From IMG/VR virus record IMGVR_UViG_3300042914_002167: a stretch of 64,000 nt of DNA, one strand, 5' to 3'. The DNA is from a virus. Below are positions 1 through 64,000 of the stretch, in pieces. Below the pieces are notes generated by a model that saw only the letters and a list, made by a program, of their open reading frames with translations, made no database searches and was not told the DNA's origin. Both the position numbers and the translations under genes were made by a program. Numbering within the stretch: the stretch's first letter is position 1; the number at the start of each line of letters is the position of its first letter.

Positions 1-237
1 GAGGGAGGATATGACTACCGCACCTACGACGACAACGAAAACTACCGTGATGAGTGGGATAGGCGAAATCCAAACCATAAAGGATGGGTCGAACCACTCT
101 ACACCCACCCACCCCGCCGCGAGTGGCGAAGTCTGAGCGAGGAGGAGTTCGGGTACATCCACGTGCGCTCTGCCACGCATGAAGAGTTTGCCCGCGCCGT
201 CGAGGCCGCGCTAAAGGAGAAGAACCACCATGACTGA
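1..237 (+). CDS. 3' part of a small hypothetical phage protein (5'-truncated by window edge)
   Basis: Frame 1 is open to TGA at 235-237: ...PLYTHPPRREWRSLSEEE...FARAVEAALKEKNHHD. This C-terminal motif is common in small proteobacterial phage ORFs. GC-richer than the downstream DNA. Confidence 0.7.
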   Translation, partial: EGGYDYRTYDDNENYRDEWDRRNPNHKGWVEPLYTHPPRREWRSLSEEEFGYIHVRSATHEEFARAVEAALKEKNHHD

Positions 238-421
238 AGAAAAATATGATGTTGTTATTGCAACACTACAAGAGACATATGATCGTCTTTGGAAAATGAC
301 TCAAGGAAATATGAATTCAGATTGCTTCAACATCATGGATACAATTCGCCTTGAACAGATGGATCAACTAAAAGATGCAATGGTGTGCTGGAAGAAGTAC
401 AAGCACGAATGGGAAGAATGA
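230..421 (+). CDS. hypothetical protein, 63 aa
   Basis: ORF with AAGGAG Shine-Dalgarno upstream; overlaps the stop of the previous gene. Confidence 0.7.
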   Translation: MTEEKYDVVIATLQETYDRLWKMTQGNMNSDCFNIMDTIRLEQMDQLKDAMVCWKKYKHEWEE

Positions 422-422
422 T

Positions 423-451
423 TTGACTTTTGCATAAATTTGTGGTAGAAT
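423..451 (+). promoter_or_regulatory. sigma70-type early promoter
   Basis: TTGACT (423-428), 17-bp spacer, TG-extended TAGAAT (446-451), just upstream of ATG 458. Confidence 0.75.
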
Positions 452-457
452 GCACAC

Positions 458-1039
458 ATGAACATATTTTTTCTCGACCAATCCCCTAAAGTCTGCGCAC
501 AAATGCATCTTGATCGCCATGTGGTGAAGATGATCCTAGAGTATGCTCAACTTCTTTCTACTGCTCATCGTGTCCTCGATGGCGTTCATCATGTGGGTTT
601 GTCTAAAAGTGGTAGAAAACAAACGCGATATGTTCTTTCAGATGATCGTGATGCTGTTCTGTATTCTGCTACTCATATCAATCATCCTTCGGCTAAATGG
701 TGCCGGCATACTTCAGAGAACTACAAGTGGCTATACAGTCTCTTCATTGAGTGCATGACAGAGTACACACACAGGTATGGTAAAGTTCATGCATGTGACA
801 AACTCAAGGATGTGTTGAGTCAACCACCGAAGAACATCCCTGTCGGTGAGTTCTCTGCACCATGGCGCGCAATGCCAGATGAGTTCAAAGTAGAGGGCGA
901 CACAATCCTATCCTATCGCAACTACTATGTCGGTGCAAAAGCAAATTTTGCAAAGTGGACCAAGAGAAATACGCCAGACTGGTTCACTTCTATGCTACAT
1001 AGTAAGAACACTACAGGAGTAAATCGTGCCCACATATGA
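458..1039 (+). CDS. pyrimidine-dimer DNA glycosylase/endonuclease V-like protein
   Basis: MNIFFLD...CAQMHLDRHVVKMILEYAQLLSTAH, H-x-NHP, YxxRYGKxH and YRxYY motifs typical of this phage family. Confidence 0.75.
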   Translation: MNIFFLDQSPKVCAQMHLDRHVVKMILEYAQLLSTAHRVLDGVHHVGLSKSGRKQTRYVLSDDRDAVLYSATHINHPSAKWCRHTSENYKWLYSLFIECMTEYTHRYGKVHACDKLKDVLSQPPKNIPVGEFSAPWRAMPDEFKVEGDTILSYRNYYVGAKANFAKWTKRNTPDWFTSMLHSKNTTGVNRAHI

Positions 1040-1262
1040 CTTTAGACACAGAGAGACAGGTGAGATCGTTGAAAAGGTCATGAAGATCAGTGAGCGTGAC
1101 GATTTCCTGCGTGACAATCCACAGTATGAGTCAGTGATTTTAGGAGCGCCTTCAATTGGTGATCCTGTTCGGCTTGGGTTGAGAAAGCCAGATCAAGGCT
1201 TCCGTGAAGTTTTGCAGAAAGCTAAGGCAGCACATCCGTTAGGGAAAATAAACACCTTTTGA
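1026..1262 (+). CDS. FmdB-like small regulatory protein (Cys ligands absent)
   Basis: GTG start with GGAG SD; MPTYDF...TGE...E N-terminus; sits before phoH as in other T4-like phages. Confidence 0.65.
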   Translation: MPTYDFRHRETGEIVEKVMKISERDDFLRDNPQYESVILGAPSIGDPVRLGLRKPDQGFREVLQKAKAAHPLGKINTF

Positions 1263-1295
1263 GGGAGAAGATTACTTCACCGAAAAAAGGTAAAC

Positions 1296-2063
1296 ATGGC
1301 GACAAAACGACAACAAACTGCACTGCAAAAGAGAGATGATGCGGTGGAAGGAGATGAATACAAGCATCAACATCAACCAGTTTCCAATGGGCTGAAGATA
1401 AAGCTAGACCATCTAAAGACATTCGACCCCCTCACCGATAATCAATCAAAGTTTTTTGAGATGTATCGAGGTGGGGGTTATTTCATTGGTCTGTTTGGAA
1501 GCCCAGGCGTTGGTAAGACATTTCTTGCAATGTATCGTGCGATTGAAGAAGTCTTGGCAAAAGACAATCCATTCAATCAAGTTGTCGTTGTTAGAAGTCT
1601 AGTTCAACTCAGAGAGATTGGGCACTTGCCAGGCAATCTAGAAGAGAAGCAAGAAATCTATGAGTTGCCATACAAAGAAATCTGCCACACATTGTTCGGA
1701 AGATCAGATGCGTGGGACAGATTGAAAGAGCAAGGTCATGCACGATTCATTAGCACGACAGCAATTCGCGGCATCTCAATTGACGATTCTATCATCATCG
1801 TTGACGAATGCCAGAACATGAACTGGAGTGAAATCAATACAGTCATGTCGCGAGTTGGGCACAGATCAAAAATCATCTTTGCTGGAGACTTCAAGCAAAC
1901 GGACTTGATCAAGAGCAATCGTGACACAAGCGCATTCCATGATTTCAGAAGAATCGCAACTTCAATGAGTGCATTCCAAGAAGTCTACTTCACACCAGAA
2001 GACATTGTACGTAGCAGTCTAGTCAAAGACTGGATCATAGCCTGCGAAAAGAACGGATACTAA
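1296..2063 (+). CDS. phoH: PhoH-family ATPase
   Basis: Walker A GSPGVGKT, IGHLPG, RGxS, IIVDECQN and GDxxQ.DL motifs. Confidence 0.93.
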   Translation: MATKRQQTALQKRDDAVEGDEYKHQHQPVSNGLKIKLDHLKTFDPLTDNQSKFFEMYRGGGYFIGLFGSPGVGKTFLAMYRAIEEVLAKDNPFNQVVVVRSLVQLREIGHLPGNLEEKQEIYELPYKEICHTLFGRSDAWDRLKEQGHARFISTTAIRGISIDDSIIIVDECQNMNWSEINTVMSRVGHRSKIIFAGDFKQTDLIKSNRDTSAFHDFRRIATSMSAFQEVYFTPEDIVRSSLVKDWIIACEKNGY

Positions 2064-2076
2064 GAGGAGAACAAAC

Positions 2077-2532
2077 ATGGGATTTTCACTATCACAAAGA
2101 TCACTAGACAGACTTCAAGGTGTGGATGACCGCCTGATTCAAGTTGTCCAGATCGCAATTCAAGTGTCCAACATTGACTTTGCAGTCACTGAGGGATTGA
2201 GAACTAGAGAACGTCAACAGGAACTAGTCGCAAAGGGCGCAAGTCAGACGATGAAGTCCAAGCATATTGATGGACTAGCTGTTGATTTGGTTGCTTACAT
2301 CGGCGACAGAATTTCTTGGGAATTGAATCTGTATGACGACATCGCAGACGCAATGAAATATGCAGCAACTGAGGTTGGTGTTCCAATCTGTTGGGGCGCA
2401 GCATGGCAGATTCCAGACATCCGCGAATGGGATGGAACAATGCAAGACGCAATGGATGCTTATGTTGACCTTCGCAGAAGCCAAGGGCGCCGACCCTTCA
2501 TTGACGGACCTCACTTCCAGATTGAAGAGTAA
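2077..2532 (+). CDS. endolysin, M15-family L-Ala-D-Glu peptidase
   Basis: FSLSQRSLDRLQGV, EGLRT..RQ, SKH..GLAVD and DGPHFQ zinc-peptidase motifs. Confidence 0.9.
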   Translation: MGFSLSQRSLDRLQGVDDRLIQVVQIAIQVSNIDFAVTEGLRTRERQQELVAKGASQTMKSKHIDGLAVDLVAYIGDRISWELNLYDDIADAMKYAATEVGVPICWGAAWQIPDIREWDGTMQDAMDAYVDLRRSQGRRPFIDGPHFQIEE

Positions 2533-2534
2533 CA

Positions 2535-3197
2535 ATGCCATTTCATCATGTGCCGACAACGCTAACTGAGATCGGATCAAAAACGGTTGACGGTAAGCGA
2601 TACTATGAAACACCGACGGGGCAACTATACCCGTCGGTGACTACTGTCATGTCTCTTTACAACAAAGACGAGATCATGGCGTGGCGTCAACGAGTGGGTG
2701 CAGAGCAAGCAAACAAGATTGCAAGCAAAGCAGCAAGGCGCGGCACTAGTATGCACACGGTCTGTGAGAACTATCTAAAGAATCAGCACGACTCATCAAA
2801 GTTGATGCCCTCCACATTGCAATTGTTCAAGTCAATTCAGCCCTGGATTGATAAATACATAGACAACGTACATGCAATTGAAGCGCCTCTGTTTTCTGAT
2901 CACTTAGAAGTCGGTGGGCGTGTTGACTGCATTGCTGAGTTTGACGGCAAGTTAGCCATCGTAGATTATAAGACCTCAAGCCGAAGAAAAGATGAGAACA
3001 AAATTCAAAACTACTTCATGCAGTGTGCAGCATATGCTGTGATGTATGAAGAGAGAACAGGCATTTCTGTTCCTCGGATTGCAATTGTGATGGCAGTAGA
3101 AGATGATCATCCTCTGCTGTTTGTGAAGAAAAGAGACGACTACATTGACAATTTCATTTCCTTGAGGAAAGAGTACAAACGCAGATTTGACAAGTGA
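2535..3197 (+). CDS. PD-(D/E)XK exonuclease (T4-like phage Cas4-like family)
   Basis: YPSVTTV, RGT..H, GRVD, IVDYKTS and Q..AY motifs. Confidence 0.88.
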   Translation: MPFHHVPTTLTEIGSKTVDGKRYYETPTGQLYPSVTTVMSLYNKDEIMAWRQRVGAEQANKIASKAARRGTSMHTVCENYLKNQHDSSKLMPSTLQLFKSIQPWIDKYIDNVHAIEAPLFSDHLEVGGRVDCIAEFDGKLAIVDYKTSSRRKDENKIQNYFMQCAAYAVMYEERTGISVPRIAIVMAVEDDHPLLFVKKRDDYIDNFISLRKEYKRRFDK

Positions 3198-3215
3198 GTG
3201 CAAGTCTGTTACACT
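3187..3215 (+). promoter_or_regulatory. sigma70-type promoter upstream of the 100-aa ORF and tmRNA gene
   Basis: TTGACA (3187-3192), 17 bp, TG-extended TACACT (3210-3215). Confidence 0.7.
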
Positions 3216-3226
3216 AAGGGGATGAA

Positions 3227-3529
3227 ATGAAAAAACTAATCACATCGCTATGCATGGTATTGTTTGGAGTGACTGCATCCGCGCAGCAGAAGGTATCGTT
3301 GCCTGTTGTGTGCGCGGAACCTGAGTTCGTCGGAAAGATTCTAAAAGAGTACAAAGAAGAGATTTTGTTTGTAGGTAAAGATTTGATTCATGGTGTCAAG
3401 CAATTGACACTGAACATCTTTCTGAATCCTAAGACCGGTACATACAGCGCAGTTCTGGTTTCAACAGACGCATCGGTGATATGCGTAGTCAGTTCAGGTG
3501 AAGCAGGAAAGATACTACATAACAATTGA
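3227..3529 (+). CDS. hypothetical exported protein
   Basis: N-terminal signal peptide MKKLITSLCMVLFGVTASA; two Cys in the mature part. Confidence 0.75.
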   Translation: MKKLITSLCMVLFGVTASAQQKVSLPVVCAEPEFVGKILKEYKEEILFVGKDLIHGVKQLTLNIFLNPKTGTYSAVLVSTDASVICVVSSGEAGKILHNN

Positions 3530-3860
3530 GAGTTATGATCGTATGAAGCGAAGAGAAAAGCAAGCAAGACGCGGGTTCGACTCCCGCCCGATCCACCAGT
3601 AAGCATATTTGTCGGTGCCCTGTGGTAGCCAATCCATAAAAGACTCAGAGGGAAGGTTATCCTCTAAAGTATGCTTACTAATGGGTCGGTCATGGTTTCG
3701 ATTGCGTGAAGAGTAACAGAGTGGACGATCCGGTAGGCGATGACCGTAAATCAAGCAAAACTATAAATGCAAACGATGCATATTTTGGAGACCTTCGCCT
3801 AGCGGCGTAAACTCCATGGGGTTTCGTCGGCTGTCCTTATTAACCAATCAGCCGACACCA
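3530..3860 (+). ncRNA. ssrA: circularly permuted (two-piece) tmRNA
   Basis: The 3' tRNA-like half comes first: T-arm GCGGG-TTCGACT-CCCGC (3571-3587), then CCGATCC-ACCA (3588-3598). The 5' half GGGTCGG (3683-3689) pairs with CCGATCC giving G3.U70. P2 helix TTGC.TG/CA.GCAA. Tag frame 3769-3810 reads ANDAYFGDLRLAA*. 3' hairpin GTCGGCTG/CAGCCGAC (3826-3856). Outer ends are approximate. Confidence 0.93.
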
Positions 3861-3898
3861 CTATATAAAGAACAACAACATTCACAGGTGACTACACA

Positions 3899-4936
3899 AT
3901 GAAAAAAATTGCACTCGTTACAGGTATCACTGGTCAAGACGGAAGTTATCTTGCTGAACTTCTCTTAGAAAAAGGATACGATGTTCATGGCCTTGTTCGT
4001 AGGTCAAGCACAGGGCTAAATTCACAAAACATCGATCACATCAAAGACAAGATCAAATTCCATTACAGTGATTTGTCTGATTGCGCAAATGTTCGCAACA
4101 TCATCCTATCAGTCAAACCAGATGAAGTCTACAATCTCGCGGCGCAAAGTCATGTGAGTGTTAGTTTCGAGGTGCCAACTTTCACTGGAGATGTTAATGC
4201 AATTGGCGTACTCAAACTCCTTGAAGCTGTGAGAACTTTATCAGAAGAAAAAGAATGTAGATTCTATCAAGCCTCAACAAGTGAGTTGTATGGTAAAGTC
4301 CGTGAGACTCCGCAGACAGAAAAAACTCCTTTTTACCCGAGAAGCCCGTATGCCGTTGCTAAACTTTATGGATACTGGATCACAGTCAACTACCGTGAAA
4401 GCTATGGGCTTTACACATGCAACGGCATTCTATTCAATCATGAAAGCCCACGAAGAGGACCAGAGTTTGTAACTCGAAAGATTGTGCAAGGAATGATCAG
4501 TGTGAATCTGGGCAAGCAAGAAGTTCTAGAACTTGGCAATCTTGATGCTCGGCGCGATTGGGGTCATGCAAAGGATTATGTTCGTGCAATGTGGTTGATG
4601 ATGCAACAGAAAACTCCAGACGACTACGTTATCTCATCCGACGAAGAGCATTCTGTTCGCGACTTTTGCAACTCAGTTGCGTCCTATCTAGGATTCAACA
4701 TCAAATGGCAAGGTGAAGGTCTAAATGAAGTTGGCATTAACACCACGACAGGCAAAACAATCGTGAGAGTGAATAAAGATTTCTATCGCCCATCGGAAGT
4801 ACCAACAATCTTCGGCGACTGCTCAAAGGCAAAAACTGTCTTGGGATGGAAGCCAGAGTATAACTTCGATGGGCTAGTTCATGAAATGTGCGAAAAAGAA
4901 ATGGTGATGCAGACAAAATCTGTCAAAATGGAGTAA
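3899..4936 (+). CDS. gmd: GDP-mannose 4,6-dehydratase
   Basis: TGITGQDGSYL, NLAAQSHV, QASTSELYG, SPYAVAK, LFNHESPRRG and RDWGHAKDYV. Confidence 0.96.
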   Translation: MKKIALVTGITGQDGSYLAELLLEKGYDVHGLVRRSSTGLNSQNIDHIKDKIKFHYSDLSDCANVRNIILSVKPDEVYNLAAQSHVSVSFEVPTFTGDVNAIGVLKLLEAVRTLSEEKECRFYQASTSELYGKVRETPQTEKTPFYPRSPYAVAKLYGYWITVNYRESYGLYTCNGILFNHESPRRGPEFVTRKIVQGMISVNLGKQEVLELGNLDARRDWGHAKDYVRAMWLMMQQKTPDDYVISSDEEHSVRDFCNSVASYLGFNIKWQGEGLNEVGINTTTGKTIVRVNKDFYRPSEVPTIFGDCSKAKTVLGWKPEYNFDGLVHEMCEKEMVMQTKSVKME

Positions 4937-4940
4937 AATT

Positions 4941-6170
4941 ATGGAAAAAGTTTTAGAAATCGGTTCGTACTATGTGAGTGACTTTCTCAATGCAGAAGAG
5001 AACTCATCGAATAGGAGCAAGTATAGTCTAGACTTGTATCTTGATTCCGATCTCGGCGCAGTTCGATTGGGCAAGAACGATTTGGCTCCAGCGCATACGA
5101 TGTGGGGAAAGTATTGGTATCGCAGCGGCACGAATGCGACAATGACAAATGAACTCAAAGGCATTGTTGGAGAAGTATGCTCTAGAGTAAAACTCAAAGA
5201 CGATGACGTTTGGCTGGACATTGCATGCAATGATGGAACACTACTGAAAGCGATTCCAGACAACATCAAGAAAGTCGGGATTGATCCATGCGACGATAGT
5301 TTCCACTCCGAAAGCAGCAAGCACGGCGAAGTTATTCAAGATTACTTCAGCAAGACTGCATGGAACAAAACTTCAGTCGCAAACAAAAAAGCAAAAGTAA
5401 TCACTTGCATTGCAATGTTCTATGATCTAGACGATCCTCATCCATTTGTTGCAGACTTGGCTGATGTTCTAGATGACGATGGAGTTCTTGTTCTTCAGAT
5501 GAGTTACACTCCGCTGATGGTCAATCAAATGGCATTTGACAACATTTGCCATGAGCATGTCTATTACTATGATCTAACAAGCATCAAGACTTTGTTCAGT
5601 CAACATGGCTTTAGGGTTGTCGATTGCAGTCTCAATGACACAAATGGCGGTAGCTTTAGAATTTACATTCAGAAATCATGTGCAGCAGAATCATCATTCG
5701 GCTCTGCTCCACTTCGCGATGTGTGCAATATGAGAGTTACAAGCATCCTCAAATACGAGAACACAGAACTAAACATCCGTGATCCTCAAGTCTGGAAATA
5801 TTTTGGAAATCGTCTGAACGACCTGAAGAATAAAGTTGTGCAGTTTGTTGATGGTGCACTTGCCCAAGGAAAAACAGTGTACGGATACGGCGCAAGCACA
5901 AAGGGCAATACACTTCTTCAACACTTCGGCCTGAATCACACTAAAATCTCAGCAATTGCAGAACGCAGCCAATACAAGTTTGGTATGAAGACGGTTGGTT
6001 CTGAAATTCCTATTATCAGTGAAGATGAAATGCGTAAAGCAAATCCAGACTATCTTCTAGTTTTGCCGTGGCACTTCATTGATGAATTTGAGCGTAGAGA
6101 GCAAGATTACATCAATGCAGGAGGTGCATTGGTAGTACCATGCCCGCAATTCAAAATGATTGGTCGCTGA
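4941..6170 (+). CDS. NDP-hexose C-methyltransferase-like protein (SAM-dependent)
   Basis: Y.YRSG, DIACNDGTLL, FDNICHEH.YY, NGGS.R, GYGASTKGNTLL and LPWHF motifs of sugar C-methyltransferases. Confidence 0.85.
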   Translation: MEKVLEIGSYYVSDFLNAEENSSNRSKYSLDLYLDSDLGAVRLGKNDLAPAHTMWGKYWYRSGTNATMTNELKGIVGEVCSRVKLKDDDVWLDIACNDGTLLKAIPDNIKKVGIDPCDDSFHSESSKHGEVIQDYFSKTAWNKTSVANKKAKVITCIAMFYDLDDPHPFVADLADVLDDDGVLVLQMSYTPLMVNQMAFDNICHEHVYYYDLTSIKTLFSQHGFRVVDCSLNDTNGGSFRIYIQKSCAAESSFGSAPLRDVCNMRVTSILKYENTELNIRDPQVWKYFGNRLNDLKNKVVQFVDGALAQGKTVYGYGASTKGNTLLQHFGLNHTKISAIAERSQYKFGMKTVGSEIPIISEDEMRKANPDYLLVLPWHFIDEFERREQDYINAGGALVVPCPQFKMIGR

Positions 6171-6171
6171 A

Positions 6172-6813
6172 ATGTCAAATCAGTTTCACGTAATCACGCC
6201 CCTCGCACGATTTGGCAACAAAACTGAGTTGATGCGTATGTTAGAGAATCAGGGTGTCATCTGGCATGTAATTACAGATGATGATGCAAAAGAAACAGTT
6301 GAGTTTAGCGAGTCTTGGATCAAACATCATGTTTGCCCAAACGGTGGAATGGAATTTTGGAAACGATGCAACAATTCAATCAATTGGTTCATTGAAACGC
6401 AAGAGATTGTTCCTGAAGACATGTACTGCTTCATGAATGACGATGATGGATATGAACCACAATTCTTTGAAAAAATGAGAACCGCAATTCAACAAATCAA
6501 AGAAAAAAACATGCCATCAGATGTCATTGTATGCTCAATGGAAAGAGGTCATGCTATTCCAGACGATGTTGTTCCTGAGCGTAGACATCCGACAACAAAA
6601 TTGTTTGCACATCCAAACTTCATGCAAGTTGGATGGGTGGGAGTTGAGCAGATTTATTTGTCTGGTAGAGTGTTATCTGAAAATAGACTGCCCATAGATG
6701 TGAACGGAGATGGCATGATGATATGCGATATCGTTCGGCGATATCCCACTTCTTATGTACCAGAAATATCAGCATGGTTCAACTATCTAGAGCCAGGAAG
6801 ATGGAACAAATGA
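6172..6813 (+). CDS. putative GT-A fold glycosyltransferase
   Basis: ITPLAR N-terminus, FMNDDD DxD-like motif, DG..I C-terminal motif. Start set at ATG 6172 just after the previous stop. Confidence 0.6.
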   Translation: MSNQFHVITPLARFGNKTELMRMLENQGVIWHVITDDDAKETVEFSESWIKHHVCPNGGMEFWKRCNNSINWFIETQEIVPEDMYCFMNDDDGYEPQFFEKMRTAIQQIKEKNMPSDVIVCSMERGHAIPDDVVPERRHPTTKLFAHPNFMQVGWVGVEQIYLSGRVLSENRLPIDVNGDGMMICDIVRRYPTSYVPEISAWFNYLEPGRWNK

Positions 6814-7736
6814 AAAATGTCGCTATATTGACGGGATCAAAACAAGATTGTGGCATATATTATTATGCTAGAAATCTTCATAACATGCTGACGAAATCAA
6901 AACACAACAATTATCTGTTATTCACATGCGACAGTGAATCGGAAATGCAAAAGATTGTTCAAGATAATAGCATTGATGTTGTTATTCATAATTGGCATCC
7001 AACTACAATGCGATGGCTAAATCAATATGTAATTGATAAAAATAAAGTCAGACAATTCATGATTATAGGGCATGAGGGTCGCTTCGAAACTATCCATTTT
7101 CATAATATAGAACACTATATTACAATTGATGTCACTGCACCAGATACAGAAAAAGTTCATCCTGGAGTTAGACCCATCGTAATATACGAAGATATTCAAT
7201 ACTCATCGCCCGGCAACGTTCTAAAAATAGGTACCAGCGGTATAGGTCAACACAACAAGAATCTGAATGTAATCATTGATATCATCAACAGACAATTCAA
7301 TGAACCAGTAGAATTGAATGTTCACTTCTCACCAGGTTTTTACACACCACTGAAAGAAGATGCAATAACACAACTAATTGAACATTACAAGAAATATGCA
7401 AAGTCTAATGTAAAGATCAACTATACATTAGAGAGGTTCTCAGAATACGATCTAATCAAATGGCTCAACAACAACGACATAAACATTTACTACTACGAAA
7501 CTTTTGATGCCGTAGGTGTTAGTGGTTCAACAGACAGAGCCTTATCTGCAAGAAAACCTATTGGAGTAAACACATCAAACTTCTTTAGGCATATCATCAG
7601 CGACGACATCAACATTGAAAAGACGCCAATAAAGGAAATTGTTGCAAAAGGATTGACACCACTGTCAAAATACTATACAATGTGGAACAGTGACACCCTT
7701 TTAGCACAGTACGATGGATTGGTAAACAGCAAATGA
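6810..7736 (+). CDS. putative GT-B (GT4-like) glycosyltransferase
   Basis: CGI..Y...L N-terminus, G....KN and D.N.YY...G.SG...ALSARKP C-terminal motif; ATGA overlap with the previous gene. Confidence 0.65.
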   Translation: MKNVAILTGSKQDCGIYYYARNLHNMLTKSKHNNYLLFTCDSESEMQKIVQDNSIDVVIHNWHPTTMRWLNQYVIDKNKVRQFMIIGHEGRFETIHFHNIEHYITIDVTAPDTEKVHPGVRPIVIYEDIQYSSPGNVLKIGTSGIGQHNKNLNVIIDIINRQFNEPVELNVHFSPGFYTPLKEDAITQLIEHYKKYAKSNVKINYTLERFSEYDLIKWLNNNDINIYYYETFDAVGVSGSTDRALSARKPIGVNTSNFFRHIISDDINIEKTPIKEIVAKGLTPLSKYYTMWNSDTLLAQYDGLVNSK

Positions 7737-8404
7737 GATGCTACACACAATGGGATCATGAAGCAAAGTTCAGATACGCCTTTGCTGGATGTGAGTCCAT
7801 CACGGAGACACATTCGCAAGCATATCAAGACATTTTTGCTTTGACTATGTTCAATGGAAAAAGAAACGGCGAATACTTTGAAATTGGTGCTAATGTTCCA
7901 GACTACACCAACAACACATATTTGCTGTCCAAAAACTTTGATTGGAATGGAACAAGTATCGACTTCATTGGTGGGCTAGACTCGCATTGGCGAATAGTTC
8001 GCCCTCAAAATAGATTTGTCCAGTGTGATGCACTGACTGCAAACTATGAAGAGTTGATTGGATCCAGCCGAGCAATCGACTATTTGCAACTAGACATAGA
8101 GCCATGCACAAACACACTGACTGCACTGAAGAGAATTCCACACGACAAGTATCGATTTGGTTTCATCTCGTTTGAGACTGACTTATATACTGGTGGGCAA
8201 GCCCCTCAAGTGAGAGAAGAGAGCAGACAGTATCTGACAAATCTTGGATATACACTGATTATTCCAGACGTTATCGTTGATAATACAAACCCGTATGAAG
8301 ATTGGTGGGTTGACTTGGATCTAGTCAACAGAGATGTTGCACTTAGCATAAAAGAAATGGCAAAACAAACACAAAAACCATTTGAATTGTTGTTCACTAA
8401 ATAG
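7733..8404 (+). CDS. FkbM-like SAM-dependent methyltransferase
   Basis: SQAYQD.F, G.YFEIGA, NNTYLL...W.G.SID, IDYLQLDIE, I.FE.D and EDWW motifs. Confidence 0.75.
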   Translation: MRCYTQWDHEAKFRYAFAGCESITETHSQAYQDIFALTMFNGKRNGEYFEIGANVPDYTNNTYLLSKNFDWNGTSIDFIGGLDSHWRIVRPQNRFVQCDALTANYEELIGSSRAIDYLQLDIEPCTNTLTALKRIPHDKYRFGFISFETDLYTGGQAPQVREESRQYLTNLGYTLIIPDVIVDNTNPYEDWWVDLDLVNRDVALSIKEMAKQTQKPFELLFTK

Positions 8405-8431
8405 GTTTCCATCAATAAAAAAGGAGAATGA

Positions 8432-8914
8432 ATGAAGCCCCTAAAAAAGGTTTTGTTATCACTCACCCTCGCTCTTTTTACAATTACACTCATTCCAGCA
8501 GTTCACGATGTTGATCAAAATGATCTTCATTGGCTATCATTGAACATTTACTATGAAGCGGGCAATCAGCCTGCACTTGGAAAGATAGCCGTTGGAGTTG
8601 TGACAATAAACAGAGTACGCCATCAATTATTTCCAGGTACAATAGAAAGCGTAATCAAAGAGCGTAAACAGTTTTCCTGGTACAACAACAAGAAAAAAGT
8701 TGTGGTTCCAAATCAAAATGATAAAGCGTGGAAAGAATCTATTATCATAGCGAGATATGTATTGAAATTACCCAAAAATCATGCTATAATAGACCCTCTA
8801 CGGAACGTAACCCACTATCATGCAACATATGTGAGACCAAAATGGAAAAACTCTATGATCAAAGTCGCTCAGATTGGCGACCACATTTTCTACAGAATGA
8901 GAGAAAAGACATGA
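8432..8914 (+). CDS. SleB-like cell wall hydrolase (Hydrolase_2)
   Basis: Signal/anchor N-terminus; NIYYEA, G.IAV..V.INRV, QFSW, HYHA.YV.P.W and IGDHIFY. Confidence 0.9.
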   Translation: MKPLKKVLLSLTLALFTITLIPAVHDVDQNDLHWLSLNIYYEAGNQPALGKIAVGVVTINRVRHQLFPGTIESVIKERKQFSWYNNKKKVVVPNQNDKAWKESIIIARYVLKLPKNHAIIDPLRNVTHYHATYVRPKWKNSMIKVAQIGDHIFYRMREKT

Positions 8915-9150
8915 CCGAAGAATCTGGATTAAAGATTCTCACATCAAAAGAATTTGAGGCAAAGATCAAATCAATGATGGAAAAATCTGACATTTCAATG
9001 ATTGAGTCAATAATTCATTATTGTGAAGTCAACAAGCTAGAGATTGAAACAGCAGCATCGTTGATCTCACCTCGCATGAAAAGTGAAATTGAAAATGAGG
9101 CGATCAATTCTCGCATGATAATCAGCAAGAAAGCGAGACTTCCAATTTGA
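8911..9150 (+). CDS. gp33: late transcription co-activator gp33-like
   Basis: ATGA-coupled start at 8911; IESIIHYCE...EIE...SLIS..K..IE.EA; gp33-gp59-gp32 synteny. Confidence 0.8.
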   Translation: MTEESGLKILTSKEFEAKIKSMMEKSDISMIESIIHYCEVNKLEIETAASLISPRMKSEIENEAINSRMIISKKARLPI

Positions 9151-9158
9151 GTACAGCA

Positions 9159-9755
9159 ATGGAAGCAATTGACGCATACAAAGTTTATGTTGCACTGAAG
9201 AATCATTTCACACAATCGTCTTATGACTACTTCAAGTATAACAAGAAGACAAGTGTGACATTTGATTCATTCCAGAAGCGTAGAGATAAAATTTTCTTTG
9301 CTAGACTAGGTAAACGAAAAGATTCTTATCTTGAAGAATTTCTAGTAGCTAATTTTCTTCGTGATCCTAAAGTCTGGATTGGTGAACTTCTATCTGAAGA
9401 CGCAGAGAATGTGTATAAAGAATGGAAGAAAAAACAAGAGTCAATCTCTTATCTGTTCAAGACTGAGATTGACTTTCTATCGGAGTATGACACAAAAGAA
9501 AAGTTGGATGAGTTCTTTGCAGTTCCAAAAGACGGCAGTCATCCAAGAATTTTTGTCATGCTCCTGAGAAAAGAAATCAGTACGGAAACGTATCTGATCC
9601 TAGATTCTATCTTGCAATTCTCAAGAAAGTATGATAGAATATACGATGATCCACTCTACAAAGAGATAAGCAATCAATGCAAAAAGTACCTGCCCTTCTT
9701 AAATCTAGACACACAAAAACAGAAGAATCATCTGAAGAGTTTGTTAGGGATGTGA
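9159..9755 (+). CDS. gp59: helicase loader gp59
   Basis: Y..YVALKNHFT..YDYFKY, F.KRRDK.FF, IS.ET..ILD; synteny with gp32. Confidence 0.88.
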   Translation: MEAIDAYKVYVALKNHFTQSSYDYFKYNKKTSVTFDSFQKRRDKIFFARLGKRKDSYLEEFLVANFLRDPKVWIGELLSEDAENVYKEWKKKQESISYLFKTEIDFLSEYDTKEKLDEFFAVPKDGSHPRIFVMLLRKEISTETYLILDSILQFSRKYDRIYDDPLYKEISNQCKKYLPFLNLDTQKQKNHLKSLLGM

Positions 9756-9880
9756 AGGAAAAAAAGAAACTTTGTGCATTGGTTCTGCCTAAGCGTAGCA
9801 TACATAGAGATGTACATCATGAATCAAGTGGACAAGCAAAACATACATCGTAAATACATCGCAATATAAGGAGCATACAA

Positions 9881-10798
9881 ATGGCTATAAATTTTTCTGA
9901 TCTCAAGCGTTCACGTAGCAAAGACCTAGAGAAGTTGACTGCACAAGTCAGCAAACTGGGTGGAGAAGGCGAAAAGAAGTCTTATGAAGACACTCGTTTC
10001 TGGAAGCCTCAAGTGGACAAAGCAGGTAACGGTTTCGCAACAATCCGTTTTCTTCCTGCACCTGGTGGCGAAGACATGCCCTGGGTTCAAGTGTTCTCTC
10101 ACGGCTTTCAAGGCCCCACTGGGAAGTGGTACATTGAGAACTCTCTGACGACTCTCAACAAGAAGGATCCTGTCTCTGAGTACAACACTCAGCTATGGAA
10201 CTCCGGTGTTGAATCCGACAAAGAGATTGCGCGAAAGCAAAAGCGCAAGTTGCAGTACATCGCTAACGTCTACATTGTGAAGGATCCCGCAAATCCAGAC
10301 AATGAAGGCAAGGTGTTCTTGTTCAAGTTTGGCAAGAAGATTTTTGACAAGCTGAACGATATGATGAATCCTGAGTTTGAGGATGAGTCTCCCGTCAATC
10401 CATTTGACATGTGGGAAGGCGCAAACTTCAAGTTGAAGATTCGCAGGGTCGAGGGTTATCCTAACTACGACAAGAGTGAATTCGACAAGGCAGCACCTCT
10501 GTCTGAAGATGATGATGAACTTGAGCGTATCTGGAAGGCTGAACATAAGTTGCAAGAGTTCCTTGAAGAAAAGAACTTCAAGACTTATGATGAGTTGAAG
10601 ACCAAACTACATGATGTGCTTGAATTGGGTGAGTCTAGCCCAGTTGCAGCAAAGCCAGCGGCACCAATCTCTCGCAAGCCTGAGATTGTAAAGCCTGCAC
10701 CTGCGCAGCCTAAGAAGACTGTTGAAGACGCAAAGCCTTGGCGAGATGAAGACGACTCTGATGACATGAGTTACTTCGAAAAACTCGCTGAAGAGTAA
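9881..10798 (+). CDS. gp32: single-stranded DNA-binding protein gp32
   Basis: D.RFWKP..DK.GNG.A.IRFLP, HGFQ, WYIENSLTT, GKKIFDK, GANFKLKIR, NYDKSEF and an acidic tail. Confidence 0.96.
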   Translation: MAINFSDLKRSRSKDLEKLTAQVSKLGGEGEKKSYEDTRFWKPQVDKAGNGFATIRFLPAPGGEDMPWVQVFSHGFQGPTGKWYIENSLTTLNKKDPVSEYNTQLWNSGVESDKEIARKQKRKLQYIANVYIVKDPANPDNEGKVFLFKFGKKIFDKLNDMMNPEFEDESPVNPFDMWEGANFKLKIRRVEGYPNYDKSEFDKAAPLSEDDDELERIWKAEHKLQEFLEEKNFKTYDELKTKLHDVLELGESSPVAAKPAAPISRKPEIVKPAPAQPKKTVEDAKPWRDEDDSDDMSYFEKLAEE

Positions 10799-10800
10799 AC

Positions 10801-10827
10801 AAAAGGAGCCTCAAGGCTCCTTTTTTT
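10801..10827. terminator. bidirectional intrinsic terminator
   Basis: AAAAGGAGCC-TCAA-GGCTCC-T7 between convergent genes. Confidence 0.88.
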
Positions 10828-10829
10828 CG

Positions 10830-13800
10830 TCAGTCAATAAATGACATTCTTCTAAAACTTCCGTATAGAACAGGATCACTGTTTCTCGTATCCGTGCTGA
10901 TGATTGTTGTGCTGGATGTCACTGAGTTGTCAACAACATTTGTTGGTGCTACAATTGCTGTGCTGTTTACATTACCTCCACCACCAGCAGCATTATCCAT
11001 TGTATTGTTGTATGATTGCTGAGTTTGATTGTAATAGTCTGTGACTGGTGTTCCACTGGTTGCAGCAGCAGTAGCAGTGCCTCCAGTAGTTGCTGATGTT
11101 GCAGCAGTTGCAGTGCCAGTTCTTCTCTTCAAATCAGCAGCGTTAAGCCCCATAGGATTACCGTTTTCATCGTAGCCCACGACACCGTTTCCCCCTGGAA
11201 CAAACGCTTTATCCTTCATACTCCATACCATATCAGTAGATGTCGACATTTCGTTTTCTCCGCCACCCGAAGTGACAGTATATCCCGCTTTTTCACTAAA
11301 GACATTTTCATAAGTTGGAGTCAACAAACTAGCATCTGTTGATCCCTTATTTGCAAATTCAGCCAATTGACCTGTTGTAGTAAAATCTGAAACTGTAGAT
11401 AAAGCCGATTTCTGTATTTCTGATCCAGCCATACTCTTCATCACATCAATGAGAGGAGGATTCATCTTTGTGTCAACGAAATCTTTAATGGCTTGAGGGA
11501 AAGTACTTGAAAGTTCAAACTTCTGCCCGCTGTCATACACTTTAGCGTTGTTTTTATAAATCTCATAAATGTAATAACTTGGATCTTCATTGTCACTACC
11601 AATTGCAATTGCTACTTCAAAAGTATCTTTACTTCCTACATTCTTTGCATGATCTGTCAAGATTTTTTTTGCTGTCGCAGCAAGACCATCTGTAATCTTT
11701 GTGTAATCTGCACTCACATTCTTATCATCTTTATGCCAACTTCTATCAAATCCACCACCCTTTGTCTTAGAGAATCCTGATATGTGGGGAGTGCCTCCTT
11801 TGGACATCGAAGCAAAAGCCAAAAGTGCAAATGCTGCAACAATTGTGACTGGATTTGTTAGGAATGCACCCACCTGAGACATCATTGTTGAACCAGCAGC
11901 AGCAGTACCACCAGCAGCAGCAGTACCACCACTCATAGCAGAACCTATTGCACCTTCCAAAGCACCGGCGGCTGTCATACCACCAGCGCCAGCCGCACCA
12001 CCAGCAGCAGCAGTACCAGCAGCAGCCGCAGCACCACCAGCAGCAGCAGTACCACCACCAGCAGCAGCAACGGCAGATTCAACCAGAGCAGCATTGATAG
12101 GAGCGGAAGCTGTCGCTCCTATTTGTGCGCCAGTAATTCCAAGTTTACCCGCTAACCAAGGAGAAGCCGCAACTAGACTTTGAGCAGCACCAGTGCCACT
12201 GATAGCAGATTGAATTGCGGGAATTGCAAATTTTTTTATTCCATACTTTATGCCTTCACCCAAGACAAGATCCGCAATCATCTTCTTCTTCGGATCTTTT
12301 ATGTTCTTTGTCAATCCGCCGGCGATTTTGTATGTAGCATATGACGTCAGTAAGTTTCCGCCAAAAGACATTAGATTGTCAAAGAAACCTCCGCCTCCAC
12401 CACCACCTCCGCCTCCAAACCCTCCACCTCCACCACCTCCACCACCTCCACCAAAGCCACCACTGCCACCACCAAAGCCAGTGAACATGCGAAGCATAGA
12501 GTTTCCTAGACCGGAGATAGAGTCAATCATTCCACCAAAGAAACCTTGATCGTCTTTTAGAGTTGACTGATCCGCTAGAGTTGCGTTTGTTGTCTGCAAC
12601 TCTTGAGGCACTACATCATTAGCCTCTAAGAATGCACTCTGTTCTCTTTGTGTGATTGGTCTCGGTGCATTAGGTACAGAAGCGCCAGATGACCCTCTTT
12701 CAAATAGTTTACTTATACTAGCACCCGGAGCACCACCTTTTGTTGGACCAAATCCAAACAGACTACTCAAGCCTTGAGATACAAAATCACCACCTGCTGA
12801 CGCAATCTTATTAAAATTTATCTTTCCGTCTTTACCCAAAAGTTCAAGATTGGGGAAGAATTTATCCACTGTGCTCAGAAGTGTAGTTGAGCCAGTTGGC
12901 ACACCTGTCAGATTGAAGATGAGTTGTTCTCTTGCTAACTTACGCTGTTGCTTGTTGCCGGCGAAGTTGCCTAGAATCTGCCCCATGTTGAAACTTTGGA
13001 AAGTATTGCCAAAGAGCCCCTGCTTCGGTCCACCAAATCCAAGACCTCTTCCAACACTACCAGCAAACTTTTCTATGCCCAGCCCGAGTGCTTCACCTGC
13101 AACACCACCGTACGCTCTACCCACCTTCTTACCAAAAATCTTTGAAAGGAACTGAGTAGACTTCTGCCCTAGTTTTAGTTCTCTGCCTGCTACACCAGCC
13201 AAGAATCCGTCTTGTGCACCCTGAGCGCGTGAGACACCAGTCTGCCCTCTAGGGAAAAACAATTTGTTCAGTTCACTACTGATTAGATTCTTTGTGATGT
13301 TTCCTGTTGTTTTGATCAGGCGCTGAAAGCGATCATCAAAAAACTTTTGTCGTTTTTCTTCATCCGACAGTTTTCTTTTTGCAACCGAAACTCCTCTAGA
13401 TGTTGGAACTGCAACTCCCGCTATATTTCTAAATCCAATGGGTCCACCAGATTCGGCTTGTCTTGCAAACTTAGCCAGTTCTCTTGTGTGATCCGCAGTA
13501 GCTTCATTGCTATCTACAAGTCTTTCAGTGAGACTTTTTCCTGCCAGAGGAACCGTAGTGCCAGAACCACCACTCATAGCAGAAGCTATTGCACCTTCCA
13601 ATGCAGCAGTACTACCTCCTACCATTCCTCTACGAACTGGTTCAGGATCGCGATTGACGCCAACTAGTCTTATTAGACCACCTCTATTGGTATCAGAGTA
13701 ATTTGGTATTCGTGCTCTTTTTACAGCCACAGCAGCTAATATGGCAGCCCTCAGTTTTTCTTTTTTAGTTATTTTATCTTCAGGGCTCATTGGCTGTTGG

Positions 13801-15284
13801 GCTGCCATTCTTTCAGCGGTAGCTCTTTGACCAGTCTCTGAACCACGCCTAACTCCGTTTCTAGTAATTTGACTTTGGAGGTCACTTTGCTGCGCATCTA
13901 TTTCCTGCAACTCATATTGTCTAAGGAAAATCTTATCTTGTACATCCTTAAGACGTTTTTGTGTAATTTCTTTCTTAGCTGGATCAGTTTCTTTATTTAA
14001 TTGATCTTGTAATATTTTCTCTTGAGTTTCTAATCCGTAATTACCATATTTGTCCTTTTCACCAGGTCCATTTATTCCCCTTAGATCCAACATAGCAGTT
14101 CTTCTAGAAACCTCTAGTTTGTCTATACTTCTTCTTAAGTCACCTTCTTTCTGCGCACTCTGTATACCAGACTGCCTAAGCGACTCAAAAACTGCATCAA
14201 TAGAAGATTGATTAATCTTAGCTTTATTTCCTGCTACATCTTTATGGTAACTATCTCCTGTTCCCGGCATAGGCACGGCTGCCCATTTTTTAGCTAAATC
14301 AATCTGCGCCTGTTCTTTTGTTACGCTTTTGTCTCCCGCGAAATAACGCTTTGTTGTCTCGGGAAGAATTTTATTAAATAATTGATCTTGAAATGTTTTG
14401 TCAAATTTAGTTTTTGATGGATCTATGCCCATCTCTCGCACATTTTCAGCAAGAGTGCTTGGTATTACTTGATATCTACCCGCAGCAAACAATCCTCCTG
14501 GACCTTTATTTTCTTGTAAAGTCATGACCTGCTGTACAGTCATGGCTTCAAGGTTCATTGGTGGACCAGTCAATCCCGCTTTGGCTTTTCCATTCTCATC
14601 ACGCATATTGTATGCGTTATATCCGGCGGGACCAGCCTCACCTCCAGCAATCAAATCCCTGAGAGATTCCATATTTCCAGAAGGACCAGAAGAGGGTCCT
14701 GGGCGAGGACCTCCACCAGCAGCAGCCCTTGCAGCACCTAAAATCCCTGCTGCGCCAAGAGCAGCAAGAAACACTGGATGACGAATAAGTCTACCCGCGG
14801 CGCGGGCTAGCCCACCGAGCCCGCCGATCGGAATAATGTTTGTATCTCCACCGCCGCCTGCACCACCACCAGCACCTCCACCACCAGCTCCACCACCATC
14901 CAAAGAATCACGAATGTCCTCTAGAGTAGAGAGCATCTTCTCATCTAGAAGTCTCTTCTCGTTTGCATTCTCTTCAGCAAACTTATCATCACGCGCAATC
15001 TTCTCGCGCATGATTCTGGTATCTTTGGCGAGTTGAGTCAGCCACTTGTTAGAGTCACCGAGATACTGAGACTGTTTCTTCTCTTGCTTTGTTTGCTCTT
15101 TCTGTTCTTTCTCTTGTTTTTTGTTTGCTTCCTCAACCTCTTTTCTCACTTCGGAAATGAAGTCTGATGCGGATTGAATGAAACGTGGAACAATAGCTTG
15201 TTTGACACCTTGAACCAAGTCAGATGCAGTGCCCTTGACTGTATCAAGTGTCTTCTTAGCTAATACTTCTGAGAATTGAGCCAT
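10830..15284 (-). CDS. tape-measure/baseplate-hub-like protein with lysozyme-like domain
   Basis: 1484 aa, helical and Gly/Ala-rich; LIAGGE...YN and AAGRYQVIPSTL...FD...QD...W lysozyme-like motif; located downstream of gp26/gp51 (the gp29 position). Confidence 0.7.
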   Translation of the reverse strand: MAQFSEVLAKKTLDTVKGTASDLVQGVKQAIVPRFIQSASDFISEVRKEVEEANKKQEKEQKEQTKQEKKQSQYLGDSNKWLTQLAKDTRIMREKIARDDKFAEENANEKRLLDEKMLSTLEDIRDSLDGGGAGGGGAGGGAGGGGDTNIIPIGGLGGLARAAGRLIRHPVFLAALGAAGILGAARAAAGGGPRPGPSSGPSGNMESLRDLIAGGEAGPAGYNAYNMRDENGKAKAGLTGPPMNLEAMTVQQVMTLQENKGPGGLFAAGRYQVIPSTLAENVREMGIDPSKTKFDKTFQDQLFNKILPETTKRYFAGDKSVTKEQAQIDLAKKWAAVPMPGTGDSYHKDVAGNKAKINQSSIDAVFESLRQSGIQSAQKEGDLRRSIDKLEVSRRTAMLDLRGINGPGEKDKYGNYGLETQEKILQDQLNKETDPAKKEITQKRLKDVQDKIFLRQYELQEIDAQQSDLQSQITRNGVRRGSETGQRATAERMAAQQPMSPEDKITKKEKLRAAILAAVAVKRARIPNYSDTNRGGLIRLVGVNRDPEPVRRGMVGGSTAALEGAIASAMSGGSGTTVPLAGKSLTERLVDSNEATADHTRELAKFARQAESGGPIGFRNIAGVAVPTSRGVSVAKRKLSDEEKRQKFFDDRFQRLIKTTGNITKNLISSELNKLFFPRGQTGVSRAQGAQDGFLAGVAGRELKLGQKSTQFLSKIFGKKVGRAYGGVAGEALGLGIEKFAGSVGRGLGFGGPKQGLFGNTFQSFNMGQILGNFAGNKQQRKLAREQLIFNLTGVPTGSTTLLSTVDKFFPNLELLGKDGKINFNKIASAGGDFVSQGLSSLFGFGPTKGGAPGASISKLFERGSSGASVPNAPRPITQREQSAFLEANDVVPQELQTTNATLADQSTLKDDQGFFGGMIDSISGLGNSMLRMFTGFGGGSGGFGGGGGGGGGGGFGGGGGGGGGGFFDNLMSFGGNLLTSYATYKIAGGLTKNIKDPKKKMIADLVLGEGIKYGIKKFAIPAIQSAISGTGAAQSLVAASPWLAGKLGITGAQIGATASAPINAALVESAVAAAGGGTAAAGGAAAAAGTAAAGGAAGAGGMTAAGALEGAIGSAMSGGTAAAGGTAAAGSTMMSQVGAFLTNPVTIVAAFALLAFASMSKGGTPHISGFSKTKGGGFDRSWHKDDKNVSADYTKITDGLAATAKKILTDHAKNVGSKDTFEVAIAIGSDNEDPSYYIYEIYKNNAKVYDSGQKFELSSTFPQAIKDFVDTKMNPPLIDVMKSMAGSEIQKSALSTVSDFTTTGQLAEFANKGSTDASLLTPTYENVFSEKAGYTVTSGGGENEMSTSTDMVWSMKDKAFVPGGNGVVGYDENGNPMGLNAADLKRRTGTATAATSATTGGTATAAATSGTPVTDYYNQTQQSYNNTMDNAAGGGGNVNSTAIVAPTNVVDNSVTSSTTIISTDTRNSDPVLYGSFRRMSFID
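11893..12070. repeat. low-complexity tandem repeats (CCAGCAGCAGCAGTA-like) encoding GGTAAA
   Basis: Repeated ccagcagcagcagtacca units within the tape-measure-like gene. Confidence 0.7.
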
Positions 15285-15289
15285 TTGTG

Positions 15290-15667
15290 TTATCTTTCTT
15301 CTGTGTCTCTTTGTCTAGTTGGCGAATAGTCTCTTTCACCCTCACTGTCTCCGCTGATATATGGCGATTGTCTTATCGGATAAGACGATCTAGACGGCGT
15401 GAAATTCATCATTCCCATTTTCTCTTGACCACGACTCCACGCGGTCACACCTAGAATTGCGCCCATAGATAAATGAAAAAGCCCGGCGCCTTGAAGTGTC
15501 AGGGGCATCCAGGCTTCTGTGACATTACCTTTGTATGATGATTGAAAAATGCTCCAAAGAATAGGCGCAATAATGAAATCAAACAAGCATATGATCATGT
15601 ACGACCACGCCATCGCTGGTCGCCATCTCTTAGTGAACCAAGTCTCTTTGATCTCGTTGCCTGACAT
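15290..15667 (-). CDS. holin-like membrane protein (GTA 3TM holin-like)
   Basis: KRWRPAMAWSY...FDF..AP and FHL.MGAILG..AW.R..EK motifs; hydrophobic helices. Confidence 0.7.
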   Translation of the reverse strand: MSGNEIKETWFTKRWRPAMAWSYMIICLFDFIIAPILWSIFQSSYKGNVTEAWMPLTLQGAGLFHLSMGAILGVTAWSRGQEKMGMMNFTPSRSSYPIRQSPYISGDSEGERDYSPTRQRDTEER

Positions 15668-15673
15668 CTACAT

Positions 15674-15880
15674 TCACCTTCTTCTTCCTCCTCTACCAGA
15701 GGATTGTTGTTGCTGTTGCTGTATTTTCTGATTTCTCTCATCAATATGCTGAGACAACAACAGAATGTAAATGTCTCTTTCAAACGGTAGCATTTGTTCC
15801 AACTCATGCAGACTATATTTATGATGCTGCATCAAGTTGAAGTTTGTTTTATAGTAGTTCGCTAGGTTATCGAACCCCAT
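15674..15880 (-). CDS. gp51: baseplate hub assembly catalyst gp51
   Basis: L.NYYKTNF.LMQHHKYSL.ELE.M.PFER.IY..LL. Confidence 0.88.
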   Translation of the reverse strand: MGFDNLANYYKTNFNLMQHHKYSLHELEQMLPFERDIYILLLSQHIDERNQKIQQQQQQSSGRGGRRR

Positions 15881-15882
15881 TA

Positions 15883-16614
15883 TTAGGCGAAAAAACTTTG
15901 CATACCCTCCAATGTCACTGTGTCATCACAACCACACTCTTTGCACTTCCATGTGATAGTGTGCTTTAGCTTAGGCATTGTCTGGAAGAACTGCACAATC
16001 TTTTCAAATTGTGCTTGTGAGAGTTGATCTACCCATTCAACTAGTTCAGATTCTTTCATATCTGCCCTAGAGTACACATTGTCTTTATCAAAAATGTAAT
16101 CCGTACATTCTTTGATAGCTTCAATTGCACCCTCAATCTGATTCTTACCGGAAACCATTTCAGAAATGTTGATCTTTGGATAGTTGAGTTTGATTCCAAT
16201 ACCACTTACATCATCAAGAATGATTTTATCAGTGTGCCCTTCTTCTTTTTCTACTTCAATTTCCATTAGATTGAGTTTGAAGTTTGTCACATGTGCGCAT
16301 TGATCCCCATTTGAATTTACTCTATTTCCGTGTTGAAGGCGAAGATCAACCTGTTCACCGACGGACTTTGCTCTGAGTTTGGTGAAGAAATACTCAAGAT
16401 CAAAGATTGGCATTTTATCAACATCAATATTGTCCACTGCGCAGTTGTTGACAATTTGCTTGATTGCATTGATTGTGTCTTTTTCTGCGTCACTCTCCAT
16501 TGCAATCAAAAGAATCTTTTGTTCTTTGACGAGAAATGGGCGATAGCGAATCGGTGATTCAGTTGATGGCAAAGTCAACTCAAAAATTGGTGCCTCTAGT
16601 TTTGGTAAAGCCAT
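15883..16614 (-). CDS. gp26: baseplate hub subunit gp26
   Basis: MALPK, YRPFLVKEQKILL.A.ES, FD.EY.F.KLRAKSVGE, C..C and LEG..SFF. Confidence 0.92.
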   Translation of the reverse strand: MALPKLEAPIFELTLPSTESPIRYRPFLVKEQKILLIAMESDAEKDTINAIKQIVNNCAVDNIDVDKMPIFDLEYFFTKLRAKSVGEQVDLRLQHGNRVNSNGDQCAHVTNFKLNLMEIEVEKEEGHTDKIILDDVSGIGIKLNYPKINISEMVSGKNQIEGAIEAIKECTDYIFDKDNVYSRADMKESELVEWVDQLSQAQFEKIVQFFQTMPKLKHTITWKCKECGCDDTVTLEGMQSFFA

Positions 16615-16648
16615 GTTATATTCCTTTCATAGTAATAACAAGTTTCAT

Positions 16649-17284
16649 TTAGTAGTTTTGTAGTGGATACATCATCACATGGTATCTATATGACATCGTA
16701 ACAGTGAATCTCTGATAAGTATTAGATTCTTCCCAAGCAAGTGTCATTGGGCTCAATGCAATCGGAAATACATCATACAATCTATATTTTAGAATTGGCT
16801 GGCCAGCAGAATCAACTTGAGTTATTGATATATCCGCGCCAGAAGCAAAATCATCATAAAATCTCACTAATCCACCCAATCCGTGGTCTTTACTAGGTGA
16901 AGCGACAATCTCTTCCATCCAAGATTCAAATAATCTTCTTTCAAACATATCTTCAGAGCATATGAATGTCAATTGAATATCACTGTATGTAACATCATAT
17001 GGAAGTTTTAAGCTAGGACCACTTGATGTGTCATCTATAGTTGCAATTGTTTTGCCGGGTATTTCAGCCCGTTCACATCTAAACTCAATATTATCTAAAG
17101 GTCCGGAAAGCGCATAGTCCATTTTTTTCAATATCGGAGAAAGACTCCAAAATTTAACTACGAATAGATTTGGTCGAACAATATTGCCCACTTTGCTTCT
17201 AAATTTGTCTATACTGAATGATGTTGCTGTTCCAGTTGTTACAACCTGCTGGTCTGGTGCGACCAATTCTTGTTCTGTTGCCAT
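16649..17284 (-). CDS. tail tube-like protein (gp19/gp54 family)
   Basis: RPN.F.V, C...EIPG, Y.D..LTF, FE.W, FP..L....L.W and F.V...YR tube-fold motifs. Confidence 0.75.
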   Translation of the reverse strand: MATEQELVAPDQQVVTTGTATSFSIDKFRSKVGNIVRPNLFVVKFWSLSPILKKMDYALSGPLDNIEFRCERAEIPGKTIATIDDTSSGPSLKLPYDVTYSDIQLTFICSEDMFERRLFESWMEEIVASPSKDHGLGGLVRFYDDFASGADISITQVDSAGQPILKYRLYDVFPIALSPMTLAWEESNTYQRFTVTMSYRYHVMMYPLQNY

Positions 17285-17302
17285 TTGATTATCTCAGTAT
17301 AG

Positions 17303-17905
17303 TTATTTTACTTGAAGGAGTGAATCTGCCCAGACATCTTGCGCAGATGCTTTCTTGAAATTCTCTGTCGGCAAAAAGATAGTAATATCCCACTCTTTTG
17401 CAGTAACTTCAAAGAATGGTGATCTCACATGCTCATAGAGATATCTTTTCACTGTAGGCTTGAATAGTTTGAATTTGGATGCGCCAGCCAGCACTTTATA
17501 AGTTGCAACAATCTTCGTATTTTCATTGAATCTCTTATCCGATGAAACAGTATATAAAGCATTCATCAGTTTAGCCCTAGACACTGGAGGTAGATAGTGG
17601 AAGTTTATGCCCAAAAAGCCATCTGAGTAAGTTTCAATTGGGAATATAACAGGAAAAGTATCGTAGTATGGCAAGGTTTTCTTATTCTTTGGGTCATAAC
17701 TAAACATATACATCATACCTGGGCTCAGAGTAGATACTTTTCTTTTTGGCTCAAATCTACGCTCAATATTACCAGAACTTAGACGCCTATCTCCATTTGC
17801 TATTTGACTAGCAGCATCGCGATACCATTCTCTTGCGAGTTTTGTTCTAGCTGGAACTTGACCAGCAGCTAAACCTCTTTGAAGAATCTCTTTGAACAGA
17901 AGCAT
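17303..17905 (-). CDS. gp2: DNA end protector gp2
   Basis: G.MY.F.YDPK.K..LPYYD.FP, GINFHYLP and KRYL..HV.S. Confidence 0.92.
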   Translation of the reverse strand: MLLFKEILQRGLAAGQVPARTKLAREWYRDAASQIANGDRRLSSGNIERRFEPKRKVSTLSPGMMYMFSYDPKNKKTLPYYDTFPVIFPIETYSDGFLGINFHYLPPVSRAKLMNALYTVSSDKRFNENTKIVATYKVLAGASKFKLFKPTVKRYLYEHVRSPFFEVTAKEWDITIFLPTENFKKASAQDVWADSLLQVK

Positions 17906-17946
17906 TTATGATTTCCAGAAGTTGATAATGTGATTGTTGTTTATAT

Positions 17947-18381
17947 TTATGTCAGTTCTTTCTCAGTTATTATCTTAAATTCCCATTTTCTGTCTTTGCA
18001 ATACTCCACTGCCGCTTTCCACTTAGATTCATTGACTCCCCATGTCTTGACCTCAGTGATAAACCGTCTGGTGATCTTCCCCTCTGGGCGTTTTGGTGGC
18101 GAAGTCTGACTCTTCGGCTTGACCTCAACCAAGACCGTCCTAAGGGCTCCTGCCCCATCTCTGTACTGGATCATGAAGTCTACAAAGTAGCGATGGTATC
18201 GGTTGTCTATCGGTGACACATACGGAATAACTACTTCTTCCGACGACCATTTCAGGATGTGAGATTTAGTGTCGCAATACACCATGAATCTACGCTCAAG
18301 TAGACTCCGATATATGATAGTGGTTGGATCACCATCATATTTATTTGGATTCTGAGGTTTGTATCTACCTTTGTATGACAT
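17947..18381 (-). CDS. gp4: head completion nuclease gp4
   Basis: YKG.Y.P.NP.KY.GD, YRSL.ERRFM, W.SEE..IPY, RYFVDF and EVKP. Confidence 0.94.
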   Translation of the reverse strand: MSYKGRYKPQNPNKYDGDPTTIIYRSLLERRFMVYCDTKSHILKWSSEEVVIPYVSPIDNRYHRYFVDFMIQYRDGAGALRTVLVEVKPKSQTSPPKRPEGKITRRFITEVKTWGVNESKWKAAVEYCKDRKWEFKIITEKELT

Positions 18382-18388
18382 ATAAATA
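18381..18388 (+). promoter_or_regulatory. T4-type late promoter
   Basis: TATAAATA about 26 bp upstream of the gp48-like start. Confidence 0.75.
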
Positions 18389-18414
18389 GTTTATCTTAAA
18401 TGGAAAGTAAATAG

Positions 18415-19383
18415 ATGACAACAAGAACAACTTTTGGTCCACAAGTATCTAGTAATGAAGATATCGGTAGTAGATATGGTTTATTTGCAAATACTATAAG
18501 TTTTGGTATGCCAGAAACCTCAAAATCCTCTCATGGCTTTTCTATTCCCGTAGTAGTATTTAAGTTCAAGAGTGCATTTGGAACAGACATAACGGGCGGT
18601 TCGCCTAGAATAGAAATTAGAGCGCCATCATCACTTTCATTACAGCACAATTCAAATTATGACAGAGGAGGAAATATTTTTGGTGGTTCCGTAGACATGA
18701 GTTTCAATGCAGCAACAGAAGGTGCTAATGCATCATTTAGTTTTTTAGAACAAACTGGCAATACTTTAGCAGAAGCAATAGCAAGAAAAATAATTAGTGC
18801 TGCTGGCGATAAAATAGGATATCTTGAATCTGCTGGTCAATCTGGAATAGACCAGTTTGAATTTGCAAACAGAAGTGTCATCAATCCATTTTCACAATTA
18901 CTATACAAAGGTCCAAACTTCAAACAATATAATCTACCTTTCGTAATGAGACCAAAGAATTTAGATGAAGCAAGGGCAGCAATGGGTATTATATCAGCAT
19001 TCAAGATAGCATCTTCGCCAAAAGTGGCTGGTGGAACGTATCAAGATGTGGATGCACTGAGAGAAGAAGTATTTGGAAAAATTGCTAATGCTATTGAGGA
19101 TAGTATACCTCTAACATTTGGTTATCCAGATTTAGTTTCTTTTGAAATTTATATGTATTCAGGCACTGAGTGTTCGGCGCCAATATATACCAGTTTGAAT
19201 TGTGCTATTATGTCAGTCAGCACTGACTACGGGCAACAAAAGATGTCATTCTTCATTCCTGATATTGGAGAAAATAAATATTATCCCACAGAGATAGCTA
19301 TGACGATTGGATTGCAGGAAGTTGAATTTAGAACAACTTATGATGCAGAACAAGAAGTAACTTCAAACACAACACTGAGGTAA
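18415..19383 (+). CDS. gp48: baseplate tail-tube cap gp48-like
   Basis: INP..QLLYKGP.F..Y...F...PKN..EA, YPD and Y...P......L.E motifs; divergent from gp4 and followed by gp53. Confidence 0.75.
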   Translation: MTTRTTFGPQVSSNEDIGSRYGLFANTISFGMPETSKSSHGFSIPVVVFKFKSAFGTDITGGSPRIEIRAPSSLSLQHNSNYDRGGNIFGGSVDMSFNAATEGANASFSFLEQTGNTLAEAIARKIISAAGDKIGYLESAGQSGIDQFEFANRSVINPFSQLLYKGPNFKQYNLPFVMRPKNLDEARAAMGIISAFKIASSPKVAGGTYQDVDALREEVFGKIANAIEDSIPLTFGYPDLVSFEIYMYSGTECSAPIYTSLNCAIMSVSTDYGQQKMSFFIPDIGENKYYPTEIAMTIGLQEVEFRTTYDAEQEVTSNTTLR

Positions 19384-19391
19384 TCACTATC

Positions 19392-19916
19392 ATGTATTTC
19401 AGTTTTTACCCAAAAGTTGCGTATAAAGTAGATGACTTTGATTATGTCAAGGCTATTGATATAACTTCATCTGTAACAATCAAAGCATACATCAATACTT
19501 ATAGAGGCATTGGGTATAATCCATACATAGTGAAAGATGGAGAACGCCCAGATAGCATTTCTTATAAAATATACGGATCAGAGAGATATGATTGGATCAT
19601 CATGATGGTCAACAATATATCAAATGTGTATGATCAATGGCCAAAGTCATCCGAAGACTTTAGAGAGTTTATCATATTAAAATACGGCACTCTAGAGTAT
19701 GCAATAAACACTACAAAAAGTTATTACGATAGTCTAAAAAATGAAATTGATGTGACAACATACAATTCACTTGATCCAGCGCAGAGAACAACACAAACAT
19801 ATTATGAGTATGAAGTGGACAAAAATGAAACGAAAGCCGCAATAAAGATATTGAATCCTAGTCTTCTTCTCAAAGTAGAAAGTGACATCAAGCAATTGCT
19901 AAAGGCATCAACATAA
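19392..19916 (+). CDS. gp53: baseplate wedge gp53
   Basis: MYF..YP, Y.VKDGERPD.I..K.YG...DWII...NNI...WP and YEYE...NE. Confidence 0.9.
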   Translation: MYFSFYPKVAYKVDDFDYVKAIDITSSVTIKAYINTYRGIGYNPYIVKDGERPDSISYKIYGSERYDWIIMMVNNISNVYDQWPKSSEDFREFIILKYGTLEYAINTTKSYYDSLKNEIDVTTYNSLDPAQRTTQTYYEYEVDKNETKAAIKILNPSLLLKVESDIKQLLKAST

Positions 19917-19917
19917 T

Positions 19918-21693
19918 ATGACAAATCCAGTAAATGGTAGAAGAAGAACGCAGTCAGACTCTTCTGCGATACCTTCGGGCGAAAATATCAGATCAGACAC
20001 TACTATTGACACTGATGTTGATGATATTCGGAATTCAAATATCAAAGGTAAAGTAGTAGTCAAAGAAGTTACTCTTATTCAAAAGAATGGAACTTCCATT
20101 TCACTGAATAAAGTATACTCGTCAATTGTATTTTTTGAAGATATTTACTCAACCAATATTTCTGGGCAAGTTGTCATTGAAGACTATGTGGGTGGTTTAG
20201 AGAAGTTCTATATCTCTGGCGGTGAGAAACTAAAAATAGTTGTCGCAAAAGCAGGCAGTGGTGATATAATCATTGATAGATCCAACTTGGTGGTATATCG
20301 TGTCAAAGGCGGTGAAGTAACAGATACTCTAAACACAAGATATACTCTTCAGTTTGTAAGTGATTACTATGTAAAATCTACAAAGAAAAAGATATTCAAA
20401 AGTTATTACAATAAGACTGTCAAAGAAATTGCAACATCATTATTCTCTGAGATGAGCACAAGCCCACTTTTTGTAGAATCATCTTTGAGTATTGCATTAG
20501 ATAAGCCATTTGTTTGCACTGGAAATTCTCCAATAGACTGCATGAAGAGACTTGCAGAAAGGGTAGCATCGTTTGGCAAATACTATACATTATTTGAGCG
20601 ACTTTCCCCTACAGTAAGAAACACTGCATCTGGAGGTATAGTATCAGAGACAAGCATGTTCTGTAGTTTAGAAAGTCTAAAAAAGACTGGTGACGATGCA
20701 TATAAAGTAGTATTCTCTCTGAGAAACGCATCAAGTTCATCAGTAACAGAAAACTTGCCTGATGGAGTCATTAGAGCATCGCAATTAGTTAGATTAGACA
20801 ATTTCAATCATTTAGATTACATGATGTCTGGATTGTACAATTCTAGAATAACGACACTGAATCACATCTCACGCAATTACTTTGTAAAAAATATTAGTCA
20901 TGTTTCTGATACTATGCATGAAACTATTTTACCAGAAAAAGACTTCTATACAAACAAAATAATTGACACGAATAGTAACAATCCATTCTCTCAATACAAT
21001 GGAATCAATGAGTATCCAGGTGAGAAGTTTGTTGCAATAACAGTAAATGATATTGTACCAAAAGAGAAGTGGATTCAAAAGAATGCGCTTGGATACATGC
21101 TGAGTTCATTATATAAACTTCAAATTGTGATTGACGGCAGCACAAATAAACTATCATGTGGCGATTCCGTTTCACTCAATGTTCCCAGTAAATTCAGAAA
21201 AAGCACAACAGATAATACAGGTAGAGTATTAGAAGATGAAATGATGTCTGGTTATTATCTCGTCACATCAGTAAAGCACACTATAGTAAACAATGGAGTA
21301 TATTCAAAGAGAGTTGAATTAGGAAGAGGATCACTTCCCGTGAATCTGGATGAAAAGTTCTCTCTCAATAATGGAACTACTCCACTTCGTCAGAGTACAT
21401 TCTCATCAGATGTGCCGCCATCATCATTCAATGAAGTTTCTGTGAAAACATTACCCGGTACGGTAAATACTAGAACAAATACATATGACGGGCTACCCGT
21501 GTTTGGTTCAGAATCTATACCACCCTCCGCTGGAAATCAAAGCACAAAAACAGTGACACAGCAACAAGAAACTGCTCAAAACAAACAAACAGACACCACA
21601 GAAACTAGAAATAGAACTTATTCTTCACTTCAATATAGAGGAAATAGAGATTCTTCTGGTTGGTGGAATCTAGAAAACATATCAGAATTGTAA
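19918..21693 (+). CDS. baseplate hub protein (gp27-like)
   Basis: FEDIY...ISG, GGE.L.I and MSGYYLVT.VKH motifs; located between gp53 and gp5. Confidence 0.6.
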   Translation: MTNPVNGRRRTQSDSSAIPSGENIRSDTTIDTDVDDIRNSNIKGKVVVKEVTLIQKNGTSISLNKVYSSIVFFEDIYSTNISGQVVIEDYVGGLEKFYISGGEKLKIVVAKAGSGDIIIDRSNLVVYRVKGGEVTDTLNTRYTLQFVSDYYVKSTKKKIFKSYYNKTVKEIATSLFSEMSTSPLFVESSLSIALDKPFVCTGNSPIDCMKRLAERVASFGKYYTLFERLSPTVRNTASGGIVSETSMFCSLESLKKTGDDAYKVVFSLRNASSSSVTENLPDGVIRASQLVRLDNFNHLDYMMSGLYNSRITTLNHISRNYFVKNISHVSDTMHETILPEKDFYTNKIIDTNSNNPFSQYNGINEYPGEKFVAITVNDIVPKEKWIQKNALGYMLSSLYKLQIVIDGSTNKLSCGDSVSLNVPSKFRKSTTDNTGRVLEDEMMSGYYLVTSVKHTIVNNGVYSKRVELGRGSLPVNLDEKFSLNNGTTPLRQSTFSSDVPPSSFNEVSVKTLPGTVNTRTNTYDGLPVFGSESIPPSAGNQSTKTVTQQQETAQNKQTDTTETRNRTYSSLQYRGNRDSSGWWNLENISEL

Positions 21694-21713
21694 TCAGTAA
21701 TAAAAGGAATTAT

Positions 21714-22700
21714 ATGTTAATTTCATTCTCAGAATTCAATAGTTTGAAAGAGTTTGAACTCAAAAAACTAGAAGAGAAACTTATTGTATATGGTAATGAC
21801 GCCAAGTATGGGCAGATAGTATTTCTAGCAGGTGGTGCTGGTTCTGGTAAAGGTTTTGCAATCAAAAACTTCATGCACGGTGAATTATTCAAGATTCGCG
21901 ATGTAGATGAGTTGAAAACTGCATTTATGGCACTAGATGATATGAAAAAGTTCACTCTTGATGATTTGTTGACGAAATATGGAGACAAAATCAGTGAAAA
22001 AGACAAAGAAGCAATTCAAAGAGATGTAATTGACAAAGGATATACTCTAAAAGACTTGAATCTGAAAGAGAAGACGCATGTGTATGCTCTTCATGTGCTT
22101 GTCGCTGCAACTGGCATCAAAAACAAAACTCTAGATTTGATTCTATCTAATGCGAAAGAGAGTAAACTTCCAAACATTATGTTTGATATGACATTCAAAG
22201 ATGTTGCAGACTTGAATGAGACAGTGCCTAAACTCATTTCAGCAGGTTATGCACCAAAAAACATCCACGTCACATGGATTCTCACTCAATACGAAGTCGC
22301 GATTAAGAACAACGCAGGGCGCGCAAGAGTAGTACCCGACAACATCATGCTTGCAACTCACTCTGGTGCTGCAATCACGATGTCTTATCTAATCAAGAAT
22401 GGATTGCCAAGAGATGTTGACGGTGGCATGTATGTCGTTCTGAACAATAGAAAGAACACTGTGTTCTTCACCGATCCAAAAACAGGAAATGTGTTTAGGG
22501 GTGCTAGAGGCGATGAACTAGATACAAAGACAGGTGAAAAGAAGAATCACTTCGTCATCAAAGACTTTGAGTACATCACACTCAAGAAACCGGGCAAGCC
22601 TATCACATCAGATACCGATGTCAAGAAACAACTCTACACATGGATCACAGATAACATTCCTAAGTCTGCGCTAGACAAAGTTGCAATGGATGAACTATAA
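21714..22700 (+). CDS. P-loop kinase-like protein (zeta-toxin/AAA_33-like)
   Basis: FLAGGAGSGKG Walker A, DVD, FD.T and R.R.VP motifs. Start chosen at ATG 21714. Confidence 0.65.
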   Translation: MLISFSEFNSLKEFELKKLEEKLIVYGNDAKYGQIVFLAGGAGSGKGFAIKNFMHGELFKIRDVDELKTAFMALDDMKKFTLDDLLTKYGDKISEKDKEAIQRDVIDKGYTLKDLNLKEKTHVYALHVLVAATGIKNKTLDLILSNAKESKLPNIMFDMTFKDVADLNETVPKLISAGYAPKNIHVTWILTQYEVAIKNNAGRARVVPDNIMLATHSGAAITMSYLIKNGLPRDVDGGMYVVLNNRKNTVFFTDPKTGNVFRGARGDELDTKTGEKKNHFVIKDFEYITLKKPGKPITSDTDVKKQLYTWITDNIPKSALDKVAMDEL

Positions 22701-22701
22701 A

Positions 22702-22857
22702 ATGAACAAAGAAGACCGCAAAGAATATCTAGACTCACTTGAAGGAGTCACACTCTCAGATGAAGAATGGGCTAGAGAACTCTATGGCAGTGTCACACCG
22801 ACACACAATAATGATGATGATGATGATGATGATGACATCGAAAACAACATAGAGTAA
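22702..22857 (+). CDS. acidic miniprotein, 51 aa (below ORF-track cutoff)
   Basis: MNKEDRKEYLDSLEGVTLSDEEWARELYGSVTPTHNND8IENNIE*; fills the gap between two co-directional genes almost exactly. Confidence 0.6.
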   Translation: MNKEDRKEYLDSLEGVTLSDEEWARELYGSVTPTHNNDDDDDDDDIENNIE

Positions 22858-22863
22858 GAAGTA

Positions 22864-24054
22864 ATGAATCATTATATTGGCAAAGACGGATTTCTTTGGT
22901 GGATTGGTGTTGTAGAAGCAACTGATGATCCACTGCAACTGGGCAGATGCAGAGTCAGATGTTTTGGTTATCATCCAAAGAGAATAAGCACATCTACACC
23001 AAATGAGCAACCTGTTCCACCAGATCATCTACCGTGGGCAACATGCTTGATGCCATCAAACCTTCAGAACTTTCATGGGCGCCCCAATGCGGGCGATTGG
23101 GTCATTGGTTTCTTCCTTGACGCGCAAGACGCTCAAGAGCCTGTGATCTTAGGTATTCTTCCAGGCATACCAACTGTTGTCAATGACTACTTTAGTATGC
23201 ATCCGAGATTTGCGAAGACATTCACAAAAATCAAAAACGATGAGACTACTAATAGAAGTCAGTTAATCAACACTCTCCATTCACTAGTAGATAAAGAAAC
23301 AAAGCAATTAGTTACTCTACCTGAAGAGGGAGTGTATTTGTCAAATACAGATATAAGTTCAGTCAAAACAAAACTAACTAATTCTGAAGCAAGAACAGAC
23401 CAGACATTTGCATTCTATCACAAGAATGGTTCTAAGATTGAAATTGGTGATTCTGCAAATTTACAGAAGCAAGGAATAAACAAAGCACTATTACAATTGT
23501 CTAATGGATCGTCATTGGAAATTAGAAAAGAAGTTCTCAATGAGTCTGGTGACTCTACCGATTATGTCACACTGAACCATAGTGCAAGCAGCGGTAAAAT
23601 TGAACTCAAGACAAATGTTGTATCGGGCATTACAACAGATTCTTTGACATTAGTATCTCCAGCCGCTGATATTCTCATAAAGAAGGTTGGTGAAGACAAA
23701 AATACATTTAGTATCACTTCTTCTGGTGCTGAAGTAAAGATAACCAAAGAGGGTGCTGATACTACACTAAATATAACGCACCCAAAAGGAACATCAATAA
23801 CAATATCTCCAGAGGGTCAGATTACTATAAACTCACCAAAAACTGTAACTATATCCAGTTCTGAAGTGATGAATATAGCAGGTACATCGATTAACTTAAA
23901 TAGTCCAGTGACAAACAATCAGAGTGTATTGAATACACTAGTGTTGAATGCTGAAACTATAAACTTAGCAGGTGTTGGCAATTTAGCTTCAAAGATTGCA
24001 GCAATGGATCTTGAGATAGCTGTTGCTAAGACTTTGCCTGTACCTAGCCCTTGA
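22864..24054 (+). CDS. gp5: baseplate central spike gp5 (OB-fold plus beta-helix; no lysozyme domain evident)
   Basis: F.WWIGVVE..DDP..LGRCRVRCFGYH, LPWA and G.WV.GFFLD...AQ.P.ILG. Confidence 0.88.
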   Translation: MNHYIGKDGFLWWIGVVEATDDPLQLGRCRVRCFGYHPKRISTSTPNEQPVPPDHLPWATCLMPSNLQNFHGRPNAGDWVIGFFLDAQDAQEPVILGILPGIPTVVNDYFSMHPRFAKTFTKIKNDETTNRSQLINTLHSLVDKETKQLVTLPEEGVYLSNTDISSVKTKLTNSEARTDQTFAFYHKNGSKIEIGDSANLQKQGINKALLQLSNGSSLEIRKEVLNESGDSTDYVTLNHSASSGKIELKTNVVSGITTDSLTLVSPAADILIKKVGEDKNTFSITSSGAEVKITKEGADTTLNITHPKGTSITISPEGQITINSPKTVTISSSEVMNIAGTSINLNSPVTNNQSVLNTLVLNAETINLAGVGNLASKIAAMDLEIAVAKTLPVPSP

Positions 24055-24097
24055 TATATAGTTACTTATGGTATGTCATTATCATAGGGTACACAGT

Positions 24098-24126
24098 AGT
24101 GTATCACATTGTCAAGTGTTTGTCAA
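24098..24126 (-). promoter_or_regulatory. putative antisense sigma70-type promoter facing gp5
   Basis: Minus strand: TTGACA (24126-24121), 17 bp, TG-extended TACACT (24103-24098). Confidence 0.5.
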
Positions 24127-24147
24127 GTTAAATTAAAGGAAAATGTT

Positions 24148-24336
24148 ATGTCTACAGTTACACATGAATCATTGGTAAATTTGTTTGATACCTATGTCAA
24201 AGACAACGAAAAGTTTGTCACAAAGGGAAACAAAGCAGCTGGAACTCGCGCACGGAAAGCACTCGCAGAGTTCGCTAAGTTGGCTAAAGAACGCCGTAAA
24301 GAAATTCAAGCCGATAAAAACACAGAAGCGGAGTAA
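24148..24336 (+). CDS. small basic histone H1-like (Hc1-like) DNA-binding protein
   Basis: KF..KGNKAAGTRARKAL...AK..RKEIQ motif; AAGGA SD upstream. Confidence 0.7.
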   Translation: MSTVTHESLVNLFDTYVKDNEKFVTKGNKAAGTRARKALAEFAKLAKERRKEIQADKNTEAE

Positions 24337-24345
24337 TTCCACAAA

Positions 24346-24729
24346 ATGGCAAATACACCAGTTTTTTTCAAAGATTTCTCACTGGATATGATTCCGCATC
24401 CAGTGAGTGGTGATATTCGCCCAATTACTAATGAAATGGCGATTCGTCGATCTTTGCTGAATACGCTCAGAACAAAGAAAGGCGAGCGCCCCTTTTTCTC
24501 AGAGTTTGGCACCTCTCTAGAAAAATTTCTGTTTGAGCCTGCAAATGCCCTGACAGAAACTCTAATAAATAAAGAAATACATGAAGTAATATCTAGATTT
24601 GAGCCGCGCGTGACGGTTACTTCAATTGAAAGTAAAGTGGAAGAAGATGGCATTGAAGTAATAGTAAATTATTACATCAAAAACACTAACACACAAGACT
24701 CAATTGAGTTTTCAGTCACCAGAGCATAA
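24346..24729 (+). CDS. gp25: baseplate wedge gp25
   Basis: HP..GD, AI.RSL.N..T..GERPF..FG, LFE and FEPRV. Confidence 0.92.
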   Translation: MANTPVFFKDFSLDMIPHPVSGDIRPITNEMAIRRSLLNTLRTKKGERPFFSEFGTSLEKFLFEPANALTETLINKEIHEVISRFEPRVTVTSIESKVEEDGIEVIVNYYIKNTNTQDSIEFSVTRA

Positions 24730-24731
24730 AA

Positions 24732-26552
24732 ATGGCAGATAGCACAAATCTAAAAGTAAATGAGTTGGATTTTGATAAAATCAAAACTAATCTCAGAGAC
24801 TATCTAAAAGCGCAGGACCAGTTTAGAGATTACAATTTCAGCGGTTCTGGCATCAGTGTTCTTTTGGATATCTTAGCATATAATACTTACTATAATTCAT
24901 TCTATTTGAATATGGTAGCTGCGGAGTCATTTTTGGCTACTGCGCAAAAAAGAAATTCAATTATCAATCACGCAAGATCACTGAACTACACTCCTAGGTC
25001 TAGAATATCATCCCTAATTGAGGGCAGTTTTACTATTACTCCAATTGGCACACCAACAAGCATCAATATACCACAATATACTAGATTCACTGGTACAATT
25101 GACGGAGTAACATACTATTTCAATACTTTAACTTCCGCGACAGTAACTCCGTCGGCTGGAACATATACACTATCAAATGTAACTCTGAAAGAGGGTTTAT
25201 ATTACAACTATCGCTATATTGTCAATATAGTTGATAAAGAGCAGAGATTTATGATTCCAAATTCTGGAGTTGATACAACAACACTTGTAGTAAAGGTAGT
25301 AAATTCTTCTACAGATAGCACAACTAGATCATTTACATCAGCAACAAATTTAGTTGAAATTGACGCAACATCACAGATATTCTTTTTAGAAGAAGTTGAA
25401 GATGGCAAATTTGAATTGTTTTTCGGCGACGGAATACACGGTGTAGCACTTCAAGATGGTAATATAGTATCTCTTGAATACCTAGTATCTTCAGGCGAAA
25501 CTGCAAACGATATTCAACAATTGACATATGCATCTTCTATTCCTAATGTATCTACTATAGATTTTACATCAACATTTCCATCGCGGGGTGGGCAAGAGCG
25601 TGAAGATATTAATAAAATTAGATTCAATTCAACTCGCTCATATGAAGCGCAGAACAGAGCGGTTACTGTAGATGATTTCAAAGCATTGCTCCTTAAGCAG
25701 CCAAATGTCAGCCAAGTTTCAATATGGGGGGGTGAAGATAATGTTCCTCCTACATACGGAAGAGTATTCATTGCGATAAAACCAGTCAGCGGTGAAGTCT
25801 TGACAGCCACAGAAAAGACTAATCTAATTGAGTATGTCATCAAGCCTAAGAAAATATTGACAACGACAATAGAAATGGTTGATCCTGAGTATATTTACTT
25901 GCTTGTTGATGTAAATGTGAAATTTGATTCTGGTAAAACTACTTTGACATCATCTAGTTTACAGTCTGCCGTTTTGAATGTAATTACAAACTATAACACA
26001 AATGAATTGACTGATTTTGCAAAGTATTTCAGATACTCTAGATTGTCAAGACTAATTGATGTCGCAGAAAGATCAATTCTAAACTCTACGATGACTGTGA
26101 GATTGAGAAAAGAACTTGATGTTCAATTGAATCAATCCTCAAAGTATGATATTCCATTCTCTAACGCAATAGACAATACTTCGTTTGGTCGCCCAGAAAC
26201 ACATCCATATAATGTTGGAAATAAACTCTCATCAAATGAATTCACATACAATGGATATCCAGCATGTTTCTTGGAAGAGAATAATGGTATAATAAGAATC
26301 TATCGTCAATCTGGAATACAAACAGTGGGCGTAGTTTCTAATATAGGAACTCTAAACTATAACACTGGATTAGTAGTTCTGAATGGTTTTGCGCCTCAAG
26401 CATTTGCTGACGGTGGAACTACTCTAAAACTAACTGCATATCCTAGAGATTTAGATGTCCTTCCTCTGAGAAATCAAATTGTCAATATTAGAGATAATGA
26501 TATATCAATCACTCTGACTGACGACAATACAATAAGTCTAACTAAAAGATAA
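24732..26552 (+). CDS. gp6: baseplate wedge gp6
   Basis: LDFD.IK.NL, F.DY.F.GS....LLD.LAYNTYY, FGDG..G, QNRAVT..D and WGGEDN.PP.YG.V. Confidence 0.94.
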   Translation: MADSTNLKVNELDFDKIKTNLRDYLKAQDQFRDYNFSGSGISVLLDILAYNTYYNSFYLNMVAAESFLATAQKRNSIINHARSLNYTPRSRISSLIEGSFTITPIGTPTSINIPQYTRFTGTIDGVTYYFNTLTSATVTPSAGTYTLSNVTLKEGLYYNYRYIVNIVDKEQRFMIPNSGVDTTTLVVKVVNSSTDSTTRSFTSATNLVEIDATSQIFFLEEVEDGKFELFFGDGIHGVALQDGNIVSLEYLVSSGETANDIQQLTYASSIPNVSTIDFTSTFPSRGGQEREDINKIRFNSTRSYEAQNRAVTVDDFKALLLKQPNVSQVSIWGGEDNVPPTYGRVFIAIKPVSGEVLTATEKTNLIEYVIKPKKILTTTIEMVDPEYIYLLVDVNVKFDSGKTTLTSSSLQSAVLNVITNYNTNELTDFAKYFRYSRLSRLIDVAERSILNSTMTVRLRKELDVQLNQSSKYDIPFSNAIDNTSFGRPETHPYNVGNKLSSNEFTYNGYPACFLEENNGIIRIYRQSGIQTVGVVSNIGTLNYNTGLVVLNGFAPQAFADGGTTLKLTAYPRDLDVLPLRNQIVNIRDNDISITLTDDNTISLTKR

Positions 26553-26561
26553 CATAATCAT

Positions 26562-29102
26562 ATGAGTGTTATCAATAACAATCCAGGGTTAAATCTAGCG
26601 ACTCTTCTTCCGGAATCTATTTACAATGATTCCGAGAATTTTGTTTTATTCTTAAAAGCATACTATGAGTGGCTTCAGACTAGCACTTTCTATCTAGAAG
26701 ATCAAGTCGGAGTATTTTCTGCTGGAGAAATAATCACTGGAGATACATCTGGCGCAAAGGCTAAAGTAAAACTAGTCGGTGACGGATACATTATTGTTAT
26801 CATAACGTCAGCAAAGAATTTTGATACTAGAGAAGTCATATCAGGAACTTCTCTTTCTACAGCAATACTATCATCAATTAGAGATAATGTGCTTAGAAGA
26901 AGCAGTAACTTTATTGATTATAGAAGTTTAGTTACTAGCGTTGATGTATTTGCAGAGTATCTAAAAGACGAATTGTATCCTAATTTTCCATCATCTTTGT
27001 ATGGAGATAATAGACTTGTAGTAAGAAAACTAAAAGACTACTATCAAGCAAAGGGGCAAGAGCAATCTTATAAGTTCTTATTCAAAACTCTCTATAATCA
27101 AGACATTGATATTATCTTTCCAAGTGAAGATATTCTGAGAGTATCCGCTGGGCATTGGGTTCAAAGTAAACTCCTTAGAGCGGTAATCACAGAAAATATA
27201 TTTGACTTCCTATTCAAAACAGTTCGCGGATTGACTTCTGGCGCAGTCGCTAACGTAATTGATATTAAACTAGTTTATGTAGGAACTCAGCAAGTCGCAG
27301 AAATGTCACTATCTCTAGTGTCTGGAACATTTGCTGTGAATGAAACTATAGTTGACGTTGAAAACGAAGATGTTTCAACGACACTATATGGAATGATAAC
27401 TGGTTTCAACATAAATCAATCAGGCACAGGTTATCAAGTTGGCGATCAACTGACAATCACAGGCAATGGTCAAGCAGCATCAGCAGCGGTTTCTTCTATA
27501 TTTGAATCGCCCATTGATTCTATTAATGTTGTTTCTACAGGGTACGGATATAGATTAAACACATATGCAGTAGTAAACAATACCGGCACCGGTGGCACTG
27601 GGCTAAAAATAAAAGTAACTGGCATCACAAATCCATATACAGTTACTTCAGGTCCAAATACTTACACTGTGGGTGAAGTATCAGAAGTAACCATTGTAAA
27701 TAGAGGCGACAATTATTTCTCATCACCAACTATAACACTGAGAGACACTACAATTCAATCAATTGGATTACTCAGCGATAAGTTGATAAACATAACAAAT
27801 GCAGGTAATAATTATACTGTAGGCGATTGGCTGACATTTAGTGCAAATACTGGTTCTGGTGCAAATGCCATAGTTGCTTCAGTAAATGAAGCTGTTTCAT
27901 ATGACTTTTTATTTGAAGATAACAACAGACTTCAATCTGAAACTGATTTTGATATTCTAAAACAACAAGATTGGTCGCCAGTTGGTCCAATTGAGCGTAT
28001 TTTCATGACGAATTACGGCTCTGGATATAACCAAACTAGTTTACCCACAGTCACTGTAAATACTTCAACTGGCTCTAATGCTGCTCTGAGTGTCATTGGA
28101 GTTCAAGGTACAGGTGCAAATGTCGAAGTTGACTCAATAAACAATGTTGGTGGCATTGGCTCTATCAGATCCATTACAATTCAAGATTTTGGTGTCAACT
28201 ATACTACAGCAAACGTCGATTGTACTGCAATAGGCAATGGAAATGCTAATATAACACCAATTTTATCTGGTATTGCAATCAATAATGGAGCATTTGCTAC
28301 AGATGACGGCAAATTAGACTACAAGAAAATTCAAGATTCATATTACTATCAAGATTTTTCATATGTCATCAGAAGTGGCATTGAAATCTCTAGATACAAA
28401 GAGACATTGAAGACATTGATTCACCCAGCCGGACTTGAAGTTTTCGGTGAAATCAGTATTGTATCTCAGTTGAATCTTCAGATGGCATCATCTTCTGCTC
28501 TCAATATAGAAAGCATTGGTAATTTCATCAAATATATCGTATCGCAACTTAGTGTTATTGCAAAAAGCACTAAAAATCACTATGAACTTGATCTTCCTGC
28601 TCAAAAAGTACAGACAATTGCGACATATGAAGCGTCACCTAGAGTTATTTTTGCGCCAAAGGGTGATAGCGCAGTAGACGCAAAAATAGATGCATTCAAT
28701 ATTGGCAATATTCTTGAATTGTCGCCGCTTGTAGATAATGCCGTTGATTTAGTTCCTCAAGATGTTTTTAACTATTGGGGCAATCAATCAATGTTGCCAT
28801 ACTCTTCAAATACAATTAATAGTCTTTCTTCAATATCATTCAATTCACTGTTTGGCACATTTACAGGCTACAATGCAGTAGAAACTCAATTGAAAGTTGC
28901 AGGAACAGTTGATGTATACACAAACAATGCAATTCTAGGCACAGGAACTTCATTCTCGCTAGATTTTGCAATTGGTGATTCTCTCATTGTCGGTAACGAT
29001 AAATTCGTTGTGAATGGTGTATCATCTAACACAATATTGAGTATAGCAGTATCTCCACAATCACCGTACTTATCGCAATCTGCGTATAAGATTGTAGTAT
29101 AA
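26562..29102 (+). CDS. baseplate wedge gp7-like
   Basis: F..FLKAYYEW, Y.AKG...SY.FLF..LY and IQDSYYYQDFSYVI...HPAG. Confidence 0.8.
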   Translation: MSVINNNPGLNLATLLPESIYNDSENFVLFLKAYYEWLQTSTFYLEDQVGVFSAGEIITGDTSGAKAKVKLVGDGYIIVIITSAKNFDTREVISGTSLSTAILSSIRDNVLRRSSNFIDYRSLVTSVDVFAEYLKDELYPNFPSSLYGDNRLVVRKLKDYYQAKGQEQSYKFLFKTLYNQDIDIIFPSEDILRVSAGHWVQSKLLRAVITENIFDFLFKTVRGLTSGAVANVIDIKLVYVGTQQVAEMSLSLVSGTFAVNETIVDVENEDVSTTLYGMITGFNINQSGTGYQVGDQLTITGNGQAASAAVSSIFESPIDSINVVSTGYGYRLNTYAVVNNTGTGGTGLKIKVTGITNPYTVTSGPNTYTVGEVSEVTIVNRGDNYFSSPTITLRDTTIQSIGLLSDKLINITNAGNNYTVGDWLTFSANTGSGANAIVASVNEAVSYDFLFEDNNRLQSETDFDILKQQDWSPVGPIERIFMTNYGSGYNQTSLPTVTVNTSTGSNAALSVIGVQGTGANVEVDSINNVGGIGSIRSITIQDFGVNYTTANVDCTAIGNGNANITPILSGIAINNGAFATDDGKLDYKKIQDSYYYQDFSYVIRSGIEISRYKETLKTLIHPAGLEVFGEISIVSQLNLQMASSSALNIESIGNFIKYIVSQLSVIAKSTKNHYELDLPAQKVQTIATYEASPRVIFAPKGDSAVDAKIDAFNIGNILELSPLVDNAVDLVPQDVFNYWGNQSMLPYSSNTINSLSSISFNSLFGTFTGYNAVETQLKVAGTVDVYTNNAILGTGTSFSLDFAIGDSLIVGNDKFVVNGVSSNTILSIAVSPQSPYLSQSAYKIVV

Positions 29103-29105
29103 ATA
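29098..29105 (+). promoter_or_regulatory. T4-type late promoter
   Basis: TATAAATA overlapping the upstream stop codon, ahead of gp8. Confidence 0.72.
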
Positions 29106-29152
29106 GATTATTCGTATCAAATTCAAACTCCAAACTTCAGGAGACATAAGAC

Positions 29153-30445
29153 ATGCCAGCAATCGTAACAAATAAATTCAGATTTCACAATGCAGTTCAG
29201 TTCAAAGAAGCATTTGATGAAGTCGCAAACACAGTTGTATACTTCTATGTCGGCGGTCCGACTGCGTTTACTGATGATTTGAATCCACCGACGCCAAGTT
29301 CAACAACAGCCAATATTGAATTCACTCCATGGACTGACATGATCGGCATGAAGCGAGTTCAACCTTCGGATGTATCTTTTGTTGTTCCTAGACACAATTG
29401 GTCTTCTGGAACAGTCTATACTCAGTTTGACGACAAGCTGACAAATATTTTGACAAATAACTTCTTTGTTCTGACAGATGATTATAATGTTTACAAGTGT
29501 CTGTTTAACAACAACGGAGTGGCTTCAACTACAAAGCCAACTGGCACAAGTTCATCTCCGATCACGACAGCAGATGGATATGTTTGGAAGTTCATGTATA
29601 GCGTCACAACAGCAGATGCATTGAAGTTTTTGACTACAAACTATGTACCAGTCAAAAAATTGACATCAAACGATGGTTCTCCTCAGTGGAGCGTCCAGTC
29701 TTCAGCAGTAGACGGTGCGATTCATGTGATCAAAGTCACAGCCGGCGGCTCTGGATACACCGGAACACCGACAGTCACAATCACAGGAGATGGCGCTGGT
29801 GCCAATGCAACAGCAGTGATCACTGCCAACACAGTGACTGCAATTACAGTCAACTCAATTGGAACTGGCTATACAAATGCAACAGTTTCTATCACTGGTG
29901 GTTCTGGAAGCAGTGCAGCAGCTACAGCGATACTGTCACCTAAGGGCGGGCATGGTGCTGATCCAGTAGAAGAGTTGGGTGGTCTATTCGTTCTTGTCAA
30001 CACACGATTAGACGGCACCGAGTCTTCAACATTCTCAGTTGCTAATCAGTTCAGAAAGATTGGTCTTGTAAGAGATCCATTTACATTTGGAACATCTACA
30101 TCAGCACTTGGTTCTGTTTATCGTCAGACATATAGATATACACTAACAGGAACAACAGGCACATTCTCTATTGATGAGACTGTGACATCTGGAAGCAACA
30201 CTGCAACTGTTGTTGAATATGATTCTTCAAATAATTACATATACACTACAGTTCCTTTGCCGCAGGCGTTTGCAAATACAGCGGCTATTTCAGGCAATTC
30301 TTCTGGTGCAGCAGCAACAATAAACGGAATTTCAACTCCAGGCATTCAACCATACTCTGGAGAGATACTGTATGTTGAAAACAGATCACCAATTCAAAGA
30401 GCGGCAGATCAAATTGAAGATGTCAAACTAATCGTTGAATTCTAA
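29153..30445 (+). CDS. gp8: baseplate wedge gp8
   Basis: AI.T.KFR..NA, R.NW.SGT.Y, YKCL.N, DGY.WKFMY, GHG.DP..ELG and R..DQ.ED.KL..EF. Confidence 0.9.
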   Translation: MPAIVTNKFRFHNAVQFKEAFDEVANTVVYFYVGGPTAFTDDLNPPTPSSTTANIEFTPWTDMIGMKRVQPSDVSFVVPRHNWSSGTVYTQFDDKLTNILTNNFFVLTDDYNVYKCLFNNNGVASTTKPTGTSSSPITTADGYVWKFMYSVTTADALKFLTTNYVPVKKLTSNDGSPQWSVQSSAVDGAIHVIKVTAGGSGYTGTPTVTITGDGAGANATAVITANTVTAITVNSIGTGYTNATVSITGGSGSSAAATAILSPKGGHGADPVEELGGLFVLVNTRLDGTESSTFSVANQFRKIGLVRDPFTFGTSTSALGSVYRQTYRYTLTGTTGTFSIDETVTSGSNTATVVEYDSSNNYIYTTVPLPQAFANTAAISGNSSGAAATINGISTPGIQPYSGEILYVENRSPIQRAADQIEDVKLIVEF

Positions 30446-30465
30446 TCGTCTAGGAAAAAAGAACC

Positions 30466-33400
30466 ATGTCAAATCCAGGTGGCGTAAATCTAAATGTAAG
30501 CCCTTATTATGATGATTACGATGAGGATAAGAAATACTCTCGTATTCTATTTCGCCCTGGGCGCGCAGTTCAGGCTAGAGAACTAACACAACTTCAGACA
30601 ATCTTCCAGAAACAAATTCAGAGATTTGGTAATTACTTCTTCAAAGAGGGTAGTATTATTGATGGCTGTGAGCAGGGGCTAGACTTGAATCTGTCATATG
30701 CTAAACTTCAGCCAACTTATAATGGAAATCAAATTGATGTAGACAATTTCAATGGAAAAAATGTAATTGGTTCAGAAACTGGAATTAAAGTAAAAGTTGG
30801 ATTAGTATCTGATATTGAGGGTAATGATCCAAAGACATTGTTCATTAACTACGCATCATCTGGAACGATGATTCTATCTGTAAATGCAGTTCCTTCAACC
30901 ATAGTTTCTGGAAATACAATATCAACTGCAAATGCATCAGGTAGAATTGAATATTGGAATGATTCTCTTTTCAAAATCTATGTTTCAAATATTACTGGTA
31001 CATTTGTTCCGACAAATGCAACTACAGTAAGTTCAAATGGTTCTACATTGACTGTTCAAATCAACACAGTTACAGATAAAAGAGCATCAAAAGTATTAGA
31101 AGACGATGAAATCATTTTCACTGATGAGGCTTCTCCAGTATATGCAAATACTGCCATTTTACAGGCTACATCGCATACGGAAAATGATGTAACATATACT
31201 AAAGGCTCAAAAGTATCTGTTGGTGATGGCGTTGTATATGTTGCTGATCATTTTACAAAGAATACAAATCAAACTATCATTCTAGATAAGTATAAGAATA
31301 CTCCATCTTACAAAGTTGGCTTTGTTCCTACTAAAACTTTTGTTGATTATATTGAAGATCCTTCGCTAGTAGATAACGCACAGGGTACTCCAAACTATCA
31401 AGCTCCTGGAGCAGATAGATTTAAGATTGATACTGTTCTAACTAAACTTGAGTTGAATGCTGAAACATCAGAATCTGAGTTTATAACACTGATTGAAGTT
31501 GATGGTGGCTCAGTAAAGAAAAGAAAATCATTTGGTCTTGAAAGCAAACTAGAAGAAGTCATTGCTAAGAGAACATTTGAAGAATCTGGTGACTATACTC
31601 TCTCAAATCCAAAAATCAATATTCGTGAACACCTTTTAGCGGATAATAATGCAGGTAGATATACATCTGCCGAGGGCGGTAATACTAATCTATTGCTTCT
31701 GGAAGTTGATCCTTTTGTTGGATATGTAAAAGGTTTCAGAAATGAATTCATCACTAGACAGAGTATTCAACTAAACAAAGGTTTAGATACACAGTACATC
31801 CAACAGAATAAAATTCAATTAGCATATGGAAATTATGTTGAAGTAAATGATGTAATTGGTCCTTGGGACTTGATGGAAAGTACAAAAATTGATTTGTATG
31901 ATACTGCTTTTAATGCAATTGCAGCTGGTGGATTTTCACTTGCAACATCTACAGCAGGAAAAACTAAAATCGGTGAAGCAAGAGTTCGCTCTATTGAGTA
32001 TGTGAGTGGAAGCCCAGGCACAGTAAACGCAACATATAGAATCTATCTTTTCGATATCGTAATGAATTCTGGCAAATACTTCAGCGATGTCAGAGCACTA
32101 TATGATGCAGGTACTATTCAAAGAATTGCAGATACTGTGCTTGACTCATCTGGTAGGGCAATTCTTCAAGAATCTACATACTCTGTTGGGCTATTTGAGT
32201 TTCCATATGAAGCAGTCAAAACAATTCGTGACTCTAATGGCAACATCGTAAGTGGCTACACATTCAAAAAAGAGTTTCAAGTAACATTTACTAATGGAGT
32301 TGCTACTGTAAGTTCTGGCGATAACTCTGAAAACTTTGTTGGTTCTGGTGTCCTTTCTTCATCACAAAAGAACATCAACTACACTGTAGTTGTAAACAAT
32401 AGCAACACTAACGTAGAAACAACATCGTTGACTGGTACAGTGACCGCTGCAAATAATTCTACATCCGTAACGGGCGCTGGAACAAATTTCATCTCACAAT
32501 TCAACGTGGGTGACTACATCAAAGCCTCTGGTCAAACAAGACGAATCTCTACAATCACTAGTGCTACGGCATTGGTTGTTGAAACAGCATTTTCTCCTGC
32601 TGTAACCACAGCGGCAATGACAAAAGTTATTCCAGCTGGAGCATATGTTGACTTGTCTGGCAATGGTGGCTCTGCACTCAGTAGAGTTGTCACAGTGTCT
32701 TCACCGAGCACAATTCAAATTGACATCAAAGAACCGGCAACATTCACTGCCAGTTTGATTGCGACGATGAACAAGACTTCTGCAAGAGAGATGCAGAAAC
32801 TTCTTCAGCCGAATCAGCAAGTCTTCATTCAAGCTAACACTCATCCAAGTGGTTTGAGTGGTCCTTACTCTCTGGGTAAGTCTGATGTGTATAAGATTCG
32901 TGGCATTTATCAGGCTGCAAACTTTGTTAGTGTGCCAACAACAGCAAACACTGATGTCACTGCTAACTACATTTTTGACAACGGGCAAAGAGATTCAACA
33001 TATGAACACGGAAGAATCACTCCAAAAGTTGGCATAGTTCCAACAGGAAGACTTCTTGTCGTTTTTGACTTCTTCAGGCACGACACAACGCAAGGTGTTG
33101 GATATATGTCTGTTGATTCATATCCAGTTGACGATGTTGGCACAAGCAACACTACAATAGATACCGCTGAGATTCCATCATATGTCAGTTCATCTACAGG
33201 TACGAAATATGAACTTAGAAATTCTATTGACTTGCGCATTAGAAAACTTGATGATAACGCAAACACAATCAATCCAGTAGATCCTGGCACATATCAGATT
33301 CCTATTGGTGGATTGCACAACACGAAACCAAGTTCAGATTTTGATTCTGATGTCATCATATACAAGGGAAGAATTTCTAGACTGTTCTTGAACGAAAATG

Positions 33401-36400
33401 GTGAGTTTGGTATTGTTGATGGTAGCCCAGGCTATCCTAAACCACAAGTTCCGCCTTCTGTACCAGGAACACTGGACCTAGCAATCATCAATGTGCATCC
33501 GTATCCTTCTTCTCCTGTTGATATTGTCATTGAACCACAGAAGAATCGTAGATACACAATGAAAGATATTGGTAAAATTGAAGATCGGATCAATAGACTT
33601 GAGTACTACACATCGTTGAATCTTCTAGAGAAGCAAGCAGCAGATTTGTCTATTCTTGATGAGAATGGTCTTGATAGATTCAAGAATGGTCTTCTTGTTG
33701 ATTCATTTACAGGATACAACATAGCCGATGTAAACAATGAATATCTGAAGGTGTCTATAGACACTAAGGAAAAATATGTAACAGCACAAGCGTCTGTCGG
33801 TGAAATTCCATTGAAGTATACAACAACAGGATCTTCTGGAGTGACAAGAACACCCGGAAATAAACTCATGTTGAACTACACACATGAAGTGTTCTCAGAG
33901 AATCCATATGCTTCATCTGCATTGAATCTATCTCAAGAATTGACATATGACTGGACTGGAGTCATGTCAATTCTTCCATCTACAGATAACTGGGTGGATA
34001 CCACAAACAATCCTTTGAAGAATCTAGTTGTCGTTGATCTTGAGGGTAACGCAGACAATTGGAGAACAATCGCCAATGCGTGGGACACAGAACTAAACTC
34101 ATGGGAATCTAGATGGGTTGGAACATCAGTTCAGCAAGAAGTTGGCAGCACAAAATCAACCGTCGCTAGAGTTGTTCAGCAAACTCAGTTGGGCGAGTTG
34201 ATCGGTTCTAACATTACAGTTGGAACAACAGAATCACAAACACCAGCTAGAGTTGTAGATGTTTCAGTCAATCACTTCATGAGAAGCAGAGACTTCATCT
34301 TTGATGTAAGTGGAGTAAAATCCAATTCTAGACTCTATGCTTTCTTTGATGGAATAGATGTAACTGCAAATTGTACTCAAATCACGATCAACAGTGGATA
34401 TACAACTCGCGATGTGTTTGATCTTCTAGATGCAAATGGAACAGTTTCATCAAACACTACAGTTTACACAGTAAAATCTACTGGAACGATGTTCGCTGAT
34501 GGTGAAGGTAAACTTGTTGGAATCTTTACTCTTCCTGCGCAAAAGTTTAGTGTGGGTCAGAGAGAATTCAAGTTGATTGATGATGCTCAGAATAGAGACT
34601 CAGTGGCAACAACAAGCACAAAGAACTCAATTGTTGCTCAGGGTCTTTCTGTGATTTCTGCGTCTAATCATGTTAACACAAGACCAATCAATGTGAATTT
34701 TACATCTGCACTTGAAAAGAGCAACATCAGTCGCCAGATCAAAAGCCCAACAAACACATTTGTTCGTGATCCGTTGTCACAGAGTTTCTTTATTGACGAA
34801 GTGAACTATGCTTATGGCGTATTTGTGTCTAAGATTGATGTATACTTCAAGACAAAATCGGCAAATAGCTCTACGAAAGTATACATGCAGATTCGCGAGA
34901 TGGAGAATGGATTCCCCACTCGCAAAGCAATTGGCGACTCTACAACATTTGTCCGATCAGGAAACATCGCAGTCAGCGCAGATGGAACTACAGCAACAAC
35001 ATTCACATTTGATAGCCCAATCTATCTATTGCCGGGAATTGACTACTGCTTCTCTCTAATTCCGGAGGGCAATGTCGATGACTTTGAAATTTGGACTGCT
35101 GAATTGGGTGCACTTGATGTGTCTAGTGGAGATTTGCAGAAGAGAATAGAGAAACAACCAGCAGCCGGTATTCTATTCACATCTTCAAATGACTTCTCTT
35201 GGTCTGTCCGTCAAAATCAAGATTTGAAGTATAAGATTTATGTAGCCAAGTTCGCTCCAAGTGCATCTGGTGTTGTTGTTCTTGAGAACAAACCTATTGC
35301 ATCTAGCAGAACATACTCATCGTTTGTTCCAAACATTGCTGCGTTGACTCCAGATAAGACTGGTGTAGTGTTCAATGCAAGAGTTTCTGACTCATCTGGT
35401 CTATTGACAAACTATTTCAATGTCAACAACATTGAAAAGGTAAACTTGCCCAATAGAAAGAGTCTTCTGACATCTGCGCAAGAAGTTTCAGCCGGTGTCA
35501 AATCCATGAATGTTCGCGGAACAATGAGCACGCAGAATGAGTATATCACTCCTTTTATTGATTTGGAGAGACTCCAATCTGTGACTCTTGACTATTCTAT
35601 AAACAACACAACATCTTTAACTTTAGATGGAACTGCAACTGTCACTGCGGGATCAAACACTGTTGTCGGATCTAGCACACTGTTTACATCCCAAGTTCTT
35701 GCTGGCGAATACATCTCGTTTGGAGGAGTTTATCGGCAAGTGACAGCCGTGACAAATAACACAAGTTTGATTGTGGGAACTGCATTCTCAGCAAATGCTT
35801 CTGCTGTTTTGATAACCGCAGATAACGAAGAAAATCCTAAGGGACCGTATGTATCTGGAGCAAGATACATCAGTCGCCGAGTTGAATTGGCTGATGGATT
35901 TGAAGCAAATGACTTGACTGTTTATCTAGATGTAAATAGACCAGCCGGAACTGCTATCAAAGTCTACTATAAAGTTCTTCATGAAACTGATAGTGATTCA
36001 TTTGATGACAAGTTCTATAGAGAGATGTCACTTGATGGCAGCGCAACATTCACTTCAGATTCATCAGCATACACTGAAGAGAAGTATGTGGTGCCAACAT
36101 CTGTAAAGAGTGGCGGCACCCTTCTGTTGAACGGAACTGTGGCTGTCAGCAATGTGTCAACTACAGTAACTGGTACATCAACACGATTCCTTGAAGAGTT
36201 GAAAATTGGCGACACAATCACTGTTGGCACAACATCAAAAATAGTTTCTACAGTTGCAAACAATATTTCCATGACTGTTGACAGTGCATTCAGCACAGTT
36301 GCATCAGATCAATTTGCATTCAAGCAATTGAATAATTCGTTGACATACACAACTCCAGACGGGCGTGTATATTCTGGTTATAAATACTTCGCCATCAAGA

Positions 36401-36471
36401 TTGTATTCTTGTCAGATAATAATGCAATTGCACCAAGAGTGAAGAGACTTCGCACAATTTCGTTGACATAA
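30466..36471 (+). CDS. large virion structural protein (VrlC-like)
   Basis: NVSPYYDD, LFRPG.AVQARELTQLQ, APGADR, RYTMKDIGK.E.RI..LEYYTSL, RFKNG..VD.F and DPL.QSF. Confidence 0.85.
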   Translation: MSNPGGVNLNVSPYYDDYDEDKKYSRILFRPGRAVQARELTQLQTIFQKQIQRFGNYFFKEGSIIDGCEQGLDLNLSYAKLQPTYNGNQIDVDNFNGKNVIGSETGIKVKVGLVSDIEGNDPKTLFINYASSGTMILSVNAVPSTIVSGNTISTANASGRIEYWNDSLFKIYVSNITGTFVPTNATTVSSNGSTLTVQINTVTDKRASKVLEDDEIIFTDEASPVYANTAILQATSHTENDVTYTKGSKVSVGDGVVYVADHFTKNTNQTIILDKYKNTPSYKVGFVPTKTFVDYIEDPSLVDNAQGTPNYQAPGADRFKIDTVLTKLELNAETSESEFITLIEVDGGSVKKRKSFGLESKLEEVIAKRTFEESGDYTLSNPKINIREHLLADNNAGRYTSAEGGNTNLLLLEVDPFVGYVKGFRNEFITRQSIQLNKGLDTQYIQQNKIQLAYGNYVEVNDVIGPWDLMESTKIDLYDTAFNAIAAGGFSLATSTAGKTKIGEARVRSIEYVSGSPGTVNATYRIYLFDIVMNSGKYFSDVRALYDAGTIQRIADTVLDSSGRAILQESTYSVGLFEFPYEAVKTIRDSNGNIVSGYTFKKEFQVTFTNGVATVSSGDNSENFVGSGVLSSSQKNINYTVVVNNSNTNVETTSLTGTVTAANNSTSVTGAGTNFISQFNVGDYIKASGQTRRISTITSATALVVETAFSPAVTTAAMTKVIPAGAYVDLSGNGGSALSRVVTVSSPSTIQIDIKEPATFTASLIATMNKTSAREMQKLLQPNQQVFIQANTHPSGLSGPYSLGKSDVYKIRGIYQAANFVSVPTTANTDVTANYIFDNGQRDSTYEHGRITPKVGIVPTGRLLVVFDFFRHDTTQGVGYMSVDSYPVDDVGTSNTTIDTAEIPSYVSSSTGTKYELRNSIDLRIRKLDDNANTINPVDPGTYQIPIGGLHNTKPSSDFDSDVIIYKGRISRLFLNENGEFGIVDGSPGYPKPQVPPSVPGTLDLAIINVHPYPSSPVDIVIEPQKNRRYTMKDIGKIEDRINRLEYYTSLNLLEKQAADLSILDENGLDRFKNGLLVDSFTGYNIADVNNEYLKVSIDTKEKYVTAQASVGEIPLKYTTTGSSGVTRTPGNKLMLNYTHEVFSENPYASSALNLSQELTYDWTGVMSILPSTDNWVDTTNNPLKNLVVVDLEGNADNWRTIANAWDTELNSWESRWVGTSVQQEVGSTKSTVARVVQQTQLGELIGSNITVGTTESQTPARVVDVSVNHFMRSRDFIFDVSGVKSNSRLYAFFDGIDVTANCTQITINSGYTTRDVFDLLDANGTVSSNTTVYTVKSTGTMFADGEGKLVGIFTLPAQKFSVGQREFKLIDDAQNRDSVATTSTKNSIVAQGLSVISASNHVNTRPINVNFTSALEKSNISRQIKSPTNTFVRDPLSQSFFIDEVNYAYGVFVSKIDVYFKTKSANSSTKVYMQIREMENGFPTRKAIGDSTTFVRSGNIAVSADGTTATTFTFDSPIYLLPGIDYCFSLIPEGNVDDFEIWTAELGALDVSSGDLQKRIEKQPAAGILFTSSNDFSWSVRQNQDLKYKIYVAKFAPSASGVVVLENKPIASSRTYSSFVPNIAALTPDKTGVVFNARVSDSSGLLTNYFNVNNIEKVNLPNRKSLLTSAQEVSAGVKSMNVRGTMSTQNEYITPFIDLERLQSVTLDYSINNTTSLTLDGTATVTAGSNTVVGSSTLFTSQVLAGEYISFGGVYRQVTAVTNNTSLIVGTAFSANASAVLITADNEENPKGPYVSGARYISRRVELADGFEANDLTVYLDVNRPAGTAIKVYYKVLHETDSDSFDDKFYREMSLDGSATFTSDSSAYTEEKYVVPTSVKSGGTLLLNGTVAVSNVSTTVTGTSTRFLEELKIGDTITVGTTSKIVSTVANNISMTVDSAFSTVASDQFAFKQLNNSLTYTTPDGRVYSGYKYFAIKIVFLSDNNAIAPRVKRLRTISLT

Positions 36472-36740
36472 TGATGCCGACACCGATGATGAATAATAAA
36501 GAAATAATAAAACTGAAAGAAGTGCATAATGGATTCTCTGAACGGGATATTCACTCTAAGGCAATTTTGAGTAGAGATAATGATTCTCTTTTGAAGTATA
36601 AGATACAGAAGAATAGAATGAATTCTATTTCTTCAAGTGCAAAAGAAATGGAATCACTGAAGTCAGAATTCATTTCTATCAAAGAAGAATTAAATGAAAT
36701 AAGAAACTTACTTCTAAGAATTACAGCAGGTAAACAATAA
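36471..36740 (+). CDS. small coiled-coil hypothetical protein
   Basis: RD..S.AI motif and C-terminal coiled coil; typical neighbour of VrlC-like genes. Confidence 0.7.
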   Translation: MMPTPMMNNKEIIKLKEVHNGFSERDIHSKAILSRDNDSLLKYKIQKNRMNSISSSAKEMESLKSEFISIKEELNEIRNLLLRITAGKQ

Positions 36741-38359
36741 TGCCAATTCAAACAGTTGCCATTTCAAACACATTTAATGAACTGCGTGTCGCTACGAATT
36801 CTGTTATTGGTGAAGTCAATAATCTAAGTAATGGCGTCGGTAATATCGTTATTGATAGTATTACCGCAAACACATATGTTGGAGTTTCTTCTAATCTCAA
36901 CATTTCTGGAAATACAGGCTCTGATGTAGTGAGTTTGACATCCGAAACTCTTAGAGTTGTTGGTACAAATGGCATCACAACAAATGTAAATTCTAGTTCA
37001 AATACAATAAGTGTTAATCTAGGATCAAGTCTATCACTCAGTACTCTAGCACTTACAGGCGCCACTCCAAATACTTTTGATATAACAGGAGGCATTAGAC
37101 TCAATGGCACAACAACAGGATATGTTGGTCTTCAAGTAGCGACATCTGGAACAAATCAAACATATACACTTCCTGCTTCTGACGGGCTGAGCGGTCAAGT
37201 TCTACAGACAAACGGAGTCGGATCTCTTTCATGGGTGAATCAATCTGCCGGTGGTGGTGGAGGTGGTGGAGGAAGTGGAACATCCACATCAAGAACCGCA
37301 TTCACTGCAACCGGTGGGCAGACAACGTTCAGTCTGACTTATACAGTTGGGCAGATTGATGTCTACATGAACGGTTCTAAGTTGGTAGCTAATAATGACT
37401 TCACTGCGACAAATGGAACTTCTATTGTTCTTGCAACAGGCGCAGTCGCTGGCGATGTCATTGATGCTGTCACTTATTCAAGTCAATGGATTTCTTCTGG
37501 ATCAAATCTTTACTACGCAGACGGAAACATCGGTGTAGGAACAACAAATCCATCGGCGAGAATTCATGCTGCTAGCGCAAACACTGCGTTTGCTGTAGGA
37601 ACAATTAGACTTGACGGCGCAAACGCCACAGGCGTAATTGATGCACCCACAACAATCAATGCAGTTACGGGAGGTGGCGCAGGCAACGGCGGAAGCCAGT
37701 TGTACTTCCAAACACGCGAAGAGAACGGCTCATTGACTGAGAGACTCCGTATCAATCAGTTGGGTAGAGTTGGTATTGGTACAGTCACACCCAACACAGA
37801 ACTTGATGTAATTGGCACAGTCACTGCTACAACATTCTCTGGTTCTGGTGCATCTCTAACTTCAATAAATGCTTCAAATGTTTCTTCTGGAACTTTAGAT
37901 AACGCTAGAACAACAGCAGCATCAGCCAATGGTGCATCAACGATTGTAACTAGAGATGCAGCAGGTAACTTTGTTGCAAATACAATTTCTTTGACAAACT
38001 TTGCAGTTGGTGTTGCGAGCCCAGCAGCAAACACAAAAGTGGATATTTTAGGTTCTCAAGCGGGCAACATCGTAGCAGTTGCTGCTCTAAACATTGATTG
38101 CTCAACTGGCAACTTCTTCACTAAAACAATCGCAGCAGACAGCACATTCACATTCAGTAATGTTCCTGCATCTAGAGCATATGGTTTCACACTTGAACTC
38201 ACTCACACTAGCGGCAATGTGACATGGCCAGGCACGGTGAGATGGCCAGCAAACACTGCGCCAACACTGACAACAAGCAAAACTCATTTGTTTATGTTTG
38301 TCACAGATGATAGCGGATCAAGATGGCGCGGCTCTTCTCTTCTGAATTATGATAACTGA
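36740..38359 (+). CDS. tail fibre-like virion protein
   Basis: NTF..L.V.TN N-terminus, LP..DG..GQVL.T.G.G.LSW, AT.GQT.F, G.VGIGT..P repeats and a W..G..P.L C-terminal domain. Confidence 0.75.
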   Translation: MPIQTVAISNTFNELRVATNSVIGEVNNLSNGVGNIVIDSITANTYVGVSSNLNISGNTGSDVVSLTSETLRVVGTNGITTNVNSSSNTISVNLGSSLSLSTLALTGATPNTFDITGGIRLNGTTTGYVGLQVATSGTNQTYTLPASDGLSGQVLQTNGVGSLSWVNQSAGGGGGGGGSGTSTSRTAFTATGGQTTFSLTYTVGQIDVYMNGSKLVANNDFTATNGTSIVLATGAVAGDVIDAVTYSSQWISSGSNLYYADGNIGVGTTNPSARIHAASANTAFAVGTIRLDGANATGVIDAPTTINAVTGGGAGNGGSQLYFQTREENGSLTERLRINQLGRVGIGTVTPNTELDVIGTVTATTFSGSGASLTSINASNVSSGTLDNARTTAASANGASTIVTRDAAGNFVANTISLTNFAVGVASPAANTKVDILGSQAGNIVAVAALNIDCSTGNFFTKTIAADSTFTFSNVPASRAYGFTLELTHTSGNVTWPGTVRWPANTAPTLTTSKTHLFMFVTDDSGSRWRGSSLLNYDN

Positions 38360-38374
38360 TCGGGAGCAATAATA

Positions 38375-40342
38375 ATGGATCGTTTGACACGAATGTTATC
38401 TCAGGCGGCAGGTGGCGCCGCAGAATCTACTTATGTTGAGGACGTTTTCTCAACGTACCTCTACACCGGCAACGGCTCTACGCAAACCATCACCAACGGG
38501 ATTGATCTGGCGGGTAAGGGTGGGTTGGTATGGATCAAGTCTCGCTCGTCGGCTCCACAAGACGGCAGGCATCAAATATTTGATACAGCCAGAGGCATTG
38601 AATATAGGTTGTTTACAGATCAAACAGCCGCGCAAAACGGGCCGTGGGAAACCACATTAGTTCACAACCTTTCAAGCACAGGTTTCAATGTCGGCCTCGG
38701 GGGTTCGATTAACTACACGGGCGAAAACTTTGTCTCATGGACCTTCCGCAAGCAGCCCAAGTTCTTTGATGTGATGACGTATACGGGGAACGGTAATTCC
38801 ACTCAGACCATCAGCCATAATCTCGGCTCTACTCCCGGTTGCATAATTATTAAAGCAACTGTTACTGACAGCGGGCAATCAAACGGAAACTGGGTTGTTT
38901 TTCACAGATCAACACCTGATAACTTTTTGATGCTCAATCGTACCGATATGCAGACTGCCCAAACGGGGGCCACGACAGGTACGAGCACGACCTTTAATGC
39001 AATCAATGGTGTTTGTAACGGTAACGGAATCACCTACGTTGCCTACCTCTTCGCCCACGATGCAGGCGGCTTCGGCGTGTCTGGATCGGACAATGTGATT
39101 AGTTGTGGGTCAGTGACGACTAATGGCAGCGGTGTTGGTTCTGTCAATCTTGGGTGGGAACCTCAATGGGTCTTGGTAAAGGTTACAAACACTACAAACG
39201 ATTGGCGCATTATTGACAATATGCGAGGTTTTGCCGCTACATATATAGCAAACGGCAGTAACCAATTGCGGGCCAACACCACAGGTGCTGAGTCAGACGC
39301 TTCGTATTTCTGCAACTCAACAGGTTTTACCTTTGACGCTGGCGTATCTCAACCATTCATCTACATCGCCATCCGACGCGGCCCGATGAGGACTCCGACG
39401 ACGGGGACGAGTGTTTACGATGCTTCGCTTTATACCGGAAACAACACAACAAGGGTAATTACGGCTCCATTTGTAACTGACTTGGCTGTTGTAAAAAGCC
39501 GAAGTGGTAGCGCCGCTGGGGCAACGTGGGCAGACCGTCTTCGTGGGAGACCCGCGCTTGATTCCAGCAGCACTGGCGCAGAAGTTTCAGCAGATTCGTT
39601 GTTTCCGGCTAACCCTTGGGATTTGCAAGGTGGCGTGCGAATTGGCAACGGAGCTAACGCCACCAACAATGGCAATGGCCCCTCGACCTATGTTGACTGG
39701 AACTTCCGCCGCGCCCCCGGCTTCTTTGATGTGGTGTGCTATACGGGGAATGGTTCGACTCAGACGATAAACCACAATCTTACTGTTAAGCCTGAACTTA
39801 TCATAATAAAGGTACGTAGCCGTAGTGTTACCGGGTGGAGAGTAACGTATTCCATGGGGGCAACAACCTATAATCAAGCATTACTAGAATCCACAGGTTC
39901 CGGATCGTCTTCTAGTTATGGTAGCGGTAGTAACCTAAATGCTGAACCCACTGCATCTGTTTTCTCGGTTGGTAATGTGGGTGAAGTGAATTTTTCAGCG
40001 GCAACATTCGTCGCCTATCTCTTCGCCACTGTCGCAGGCGTCAGCAAGGTGGGCAGCTACACCGGCAACGGCAGCAACCAGACCATCAACTGCGGATTCA
40101 CCACGGGTGCTCGTTTCGTACTCATCAAACGCACGGACAGCACGGGCGACTGGTACGTTTGGGACACGGCCAGAGGCATCGTGTCGGCCAACGACCCGCA
40201 TCTGAGCCTCAACAGCACAGCAGCCGAGGTCACCACCAACGACAGCATTGACCCCGACAACAGCGGGTTCATCGTCAATCAAGTATCGGCTACGAACGTT
40301 AATGTGACAAGCGCGACATACATCTACCTAGCAATAGCGTAA
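38375..40342 (+). CDS. tail-fibre-associated repeat-domain protein (putative receptor binding)
   Basis: Repeated YTGNG..QTI, FFDV..YTGNG, PxxVxIK and W...D..RG units; GC-rich mosaic codon usage. Confidence 0.72.
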   Translation: MDRLTRMLSQAAGGAAESTYVEDVFSTYLYTGNGSTQTITNGIDLAGKGGLVWIKSRSSAPQDGRHQIFDTARGIEYRLFTDQTAAQNGPWETTLVHNLSSTGFNVGLGGSINYTGENFVSWTFRKQPKFFDVMTYTGNGNSTQTISHNLGSTPGCIIIKATVTDSGQSNGNWVVFHRSTPDNFLMLNRTDMQTAQTGATTGTSTTFNAINGVCNGNGITYVAYLFAHDAGGFGVSGSDNVISCGSVTTNGSGVGSVNLGWEPQWVLVKVTNTTNDWRIIDNMRGFAATYIANGSNQLRANTTGAESDASYFCNSTGFTFDAGVSQPFIYIAIRRGPMRTPTTGTSVYDASLYTGNNTTRVITAPFVTDLAVVKSRSGSAAGATWADRLRGRPALDSSSTGAEVSADSLFPANPWDLQGGVRIGNGANATNNGNGPSTYVDWNFRRAPGFFDVVCYTGNGSTQTINHNLTVKPELIIIKVRSRSVTGWRVTYSMGATTYNQALLESTGSGSSSSYGSGSNLNAEPTASVFSVGNVGEVNFSAATFVAYLFATVAGVSKVGSYTGNGSNQTINCGFTTGARFVLIKRTDSTGDWYVWDTARGIVSANDPHLSLNSTAAEVTTNDSIDPDNSGFIVNQVSATNVNVTSATYIYLAIA

Positions 40343-40351
40343 GGGAAAATC

Positions 40352-40945
40352 ATGTATATCAATACAGAAACAAATCAATATCCACTTTCCGCGTCTGATA
40401 TTAGATCGGAAAATCCAAACACAAGTTTTCCTTCTCCTTTTGTTCCTTCATCTAAATATCAGTGGGTGTTTCCTACACCACAACCAACTTTTGATCCAGT
40501 GATTGAAGTTGCGATTGAAACAACACCCCAGTTCACATCAAAAGGAGTCTGGGAGCAAAGATGGGAAGTTGCGCCAAAGTTCACTGAGTACACCGACGAT
40601 GATGGCGTGACATACACTGTAGCAGAACAAGAAGCAGCCGCTATTGCAGCAGACACATCAGCCAAACTTGAAGCACTCCAGAGAACCATTGTAGAAAGAA
40701 CTCAAGCAAGACTTGATGCATTTGCTCTGACAAGAAACTACTCTAGCATTCTCTCTGCGACTACATACGTTGATAGTGCAATAACTAAGTTTGCCATAGA
40801 AGGCGCATACGCAAAGCAAACTAGAGATTCTACATGGGCTACACTCTATGAAATTCTAGCAGAAGTTCAAGCTGGAACAAGACCAGTTCCTAACTCATAT
40901 GAAGAGATTGAGCCAGAATTGCCAGTTCTTCAATGGCAGAATTGA
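40352..40945 (+). CDS. tail fibre assembly/chaperone-like protein
   Basis: YP...R..NPNTSFP, W.Q.W and Q.RLD.FA..R.Y..I.SA.TY...F..EG....RD..W...LP.L.W. Confidence 0.7.
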   Translation: MYINTETNQYPLSASDIRSENPNTSFPSPFVPSSKYQWVFPTPQPTFDPVIEVAIETTPQFTSKGVWEQRWEVAPKFTEYTDDDGVTYTVAEQEAAAIAADTSAKLEALQRTIVERTQARLDAFALTRNYSSILSATTYVDSAITKFAIEGAYAKQTRDSTWATLYEILAEVQAGTRPVPNSYEEIEPELPVLQWQN

Positions 40946-40980
40946 TAAATAGAAAAAGAACAACAAGAGGAATACCCTAA

Positions 40981-41388
40981 ATGACAATTGCAAGAGACTT
41001 AGCAAACGTTGCATCGTTGATGGCGTCATCAAGTGCCAATGTTGTCTTTGATAACACTGTCATTTTGAGTGGCGGTGTTTCTAATGGTGTTATTTTTCTC
41101 GACGACTCAAAAACTGCAAGAACGACATCATCTTTCGTTTATGATTCTGCAAATACCAGAATAGGTATCAACACATCTACACCTAGAGCATCAATTGATA
41201 TAAATACGACAGATGGTATGATTCCTCCTTCTGGAACAACGGCACAAAGACCCAATGTTCCTATTGAAGGATTACTCAGATGGAACACAGAAACTAAGAC
41301 AACAGAACAATATACAGGTACAAAATGGACACCTATTGCGGGTGTTGATAAAAATGCAATATCATTCTTCTTTGCGTCTAGTTTTTAA
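40981..41388 (+). CDS. small virion fibre/adaptor protein
   Basis: MT.ARDLA, RIGINT.TP and P.GTTAQRP...G..RWN motifs; late promoter-like GATAAATA at 40944-40951. Confidence 0.65.
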   Translation: MTIARDLANVASLMASSSANVVFDNTVILSGGVSNGVIFLDDSKTARTTSSFVYDSANTRIGINTSTPRASIDINTTDGMIPPSGTTAQRPNVPIEGLLRWNTETKTTEQYTGTKWTPIAGVDKNAISFFFASSF

Positions 41389-41407
41389 TAAAGAATAGGA
41401 AAAAACA

Positions 41408-41731
41408 ATGCCTTCTGGAAGATTAGCAAAATCAAATCCTGCAGCGGAAACAATTACCACCGTTTACACTTCACCCGCGAATACATATGTTGTTTGTACC
41501 GCTGCGATGCTAAATTATGGCGATTCAACAACAACATTCAGGTTGTCTATACTAGAAAGTGCTAATAGTACACCTTCAGTATCAGACTTCATAGAGTATG
41601 ACACCGTTATTACATCAAAAAATGTCATAGAACGATCTGGTATTGTAATTGGCAATGGGCAAAAAATAGCCGTGTCGTCACCAACATCATCATTGATTGT
41701 CAATGTGTTTGGAATTGAAACTACACAATAA
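41408..41731 (+). CDS. small virion-associated beta protein
   Basis: TTVYT.P, N......RL, IEYD..I....ERSGIV and V.GIE motifs seen in T4-like fibre clusters. Confidence 0.6.
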   Translation: MPSGRLAKSNPAAETITTVYTSPANTYVVCTAAMLNYGDSTTTFRLSILESANSTPSVSDFIEYDTVITSKNVIERSGIVIGNGQKIAVSSPTSSLIVNVFGIETTQ

Positions 41732-41755
41732 AGAATTCAATAGGAGATAAAGAAC

Positions 41756-42340
41756 ATGGAAACAATTTTAGTTTACGAAAAAAATACAGGAATTATTCAA
41801 GGTGCTGTTGGTTTGCCGTCACTTGATTATTTTCACAAAAGTAGAATGAAGCCTGTTATGAATACTGTAAATCTATTAGATAATAATGGCGTTGCGGTTG
41901 GCACGGCTGAAGTTCCATTGATTGATCCTGAGTTCGGTCAAGTATTTATTGATGATCCATTACCAGAGCATCTTGGAATCATATATGTTTCTACTAAATC
42001 TGAGAGTGATCTTCTCTCTGAAGAGATTGAAGATTTTACTTTTTCAGAAAAAAATATTGAAGTGCTCAATTCTAATAATAGCATAACAATTACAGTCGCA
42101 AAAACTACACCAAAACTTAGAATTTTGAGAAAAATAAATGATGAAGGAAAAGTTGAATTGCAACCTGTAATGCGTAAAAGAATTCTATCCGAACATACAA
42201 ATGACGCAATTGCAGATTTGTCACTAGGCGATTATGTAATTGACGACACCGATTTTTCCGCATTTTATACTGAAATTTCTAATAAATATAAGATTGAAGT
42301 TAGTCAATCTGGTAAAAAAACTTTAGTTCTAAGAGGATAA
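41756..42340 (+). CDS. hypothetical protein (possible fibre chaperone)
   Basis: 194-aa ORF with GGAG SD; abuts the Cys-rich gene. Confidence 0.65.
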   Translation: METILVYEKNTGIIQGAVGLPSLDYFHKSRMKPVMNTVNLLDNNGVAVGTAEVPLIDPEFGQVFIDDPLPEHLGIIYVSTKSESDLLSEEIEDFTFSEKNIEVLNSNNSITITVAKTTPKLRILRKINDEGKVELQPVMRKRILSEHTNDAIADLSLGDYVIDDTDFSAFYTEISNKYKIEVSQSGKKTLVLRG

Positions 42341-42341
42341 T

Positions 42342-45300
42342 ATGGGCCGTTATATAGGTGTTCCTGAATCTCTGATAACGGAGATTGAAAATATTGTTCC
42401 AGTCGCAAGACGATTCAATAATCGGTGTCTATACACAACTCCCGGCACATATACATTCACTGTACCTGTTGGTGTAACTTGTATTAATGCTGTCGCGGTA
42501 GGTCCTGGTGGCACTCAATGCTCTATTTTAGAGTGCATGATTACATGCGGAACTATTGCTTGTTTATCAACATCTATGTGTGTCATAAAAAAGTTTCACG
42601 ATGACGCTGGATCTACATGCATGTTATCATCTGTTGCGCGAGATCCTGTTGAAAATATATGCACATGTGCATTTGAAGTCTGTAGGTACCTGTGTTCTAC
42701 TACATTAAAGGACCGTTGGTCAATATATATTGACCAAGGCACCTCCGGTTGCTACATGTGCGCAGGAGGAAAAACAGATTTCACTAATCAGACGATGAAG
42801 TTTTCTTATTTTCCGTCAGGTCCTGGTGGAGGATATACAGAAAAAGCTGCAAATACTGTAGCTGGATGCACATATACCGTAATTGTTGGGCAGAATTGCT
42901 CTGTGGGTGGATTCTCATGTGTAAGTGGTCAGAACGTAAGCATCTGCGCGACAGGACCCATCATGGTAAGTTGCGCTGGTTTGGTAGATGCAAATAATTC
43001 TACATTTTATAATATTAGCGGCACATGGCGGACACCAGATGCATGGAATTACATGGACACATGCAGCATTTCCACAAGCTGCAGCGGCACCACGCCGTGG
43101 TGCTGTTTTGCGTGTTTTAGTAAATGTGGCAGTCGGGGCGAACTCGCATATTGTATAGAATCTCGCTGGTGTGCATGTGTAGCCCAGGGGCAAGGCTTTG
43201 GTGGAGATATTAATCGTACTGGAGGATTTTGTTGCCTATCATACACAACGCAATTATTAACATCTAATCCTTGCTATCCCTGTGGAGTTCTTACAGGATG
43301 TTGCTCAAGTGTCCTTGGGACAGGATCTATTTTTGCATGCGGCGCCGCCGCATGCACTACTACAGGAGGATATACAACAAACAATTGTTGTGGTGCCTCG
43401 GTATTTTGTTGCATACTTTGCACACCTTTTGTTAGCTCTTGCGGCACGGGTAGTATAGGAACATTTATTTTATCCATGTGCATGTATAAGCGCATTACGC
43501 AATACTGCACACCTCTGGACGTCATCAGCGGCGCCTGCACAGCCTGCATATTCCAAAATAATTGCGCGTATTTCACTTTCTCACAATCATCAAGAGAAAC
43601 AGGAAATACTATTTCATGCATAACTAATTTTAACTTCAATTCTCCTGGAAATTTTAATCCTTATTGTAGCATCAAAGCAGGATGCACTGGTTGCATATCT
43701 ACGACTTTGTGTCACTGCACATGTATGCTTGTATGTGATATTACTTGTCCTGGCAGTGTGTCCGGCGGCAGTGCTTCTAGACAAACGATTTGCGGTGGAT
43801 GGCACACATTCATTTATGATTGGAAGGGTATAACTCCTGAAACTTCTGGTGGATGGTGTGGTAATCCATACTACTGTATGAATTGTGTATTGGTTGGTAA
43901 TACATGTAATCGTTTCAAATTTGGAGGAAGTTCTGCAGGTAATTTTTATGGTAATGGCGTTTCTGCCCTTAACGATTCTAATGTATATACTTTGTGCTGC
44001 AATAGAAATTTTGGACACTGTGACACAACTCCAGCAACAGTCGCTACAGTTTGTAATATGAATGGGCTTGCGAATATTACGTGTATGGCAGCGCAGGTGA
44101 CGACACCAGAAGCAACTACCATGTGCCTCGGGCCCTGTGCTTTTATGCCATTCTTGTACAACATATCTACTTGGTGGCGCCACGACACCGGCAACTGCTG
44201 TACTTATTCACTAGGTACACCATCACTAAGTTGTCAATGCAAAACGCCAATTCTTTATGGTATTCCTGTATATGAATGTTCAACATCGTGTAATTGTGAT
44301 ATGTATTCTTTCCCCACAACAGGAACATGTACTGTTCTGGACATGTTTAGGGTACATCCATTGCCTGGAATTTCTAGACATTCATCTATTTCAAATCACA
44401 AAAGCAATGCATATCATGATATGTTTATTAATTGGGCTGGTAATGTTATGTTCAATAACTTGCAAGCTGGTGCGGGGTGTACATGTTTTGCAACAGCTTG
44501 CACTTGCTGCAATAGATTTTCGCCTTATTACCTCAATGCAGGCTTCAACGGACTGTGCTTTGCACCATGTGGCGAGTTCAGGATTGTGCCTGCAAAAACT
44601 TGCATGAAATATTATTCAACAGTTGCTTGCGTTCCTTTAGATTGCTGTGGTTCATGTGGTCCAAATCCACTTGTAACTGTTGTGCCACTTACAAGTGGCA
44701 CTAGAGATTTTGTGTCATATAATTTCTTTTGCAATTTGTGCACAACAGTCATGGTGCAAACTGCGGGATATAATTGCAGATATTATGGGCTTAATTGTTA
44801 CTGGCCATGTGCATTGTGTTATGATTTCTGTAATACTACATGCAGAGTCAACAATTTGAATCCTTTATTGAATTTGTACGATTACATTTGCTCAAACCCA
44901 GAAGATCGTTCAACAGGATCTACACCAACATGCGTTGGCATTAATACTCCATTCTGTCATTTGTTGACATTTGGTTCCATGATACCATTGAATACTAACA
45001 GCATTCTAACTAATTTTTATTTCCCTCAAGCAACGACGGTGTGTTGTGTTTATAAATCTTCAGACAAAATTACTGTAAATGATGCTCTTTATAATGCGCA
45101 ATACGTACACAATTTTGGATATTGTTTGATTAACACTCGGGTTAACCCAGCCGTATGGCAGGGCGGCGGGTGCGGTGTAGCCTGTCACACCTGGAATAGG
45201 ATTGTTGCACTATCTCAAATTTGCTTTGACCAGTGTAAAGTATCTGGTATATGTAATTGCAGTTTGGCTGCATGCTGTTATTATGCTCAGGGTGGCGCTG

Positions 45301-46424
45301 GTATTGGAACAGCAGGCATTTGGGGAGAAGGTACTGTTTCATGTAATCTAACTTCTTCGGGTGGTGGTAACATTAAGTGCCTATCTCACTGCTTAAATCT
45401 TCAAGCGACATATTGCAATTGCTCTATGGGTTGCTGTTGGTTGCAGAATTTACCTTGTGCAGCTGGCTGGGGAATGAATTCTACCCTAGCGCAAATAACA
45501 ATATGTGACACATTAAATTGTGGTTCAGGTGCAATTATTTCACCAAATTGGACAGCATATCAATGCTGCGCCGGTGTATTATGTGTACCCGCTCCATGCG
45601 GCAATGCAACTATACCCAATCAAGCGGGTGTTCCTGGCACTGGGCATCTTGCATCAATTACTGTGTTGTGTGGCGGTATTAACTACAGTACTTCAACAAA
45701 TACTTGTGCGCAATTAACTCCTTGTATGTGTGTGGCGTCAACTTATAGTAGTACACCTTGGCGATCAGAAATTGACCGCTTGCTGACCACTCTACCCTGC
45801 TGTAACGCGCCGGTCTGGTGTAATAACGGGTGTCCATTCACATTTACTGCTGCTGGACCGCTGTGTGGTTTACCAGTAATTACTCCTGCAATGTGCGTGT
45901 GTGTTGTCACACCATTTTCTAATTATTCCAATGTGGTTGCAACATATGCAGAAGGCTCTGGCGGTGGATCAAAGACAGGAATTCCGTCTTGTGCCAAGTA
46001 TTCATCAATCACCGAATCTTCATCAATTGTGTCTGTATCGCCAGCTAGAGGTGGTAGAGGCAATGAAGCTCCATATGATCCGTATTACTTTTCGTATCCT
46101 GGAATTAGCGCAAGAATTAATACACCTAAATCTCCAGCGACATACGTTGGAGATAATGTGTCAGGTTGCTCATGGTTTGATACAAATCAGATTTTAGGAT
46201 CAGGCGGTAATGGCACATTTTGTTCTGAAAAGTACGCTTGTATCTTTGTTCAGGGTCCAGGTCCTGGAGGCGGTGGCGCAAACGGGATAACAGCAACTGG
46301 TACAACTTTCGCTACTGGTGGTGTTCTGGGAGGAGGTGCTGGCTGCTGCGGCGCAGGTGGTGCTGGAGGTGGTGCTGGATGGAATGGTACACCAGGCAAT
46401 GGTATGGTAGTAATCTACTGGTAA
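42342..46424 (+). CDS. giant cysteine-rich fibre-like protein
   Basis: 1360 aa, about 141 Cys by manual count. N-terminal TPGTYTFTVP.GVT.I.AVAVG.GG and C-terminal GGGGA...G.GMVVIYW match Gly-rich phage fibre tips. Confidence 0.8.
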   Translation: MGRYIGVPESLITEIENIVPVARRFNNRCLYTTPGTYTFTVPVGVTCINAVAVGPGGTQCSILECMITCGTIACLSTSMCVIKKFHDDAGSTCMLSSVARDPVENICTCAFEVCRYLCSTTLKDRWSIYIDQGTSGCYMCAGGKTDFTNQTMKFSYFPSGPGGGYTEKAANTVAGCTYTVIVGQNCSVGGFSCVSGQNVSICATGPIMVSCAGLVDANNSTFYNISGTWRTPDAWNYMDTCSISTSCSGTTPWCCFACFSKCGSRGELAYCIESRWCACVAQGQGFGGDINRTGGFCCLSYTTQLLTSNPCYPCGVLTGCCSSVLGTGSIFACGAAACTTTGGYTTNNCCGASVFCCILCTPFVSSCGTGSIGTFILSMCMYKRITQYCTPLDVISGACTACIFQNNCAYFTFSQSSRETGNTISCITNFNFNSPGNFNPYCSIKAGCTGCISTTLCHCTCMLVCDITCPGSVSGGSASRQTICGGWHTFIYDWKGITPETSGGWCGNPYYCMNCVLVGNTCNRFKFGGSSAGNFYGNGVSALNDSNVYTLCCNRNFGHCDTTPATVATVCNMNGLANITCMAAQVTTPEATTMCLGPCAFMPFLYNISTWWRHDTGNCCTYSLGTPSLSCQCKTPILYGIPVYECSTSCNCDMYSFPTTGTCTVLDMFRVHPLPGISRHSSISNHKSNAYHDMFINWAGNVMFNNLQAGAGCTCFATACTCCNRFSPYYLNAGFNGLCFAPCGEFRIVPAKTCMKYYSTVACVPLDCCGSCGPNPLVTVVPLTSGTRDFVSYNFFCNLCTTVMVQTAGYNCRYYGLNCYWPCALCYDFCNTTCRVNNLNPLLNLYDYICSNPEDRSTGSTPTCVGINTPFCHLLTFGSMIPLNTNSILTNFYFPQATTVCCVYKSSDKITVNDALYNAQYVHNFGYCLINTRVNPAVWQGGGCGVACHTWNRIVALSQICFDQCKVSGICNCSLAACCYYAQGGAGIGTAGIWGEGTVSCNLTSSGGGNIKCLSHCLNLQATYCNCSMGCCWLQNLPCAAGWGMNSTLAQITICDTLNCGSGAIISPNWTAYQCCAGVLCVPAPCGNATIPNQAGVPGTGHLASITVLCGGINYSTSTNTCAQLTPCMCVASTYSSTPWRSEIDRLLTTLPCCNAPVWCNNGCPFTFTAAGPLCGLPVITPAMCVCVVTPFSNYSNVVATYAEGSGGGSKTGIPSCAKYSSITESSSIVSVSPARGGRGNEAPYDPYYFSYPGISARINTPKSPATYVGDNVSGCSWFDTNQILGSGGNGTFCSEKYACIFVQGPGPGGGGANGITATGTTFATGGVLGGGAGCCGAGGAGGGAGWNGTPGNGMVVIYW

Positions 46425-46442
46425 TCTACTAGAGTACATAAA

Positions 46443-46470
46443 ATGTCAAGGGAGATATCTCCCTTGACAT
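46443..46470. repeat. perfect 28-bp palindrome
   Basis: ATGTCAAGGGAGAT|ATCTCCCTTGACAT. Confidence 0.95.
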
Positions 46471-46492
46471 GCGATGGCAGATGCTATATAAT
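46464..46492 (+). promoter_or_regulatory. consensus sigma70 promoter
   Basis: TTGACA (46464-46469), 17 bp, TATAAT (46487-46492); GGAG SD before ATG 46544. Confidence 0.88.
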
Positions 46493-46543
46493 GTATGAAA
46501 CGAAAAACACGTTTTTCGTGCTTTAATCATTTTTGGAGTTATT

Positions 46544-47485
46544 ATGAAAAAAAGAAAAGTGTTTTATATTGACGGCGGCGCTGGGCGCGTGATCGCAGCA
46601 ATTCCAGCATTAAAAAAATACGCAAAGTTGCATCCTTCCGATGATTGGGGTGTTGTAATTGCCGGATGGGATAATCTTTTGTGGGGTATTCCTGAGCTAC
46701 AAGAGCGCACATATAGCACAGACACGAAAGGATTGTTCAAGAATTTCTTGATTGATGCTGACATAGAAACACCAGAACCATATCGTGTCAATGGATATTT
46801 TCAACAAAAACTTTCACTAGCAGAAGCGTTTGATTTTGAAATCAATCGCACCGATGATCACTCCAATCTCGGCGTACCCCAGATGATTCTCAGCAAGGCT
46901 GAAGAGAAACAAGCATCTAATGTTGTGGCTGATGTTAAACAACAGCAGGGTAAAAATATCACTTTAGTGATTCAACCCTTTGGGCGATCAGCCCGTCTTG
47001 ATCGCACAGACATCATTGATGATAGTTCGCGTTCACTAGAACCTCAAGCATATCTTTCACTCGCAAAGAAACTCTCAACAAAGTATAATCTGATTTTCTT
47101 TGGAGAGCAACAACTATTCATGCAAGCAGATACATATACATTCAAGCTACAAACAGACTTGCGCGGCTGGGCAGCAATTGTTGAATGTGCAGACTATTTT
47201 GTTGGCGTTGATTCTGTCGGGCAACATATGGCAAGAGCATTCAACAAACCAGGAACAGTTGTTGTCGGATCAACATTCCCGATAAATACTACATATCCCG
47301 ATTACTTCCAATTGTATGAGAAGCGAGGTATCGAAAAAGTTTATTCACCAATTCGAATTAGCGGATTGGATGGACATCTAGCAGATCGTCTAAATGACCG
47401 TTGCATGGACTTTGATGAAAAAGAAGTTGATGAACTATTCATGAAGATTGTCGGTGACATTGAAAAGAAAGTAAAGGTAAAGTAA
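46544..47485 (+). CDS. GT9-like (ADP-heptose-type) glycosyltransferase
   Basis: GGAGRVI.AIPAL N-terminal motif, IQPFG, and LRGWAAIVECADYFVGVDSVGQHMARAFNKPGTVVVGST (GT9 G.DSG..H.A.A...P signature). Confidence 0.75.
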   Translation: MKKRKVFYIDGGAGRVIAAIPALKKYAKLHPSDDWGVVIAGWDNLLWGIPELQERTYSTDTKGLFKNFLIDADIETPEPYRVNGYFQQKLSLAEAFDFEINRTDDHSNLGVPQMILSKAEEKQASNVVADVKQQQGKNITLVIQPFGRSARLDRTDIIDDSSRSLEPQAYLSLAKKLSTKYNLIFFGEQQLFMQADTYTFKLQTDLRGWAAIVECADYFVGVDSVGQHMARAFNKPGTVVVGSTFPINTTYPDYFQLYEKRGIEKVYSPIRISGLDGHLADRLNDRCMDFDEKEVDELFMKIVGDIEKKVKVK

Positions 47486-47487
47486 AC

Positions 47488-49275
47488 ATGGCATATAATA
47501 TTCTAGCGATTAATCCTGGGCACAATGGCTCTGCTGCATTGTTATCTGATGGAAAAATTAAATACTATGTCGAGGAAGAACGTCTAACCCGCATGAAGTA
47601 TGATGGCAATCCATTCAAAGCAATGATGGATATCATGGGCAAATGGCAAGTAGATGAATTGGTCATTGCGGGCACAGGTCAAGAAACTCATAGTCTTCCT
47701 TGGACAGGTGAAGATTCTTACACCGCACTTGTGCGTAAGTTTTATCCTCAAGTCAAAGTAACAAAGCTAGGGCACGAACATCACCTAGGGCATGCTGCAT
47801 GCGCATTCTACAATTCGGGGTTTGAAGAAGCCATTGCTATCATTGTAGATGGTGCAGGCTCTAAACACAAAGTCAAAGTAGAACTTGAAGAGGGTAAAGA
47901 AGGCGAGACTCCAGAACTTGAAGGCTATGAAGTTGAATCGGTGTATGTGTGTAAGTATCCGCACGAATTCGGTGCAGTATTCAAGTCATATGGATTCAAT
48001 ACTGGCGGATATCAACAATACAAAAATATGCTCTTTGATGATACTGCTGGGATTACAAAGACATATGAAGGAGTTTCTCAATATCTAGGATTTGGATTTA
48101 TCGAAGCAGGTAAGACTATGGGTCTTGCTCCATACGGTAAAGAAGACAAGAACATTCCTAATCTCTTTAATAGGGGCCGTGGTTCTAAGGACATGTTCAT
48201 TCCAGCATATCCTGCAGGATCTTATGTAGACCAAAATCGCAATCCTCAATTCAAGCAAGACGGCGATCCCGGAGCATGGCATACTGATCCGTCAAAACTG
48301 CCCGACATTGCTAAAAATCTTGCATATGCGGTCCAGAGGGATAGTCAAGCACTCTTGCTTGGTTTGATTCAGCAGGCTGTTCAGGTAACCGGTATTAAGA
48401 ATGTGGTGATTGCTGGTGGTTATGGATTGAACTGTGTAGCTAACTACTTCTTGCGCAAGAATCTACCAAAAGACATCAATCTATATTGTGAACCAATTGC
48501 ACACGATGGCGGTACCGCTATTGGTGCAGCTAAACTCTTCTGGCATCTAGGCACTAATTCTACAGAGATTGATCCCCAGACTTCCCTCTATTACGGTCCA
48601 GAGTATAATCCCGAATTCGTTCAGAATGTGTTAGATGCCCACAAAGATCACATAACAGTTGAACCTGCTGATGCTGCTAAGATTGCTCAAATGATTGCAG
48701 ATAAGGAAATTGTGTCTATTTTCCAGGGTCGTTCGGAAGCTGGTCCTCGTGCATTGGGCAACAGATCAATCATCTATGATCCTCGCGATCCTAATGGTAA
48801 AGATCATGTTAATGTAGTCAAGGGAAGAGAGTGGTTCCGCCCATTCGCTGGCTCAGTATTAAAAGAAGATGCTGCTGACTGGTTTGATCTTGCTGGTATG
48901 CAAGAAACTCCACACATGATGTATGCTGTAAATGTTGCCGCCGACAAGATTAAGAAGATTCCGGCTGTGTGTCACGTTGATGATACTTGTCGGGTTCAGA
49001 CTGTGACAGAAGAAAACAACAAGCATTACTATGAATTGATCAAAGCATTCAAAGAGATCACAGGAGTTCCTGTTCTGTTCAACACATCTTTCAATCTTGC
49101 TGGCGATCCATTGGTGGAAACTCCTATTGATGCACTGATAACTATGTACAGATCAAAACTTAAGTATCTGTATATGCCTGAGTTGGGTGTATTGGTGACT
49201 AAGACGATGCCTGATCCAGAACCACCAAAAGAACCTATAGAGGACGAAGCGAAAGATGATACAGTTACCGGTTAA
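47488..49275 (+). CDS. carbamoyltransferase (NodU/CmcH/TobZ family)
   Basis: EEERL.R.K, HH..HA, DG.G, GKTMGLAPYG, GG..LNCVAN, D.G.AIGAA, E.GPRALGNRS, RE.FRPFA, HVD.T.R.QTV and NTSFN. Confidence 0.94.
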   Translation: MAYNILAINPGHNGSAALLSDGKIKYYVEEERLTRMKYDGNPFKAMMDIMGKWQVDELVIAGTGQETHSLPWTGEDSYTALVRKFYPQVKVTKLGHEHHLGHAACAFYNSGFEEAIAIIVDGAGSKHKVKVELEEGKEGETPELEGYEVESVYVCKYPHEFGAVFKSYGFNTGGYQQYKNMLFDDTAGITKTYEGVSQYLGFGFIEAGKTMGLAPYGKEDKNIPNLFNRGRGSKDMFIPAYPAGSYVDQNRNPQFKQDGDPGAWHTDPSKLPDIAKNLAYAVQRDSQALLLGLIQQAVQVTGIKNVVIAGGYGLNCVANYFLRKNLPKDINLYCEPIAHDGGTAIGAAKLFWHLGTNSTEIDPQTSLYYGPEYNPEFVQNVLDAHKDHITVEPADAAKIAQMIADKEIVSIFQGRSEAGPRALGNRSIIYDPRDPNGKDHVNVVKGREWFRPFAGSVLKEDAADWFDLAGMQETPHMMYAVNVAADKIKKIPAVCHVDDTCRVQTVTEENNKHYYELIKAFKEITGVPVLFNTSFNLAGDPLVETPIDALITMYRSKLKYLYMPELGVLVTKTMPDPEPPKEPIEDEAKDDTVTG

Positions 49276-49570
49276 TCTCAGATTGATTGGTAAGCGTAAA
49301 GTTGCGATGGTGCCCTCTCAGAGGGCTACCGAAACAGAGTCTGGGATTCAACTTGCAGTCATCAATACAAAGCATGAATACAAGCGATGCATCGTAATTC
49401 AAGTGACTGACGATATCACTGACATTAGAGTTGGTGATGAAGTACTCGCGAATTGGAGCAAATCCAAAACGGGTACGCTGAAAGGATGGAGCGAAGAGTT
49501 GCGATCTAGCTATGATATCATGGTACACCTTCTAGACGAAGACGATATCTTAGCGATATACGAAGACTAA
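49256..49570 (+). CDS. GroES-like co-chaperonin
   Basis: ETESGIQL mobile-loop-like motif, V....I.VGDEVL and E.DILAI; 104 aa. Confidence 0.6.
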   Translation: MIQLPVNLRLIGKRKVAMVPSQRATETESGIQLAVINTKHEYKRCIVIQVTDDITDIRVGDEVLANWSKSKTGTLKGWSEELRSSYDIMVHLLDEDDILAIYED

Positions 49571-49598
49571 AAAAAAGGGGCTTTAAGCCCCTTTTTTT
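49569..49598. terminator. bidirectional intrinsic terminator
   Basis: A8-GGGGCT-TTA-AGCCCC-T7 between convergent operons. Confidence 0.88.
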
Positions 49599-50511
49599 AT
49601 TGCGCGAAGAATTCTTTGACTGATCTAAATGGAGTTGTCACTCCTGCGTTTCGCAGTTTCGTTAAGTCTGCACATGTCCAGTATTGATATGAGTTTTTGT
49701 ATTGATCTGGGAATGGTACTGTCACGATGTTAGCGCCTTGATTTTTCGCGACAATCATTGCAACTTCTTTGAAACTGATTGGATTACCAGTGCCGATGTT
49801 GAATATACCACTATTCATTCTATTGAATGCTAAGTCAAGTTTTGCTTGCACCACATCATCTACATATACAAAGTCACGGAAGATATTTTCTGATCCTTCA
49901 AACAGTTGAATTTGATTAGTTTCTTTTGCTTGAATTTTGAATTTTGTGATTGGACTTGCTTGATCACCCTTATGGTATTCATTTGATCCATATACATTGA
50001 AGTATCGTAAGCCCTGGACATTAAATTCCATGTTTGGGAAATAATCAGAATTTATAATCTTCTTGACTTTATTGTCAAAAAGAAGTTTACTGAATGCATA
50101 TGGTGTTTGAGGATTCGTAGGAGCAATCTCAGGTATTCTAACATTTGGAGGGACATTACCATATACACTTGCACTAGATGCATATTGAAATGGGATTTTG
50201 TTTATAAACGCCTGACCAAATAACTTTTCGGAGAATTGATAGTTGCGTTTCATTATAAGAGAACCATTCATTTCTCTAGTAGAAGATATTGCTCCTTCAT
50301 GAAATATGAACTTCAGTGATTTCCAGTCGTCAAAACGACCAAAAAATTCATCTACATCATAATAATTTGAAAACTCACATGAATTCAAATTTAACATTTT
50401 AGCACCATTGGTCAAATCATCTACTACAATAATATCAGTTATGCCTCTAGAGTTGAGTATGCGTATCAGATTTGAACCAATAAAGCCGAAGCCGCCTGTA
50501 ACTAAAATCAT
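49597..50511 (-). CDS. hldD: ADP-L-glycero-D-manno-heptose 6-epimerase
   Basis: ILVTGG.GFIGSN, VDDL..G.K, HEGA.SST, YASSA.VYG, Y..SK.LFD, LRYFNVYG..E.HKG.QAS and YQ..T.ADL..LR.AG. Confidence 0.92.
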   Translation of the reverse strand: MILVTGGFGFIGSNLIRILNSRGITDIIVVDDLTNGAKMLNLNSCEFSNYYDVDEFFGRFDDWKSLKFIFHEGAISSTREMNGSLIMKRNYQFSEKLFGQAFINKIPFQYASSASVYGNVPPNVRIPEIAPTNPQTPYAFSKLLFDNKVKKIINSDYFPNMEFNVQGLRYFNVYGSNEYHKGDQASPITKFKIQAKETNQIQLFEGSENIFRDFVYVDDVVQAKLDLAFNRMNSGIFNIGTGNPISFKEVAMIVAKNQGANIVTVPFPDQYKNSYQYWTCADLTKLRNAGVTTPFRSVKEFFAQ

Positions 50512-51242
50512 ATGGATTGCGCAAATGCTAATAAATTATCAAACACATTTGTCTTTGATTTTAGAACGCGATTTGCGAATGTGTTTAATTCTGTGAGAGT
50601 TTTTTGCCCGTTGCCAGTGAGCACCAGTATTGGTTTTGCACCTGCTCTATCCGCTGCTTTCAGATCAGCGAGTTTATCTCCAACATACCATCCTTGCTTC
50701 CAATTGACTTTCTGTTCATCCCGCGCACGATTGAACATTCCAATATTAGGCTTTGCAAATATATCGTTTTTCAACGAAGATGTTGAATAATACAGACCAT
50801 CAATACTGAAAATGCCAGCTTCACCAAACATCCTCATCATTCCATTATGTACTTCATCAACTTGCTCAATTGTTTGTTTTTTTTCATAGATTCCACTCTG
50901 ATTTGTCAATATAGTAAGACGATGACCCTTCAAGCGAAGCATACGAATTGCTTCAAGACTGCCTGGAATAGGTTTCACTTGACTGAAATCAGTGATGTAT
51001 GTTCCGATATCTTCAATGATAGTTCCATCACGTTCTAGCCCAACAATGTTTTTAGGAAATACAGTAGGCCACTGGCGTTGGGCTTCTTGCATTTTAGCCT
51101 GCTGCTGTTGAATATCACTTGAAAACTGATACTGTTGATTTCCTTGATATCCGCCAGACGAATAATTGCTACTTGCATATGTTGGTATCTGCGTTTGTGG
51201 TATTGCTTGGGGCATTACGACAGAAGAATTGAATCGTCCCAT
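50508..51242 (-). CDS. gmhB: heptose 1,7-bisphosphate phosphatase-like HAD protein (atypical motif I, Q-rich N-terminal extension)
   Basis: LERDGTI (canonical DRDG), TNQSGI, KP..GM and VGD...D..AA..AG..P.LV.TG.G; adjacent to hldD. Confidence 0.78.
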   Translation of the reverse strand: MGRFNSSVVMPQAIPQTQIPTYASSNYSSGGYQGNQQYQFSSDIQQQQAKMQEAQRQWPTVFPKNIVGLERDGTIIEDIGTYITDFSQVKPIPGSLEAIRMLRLKGHRLTILTNQSGIYEKKQTIEQVDEVHNGMMRMFGEAGIFSIDGLYYSTSSLKNDIFAKPNIGMFNRARDEQKVNWKQGWYVGDKLADLKAADRAGAKPILVLTGNGQKTLTELNTFANRVLKSKTNVFDNLLAFAQSI

Positions 51243-51320
51243 TTATCTATCTCCCGAGTTTTTCGTAAAAAATACTTCACATGACCATGATTTACTATCA
51301 ACGATTTTAAGTCTTTCCAT
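51243..51320 (-). pseudogene. 25-aa ORF, probable truncated remnant of a cupin-type sugar isomerase gene
   Basis: GGAG SD + MERLKIVDSKSWSCEVFFTKNSGDR*, with the stop abutting the gmhB ATG. Resembles the 'K.W..E' N-terminus of phage cupins found in heptose clusters. Confidence 0.4.
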
Positions 51321-51350
51321 ATAATTCTCCATACCAATTTAAGCAAAAAC

Positions 51351-51379
51351 ATAATAACATATTTAGCAGCACCAGTCAA
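51351..51379 (-). promoter_or_regulatory. sigma70-type promoter for gmhB-hldD
   Basis: Minus strand: TTGACT (51379-51374), 17 bp, TG-extended TATTAT (51356-51351). Confidence 0.7.
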
Positions 51380-51433
51380 GACAATTTTTTGATATGATAA
51401 ATAGGGAAGTAACTCCAAAAGGAACTTCTCAAA

Positions 51434-52177
51434 ATGGCAAAACCAACAACAAGAGAGCAGTTGAAAGCATATTGTCTGCGTCAACTCGGTGCACCTGTAG
51501 TTGAGATCAACGTGGACGATGAACAGGTAGAAGATTGTATTGACGATGCGATTCAGTATTATCATGACTATCACTTTGATGGTACCGAAAAAGTCTACCT
51601 TGCTCATCAGATAACAGAGACAGATGTATCAAATAGATACATTGACATTCCAGAGTCTGTCATTGGTGTTGTAAACATCTTTGACATTGGTGATTCGTTC
51701 TCTACCAACAACCTCTTCAACATCAGATACCAGATCGCATTGAATGATCTCTTTGCATTCAACTATGGTCCATTTGCACCATACTACATGGCGTTACAGA
51801 ATGTAGCACTTGCTGAAGAGTTATTTGTTGGAAGGCAGTCACTTCGTTTCAATCGGCACACTAACAAACTCCATATTGAAATGTCGTGGAGTGAAAAGGT
51901 CGTTGTCGGTGAGTACATCATCGTAGAAGGTTACGCTGCATTAGATCCAGAAACATACTCAGATGTTTACAATGATCGTTGGTTGAAGAGATATTCCACT
52001 GCACTCATAAAGAAACAATGGGGCACTAACCTCAAGAAGTTTGAGGGTCTTCAGATGCCAGGTGGAATCACATTCAACGGGCAGAAGATTTGGGATGAAG
52101 CTACAGATGAAATCACTCAGCTAGAAACTGAGATGATCAATTCTTATAGTTTACCGGTTTCCGATATGATTGGATGA
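51434..52177 (+). CDS. gp13: neck protein gp13
   Basis: P.TRE.LK.YCLR.LGAPV.EINV...QVED, YH.DG and W.K.Y..AL.K.QWG.NL.KF.G...PGG.T.NG. Confidence 0.94.
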   Translation: MAKPTTREQLKAYCLRQLGAPVVEINVDDEQVEDCIDDAIQYYHDYHFDGTEKVYLAHQITETDVSNRYIDIPESVIGVVNIFDIGDSFSTNNLFNIRYQIALNDLFAFNYGPFAPYYMALQNVALAEELFVGRQSLRFNRHTNKLHIEMSWSEKVVVGEYIIVEGYAALDPETYSDVYNDRWLKRYSTALIKKQWGTNLKKFEGLQMPGGITFNGQKIWDEATDEITQLETEMINSYSLPVSDMIG

Positions 52178-52184
52178 ACCTACT

Positions 52185-52997
52185 GTGGCACGCAATCGTT
52201 ATTTCAATCAGTACACAAAAGTTGCTAGAGAACAATCTGTTCTTGAGGACTTGATCATTGAAGCCATCAAGATTTATGGCGTTCAAGGATATTTTTTACC
52301 TAGAACATTTGTCGGTAAAGATATTCTTTACGGCGAAGATCCGGCTTCAATCTTTGACGATGCGATTGAAATGGAAATGTATATCAAATCATATGATGGA
52401 TTCATGGGGCAAGAAGACTTTCTTTCTAAGTTTGGTCTCCAGATCGATGAGTCTATCACATTCACCGTGTCTCAGAAAAGATTTAGTCAGTCACTGAAAC
52501 AGTGCTTGACGACGGAATACTCATACAATTTTCTACTTGAAGATGGATCACTTCTTCTTCAAGAGCCAACATACGATTACTCATCAATCATAAGACCAAG
52601 AGAAGGTGATCTAGTTTGGATACCTATGCTTGGATACATGTATGAAATCAAGTTCACTGAAAACATTGATGTGTTCTTCCCACTGGGAAATCTATACTCA
52701 TTTGAAATCAGATGTGACAGATTTGAATACTCAAGCGAAAGACTGGACACTGGAGTGGAAGAAATTGACACTCTAGAAGAAAACTACAGTCTGTCAAATG
52801 AGTTCATCGCAAAAATTCTTCTTGAGGATGTAGACAGTGTTCTACTAGAAGATTCATATAAGATTCTATCAGAAGGTGATCATATCGTGACTAAGGAAGT
52901 TGAAGCAGACAACGAATACATTTCTGAGAAAATTCGTCAGACTGAAATAGTAGACTTCACTGAAAAGAATCCATTTTCTGAAGTTTGGGAGTACTAA
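52185..52997 (+). CDS. gp14: neck protein gp14
   Basis: Probable GTG start at 52185; N.YF, EQ...EDL..E.I..YG, SKFG...D, RP.EGDL and DF.E.NPF. Confidence 0.9.
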   Translation: MARNRYFNQYTKVAREQSVLEDLIIEAIKIYGVQGYFLPRTFVGKDILYGEDPASIFDDAIEMEMYIKSYDGFMGQEDFLSKFGLQIDESITFTVSQKRFSQSLKQCLTTEYSYNFLLEDGSLLLQEPTYDYSSIIRPREGDLVWIPMLGYMYEIKFTENIDVFFPLGNLYSFEIRCDRFEYSSERLDTGVEEIDTLEENYSLSNEFIAKILLEDVDSVLLEDSYKILSEGDHIVTKEVEADNEYISEKIRQTEIVDFTEKNPFSEVWEY

Positions 52998-52999
52998 TC

Positions 53000-53749
53000 A
53001 TGATGTTCGGGCACGATTTTTATCACGGCACACTTAGAAAATATGTTATCATGTTTGGTAATCTCTTTGATGAGATCACTGTCGATAGAAGAGACACTAG
53101 TGGAAATCTAGTTCAAACCATCAATCTTCCAATTACCTATGGTCCAAAGCAAAAGTGGCTTGCAAGAGTTGAAGCTGATCCTGATCTGAATAGACCACTA
53201 TCAATCACTTTGCCTAGGCTTGGATTCACCTTAGACTCCATGACTTATGCGCCTAGTAGAAAGTTGAATAGCGCAAGAAGAATAACAAAGGGAACAAACA
53301 TTGGCGGTGAAAACTTCAAGTCAGTGTACGCTCCTGTTCCATATGATATGCAGTTCACGCTGTACGCATTGGTAAAAAACGCAGAAGATGGTGTCCAGAT
53401 TATAGAGCAAATTGTTCCCTTTTTTACACCAGACTTTACAGTGACAATGCATGCTCTATCAGAAATGGACATAAGACTTGATGTTCCAATTGAATTGACA
53501 GGAATCTCATCTGATGATTCATATGAAGGTGATTTTGAGTCTCGTAGAGTTTTGACATGGCAAATGAATTTTACAGTCAAGGGTTACCTGTTCGGACCTG
53601 TAAACAAAGATGCATATATCAATAAGGCGACAATCACTATCAATGACGATTCATACGGCAGAAATAACGCAAAGCAAGTATGGAAGGGCGTCTATGAAGG
53701 CAACTCTGAATTTGGATTTACTGAAACAATAATTGAAACGTCAGAATAA
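53000..53749 (+). CDS. gp15: tail sheath stabiliser / terminator gp15
   Basis: FYH...RK..I.FG.LF, YGPKQK.LAR, LPR, PVPY, QI.EQI.P.F.P and F.VK.YL.GP. Confidence 0.92.
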   Translation: MMFGHDFYHGTLRKYVIMFGNLFDEITVDRRDTSGNLVQTINLPITYGPKQKWLARVEADPDLNRPLSITLPRLGFTLDSMTYAPSRKLNSARRITKGTNIGGENFKSVYAPVPYDMQFTLYALVKNAEDGVQIIEQIVPFFTPDFTVTMHALSEMDIRLDVPIELTGISSDDSYEGDFESRRVLTWQMNFTVKGYLFGPVNKDAYINKATITINDDSYGRNNAKQVWKGVYEGNSEFGFTETIIETSE

Positions 53750-53751
53750 CC

Positions 53752-54177
53752 ATGAAAAAAACTGTTGATGAAAAACTAGATAATGTCTTTGACATCGTAC
53801 CTTCAGTTGTTGCTGACCAAAATGCAACAGTTGTCACTCACCAAGAGACAACACCACTAAATCAACTCGCCGAAGATGGTAACATAGATGCTGATTACGA
53901 ATATGCAAGAGGCAATCTAAAAGGTTTGATTGAGAATGGCAAGATCGCTATGGAGAACATCATCTTCTTAGCGAAAGAAGGTGAGTCTCCTCGCGCATAT
54001 GAAGTTGTCGGGCAGTTGATCAAGACACTAGCCGAGACAAACAAAGACTTGTTGGAACTAGGCAAGAAAGCAAAAGAAGCTAGAGGTAAAGAAAAAGAAT
54101 CTGCACCACAGCATGTGACAAACGCACTTTTTGTTGGAAGTACAGCAGAGTTGCAGAAGATGCTAAAGGGTAAATAG
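53752..54177 (+). CDS. gp16: terminase small subunit gp16
   Basis: DYEYAR.NL, PRAYEV.GQLIK and NALFVGST.ELQK.L. Confidence 0.94.
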   Translation: MKKTVDEKLDNVFDIVPSVVADQNATVVTHQETTPLNQLAEDGNIDADYEYARGNLKGLIENGKIAMENIIFLAKEGESPRAYEVVGQLIKTLAETNKDLLELGKKAKEARGKEKESAPQHVTNALFVGSTAELQKMLKGK

Positions 54178-55814
54178 TGCCAGTCAAGAGTTATCTAGGT
54201 AACGCAAACCTCAAAGCCGCTGGAGTACAATTAGGATTCACTAAAGAGCAACTTGAAGAGTACATCAAGTGTGCAGAGGATCCAGTATACTTCATCAATA
54301 ACTATTGCATGATCGTTACACTTGATCATGGCTTGCAACCCTTCAAACTCTATCCCTGTCAGGTCAACAAAGTCAAAGTCATCCATGAAAATCGCAAAGT
54401 CATTCTCATGGAGGGGCGCCAGCAAGGCAAGACAACGACATCAGCAGCATACATTCTCTGGTACACTATCTTTCAAGAATCAAAGACTGTCGCCATTCTA
54501 GCGAACAAAGCGCCAGCAGCTAGAGAAGTCTTGTATCGATATCAGTTGATGTATGAGAATCTTCCTATGTGGATGCAACAAGGAGTCACGACATGGAACA
54601 AGGGTGACATTGCACTTGAGAATGGATCAATCGTCTTCACCGCAGCGACATCAGCATCTGGTATTCGTGGTAAGTCTGTAAACTTGCTCTATGTAGACGA
54701 GACCGCGATCATTCCAAACAATATTGCAGAACAGTTCTTCACATCAGTCTATCCTACAATCTCTGCTGGTGAAACGACAAAGATTCTGTTGAGTTCCACT
54801 CCACTTGGATACAATCACTTCTGGAAGTTCTGGAACGATGCAACAAATGGCAGAAATGGCTTTATCACACTGTTCATTCCTTATTGGGAGATTCCAGGTA
54901 GAGATGAGAAGTGGGCAGAAACCCAAAGAAAACTGTTAGGTGAACTCAAGTTCAATCAAGAAGTTTTGTGTAACTTCCTTGGATCAAGTCTCACACTGAT
55001 CAACTCTGATACAATTGCACAATTGTCTCCATCTCCACCTGTGTACAGTAAAGATGGGCTTGATGTATTTGAAAAACCAGACAAAGCGAAGTCTTACGTC
55101 ATGATAGCAGACACAGCAAAAGGTGTCGGCGGTGACTACTCAGCATTCTCTGTCATAGACATAACACAAGTTCCATATAAGATGGTAGCAAAGTATCGTG
55201 ACAATCAAGTCAGCCCGCTGTTGTATCCATCGATCATAAATAAGATCGGAAAAGAATACAATGACGCATTCATATTACTAGAGATCAACTCATCGGAACA
55301 AGTTGCTCACATTCTTCATGATGAGTATGAGTATGAGAATATCATCTATGTGAACAGAAACACCAAGACGGGGCAATTAGTCTCTGGTGGTTTCGGTGGT
55401 GGTAAGACTCAGTTGGGTGTAATGACAGACAAGAAAGTCAAGCGCATCGGTTGCTTCAACTTCAAGTCACTCATGGAAGAGAAGAAGATCCATATTCCAG
55501 ACGTTGACACGATTGCAGAGATAGCAACTTTCATTGAAAAGAAAAATAGTTATGAAGCAGATGAAGGATACCATGACGATCTTGTCATGACACTTGTCTT
55601 GTTCTCTTGGTTGACTACAAACTCATATTTCAAAGAACTCAGCAATGTTAATTTGCGGCACGCCTTGTATGAAAAGAGAATGCAAGTTATTGAAGAAGAA
55701 CTTACGCCATTCGGATTTATAAATACAGGAACAGAAGATCAAACTTTCGTTGATGGCGCTGGGCAAGTATGGTCTAGTCAAGATAAAGAAGACTCTAATT
55801 TTACTTTTTTATAA
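54177..55814 (+). CDS. gp17: terminase large subunit gp17
   Basis: YLGN.NLK, RQQGKTT, LANK, RG.S, Y.DE.A, SSTP.G.NHF and HDDLVM. Confidence 0.96.
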   Translation: MPVKSYLGNANLKAAGVQLGFTKEQLEEYIKCAEDPVYFINNYCMIVTLDHGLQPFKLYPCQVNKVKVIHENRKVILMEGRQQGKTTTSAAYILWYTIFQESKTVAILANKAPAAREVLYRYQLMYENLPMWMQQGVTTWNKGDIALENGSIVFTAATSASGIRGKSVNLLYVDETAIIPNNIAEQFFTSVYPTISAGETTKILLSSTPLGYNHFWKFWNDATNGRNGFITLFIPYWEIPGRDEKWAETQRKLLGELKFNQEVLCNFLGSSLTLINSDTIAQLSPSPPVYSKDGLDVFEKPDKAKSYVMIADTAKGVGGDYSAFSVIDITQVPYKMVAKYRDNQVSPLLYPSIINKIGKEYNDAFILLEINSSEQVAHILHDEYEYENIIYVNRNTKTGQLVSGGFGGGKTQLGVMTDKKVKRIGCFNFKSLMEEKKIHIPDVDTIAEIATFIEKKNSYEADEGYHDDLVMTLVLFSWLTTNSYFKELSNVNLRHALYEKRMQVIEEELTPFGFINTGTEDQTFVDGAGQVWSSQDKEDSNFTFL

Positions 55815-55817
55815 ATA
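55810..55817 (+). promoter_or_regulatory. T4-type late promoter
   Basis: TATAAATA upstream of gp18. Confidence 0.75.
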
Positions 55818-55883
55818 GTTTTAGAATGAAGACACGTGATAATGAGTGAAGACAATACAAATTCCAATCAAGGAGAATAACAA

Positions 55884-57794
55884 ATGGCAATCAGTTTAGT
55901 ATCACCTGGCGTAAAGATCACAGAAGTAGATCAAATTTCGTCAACACCATCACTTGCAACTACAGGCGGTGGATTTGCAGGAGAGTTTCGTTGGGGTCCT
56001 CTCAATGAACCAACACTAGTCGTTAGTGAAGCTGATCTTAGATCAAAATTCGGTTCTCCTTCAGCTACGTCTAATTCCACAATTGATTTTCTTAGCGCAT
56101 CAAACTTCCTTTCATACTCACAGTCATTGTTTGTTGTTCGTGCAGCAAACACAGCGGCTGCATTGAATGCAACAGCAACTAAGACTACATCAGATACAGC
56201 AAACGCTGGCACTGGAGTGCTTATTCAAAATTCAACAAGCTATGACACTACTGTGCCTGGCTCTCTTGATGTTGGTCCATGGGCAGCAAAGTATCCTGGA
56301 GTTCTAGGAAATGCAATTAAAGTTTCTACTTGCCCATCTTCAGCAGCATGGGAAAGCACATTGACAGGAACATTGTCAGTTGCAGTAAATGGAACTGTAG
56401 TTACAGGATCTGGAACAGCTTTCACAACAGAAGTTGTTGTTGGTGACATTCTTATCCTAAACTCAAGAAGTGTGCAAGTAAAATCCGTCGCAAACGGAAC
56501 TTCACTAACTCTAGAGTCTGCACACTTGACTGGTGCAACATCAGAGGCTTCAGTAAAGCGCAGATGGCAATATTTTGATATTTTTGCAGCAGCACCAGGA
56601 ACAACTCCAAATGCCGCTGACAAAAACGCAGTTGATGACGAAATGCACGTAGTTGTTGTAGACGGAACAGGAAATCTGACTGGAGTTAAGGGCAATGTGC
56701 TAGAGAAGTTTGCTTCTCTATCTAAGGGTTCTGATTCTAAGGGCGAAAACGGTGGAACAAACTACTACGCAAGTGTTATCAACAGCCAATCGAAATACAT
56801 TTGGTGGGCTGATCACGACAATGCTTCAGCAAACTGGGGTAATGCTCTAGAAAATACAACATACACAAGTGTTGCAACACCAAAAACATACAATCTAGCT
56901 GGTGGTGCTGATGGCGGTAACATTACAGATGCTGCACGAATCACAGCATTCACAAAACTATCAGACAAAGAAGCATATCCATTGTCAGTAGTTATTGCAG
57001 GTCAAGCATCAGTAGCGGTTGTAAACACAATCATTGCTGACGTTTGCGAGGTAAGAAAAGATTGCGTTGTAACTGTATCTCCAACATATGCTAGTTCAGT
57101 AAACAATGCATCTCCAGCAGCGGCAGTTATTGCAGCATTTGCATCTTTGACACGCTCAACATATGCAGTAGCAGACAGCGGATGGAAGTATCAGTATGAC
57201 AAGTATAACGACAGATATATTTACGTTCCATTGAATCCAGATGTTGCTGGTTGCATGGCACGTACAGATGCTAATCGTGAGCCTTGGATTTCTCCAGCTG
57301 GTTCTTCGAAGGGCAGAATTCTGAATTCTGTGAAACTAGCATGGAATCCAAATCAAACTGAACGCGATCAGCTATACAAGACTGCAATCAATCCAGTTAT
57401 CACTCAAGCTGGAATTGGAACTGTTCTGTTTGGCGACAAGACATACACAACACGCAACACTGCATTCAACAGAATCAATGTACGCAGACTTTTCATTGAA
57501 ATAGAGAAGACAATTGGCTTAAGTGCTGCTGATCTTCTATTTGAACAAAATGATGCATCAACACGCGAGAACTTCGTAAACTTGGTTTCTCCATATCTGA
57601 GAAGTGTTCAAGCTAGAAGAGGTATTACAGCATTCAAGGTTGTCTGTGATGAAACAAACAATCCAGAAGATGTTGTAAACAACAGCGAATTTATTTGCGA
57701 CATTTTTGTTCAGCCAGTCAAGTCAGTTAACTTTATCCAACTTAATTTCGTTGCAGTTAGAGGTTCCGCTTCTTTCTCTGAAGTGACAGCATAA
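55884..57794 (+). CDS. gp18: tail sheath protein gp18
   Basis: SPGV...E.D, F.WGP, AKYPG..GN, YDKYND, PW.SPAG, RD.LY...INP, GD.T and RINVRRLF. Confidence 0.96.
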   Translation: MAISLVSPGVKITEVDQISSTPSLATTGGGFAGEFRWGPLNEPTLVVSEADLRSKFGSPSATSNSTIDFLSASNFLSYSQSLFVVRAANTAAALNATATKTTSDTANAGTGVLIQNSTSYDTTVPGSLDVGPWAAKYPGVLGNAIKVSTCPSSAAWESTLTGTLSVAVNGTVVTGSGTAFTTEVVVGDILILNSRSVQVKSVANGTSLTLESAHLTGATSEASVKRRWQYFDIFAAAPGTTPNAADKNAVDDEMHVVVVDGTGNLTGVKGNVLEKFASLSKGSDSKGENGGTNYYASVINSQSKYIWWADHDNASANWGNALENTTYTSVATPKTYNLAGGADGGNITDAARITAFTKLSDKEAYPLSVVIAGQASVAVVNTIIADVCEVRKDCVVTVSPTYASSVNNASPAAAVIAAFASLTRSTYAVADSGWKYQYDKYNDRYIYVPLNPDVAGCMARTDANREPWISPAGSSKGRILNSVKLAWNPNQTERDQLYKTAINPVITQAGIGTVLFGDKTYTTRNTAFNRINVRRLFIEIEKTIGLSAADLLFEQNDASTRENFVNLVSPYLRSVQARRGITAFKVVCDETNNPEDVVNNSEFICDIFVQPVKSVNFIQLNFVAVRGSASFSEVTA

Positions 57795-57826
57795 ATAACT
57801 AAACGAAATATAAGGAGGGCAAAACT

Positions 57827-58393
57827 ATGAGTTTTGACGTATCAAAATTTAGAGAGGCTCTGGGAGGGGGTGCGAGAGCAAACCTTTTCAGAGTTACAGC
57901 ACTTGATATAGGCATTCAAGAAAATCGCGATTTGTTTTCCGTCACATGTAAGTCTGCATCTCTACCTGCTTCAACAACTGGGCTGATTGAAGTCGCTTTC
58001 AATGCAGGTAGAAGATACAAACTTGCGGGCGAGAGAATTTTTGCAGAGTGGACTACAACTGTCATAAACACTGAAGACTATAAAATTCGTAGTGCTATTG
58101 AAGATTGGCAAAAAACTATCGTATTTACAAATTTCAATGCAACTTCTGTTGGAAATAGAGATTTGTATTCATCGGATGGCACACAAAATGCACTTGCAAA
58201 TGCGCTATTAAGAACACCAGCAATGCTTGTGGAGCAACTTGACGACAGTGGAGAAGCCATTTCTAAGTTCAAACTTCACCACTGCTGGCCGAGTGACATT
58301 TCTACAATTGATCTATCATACGATAATGCTGATGCCGTTGAAGAATTTTCTGTGACATGGTCATACGACTATTTCACTCAAATACCGATTTAA
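57827..58393 (+). CDS. gp19: tail tube protein gp19 (copy 1)
   Basis: GGARANLF.V, CKSASLP, G.R.F.EWT.TV.N and WP..I..I.LSY...D..EEF.VT..YDY. Confidence 0.9.
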   Translation: MSFDVSKFREALGGGARANLFRVTALDIGIQENRDLFSVTCKSASLPASTTGLIEVAFNAGRRYKLAGERIFAEWTTTVINTEDYKIRSAIEDWQKTIVFTNFNATSVGNRDLYSSDGTQNALANALLRTPAMLVEQLDDSGEAISKFKLHHCWPSDISTIDLSYDNADAVEEFSVTWSYDYFTQIPI

Positions 58394-58405
58394 TAGGAGA
58401 AAATT

Positions 58406-59044
58406 ATGGCATTAACAACACTAAGCGATTTCAAAAGCGCACTTAAGTATGGCGCTAGATCAAATCTGTTCAAAGTAAAAATCGGTGTACCTTCTATAAC
58501 ATTAACTACAGATAAATTAGCTACAACAGCATCTACATTGAATGGTATCATTGACACAACTACTGACGGTAACAATGTTGAACTTCTTTGCAAGGCTGCT
58601 GCTATTCCCAGCTTTACACTAGGTACAATTGAAGTTCCATTCAGAGGAAGAAGAATCAAGATTCCTGGAGATAGAAGTTTCGGTGACTGGACTGCTACTT
58701 TTATGGCAGATGATGCACATAAGATTAGACAACTATTTCTTGAGTGGACAAACTACATCAAGAATCATGATGAAACAACAGAATCATTGGGTTCTTCTGC
58801 TGGCGATTACTACTCAACTGTTGACATCCATCACTTGAAATCAGACTCCACAGTGTCTAGATACTACAAGTTGTATGAAGTGTTTCCTACAGAAGTTGGA
58901 GCAATTGATCTGTCTTATGACAGCACAGATACACTTGAAGAATTTACAGTGACATTCCAATATCACTATTTGGATTCAAGTTCGTCTCCAATCGTTCCAT
59001 CATCCACTCAAGATGAAGCTGGTGGTACAGACGTTCTATCTTGA
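58406..59044 (+). CDS. gp19: tail tube protein gp19 (copy 2)
   Basis: GARSNLF.V, CKAA.IP..T.G.IEVPFRGR..K.PGDR.F..W and FP..V..I.LSYD..D..EEFTV.F.Y. Confidence 0.9.
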   Translation: MALTTLSDFKSALKYGARSNLFKVKIGVPSITLTTDKLATTASTLNGIIDTTTDGNNVELLCKAAAIPSFTLGTIEVPFRGRRIKIPGDRSFGDWTATFMADDAHKIRQLFLEWTNYIKNHDETTESLGSSAGDYYSTVDIHHLKSDSTVSRYYKLYEVFPTEVGAIDLSYDSTDTLEEFTVTFQYHYLDSSSSPIVPSSTQDEAGGTDVLS

Positions 59045-59092
59045 GTCATAAATTGAGTGATAAATAGAGTTACGTATAGTTCGTAAACAAAG

Positions 59093-59117
59093 AAGGGGCT
59101 AGCGATAGCCCCTTTTT
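59093..59117 (+). terminator. intrinsic terminator
   Basis: AAGGGGCTA-GCGA-TAGCCCC-T5. Confidence 0.8.
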
Positions 59118-59139
59118 ACATTTTGATAGAGAGACAACA

Positions 59140-60765
59140 ATGGCACTAAAACTATTTGGATTCAAGATAGGTAAAGATGAAGCGGAAAAAGATTTAGTAA
59201 AGTCTTTTGTGCCACCTTCTGATGAAGATGGCGCAGTATCAGTTACCGCTGGTGGAATTTATGGCACATATGTTGACTTAGAAGGTCAAATTAGAAATGA
59301 TGCTGATCTAGTCAGTAAGTATCGCGAGATGTCTACTCAGCCAGAATGCGACACTGCAATTGACGATATTGTCAATGAAGCTATTGTGTATAAAGAGGAC
59401 GACTATCCTGTTGAAATTCTACTAGACGGCTTGAAACAACCAGATTCCATCAAGAAAAAAATAAGTGATGAGTTCAATCACATCATGAAACTTCTTGACT
59501 TTGGAAATCAAGGTTATGACATCTTCAGAAAATGGTATGTTGATGGTAGACTTTACTATCACATGATCATAGATGAGAAGAATCCTAGAGCGGGTCTAAA
59601 AGAAGTTCGCTATGTAGATCCAAGAAAAATACGAAAAGTTAAAGAACTGACACGCAAGAGAGATCCGGCTGGTGTTGTTGCTATACACACAAAACCTCAA
59701 GAGTATTTCATCTACTCTGAAAAAGGTTTTGCAAAAGATGGCTCTCAGGGGCTCAAGATTGCATTTGACTCAATATGCTATGTCCACTCTGGCATATTTG
59801 ACAAAGACGGCAAAGTTGTCCTCTCAAATCTTCACAAAGCAATCAAACCACTCAATCAATTGCGCATGCTAGAAGATGCAACCGTCATCTATCGCATCTC
59901 GCGCGCACCTGAACGAAGAATCTTCTATATTGATGTTGGTAACTTACCAAAAATCAAAGCAGAGCAGTATCTTCGCGAGATCATGCAGAAATACAAGAAT
60001 AAACTTGTTTATGATGCACAGACTGGTGAGATTCGTGATGACAGAAGATTCCAAACAATGCTTGAAGACTTCTGGTTGCCAAGACGAGAAGGTGGTAAAG
60101 GCACAGAGATCACCACACTTCCTGCTGGGCAAAATCTAGGTGAGATTGAAGATGTCTTGTATTTCCAAAAGAAACTCTACAAGTCTATGAATGTTCCTAT
60201 TTCTAGACTAGAGGCGGACAATGGATTTTCACTGGGGCGTACATCTGAAATCACTCGCGATGAGATCAAATTCAACAAGTTTGTTGTTAGACTCCGTTTG
60301 AGATTTTCTCATATGTTTGACAAAATGCTTGAGACACAACTCTTACTGAAAGGTGTCTGCACAAGAAAAGAGTGGCAGCAGATGCGCGAGGAGATTAATT
60401 ATAAATTCAATGGCGATCAATACTTCTCAGAATTAAAAGAGTCTGAAATCATGAAAGATCGTATTGCCATTTTGACTGATATTGATCAATTCGTTGGTAA
60501 GTATTTTTCTATTGAATATGTGCGCAAGAACATTCTTCGTCAAACTGAAGAAGACATCAAAGAGATTGACGATCAAATGGAAGAAGAAGTTGCTGGAGCA
60601 GAAGAGACTACACCAACTGAAAACGATGTTCAGACACCACCAGTTCAAGATCAAACGGAATCTTTCAGCACTGACGATACAGATCAAAGAGAGTTAGCCA
60701 AATCAATGACGAGGTTCTTTGAAACTCTAACAGAAGAATCAAATGAAAACTCAAGAAAGAAATGA
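59140..60765 (+). CDS. gp20: portal protein gp20
   Basis: LFGF, YR.M...PE.D.AI.DIVNE, WYVDGR, KP.NQLRMLEDA.VIYR.SRAPERRIFYIDVGNLP and EDFWLPRREGGKGTEI.TLP. Confidence 0.97.
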   Translation: MALKLFGFKIGKDEAEKDLVKSFVPPSDEDGAVSVTAGGIYGTYVDLEGQIRNDADLVSKYREMSTQPECDTAIDDIVNEAIVYKEDDYPVEILLDGLKQPDSIKKKISDEFNHIMKLLDFGNQGYDIFRKWYVDGRLYYHMIIDEKNPRAGLKEVRYVDPRKIRKVKELTRKRDPAGVVAIHTKPQEYFIYSEKGFAKDGSQGLKIAFDSICYVHSGIFDKDGKVVLSNLHKAIKPLNQLRMLEDATVIYRISRAPERRIFYIDVGNLPKIKAEQYLREIMQKYKNKLVYDAQTGEIRDDRRFQTMLEDFWLPRREGGKGTEITTLPAGQNLGEIEDVLYFQKKLYKSMNVPISRLEADNGFSLGRTSEITRDEIKFNKFVVRLRLRFSHMFDKMLETQLLLKGVCTRKEWQQMREEINYKFNGDQYFSELKESEIMKDRIAILTDIDQFVGKYFSIEYVRKNILRQTEEDIKEIDDQMEEEVAGAEETTPTENDVQTPPVQDQTESFSTDDTDQRELAKSMTRFFETLTEESNENSRKK

Positions 60766-61582
60766 TGTCGTTGATGACGCACTTCTGATTGCAACTTCAA
60801 TTGCATATACAAAAAAAGAATGTGACGGCATCAAAAAACAATTAAGTTCTTTACAAGAAGAGTTTGATGGCAATTTTTTATTGAAGGTTGACTCTCTTCA
60901 AGATAACTTAAAAACTATCAGAGGTCCTAAAGGTGAAAAAGGCGACAGAGGAGAGCAGGGACCAATAGGTTATGTTGGAAGAATAGGTCCTAGAGGCGAT
61001 GTCGGTCCACAAGGACCAAAGGGTGAAGTAGGTCCACAAGGACCAAAAGGCGACACCGGAGCGCAAGGTCTGCCGGGGCAAGATGGCAGGGATGGCAGTG
61101 ACGGGAAAACACCCAACGTAGAACCATTTCTAGAAAAAATTAGCGACCACTACAAAAAACTTCATAGCGCACTAGTTTCTAATGTAAACAAAGTTCTTAT
61201 GTTGGTTGGAGGCGGCGGTAGTGGTGGAGGTTCTGTAAATCTACTAGATAATGATGACGTTGAATTCCAACAGTTATCTGCTACATCAAATAATTCTGTT
61301 TTGATCTTTGATGCGGTGAAGAAGAAGTTCGTCGCAAGAGACCTTGTTGCATTTATAAATAGCATACAAACAGGAGTAGAAGTGCAATACAATAAACTCA
61401 TTGATGTCAGTGGTAATTACACTTACATTGGCGAAGCATTGCCAGGAACTTCAACATCTTCCAGTAATTGGAGAGTAAAGAGAATAGAGCAGATAGGCAC
61501 AGACTATAACATACTTTGGGCAAATGGCTCTTCAGATTTTGACAAAACATGGAATGATAGAATATCATACACTTATTCTTAA
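60743..61582 (+). CDS. collagen-like repeat virion protein
   Basis: 21 consecutive Gly-X-Y triplets, GGGGSGGG linker, then YIGEA.PG..S...W.V.RI and F...W..R..Y.Y C-terminal domain. Confidence 0.8.
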   Translation: MKTQERNDVVDDALLIATSIAYTKKECDGIKKQLSSLQEEFDGNFLLKVDSLQDNLKTIRGPKGEKGDRGEQGPIGYVGRIGPRGDVGPQGPKGEVGPQGPKGDTGAQGLPGQDGRDGSDGKTPNVEPFLEKISDHYKKLHSALVSNVNKVLMLVGGGGSGGGSVNLLDNDDVEFQQLSATSNNSVLIFDAVKKKFVARDLVAFINSIQTGVEVQYNKLIDVSGNYTYIGEALPGTSTSSSNWRVKRIEQIGTDYNILWANGSSDFDKTWNDRISYTYS

Positions 61583-61603
61583 TTTCTTGTAATTACAAGA
61601 AAT

Positions 61604-61611
61604 TATAAATA
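61604..61611 (+). promoter_or_regulatory. T4-type late promoter
   Basis: TATAAATA upstream of ATG 61651. Confidence 0.7.
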
Positions 61612-61650
61612 GAAAAGTTGACACATCAACAGAAAGCAGGAGTTGTACAA

Positions 61651-62223
61651 ATGAACTTATCAAAAACACAAGACATAATCACCTCTGAAGTTGTAAGAGG
61701 CAGCAGTTACTCCGATGTAATGGAAGTATCTGGTCATTTTCATATTGAATGTTTTGACAGTGAAGGAAAATTGAAATGGGAAGATAGTTTCAATAACCTA
61801 GTCACAACACAAGGAAGAAATCACCTTTTGGATCACGGGCTTGAAGGACCTGCGACAGCGGTAAACACTCGTATGTCATACATCACATCAGGAACACCTG
61901 TTTCTGGTGACACATATGCAACCCATGCTGGTTTCACCGAATTAGGATCAAGCGTAATTGCTGCAAGAGCAACTCCATCTTTCTCAGCAGCATCTTCTGG
62001 TGTAAAGTCCACATCAGCGGCAGTTTCATCATCAATCATCGGCACAGGAACTGTGACTGGTGTTGCAATCAATCTGATTGTTGGTTCAGTTGGTAACTTG
62101 GGTGTTGTTGCAGATACAGCAACTTCAGGTGGAATTCTATACAGCGCAGGTTTGTTCGGAACATCAAAATCCGTATCTAACGGCGACACATTGAACGTGA
62201 CTTACTCTACTACATTGACATAA
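61651..62223 (+). CDS. putative virion structural protein
   Basis: G.F..EC.D..G..KW....NLVT..G and G.LYSAG.F...V..GDTLNVTY; GGAG SD before ATG 61651. Confidence 0.7.
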   Translation: MNLSKTQDIITSEVVRGSSYSDVMEVSGHFHIECFDSEGKLKWEDSFNNLVTTQGRNHLLDHGLEGPATAVNTRMSYITSGTPVSGDTYATHAGFTELGSSVIAARATPSFSAASSGVKSTSAAVSSSIIGTGTVTGVAINLIVGSVGNLGVVADTATSGGILYSAGLFGTSKSVSNGDTLNVTYSTTLT

Positions 62224-62260
62224 ATAACTATGTTCTTATTAATAATGTGGAGTATAAAAC

Positions 62261-62713
62261 ATGGCAGATAACGTAGGTTATACACCGGGTAGTGGTGCAG
62301 TTGTCGCCGCTGATGATATCAACGGCGTTTTGTATCAACGAATGAAACTTAGCGTTGGTGATGATGGTATTGCGACTGATGTTTCTTCGGTAAATCCGAT
62401 ACCAACCATAGCAAGTCGCAGCGATGACTTATTAGTAATGTTGAGCCGCATTGTCAAATTACTGGAAAGTAATGCAACGGTTGACTCTGCACAACGTCAG
62501 CGTGTAGCCGTTGACGCTGTTACCGCTGCACCGCTAAGCGTTTCGGGCACCGGCGCAGGCGGAACTGCGCTGAGAGTCGTCCTATCTAACGATAGTAATT
62601 TATCATCAGTTTCTAACTTGGTGTCAAATGCTGGTATGGATCGCGAACAGTACATCAACATTGCAAAACAGACGTACATTCAAGGCATACGTTCTGGTTT
62701 AACTTTCCAGTGA
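62261..62713 (+). CDS. putative virion-associated protein
   Basis: MADN..YTPG.GA..A.DD..GV..QR.K...G.DG...DVS..NP.P motif; GGAG SD. Confidence 0.7.
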   Translation: MADNVGYTPGSGAVVAADDINGVLYQRMKLSVGDDGIATDVSSVNPIPTIASRSDDLLVMLSRIVKLLESNATVDSAQRQRVAVDAVTAAPLSVSGTGAGGTALRVVLSNDSNLSSVSNLVSNAGMDREQYINIAKQTYIQGIRSGLTFQ

Positions 62714-62721
62714 GGTAATAA

Positions 62722-64000
62722 ATGCCTGCTTTAACAAAAAATACACTTTCGTACCAAGTCGATCTGCCTTCATGGGAGTGGACTCGCTTTGCGCCAGCTG
62801 TTTCTAGTGCATTGAGTTCTACTTGTGCGCCCGACAACATGGGTTTCTTGCAAACTGAACACGGTCGATATATCTACTACCTGATCTCTGCAACTCAATT
62901 TGTACGATACGACACTTGGACAGATATGTTCCAAGGGTTAACTGCTCCGGCTGTAGCTGGTTTTAACGTAAGCACAATGAAGTTTGTTGGAGCATATGGA
63001 CCCGAAGGTAAGACCATCGCCGCTACTTCAACTACAATCACAGTCCCAGCCATTTCTATGTCTTCTATGTTAGGCTATGATATTGTTATTGTCAGTGGTA
63101 CAGGCGCAGGACAACGCAGAAAGATTACTGCTGTTGCAGAACCCACAATCCATGACAGTGGCGTGATTACAGCATTTGCTAACGCACTTGGTGGTATTAC
63201 CATGACTGATACTCTCAAAGCTTGGGGTATCAACCAGTGGGCTGGTCACACTGTGCGTATCTCTGGCAACAGTGGTGTTGGTCAGTACCGCCGTATCTTG
63301 AGTAACACTGCAACGGTGTTGACTATTGGTGATAGTACCCAGATGAACATGCGGTTGAACAACCCTGCGATTTTCACGCCAGCAATCTCAAGCACTGCAG
63401 GATCCCAATCTGCATATGTCATTGAATCACAGGCTTTGACTGTTGATTCAGCCTGGACTGTAACTCCTGACACTACTTCAGTATTTCGCATTCAGTCTGG
63501 TCAGATTGTGTTGATGTCACCTAACGCGGCGACAGCAACTGCTCCTTTCGTATTGACACAGTTGTATGATATCCTAACCGATACTTGGTATGTTTTACCA
63601 ACAATGACCAACACCCTGTTGGCTGCTGTTACCGATTTAGCCCTAGAGCGTATGTCAGAAACCGCTTCTATTTGGGAACGAGGTACGGCAACAGGTGGTA
63701 CAACTACTACACTAATCGATAGTTCACAAGGTGTAGATCGCGCAGCTTGGAGTGTCGATCAATGGGCTGGTTACTGGGTATACATTGAATCTGGAACAGG
63801 TGTTGGTCAGATCCGCCAAGTACTGAGCAACACTTCTACCACCCTGACTTGGGCAACTTCTGGCACAGCTCCTGACGCCACTTCTCGATACTTGATATTG
63901 GGCTTTGATGCAGGTACTGCAACTGCTGCTACTTCTACAACCCTAACCGATAGCACCGAGACTTGGCCTGTAAACCGTTGGGCAAATTACGCTGTGCGTA
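62722..64000 (+). CDS. large Thr/Gly-rich virion protein, beta-propeller-like (3'-truncated by window edge)
   Basis: GAGG SD and ATG 62722 (MPALTKNTLSYQVDLPSWEWTRFAP...); frame stays open as read, with RYDTWTD and GTG.GQ.R.I..NT repeats. Absent from the ORF track because no stop falls in the window. Confidence 0.75.
   Translation, partial: MPALTKNTLSYQVDLPSWEWTRFAPAVSSALSSTCAPDNMGFLQTEHGRYIYYLISATQFVRYDTWTDMFQGLTAPAVAGFNVSTMKFVGAYGPEGKTIAATSTTITVPAISMSSMLGYDIVIVSGTGAGQRRKITAVAEPTIHDSGVITAFANALGGITMTDTLKAWGINQWAGHTVRISGNSGVGQYRRILSNTATVLTIGDSTQMNMRLNNPAIFTPAISSTAGSQSAYVIESQALTVDSAWTVTPDTTSVFRIQSGQIVLMSPNAATATAPFVLTQLYDILTDTWYVLPTMTNTLLAAVTDLALERMSETASIWERGTATGGTTTTLIDSSQGVDRAAWSVDQWAGYWVYIESGTGVGQIRQVLSNTSTTLTWATSGTAPDATSRYLILGFDAGTATAATSTTLTDSTETWPVNRWANYAVR

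Follow-up and report, generated by a model that had tools for sequence, protein, structure and literature searches.

The locus lies within a 64-kb stretch of viral DNA (the window), where it is flanked by baseplate/fibre genes on one side and by the neck genes gp13-15 on the other. It most likely represents a module, conserved in marine T4-like myoviruses, that combines a fibre tip with sugar-tailoring enzymes (Table 1). Compared with the cyanomyoviruses that carry the T4-GC 302-308 gene set, this phage is a deep-branching relative, its large terminase being ~50% identical. ORF calling over 40981-51242 reproduced exactly the coordinates of the original prediction for this DNA. The gene layout and identities that it gave, a 1360-aa protein with 141 cysteines, a GT9-fold enzyme, a TobZ-type carbamoyltransferase and convergent genes for HldD and a GmhB-like protein, were right in all checkable details. 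A 130-aa minus-strand ORF (51215-51607) is probably spurious because it is antisense to gp13. The same window contains a second sugar-nucleotide cluster, near phoH.

Table 1. Genes and regulatory features of the module (positions are those of the window).
Feature	Position	Strand	Evidence
135-aa fibre-shaft-like small protein	40981..41388	+	PHROG 1417, 8e-22; many virion/fibre PHROGs over residues 69-122
107-aa conserved fibre-module protein	41408..41731	+	Matches C terminus of tail-fibre PHROG 693, 2.5e-8
194-aa ORF, role unassigned	41756..42340	+	Adjoins start of giant (42342)
1360-aa giant (141 Cys), a probable enlarged fibre tip of the TNF-like/glycine-rich type	42342..46424	+	Composition, synteny, motifs
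12-bp stem-loop 3' of the giant's stop codon	46443..46470	+	RNA fold -20.5 kcal/mol, z = -5.7
Sigma70-type promoter, perfect consensus	46464..46492	+	TTGACA-17-TATAAT, 12/12
GT9-fold glycosyltransferase, probable heptosyltransferase, 313 aa	46544..47485	+	PHROG 8954, predicted fold
TobZ/NodU-type O-carbamoyltransferase, 595 aa	47488..49275	+	PF16861, PF02543, TobZ 3VEN
104-aa GroES-like ORF	49256..49570	+	Cpn10 17.9 bits (cut-off 21.1); PHROG 3188, 2e-4
HldD, ADP-glyceromanno-heptose 6-epimerase, 304 aa	49597..50511	-	TIGR02197, 303 bits (cut-off 274.6)
GmhB-like HAD-IIIA phosphatase, 244 aa, 64-aa N-terminal extension	50508..51242	-	NF006506, TIGR01662
Sigma70-like promoter of the gmhB-hldD operon	51351..51379	-	TTGACT-17-TATTAT, 10/12, TG extension

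Among the small ORFs, the C-terminal half of the 135-aa protein recurs in 15 related loci, and homologues of the 107-aa protein are found in 33 loci, at 37-49% identity and always upstream of Cys-rich genes. The 194-aa ORF matched no family in Pfam or PHROG and showed one weak similarity (23% over 94 aa) to the syntenic 188-aa ORF of a related locus, L087; its earlier description as chaperone-like is therefore unsupported. The 104-aa 'GroES-like' ORF has a Pfam Cpn10 score under threshold. Homologues of this ORF were sought in related loci and none was found, and it is not a conserved part of the module.

The giant protein accounts for 141 of the 245 cysteines encoded by all 54 called genes of the window (10.4% of its residues, alongside 11.5% Gly and 10.5% Thr), and the remaining proteome is 0.56% Cys. 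Its homologues in L011 (1458 aa), L087 (1257 aa) and L007 share conserved termini (N-terminal 27-36%, C-terminal 58-60%) around a hypervariable core, the pattern expected of a receptor-binding protein. Cys positions in the core are conserved no better than in shuffled controls and Cys spacing is random; as the positions drift, Cys abundance stays at 9-11% in all giants. In relatives, the same syntenic slot is filled by short Cys-rich proteins that, by predicted fold, are TNF-like/glycine-rich fibre tips. The top matches of an AF2 model of one of them (pLDDT 78) are the Pam3 fibre 7YPX (probability 1.00, TM 0.51-0.53), the Bxb1 tail tip and the TG domains of ALK/LTK, and one member attains the gathering threshold of Pfam Gly_rich_2. 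Roughly two thirds of the short-tip cysteines occupy non-conserved positions. When the giant was compared with the short-tip profile using hhalign, 27 columns (residues 157-183) aligned at 77% probability and the C terminus at 20%, with collinear motifs; against Gly_rich_2 itself (PF21722) the giant scores 9.2 bits (threshold 24.3). Syntenic slot, composition and collinear motifs thus probably tie the giant to the short-tip family, with homology at the motif level only. We regard the giant as most likely a virion protein. It is probably a much enlarged and cysteine-loaded relative of the TNF-like/glycine-rich tips, the adhesin family typified by Pam3 gp24 of a cyanophage and gp38 of phage S16. 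Such hyper-cysteine tips are unusual in that ~10% Cys is kept across lineages whose cores do not align, in proteomes with otherwise ~0.6% Cys.

The transferase belongs to PHROG 8954 (1e-87). It scores below the GT9 thresholds of Pfam (PF01075, 19.5 bits over residues 203-249, threshold 22) and TIGR02201 (22.9 bits, threshold 170), and a 46-sequence profile of the family retrieved zero solved GT9 enzymes at E <= 10. Despite these sub-threshold scores, the predicted fold is that of GT9. The AF2 model (pLDDT 95.6) has a GT-B fold superposable on WaaC/WaaF (matches to 1PSW, 3TOV, 2H1H, 2GT1 and 6DFE at probability 1.00, TM up to 0.61), and its top Foldseek matches are TibC, WaaF, 3TOV and WaaC, with TibC chains 4RAP and 4RB4 at ranks 1-3 and 6-10 (E = 1e-9). 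ADP-heptose is the substrate of every top solved match, the protein heptosyltransferase TibC being first, and the modelled structure points to a probable heptosyltransferase. Across the 46 sequences G11, G12, G14, Q144-P145-x-G147 and D223-S224-x-G226-Q227-H228 are invariant, the last of these supplying the C-terminal sugar-nucleotide motif of GT9 (D-S/T-G-x-x-H), and R15 is present in at least 90%. The loop after strand 1, G11-G12-A13-G14-R15 (subfamily motif [D/N]GGAGR), contains no acidic residue, and it may correspond to the loop that holds the catalytic Asp13 of WaaC; the invariant E78, D97 or D159 could act as the base instead. No Cys is invariant or nearly invariant among these sequences, and the family is acidic and has no membrane segment. 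A survey of 185,579 species genomes yielded no genuine cellular homologue. Two unrelated phages, the N4-like Vibrio phage SBP1 and Aeromonas phage HJ05, also carry PHROG 8954 members inside their tail-fibre modules.

The carbamoyltransferase exceeds both Pfam thresholds (PF16861, 205.8 bits, 4e-61; PF02543, 81.5 bits, 1e-22), matches TobZ 3VEN at E = 1e-60 with the Kae1-like metal motifs HxxSAA and HHLxHAA aligned, and scores 146 bits against the NodU equivalog (threshold 1000). Its solved relatives are all O-carbamoyltransferases that act on hydroxyls, not HypF, which argues against a HypF-type S-carbamoylation. HldD passes its equivalog cut-off (Table 1). For the GmhB-like protein the best family is NF006506 (117 bits, cut-off 178), and the HAD-IIIA model TIGR01662 is exceeded (84.9 against 44.6 bits); in AG-345-O18, the ORF next after the carbamoyltransferase shares 40% identity with this protein. 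Judged from their family matches, GmhB and HldD would provide two steps of ADP-heptose synthesis from a convergent operon; they are the only such genes in the 64-kb window, where GmhA and the kinase/adenylyltransferase are absent.

A 119-bp gap separates the giant gene from the transferase gene and holds the perfect sigma70-type promoter, so that the enzyme genes of the window are indeed preceded by a strong promoter of this type within 120 bp, as originally described. A stem-loop overlaps its -35 hexamer, with no U-tract following on the + strand, and the gmhB-hldD promoter sits in a ~190-bp divergent gap shared with gp13. Sigma70 matches of 11-12/12 are found at the same place in P-SSM2, L043, L076, L081, L084 and others. 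Many relatives instead carry a T4-late TATAAATA in front of the transferase, and the proposal that the enzymes are made early is therefore not general.

We then compared loci from IMG/VR, dereplicated at 90% identity, counting proteins with at least 7% Cys as Cys-rich. At least 438 relatives of the transferase are present in IMG/VR, and 39 of the 40 dereplicated loci with an adjacent transferase/carbamoyltransferase pair encode a Cys-rich protein within 7 kb. Cys-rich ORFs make up 120 of 346 within 5 kb upstream versus 5 of 888 elsewhere, and those 5 are also module members. The transferase is present in all 21 phage records that hold the short-tip family, and P-SSM2, S-CAM1, S-CAM3, S-SSM7, AG-345-O18 and AG-345-P14 have the same gene order, as do 13 mis-binned MAG contigs. 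The enzyme pair thus adjoins Cys-rich fibre genes far above background, as anticipated. The distribution of heptose genes follows that of the transferase: 36 of 46 dereplicated loci have them, among these 8 of the 12 without a carbamoyltransferase, and the three loci with a carbamoyltransferase but no transferase have none. T4-like phages generally conserve gene order. On the transferase tree, all loci without a carbamoyltransferase form a single clade and the 'carbamoyltransferase plus Cys-rich' state needs only ~3 changes; the association therefore reflects few independent events.

From these gene identities, folds, synteny and co-occurrence we infer a donor sugar, acceptor, linkage and order of steps. 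In our tentatively preferred explanation, to which we give nearly an even chance, the phage adds heptose to its own fibre tip and then O-carbamoylates the sugar. It would make or top up ADP-L-glycero-beta-D-manno-heptose; the GT9-fold enzyme would place heptose on the fibre-tip protein in the cytoplasm, with a TibC/Aah-like O-link to Ser/Thr as the default assumption; and the TobZ-type enzyme would O-carbamoylate the heptose, in the way that HepII is modified in the LPS core of Pseudomonas. Tip decoration is favoured by the co-occurrence of enzymes and Cys-rich genes, the fold of the short tips and the ties of the giant to them, the ADP-heptose-using structural matches, the heptose genes that accompany the transferase, the PHROG 8954 members in unrelated tail-fibre modules, the precedent for carbamoyl-heptose, the heptose-free LPS of marine Synechococcus and an acidic transferase family without membrane segments or cellular homologues. 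Within the window, the early-type promoter of the enzymes beside late-looking fibre genes counts against tip decoration, as do the sub-threshold GT9 scores, the loop that reads GGAGR, the presence of HldD and GmhB only, the motif-level homology of the giant to the tips and the small number of independent evolutionary events. Published virion proteomes (S-SM1, S-PM2 and Syn9) come from phages without the cassette.

The enzymes might instead remodel the host envelope, adding carbamoyl-heptose to LPS or another receptor early in infection so that superinfecting phages are excluded or progeny do not adsorb to debris; in that case the binder and a receptor-masking activity would have co-adapted, and the adjacency to the tip genes would be a sign of this. 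T4-GC 304-308 were published as 'LPS genes' (PMC3037559), the LPS core is the classical target of GT9 enzymes (WaaF/WaaC rank among the top fold matches), both enzyme operons of the window have perfect or near-perfect sigma70 promoters, and the cluster near phoH would fit. We nevertheless consider this unlikely, although with a real chance of being right. The LPS of marine Synechococcus is devoid of both heptose and Kdo (PMC4515613); hosts of the cyanophage relatives therefore lack the acceptor on which GT9 enzymes canonically act. Genes for a flippase, a ligase or any membrane protein are missing from the module; the transferase is an acidic, soluble protein, with a T4-late promoter driving its gene in many relatives; and PHROG 8954 recurs in tail modules of unrelated phages. 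It is rather improbable that the linkage reflects descent only, with enzymes in a shared variable island acting on a soluble heptose nucleotide, another virion protein or DNA. The few independent events would allow it, the carbamoyltransferase family lies away from fibres in S-RIM44 and HTVC008M, and Sullivan et al. raised the idea of 'stuffer DNA'; however, adjacency survives transferase divergence to ~36-40% identity, inversions (L050) and changes in tip number and size, and near the module in the window there is no hydroxymethylase or other DNA-modification gene. A pseudo-enzyme role for the GT9-fold protein, in tip assembly or as a structural partner, would account for the failed GT9 sequence thresholds, the N-terminal loop without its usual acidic residue and the tail modules of HJ05 and SBP1, which have no sugar genes alongside. 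The hosts of these two phages, however, make ADP-heptose themselves, the sugar-nucleotide motif D-S-x-G-Q-H is invariant and the gene is strongly linked to ADP-heptose genes, and we find this reading very improbable.

The original prediction also suggested that modification of the tip cysteines would explain how 141 thiols are tolerated. The adjacent enzyme/fibre module stands, with decoration as its best reading, but cysteine as the modified residue is not supported. A GT9 variant or the carbamoyltransferase capping tip thiols as S-heptose or S-carbamoyl would fit the high Cys that accompanies the enzyme pair, the Arg found where the N-terminal catalytic loop would be expected to have an acidic residue (by our assumed WaaC numbering), and the non-conserved positions of cysteines in short tips and their drift at constant abundance in giants. 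In its boldest form, the Arg-bearing variant would be an S-glycosyltransferase placing heptose, later carbamoylated, on many of the ~141 tip cysteines. It would explain why Cys abundance but not Cys position is conserved across lineages, and would be a first both as S-linked heptose and as enzymatic capping of the thiols of a virion protein. We give little credence to cysteine capping in general and equally little to this form of it. We know of no precedent for S-linked heptose. Cys-poor tips are also accompanied by the enzymes: the S-TIM4 carbamoyltransferase adjoins the ORF41 tip (0.5% Cys, 33% Gly), and in L015, whose transferase sequence makes it the nearest relative of the window, a protein encoded upstream contains 4.9% Cys. 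The unconserved positions, the random spacing and the O-specificity of all solved carbamoyltransferase relatives also argue against it, and virions of the cyanophage Pam3 contain disulfides confirmed by mass spectrometry (PMC9942802). The tip cysteines are probably not the acceptor; more likely, they form disulfide cross-links after the virion has left the cell.

Tip decoration by heptosylation has its closest parallel in TibC/Aah and the adhesins TibA/AIDA-I (4RAP, 4RB4), in which a cytoplasmic GT-B enzyme uses ADP-heptose to decorate an adjacent adhesin. TibC is the best solved fold match, but sequence identity is 10-12% and the phage enzyme is ~90 residues shorter (313 versus ~380-390 aa). 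TibC/Aah presumably form dodecamers and have a Cys-ligated iron finger, which the phage transferase, having no invariant Cys, lacks. The TibC acceptor is a beta-helical autotransporter rather than a presumed TNF-like/glycine-rich tip, and the phage system, in which heptosyltransferase activity is predicted, adds a carbamoyltransferase. An orthologous cassette, cyanomyovirus T4-GC 302-308 (P-SSM2 PSSM2_307-313; S-SSM7, S-CAM1, S-CAM3), follows fibre and Cys-rich genes, with transferases 37-41% and carbamoyltransferases 44-48% identical to those of the window; the literature on it draws no link to the tips. Its carriers have 2-3 tips of 260-360 aa, whereas the window has a single giant, only HldD and GmhB but not HldA, HldC or GmhA, and no cupin or 2OG oxygenase. 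Among tips, Pam3 gp24 and Salmonella phage S16 gp38 combine a TNF-like or beta-helix domain with a polyglycine-II lattice. Pam3 gp24, the best fold match of the short tips, has the same architecture, in which an N-terminal segment for attachment is combined with a beta-sandwich and glycine-rich motifs. Cysteines matter in Pam3 virions too, as disulfides, but gp24 is not Cys-rich, and the giant is five times longer and related at the motif level only. Carbamoyl-heptose is known chemistry: in the Pseudomonas LPS inner core, the GT9-fold heptosyltransferases WaaC/WaaF are paired with the putative NodU/TobZ-family carbamoyltransferase WapO (PA5005), to which 7-O-carbamoyl-HepII is ascribed (PMC8005017). 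There the acceptor is membrane-borne Kdo2-lipid A in the cell, whereas the enzymes here are phage-encoded, soluble and linked to fibre genes, and heptose is absent from the LPS of the cyanophage relatives' hosts.

Should the tips prove to be glycosylated, genes long annotated in cyanophage genomes as host 'LPS genes' or possible stuffer DNA would turn out to be a virion-decoration system in hundreds of ocean phage genomes. No phage would previously have been seen to use protein heptosylation, or a carbamoylated sugar on a receptor-binding protein, and host range, adsorption and virion stability would be affected in some of the sea's most abundant viruses.

The window derives from a marine myovirus of the T4-like type. 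Its large terminase shares only about 50% identity with the closest cyanomyovirus homologues, which makes the phage a deep-branching relative of the Kyanoviridae. The module under study lies between the fibre genes on one side and gp13 on the other, and all of its ORFs lie where the original prediction had placed them. A megablast search of the module region against phages returned no match. Elsewhere in the window, a second sugar-nucleotide cluster beside phoH encodes a GDP-mannose 4,6-dehydratase (PF16363, 3e-143) and a sugar C-methyltransferase (PF08484, 7e-41); the ORFs behind it, as far as position 9755, have no assignment. A 1484-aa protein with zero Cys, 14% Gly and no Pfam match stands at the opposite compositional extreme from the giant Cys-rich protein of the module.

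Positions of the features discussed, in the window unless a related locus is named
Feature	Locus	Position	Strand	Remarks
Second sugar-nucleotide cluster	window	3899-6170		beside phoH
1484-aa Cys-free protein	window	10830-15284	-
Baseplate wedge and hub genes	window	22.8-30.4 kb
2001-aa DUF4815 protein, then DUF7483 fibre	window	to 40.3 kb		after baseplate genes
Giant Cys-rich protein	window	42342-46424	+	1360 aa
Hairpin	window	46443-46470		12-bp stem overlapping -35 hexamer; -20.5 kcal/mol, z = -5.7
Hairpin	window	46500-46519		8-bp stem at predicted 5' end of transferase mRNA
Transferase	window	46544-47485	+	313 aa, PHROG 8954
Carbamoyltransferase	window	47488-49275	+	595 aa
HldD	window	49597-50511	-
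GmhB-like HAD protein	window	50508-51242	-
130-aa ORF	window	51215-51607	-	probably spurious
Neck genes gp13-15	window	51.4-53.7 kb		terminase and tail sheath follow
2063-aa protein	L015	3774-9965		~100 Cys, 16% Asn, intermediate composition; locus is nearest relative of window by transferase sequence
S-TIM4 carbamoyltransferase and tip	L100	7992-10742		convergent; tip 387 aa, 33% Gly, 0.5% Cys, last gene of fibre cluster
PHROG 8954 member, HJ05	L103	6998-7921		between tail-fibre and tail genes
PHROG 8954 member, SBP1	L104	7001-7735		between tail-fibre and tail genes

The giant contains exactly 141 Cys (10.4%), in line with the original estimate, together with 11.5% Gly, 10.5% Thr and few charged residues. 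Of all Cys encoded by the 54 genes called in the window, 58% lie in this one protein; the remaining genes average 0.56%. A tblastn search against phages with the low-complexity filter on gave no match, and its only alignable homologues are the giants of three related loci: L011 (1458 aa), L087 (1257 aa), which mirrors the entire architecture of the window, and L007 (partial). Both ends are conserved among these proteins (N-terminus 27-36%, C-terminus 58-60%), and across the core of about 1000 residues Gly positions are better conserved than in locally shuffled controls. Cys positions in the core are 46-48% conserved, the same as in shuffled controls, and Cys content is 9-11% in every giant lineage; what is conserved is thus the abundance of Cys, not its position. 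We found no internal repeats, no periodicity and no surplus of CC, CxC or CxxC in the giant, which argues against metal-cluster or knottin-like repeat arrays.

Relatives carry one to three shorter Cys-rich proteins in the same slot (260-360 aa, 8-12% Cys, about 16% Gly). In a set of 82 dereplicated members of this family (mean identity 32%), 11 conserved Cys columns account for about one-third of the roughly 29 Cys per protein, with the others at variable positions; a single member scores high enough for Pfam Gly_rich_2. For an AlphaFold model (pLDDT 78), the closest match is gp24, the tail fibre of cyanophage Pam3, followed by tail-tip proteins of Bxb1 and the TNF-like/glycine-rich domains of ALK/LTK, matches by which the short proteins are fibre tips in their predicted fold. 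Pam3 gp24 is a trimeric fibre that combines a TNF-like domain with a polyglycine-II lattice, like the S16 gp38 adhesin, and disulfides in the Pam3 virion have been documented by mass spectrometry (PMC9942802). Profile-profile comparison maps the 'GGGY...AGCTYTVxVG' block of the giants to the short-tip profile at 77% probability and, collinear with it, their terminal 'CCG.GG...VVIYW' at 20%; with an HMM of the short tips, composition-bias correction eliminated the match to the giant. We read the giant as probably a much-expanded relative of the short tips. A tblastn search with the 758-aa protein of AG-345-O18 recovered that protein alone.

The description of the transferase as GT9-like holds by fold, but not by sequence, which scores under the cut-offs of both Pfam and NCBIfam; its sequence profiles reached no solved GT9 enzyme in the PDB. 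In an AlphaFold model of the 313 residues built from 46 sequences (pLDDT 95.6), the best solved matches are all ADP-heptose-dependent GT9-fold enzymes, led by the protein heptosyltransferase TibC and followed by WaaF, a Veillonella GT9 enzyme and WaaC. All 46 sequences retain the sugar-nucleotide motif D-S-x-G-Q-H near the C-terminus, and the loop after strand 1 reads G-G-A-G-R, at what we take to be the position of the catalytic Asp of WaaC. Members of the family are acidic and lack membrane segments. The adjacent carbamoyltransferase is of the predicted TobZ type, full length and with intact metal motifs. For the proposed heptose pair, HldD scores above its equivalog cut-off, whereas the HAD protein best matches GmhB yet stays below that cut-off. 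The 'GroES-like' ORF scores under its family threshold, and none of the related loci has a homologue of it; the 194-aa 'chaperone-like' ORF matched no family. We rejected as a gene the hydrophobic, low-complexity 130-aa ORF that adjoins GmhB and overlaps the gp13 start, its only match being the antisense of gp13 in a related locus (L037).

Scanning IMG/VR with the single transferase sequence gave no match; an alignment-based scan found at least 438 relatives. Of these, 80 loci were examined, and the counts for dereplicated loci refer to this set after dereplication at 90% transferase identity. The transferase adjoins the carbamoyltransferase in P-SSM2, P-SSM5, S-CAM1, S-CAM3, S-SSM7, S-SSM6a, Sf-FS3 and several single-cell viral contigs. 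The order in each is a long tail fibre, small ORFs, the Cys-rich proteins and a ~240-aa ORF, after which come the transferase and carbamoyltransferase, heptose-pathway genes, an epimerase on the opposite strand and a further fibre. A protein with at least 7% Cys lies within 7 kb in 39 of 40 dereplicated loci with the adjacent enzyme pair and in about 5 of 12 without an adjacent carbamoyltransferase. Within 5 kb upstream, 120 of 346 ORFs reach this content; elsewhere 5 of 888 do, and each of the five is itself a module member. The transferase is present in all 21 phage records with the short Cys-rich family. On these counts the enzymes therefore do lie beside Cys-rich genes, as the original prediction had proposed to test. 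Literature on cyanophage carbamoyltransferase and heptose genes and on Cys-rich virion proteins yielded no account of the module.

The co-occurrence rests on few independent events, and T4-like gene order is conservative: in the transferase tree, the loci without carbamoyltransferase form a single clade, and the combined presence of carbamoyltransferase and Cys-rich protein needs about three changes. Independence is added by the persistence of the cassette where it is inverted (L050), where the tips differ in number and size, and where transferase identity drops below 40%. It is also added by PHROG 8954 members within the tail-fibre modules of the N4-like Vibrio podovirus SBP1 and the small Aeromonas myovirus HJ05, near which we found no carbamoyltransferase or heptose gene, and by 13 MAG contigs (L087-L099) binned as Polynucleobacter, Woesearchaeota, Methanobacteriota, Marinimicrobia and others. 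All 13 carry the phage module and are phage contigs, a binning contamination. Among 185,579 species genomes no true cellular homologue of the transferase turned up, and we rejected the idea that the family has a home in cells. In the clade without an adjacent carbamoyltransferase (L019-L028, L030, L035-L036), the transferase follows other enzymes and arrays of Gly/Ser/Thr-rich proteins (390-455 aa, 2-6% Cys) whose C-termini are RCC1-like.

Expression timing varies among these loci. The predicted sigma70 promoter after the giant is present as a 12/12 TTGACA-17-TATAAT within the 119-bp gap; two hairpins flank it. That the enzymes are made early fits the window, which has sigma70-type promoters on both enzyme operons, as well as P-SSM2 and several other lineages, but not many relatives, in which the T4-late motif TATAAATA lies 28-56 bp upstream of the transferase instead. 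The whole window has eight copies of this motif, all on the + strand, against 2.8 expected; neither the giant nor the transferase has one immediately upstream.

Of 46 dereplicated loci with the transferase, 36 also carry heptose-pathway genes, among them 8 of the 12 without a carbamoyltransferase; none of the three loci with a carbamoyltransferase and no transferase does. These genes track the transferase, not the carbamoyltransferase alone, and ADP-heptose is therefore supported as the donor. HldD and GmhB are the only such genes within the 64-kb window; its twin, L087, additionally encodes the kinase and adenylyltransferase. The sugar would be the likeliest substrate of the carbamoyltransferase, because carbamoylated heptose has a precedent in HepII of the Pseudomonas core (PMC8005017), which the carbamoyl-heptose proposed here would parallel.

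The Cys-centred mechanism originally proposed is not supported, and Cys itself as the modified residue is a long shot: in S-TIM4, where we found no GT9-like gene, the carbamoyltransferase abuts a fibre cluster ending in an ordinary glycine-rich tip with 0.5% Cys, the 2063-aa upstream protein of L015 has 4.9% Cys, and all solved relatives of the carbamoyltransferase target hydroxyl groups. Remodelling of the host envelope is the main rival, although we consider it unlikely. In the published view these are 'LPS genes' directed at the host, or perhaps stuffer DNA (PMC3037559); against it, marine Synechococcus, host of cyanophage relatives, has neither heptose nor Kdo in its LPS (PMC4515613). The best-supported mechanism, which we put forward tentatively, is that the phage would decorate its own fibre tip with carbamoyl-heptose.
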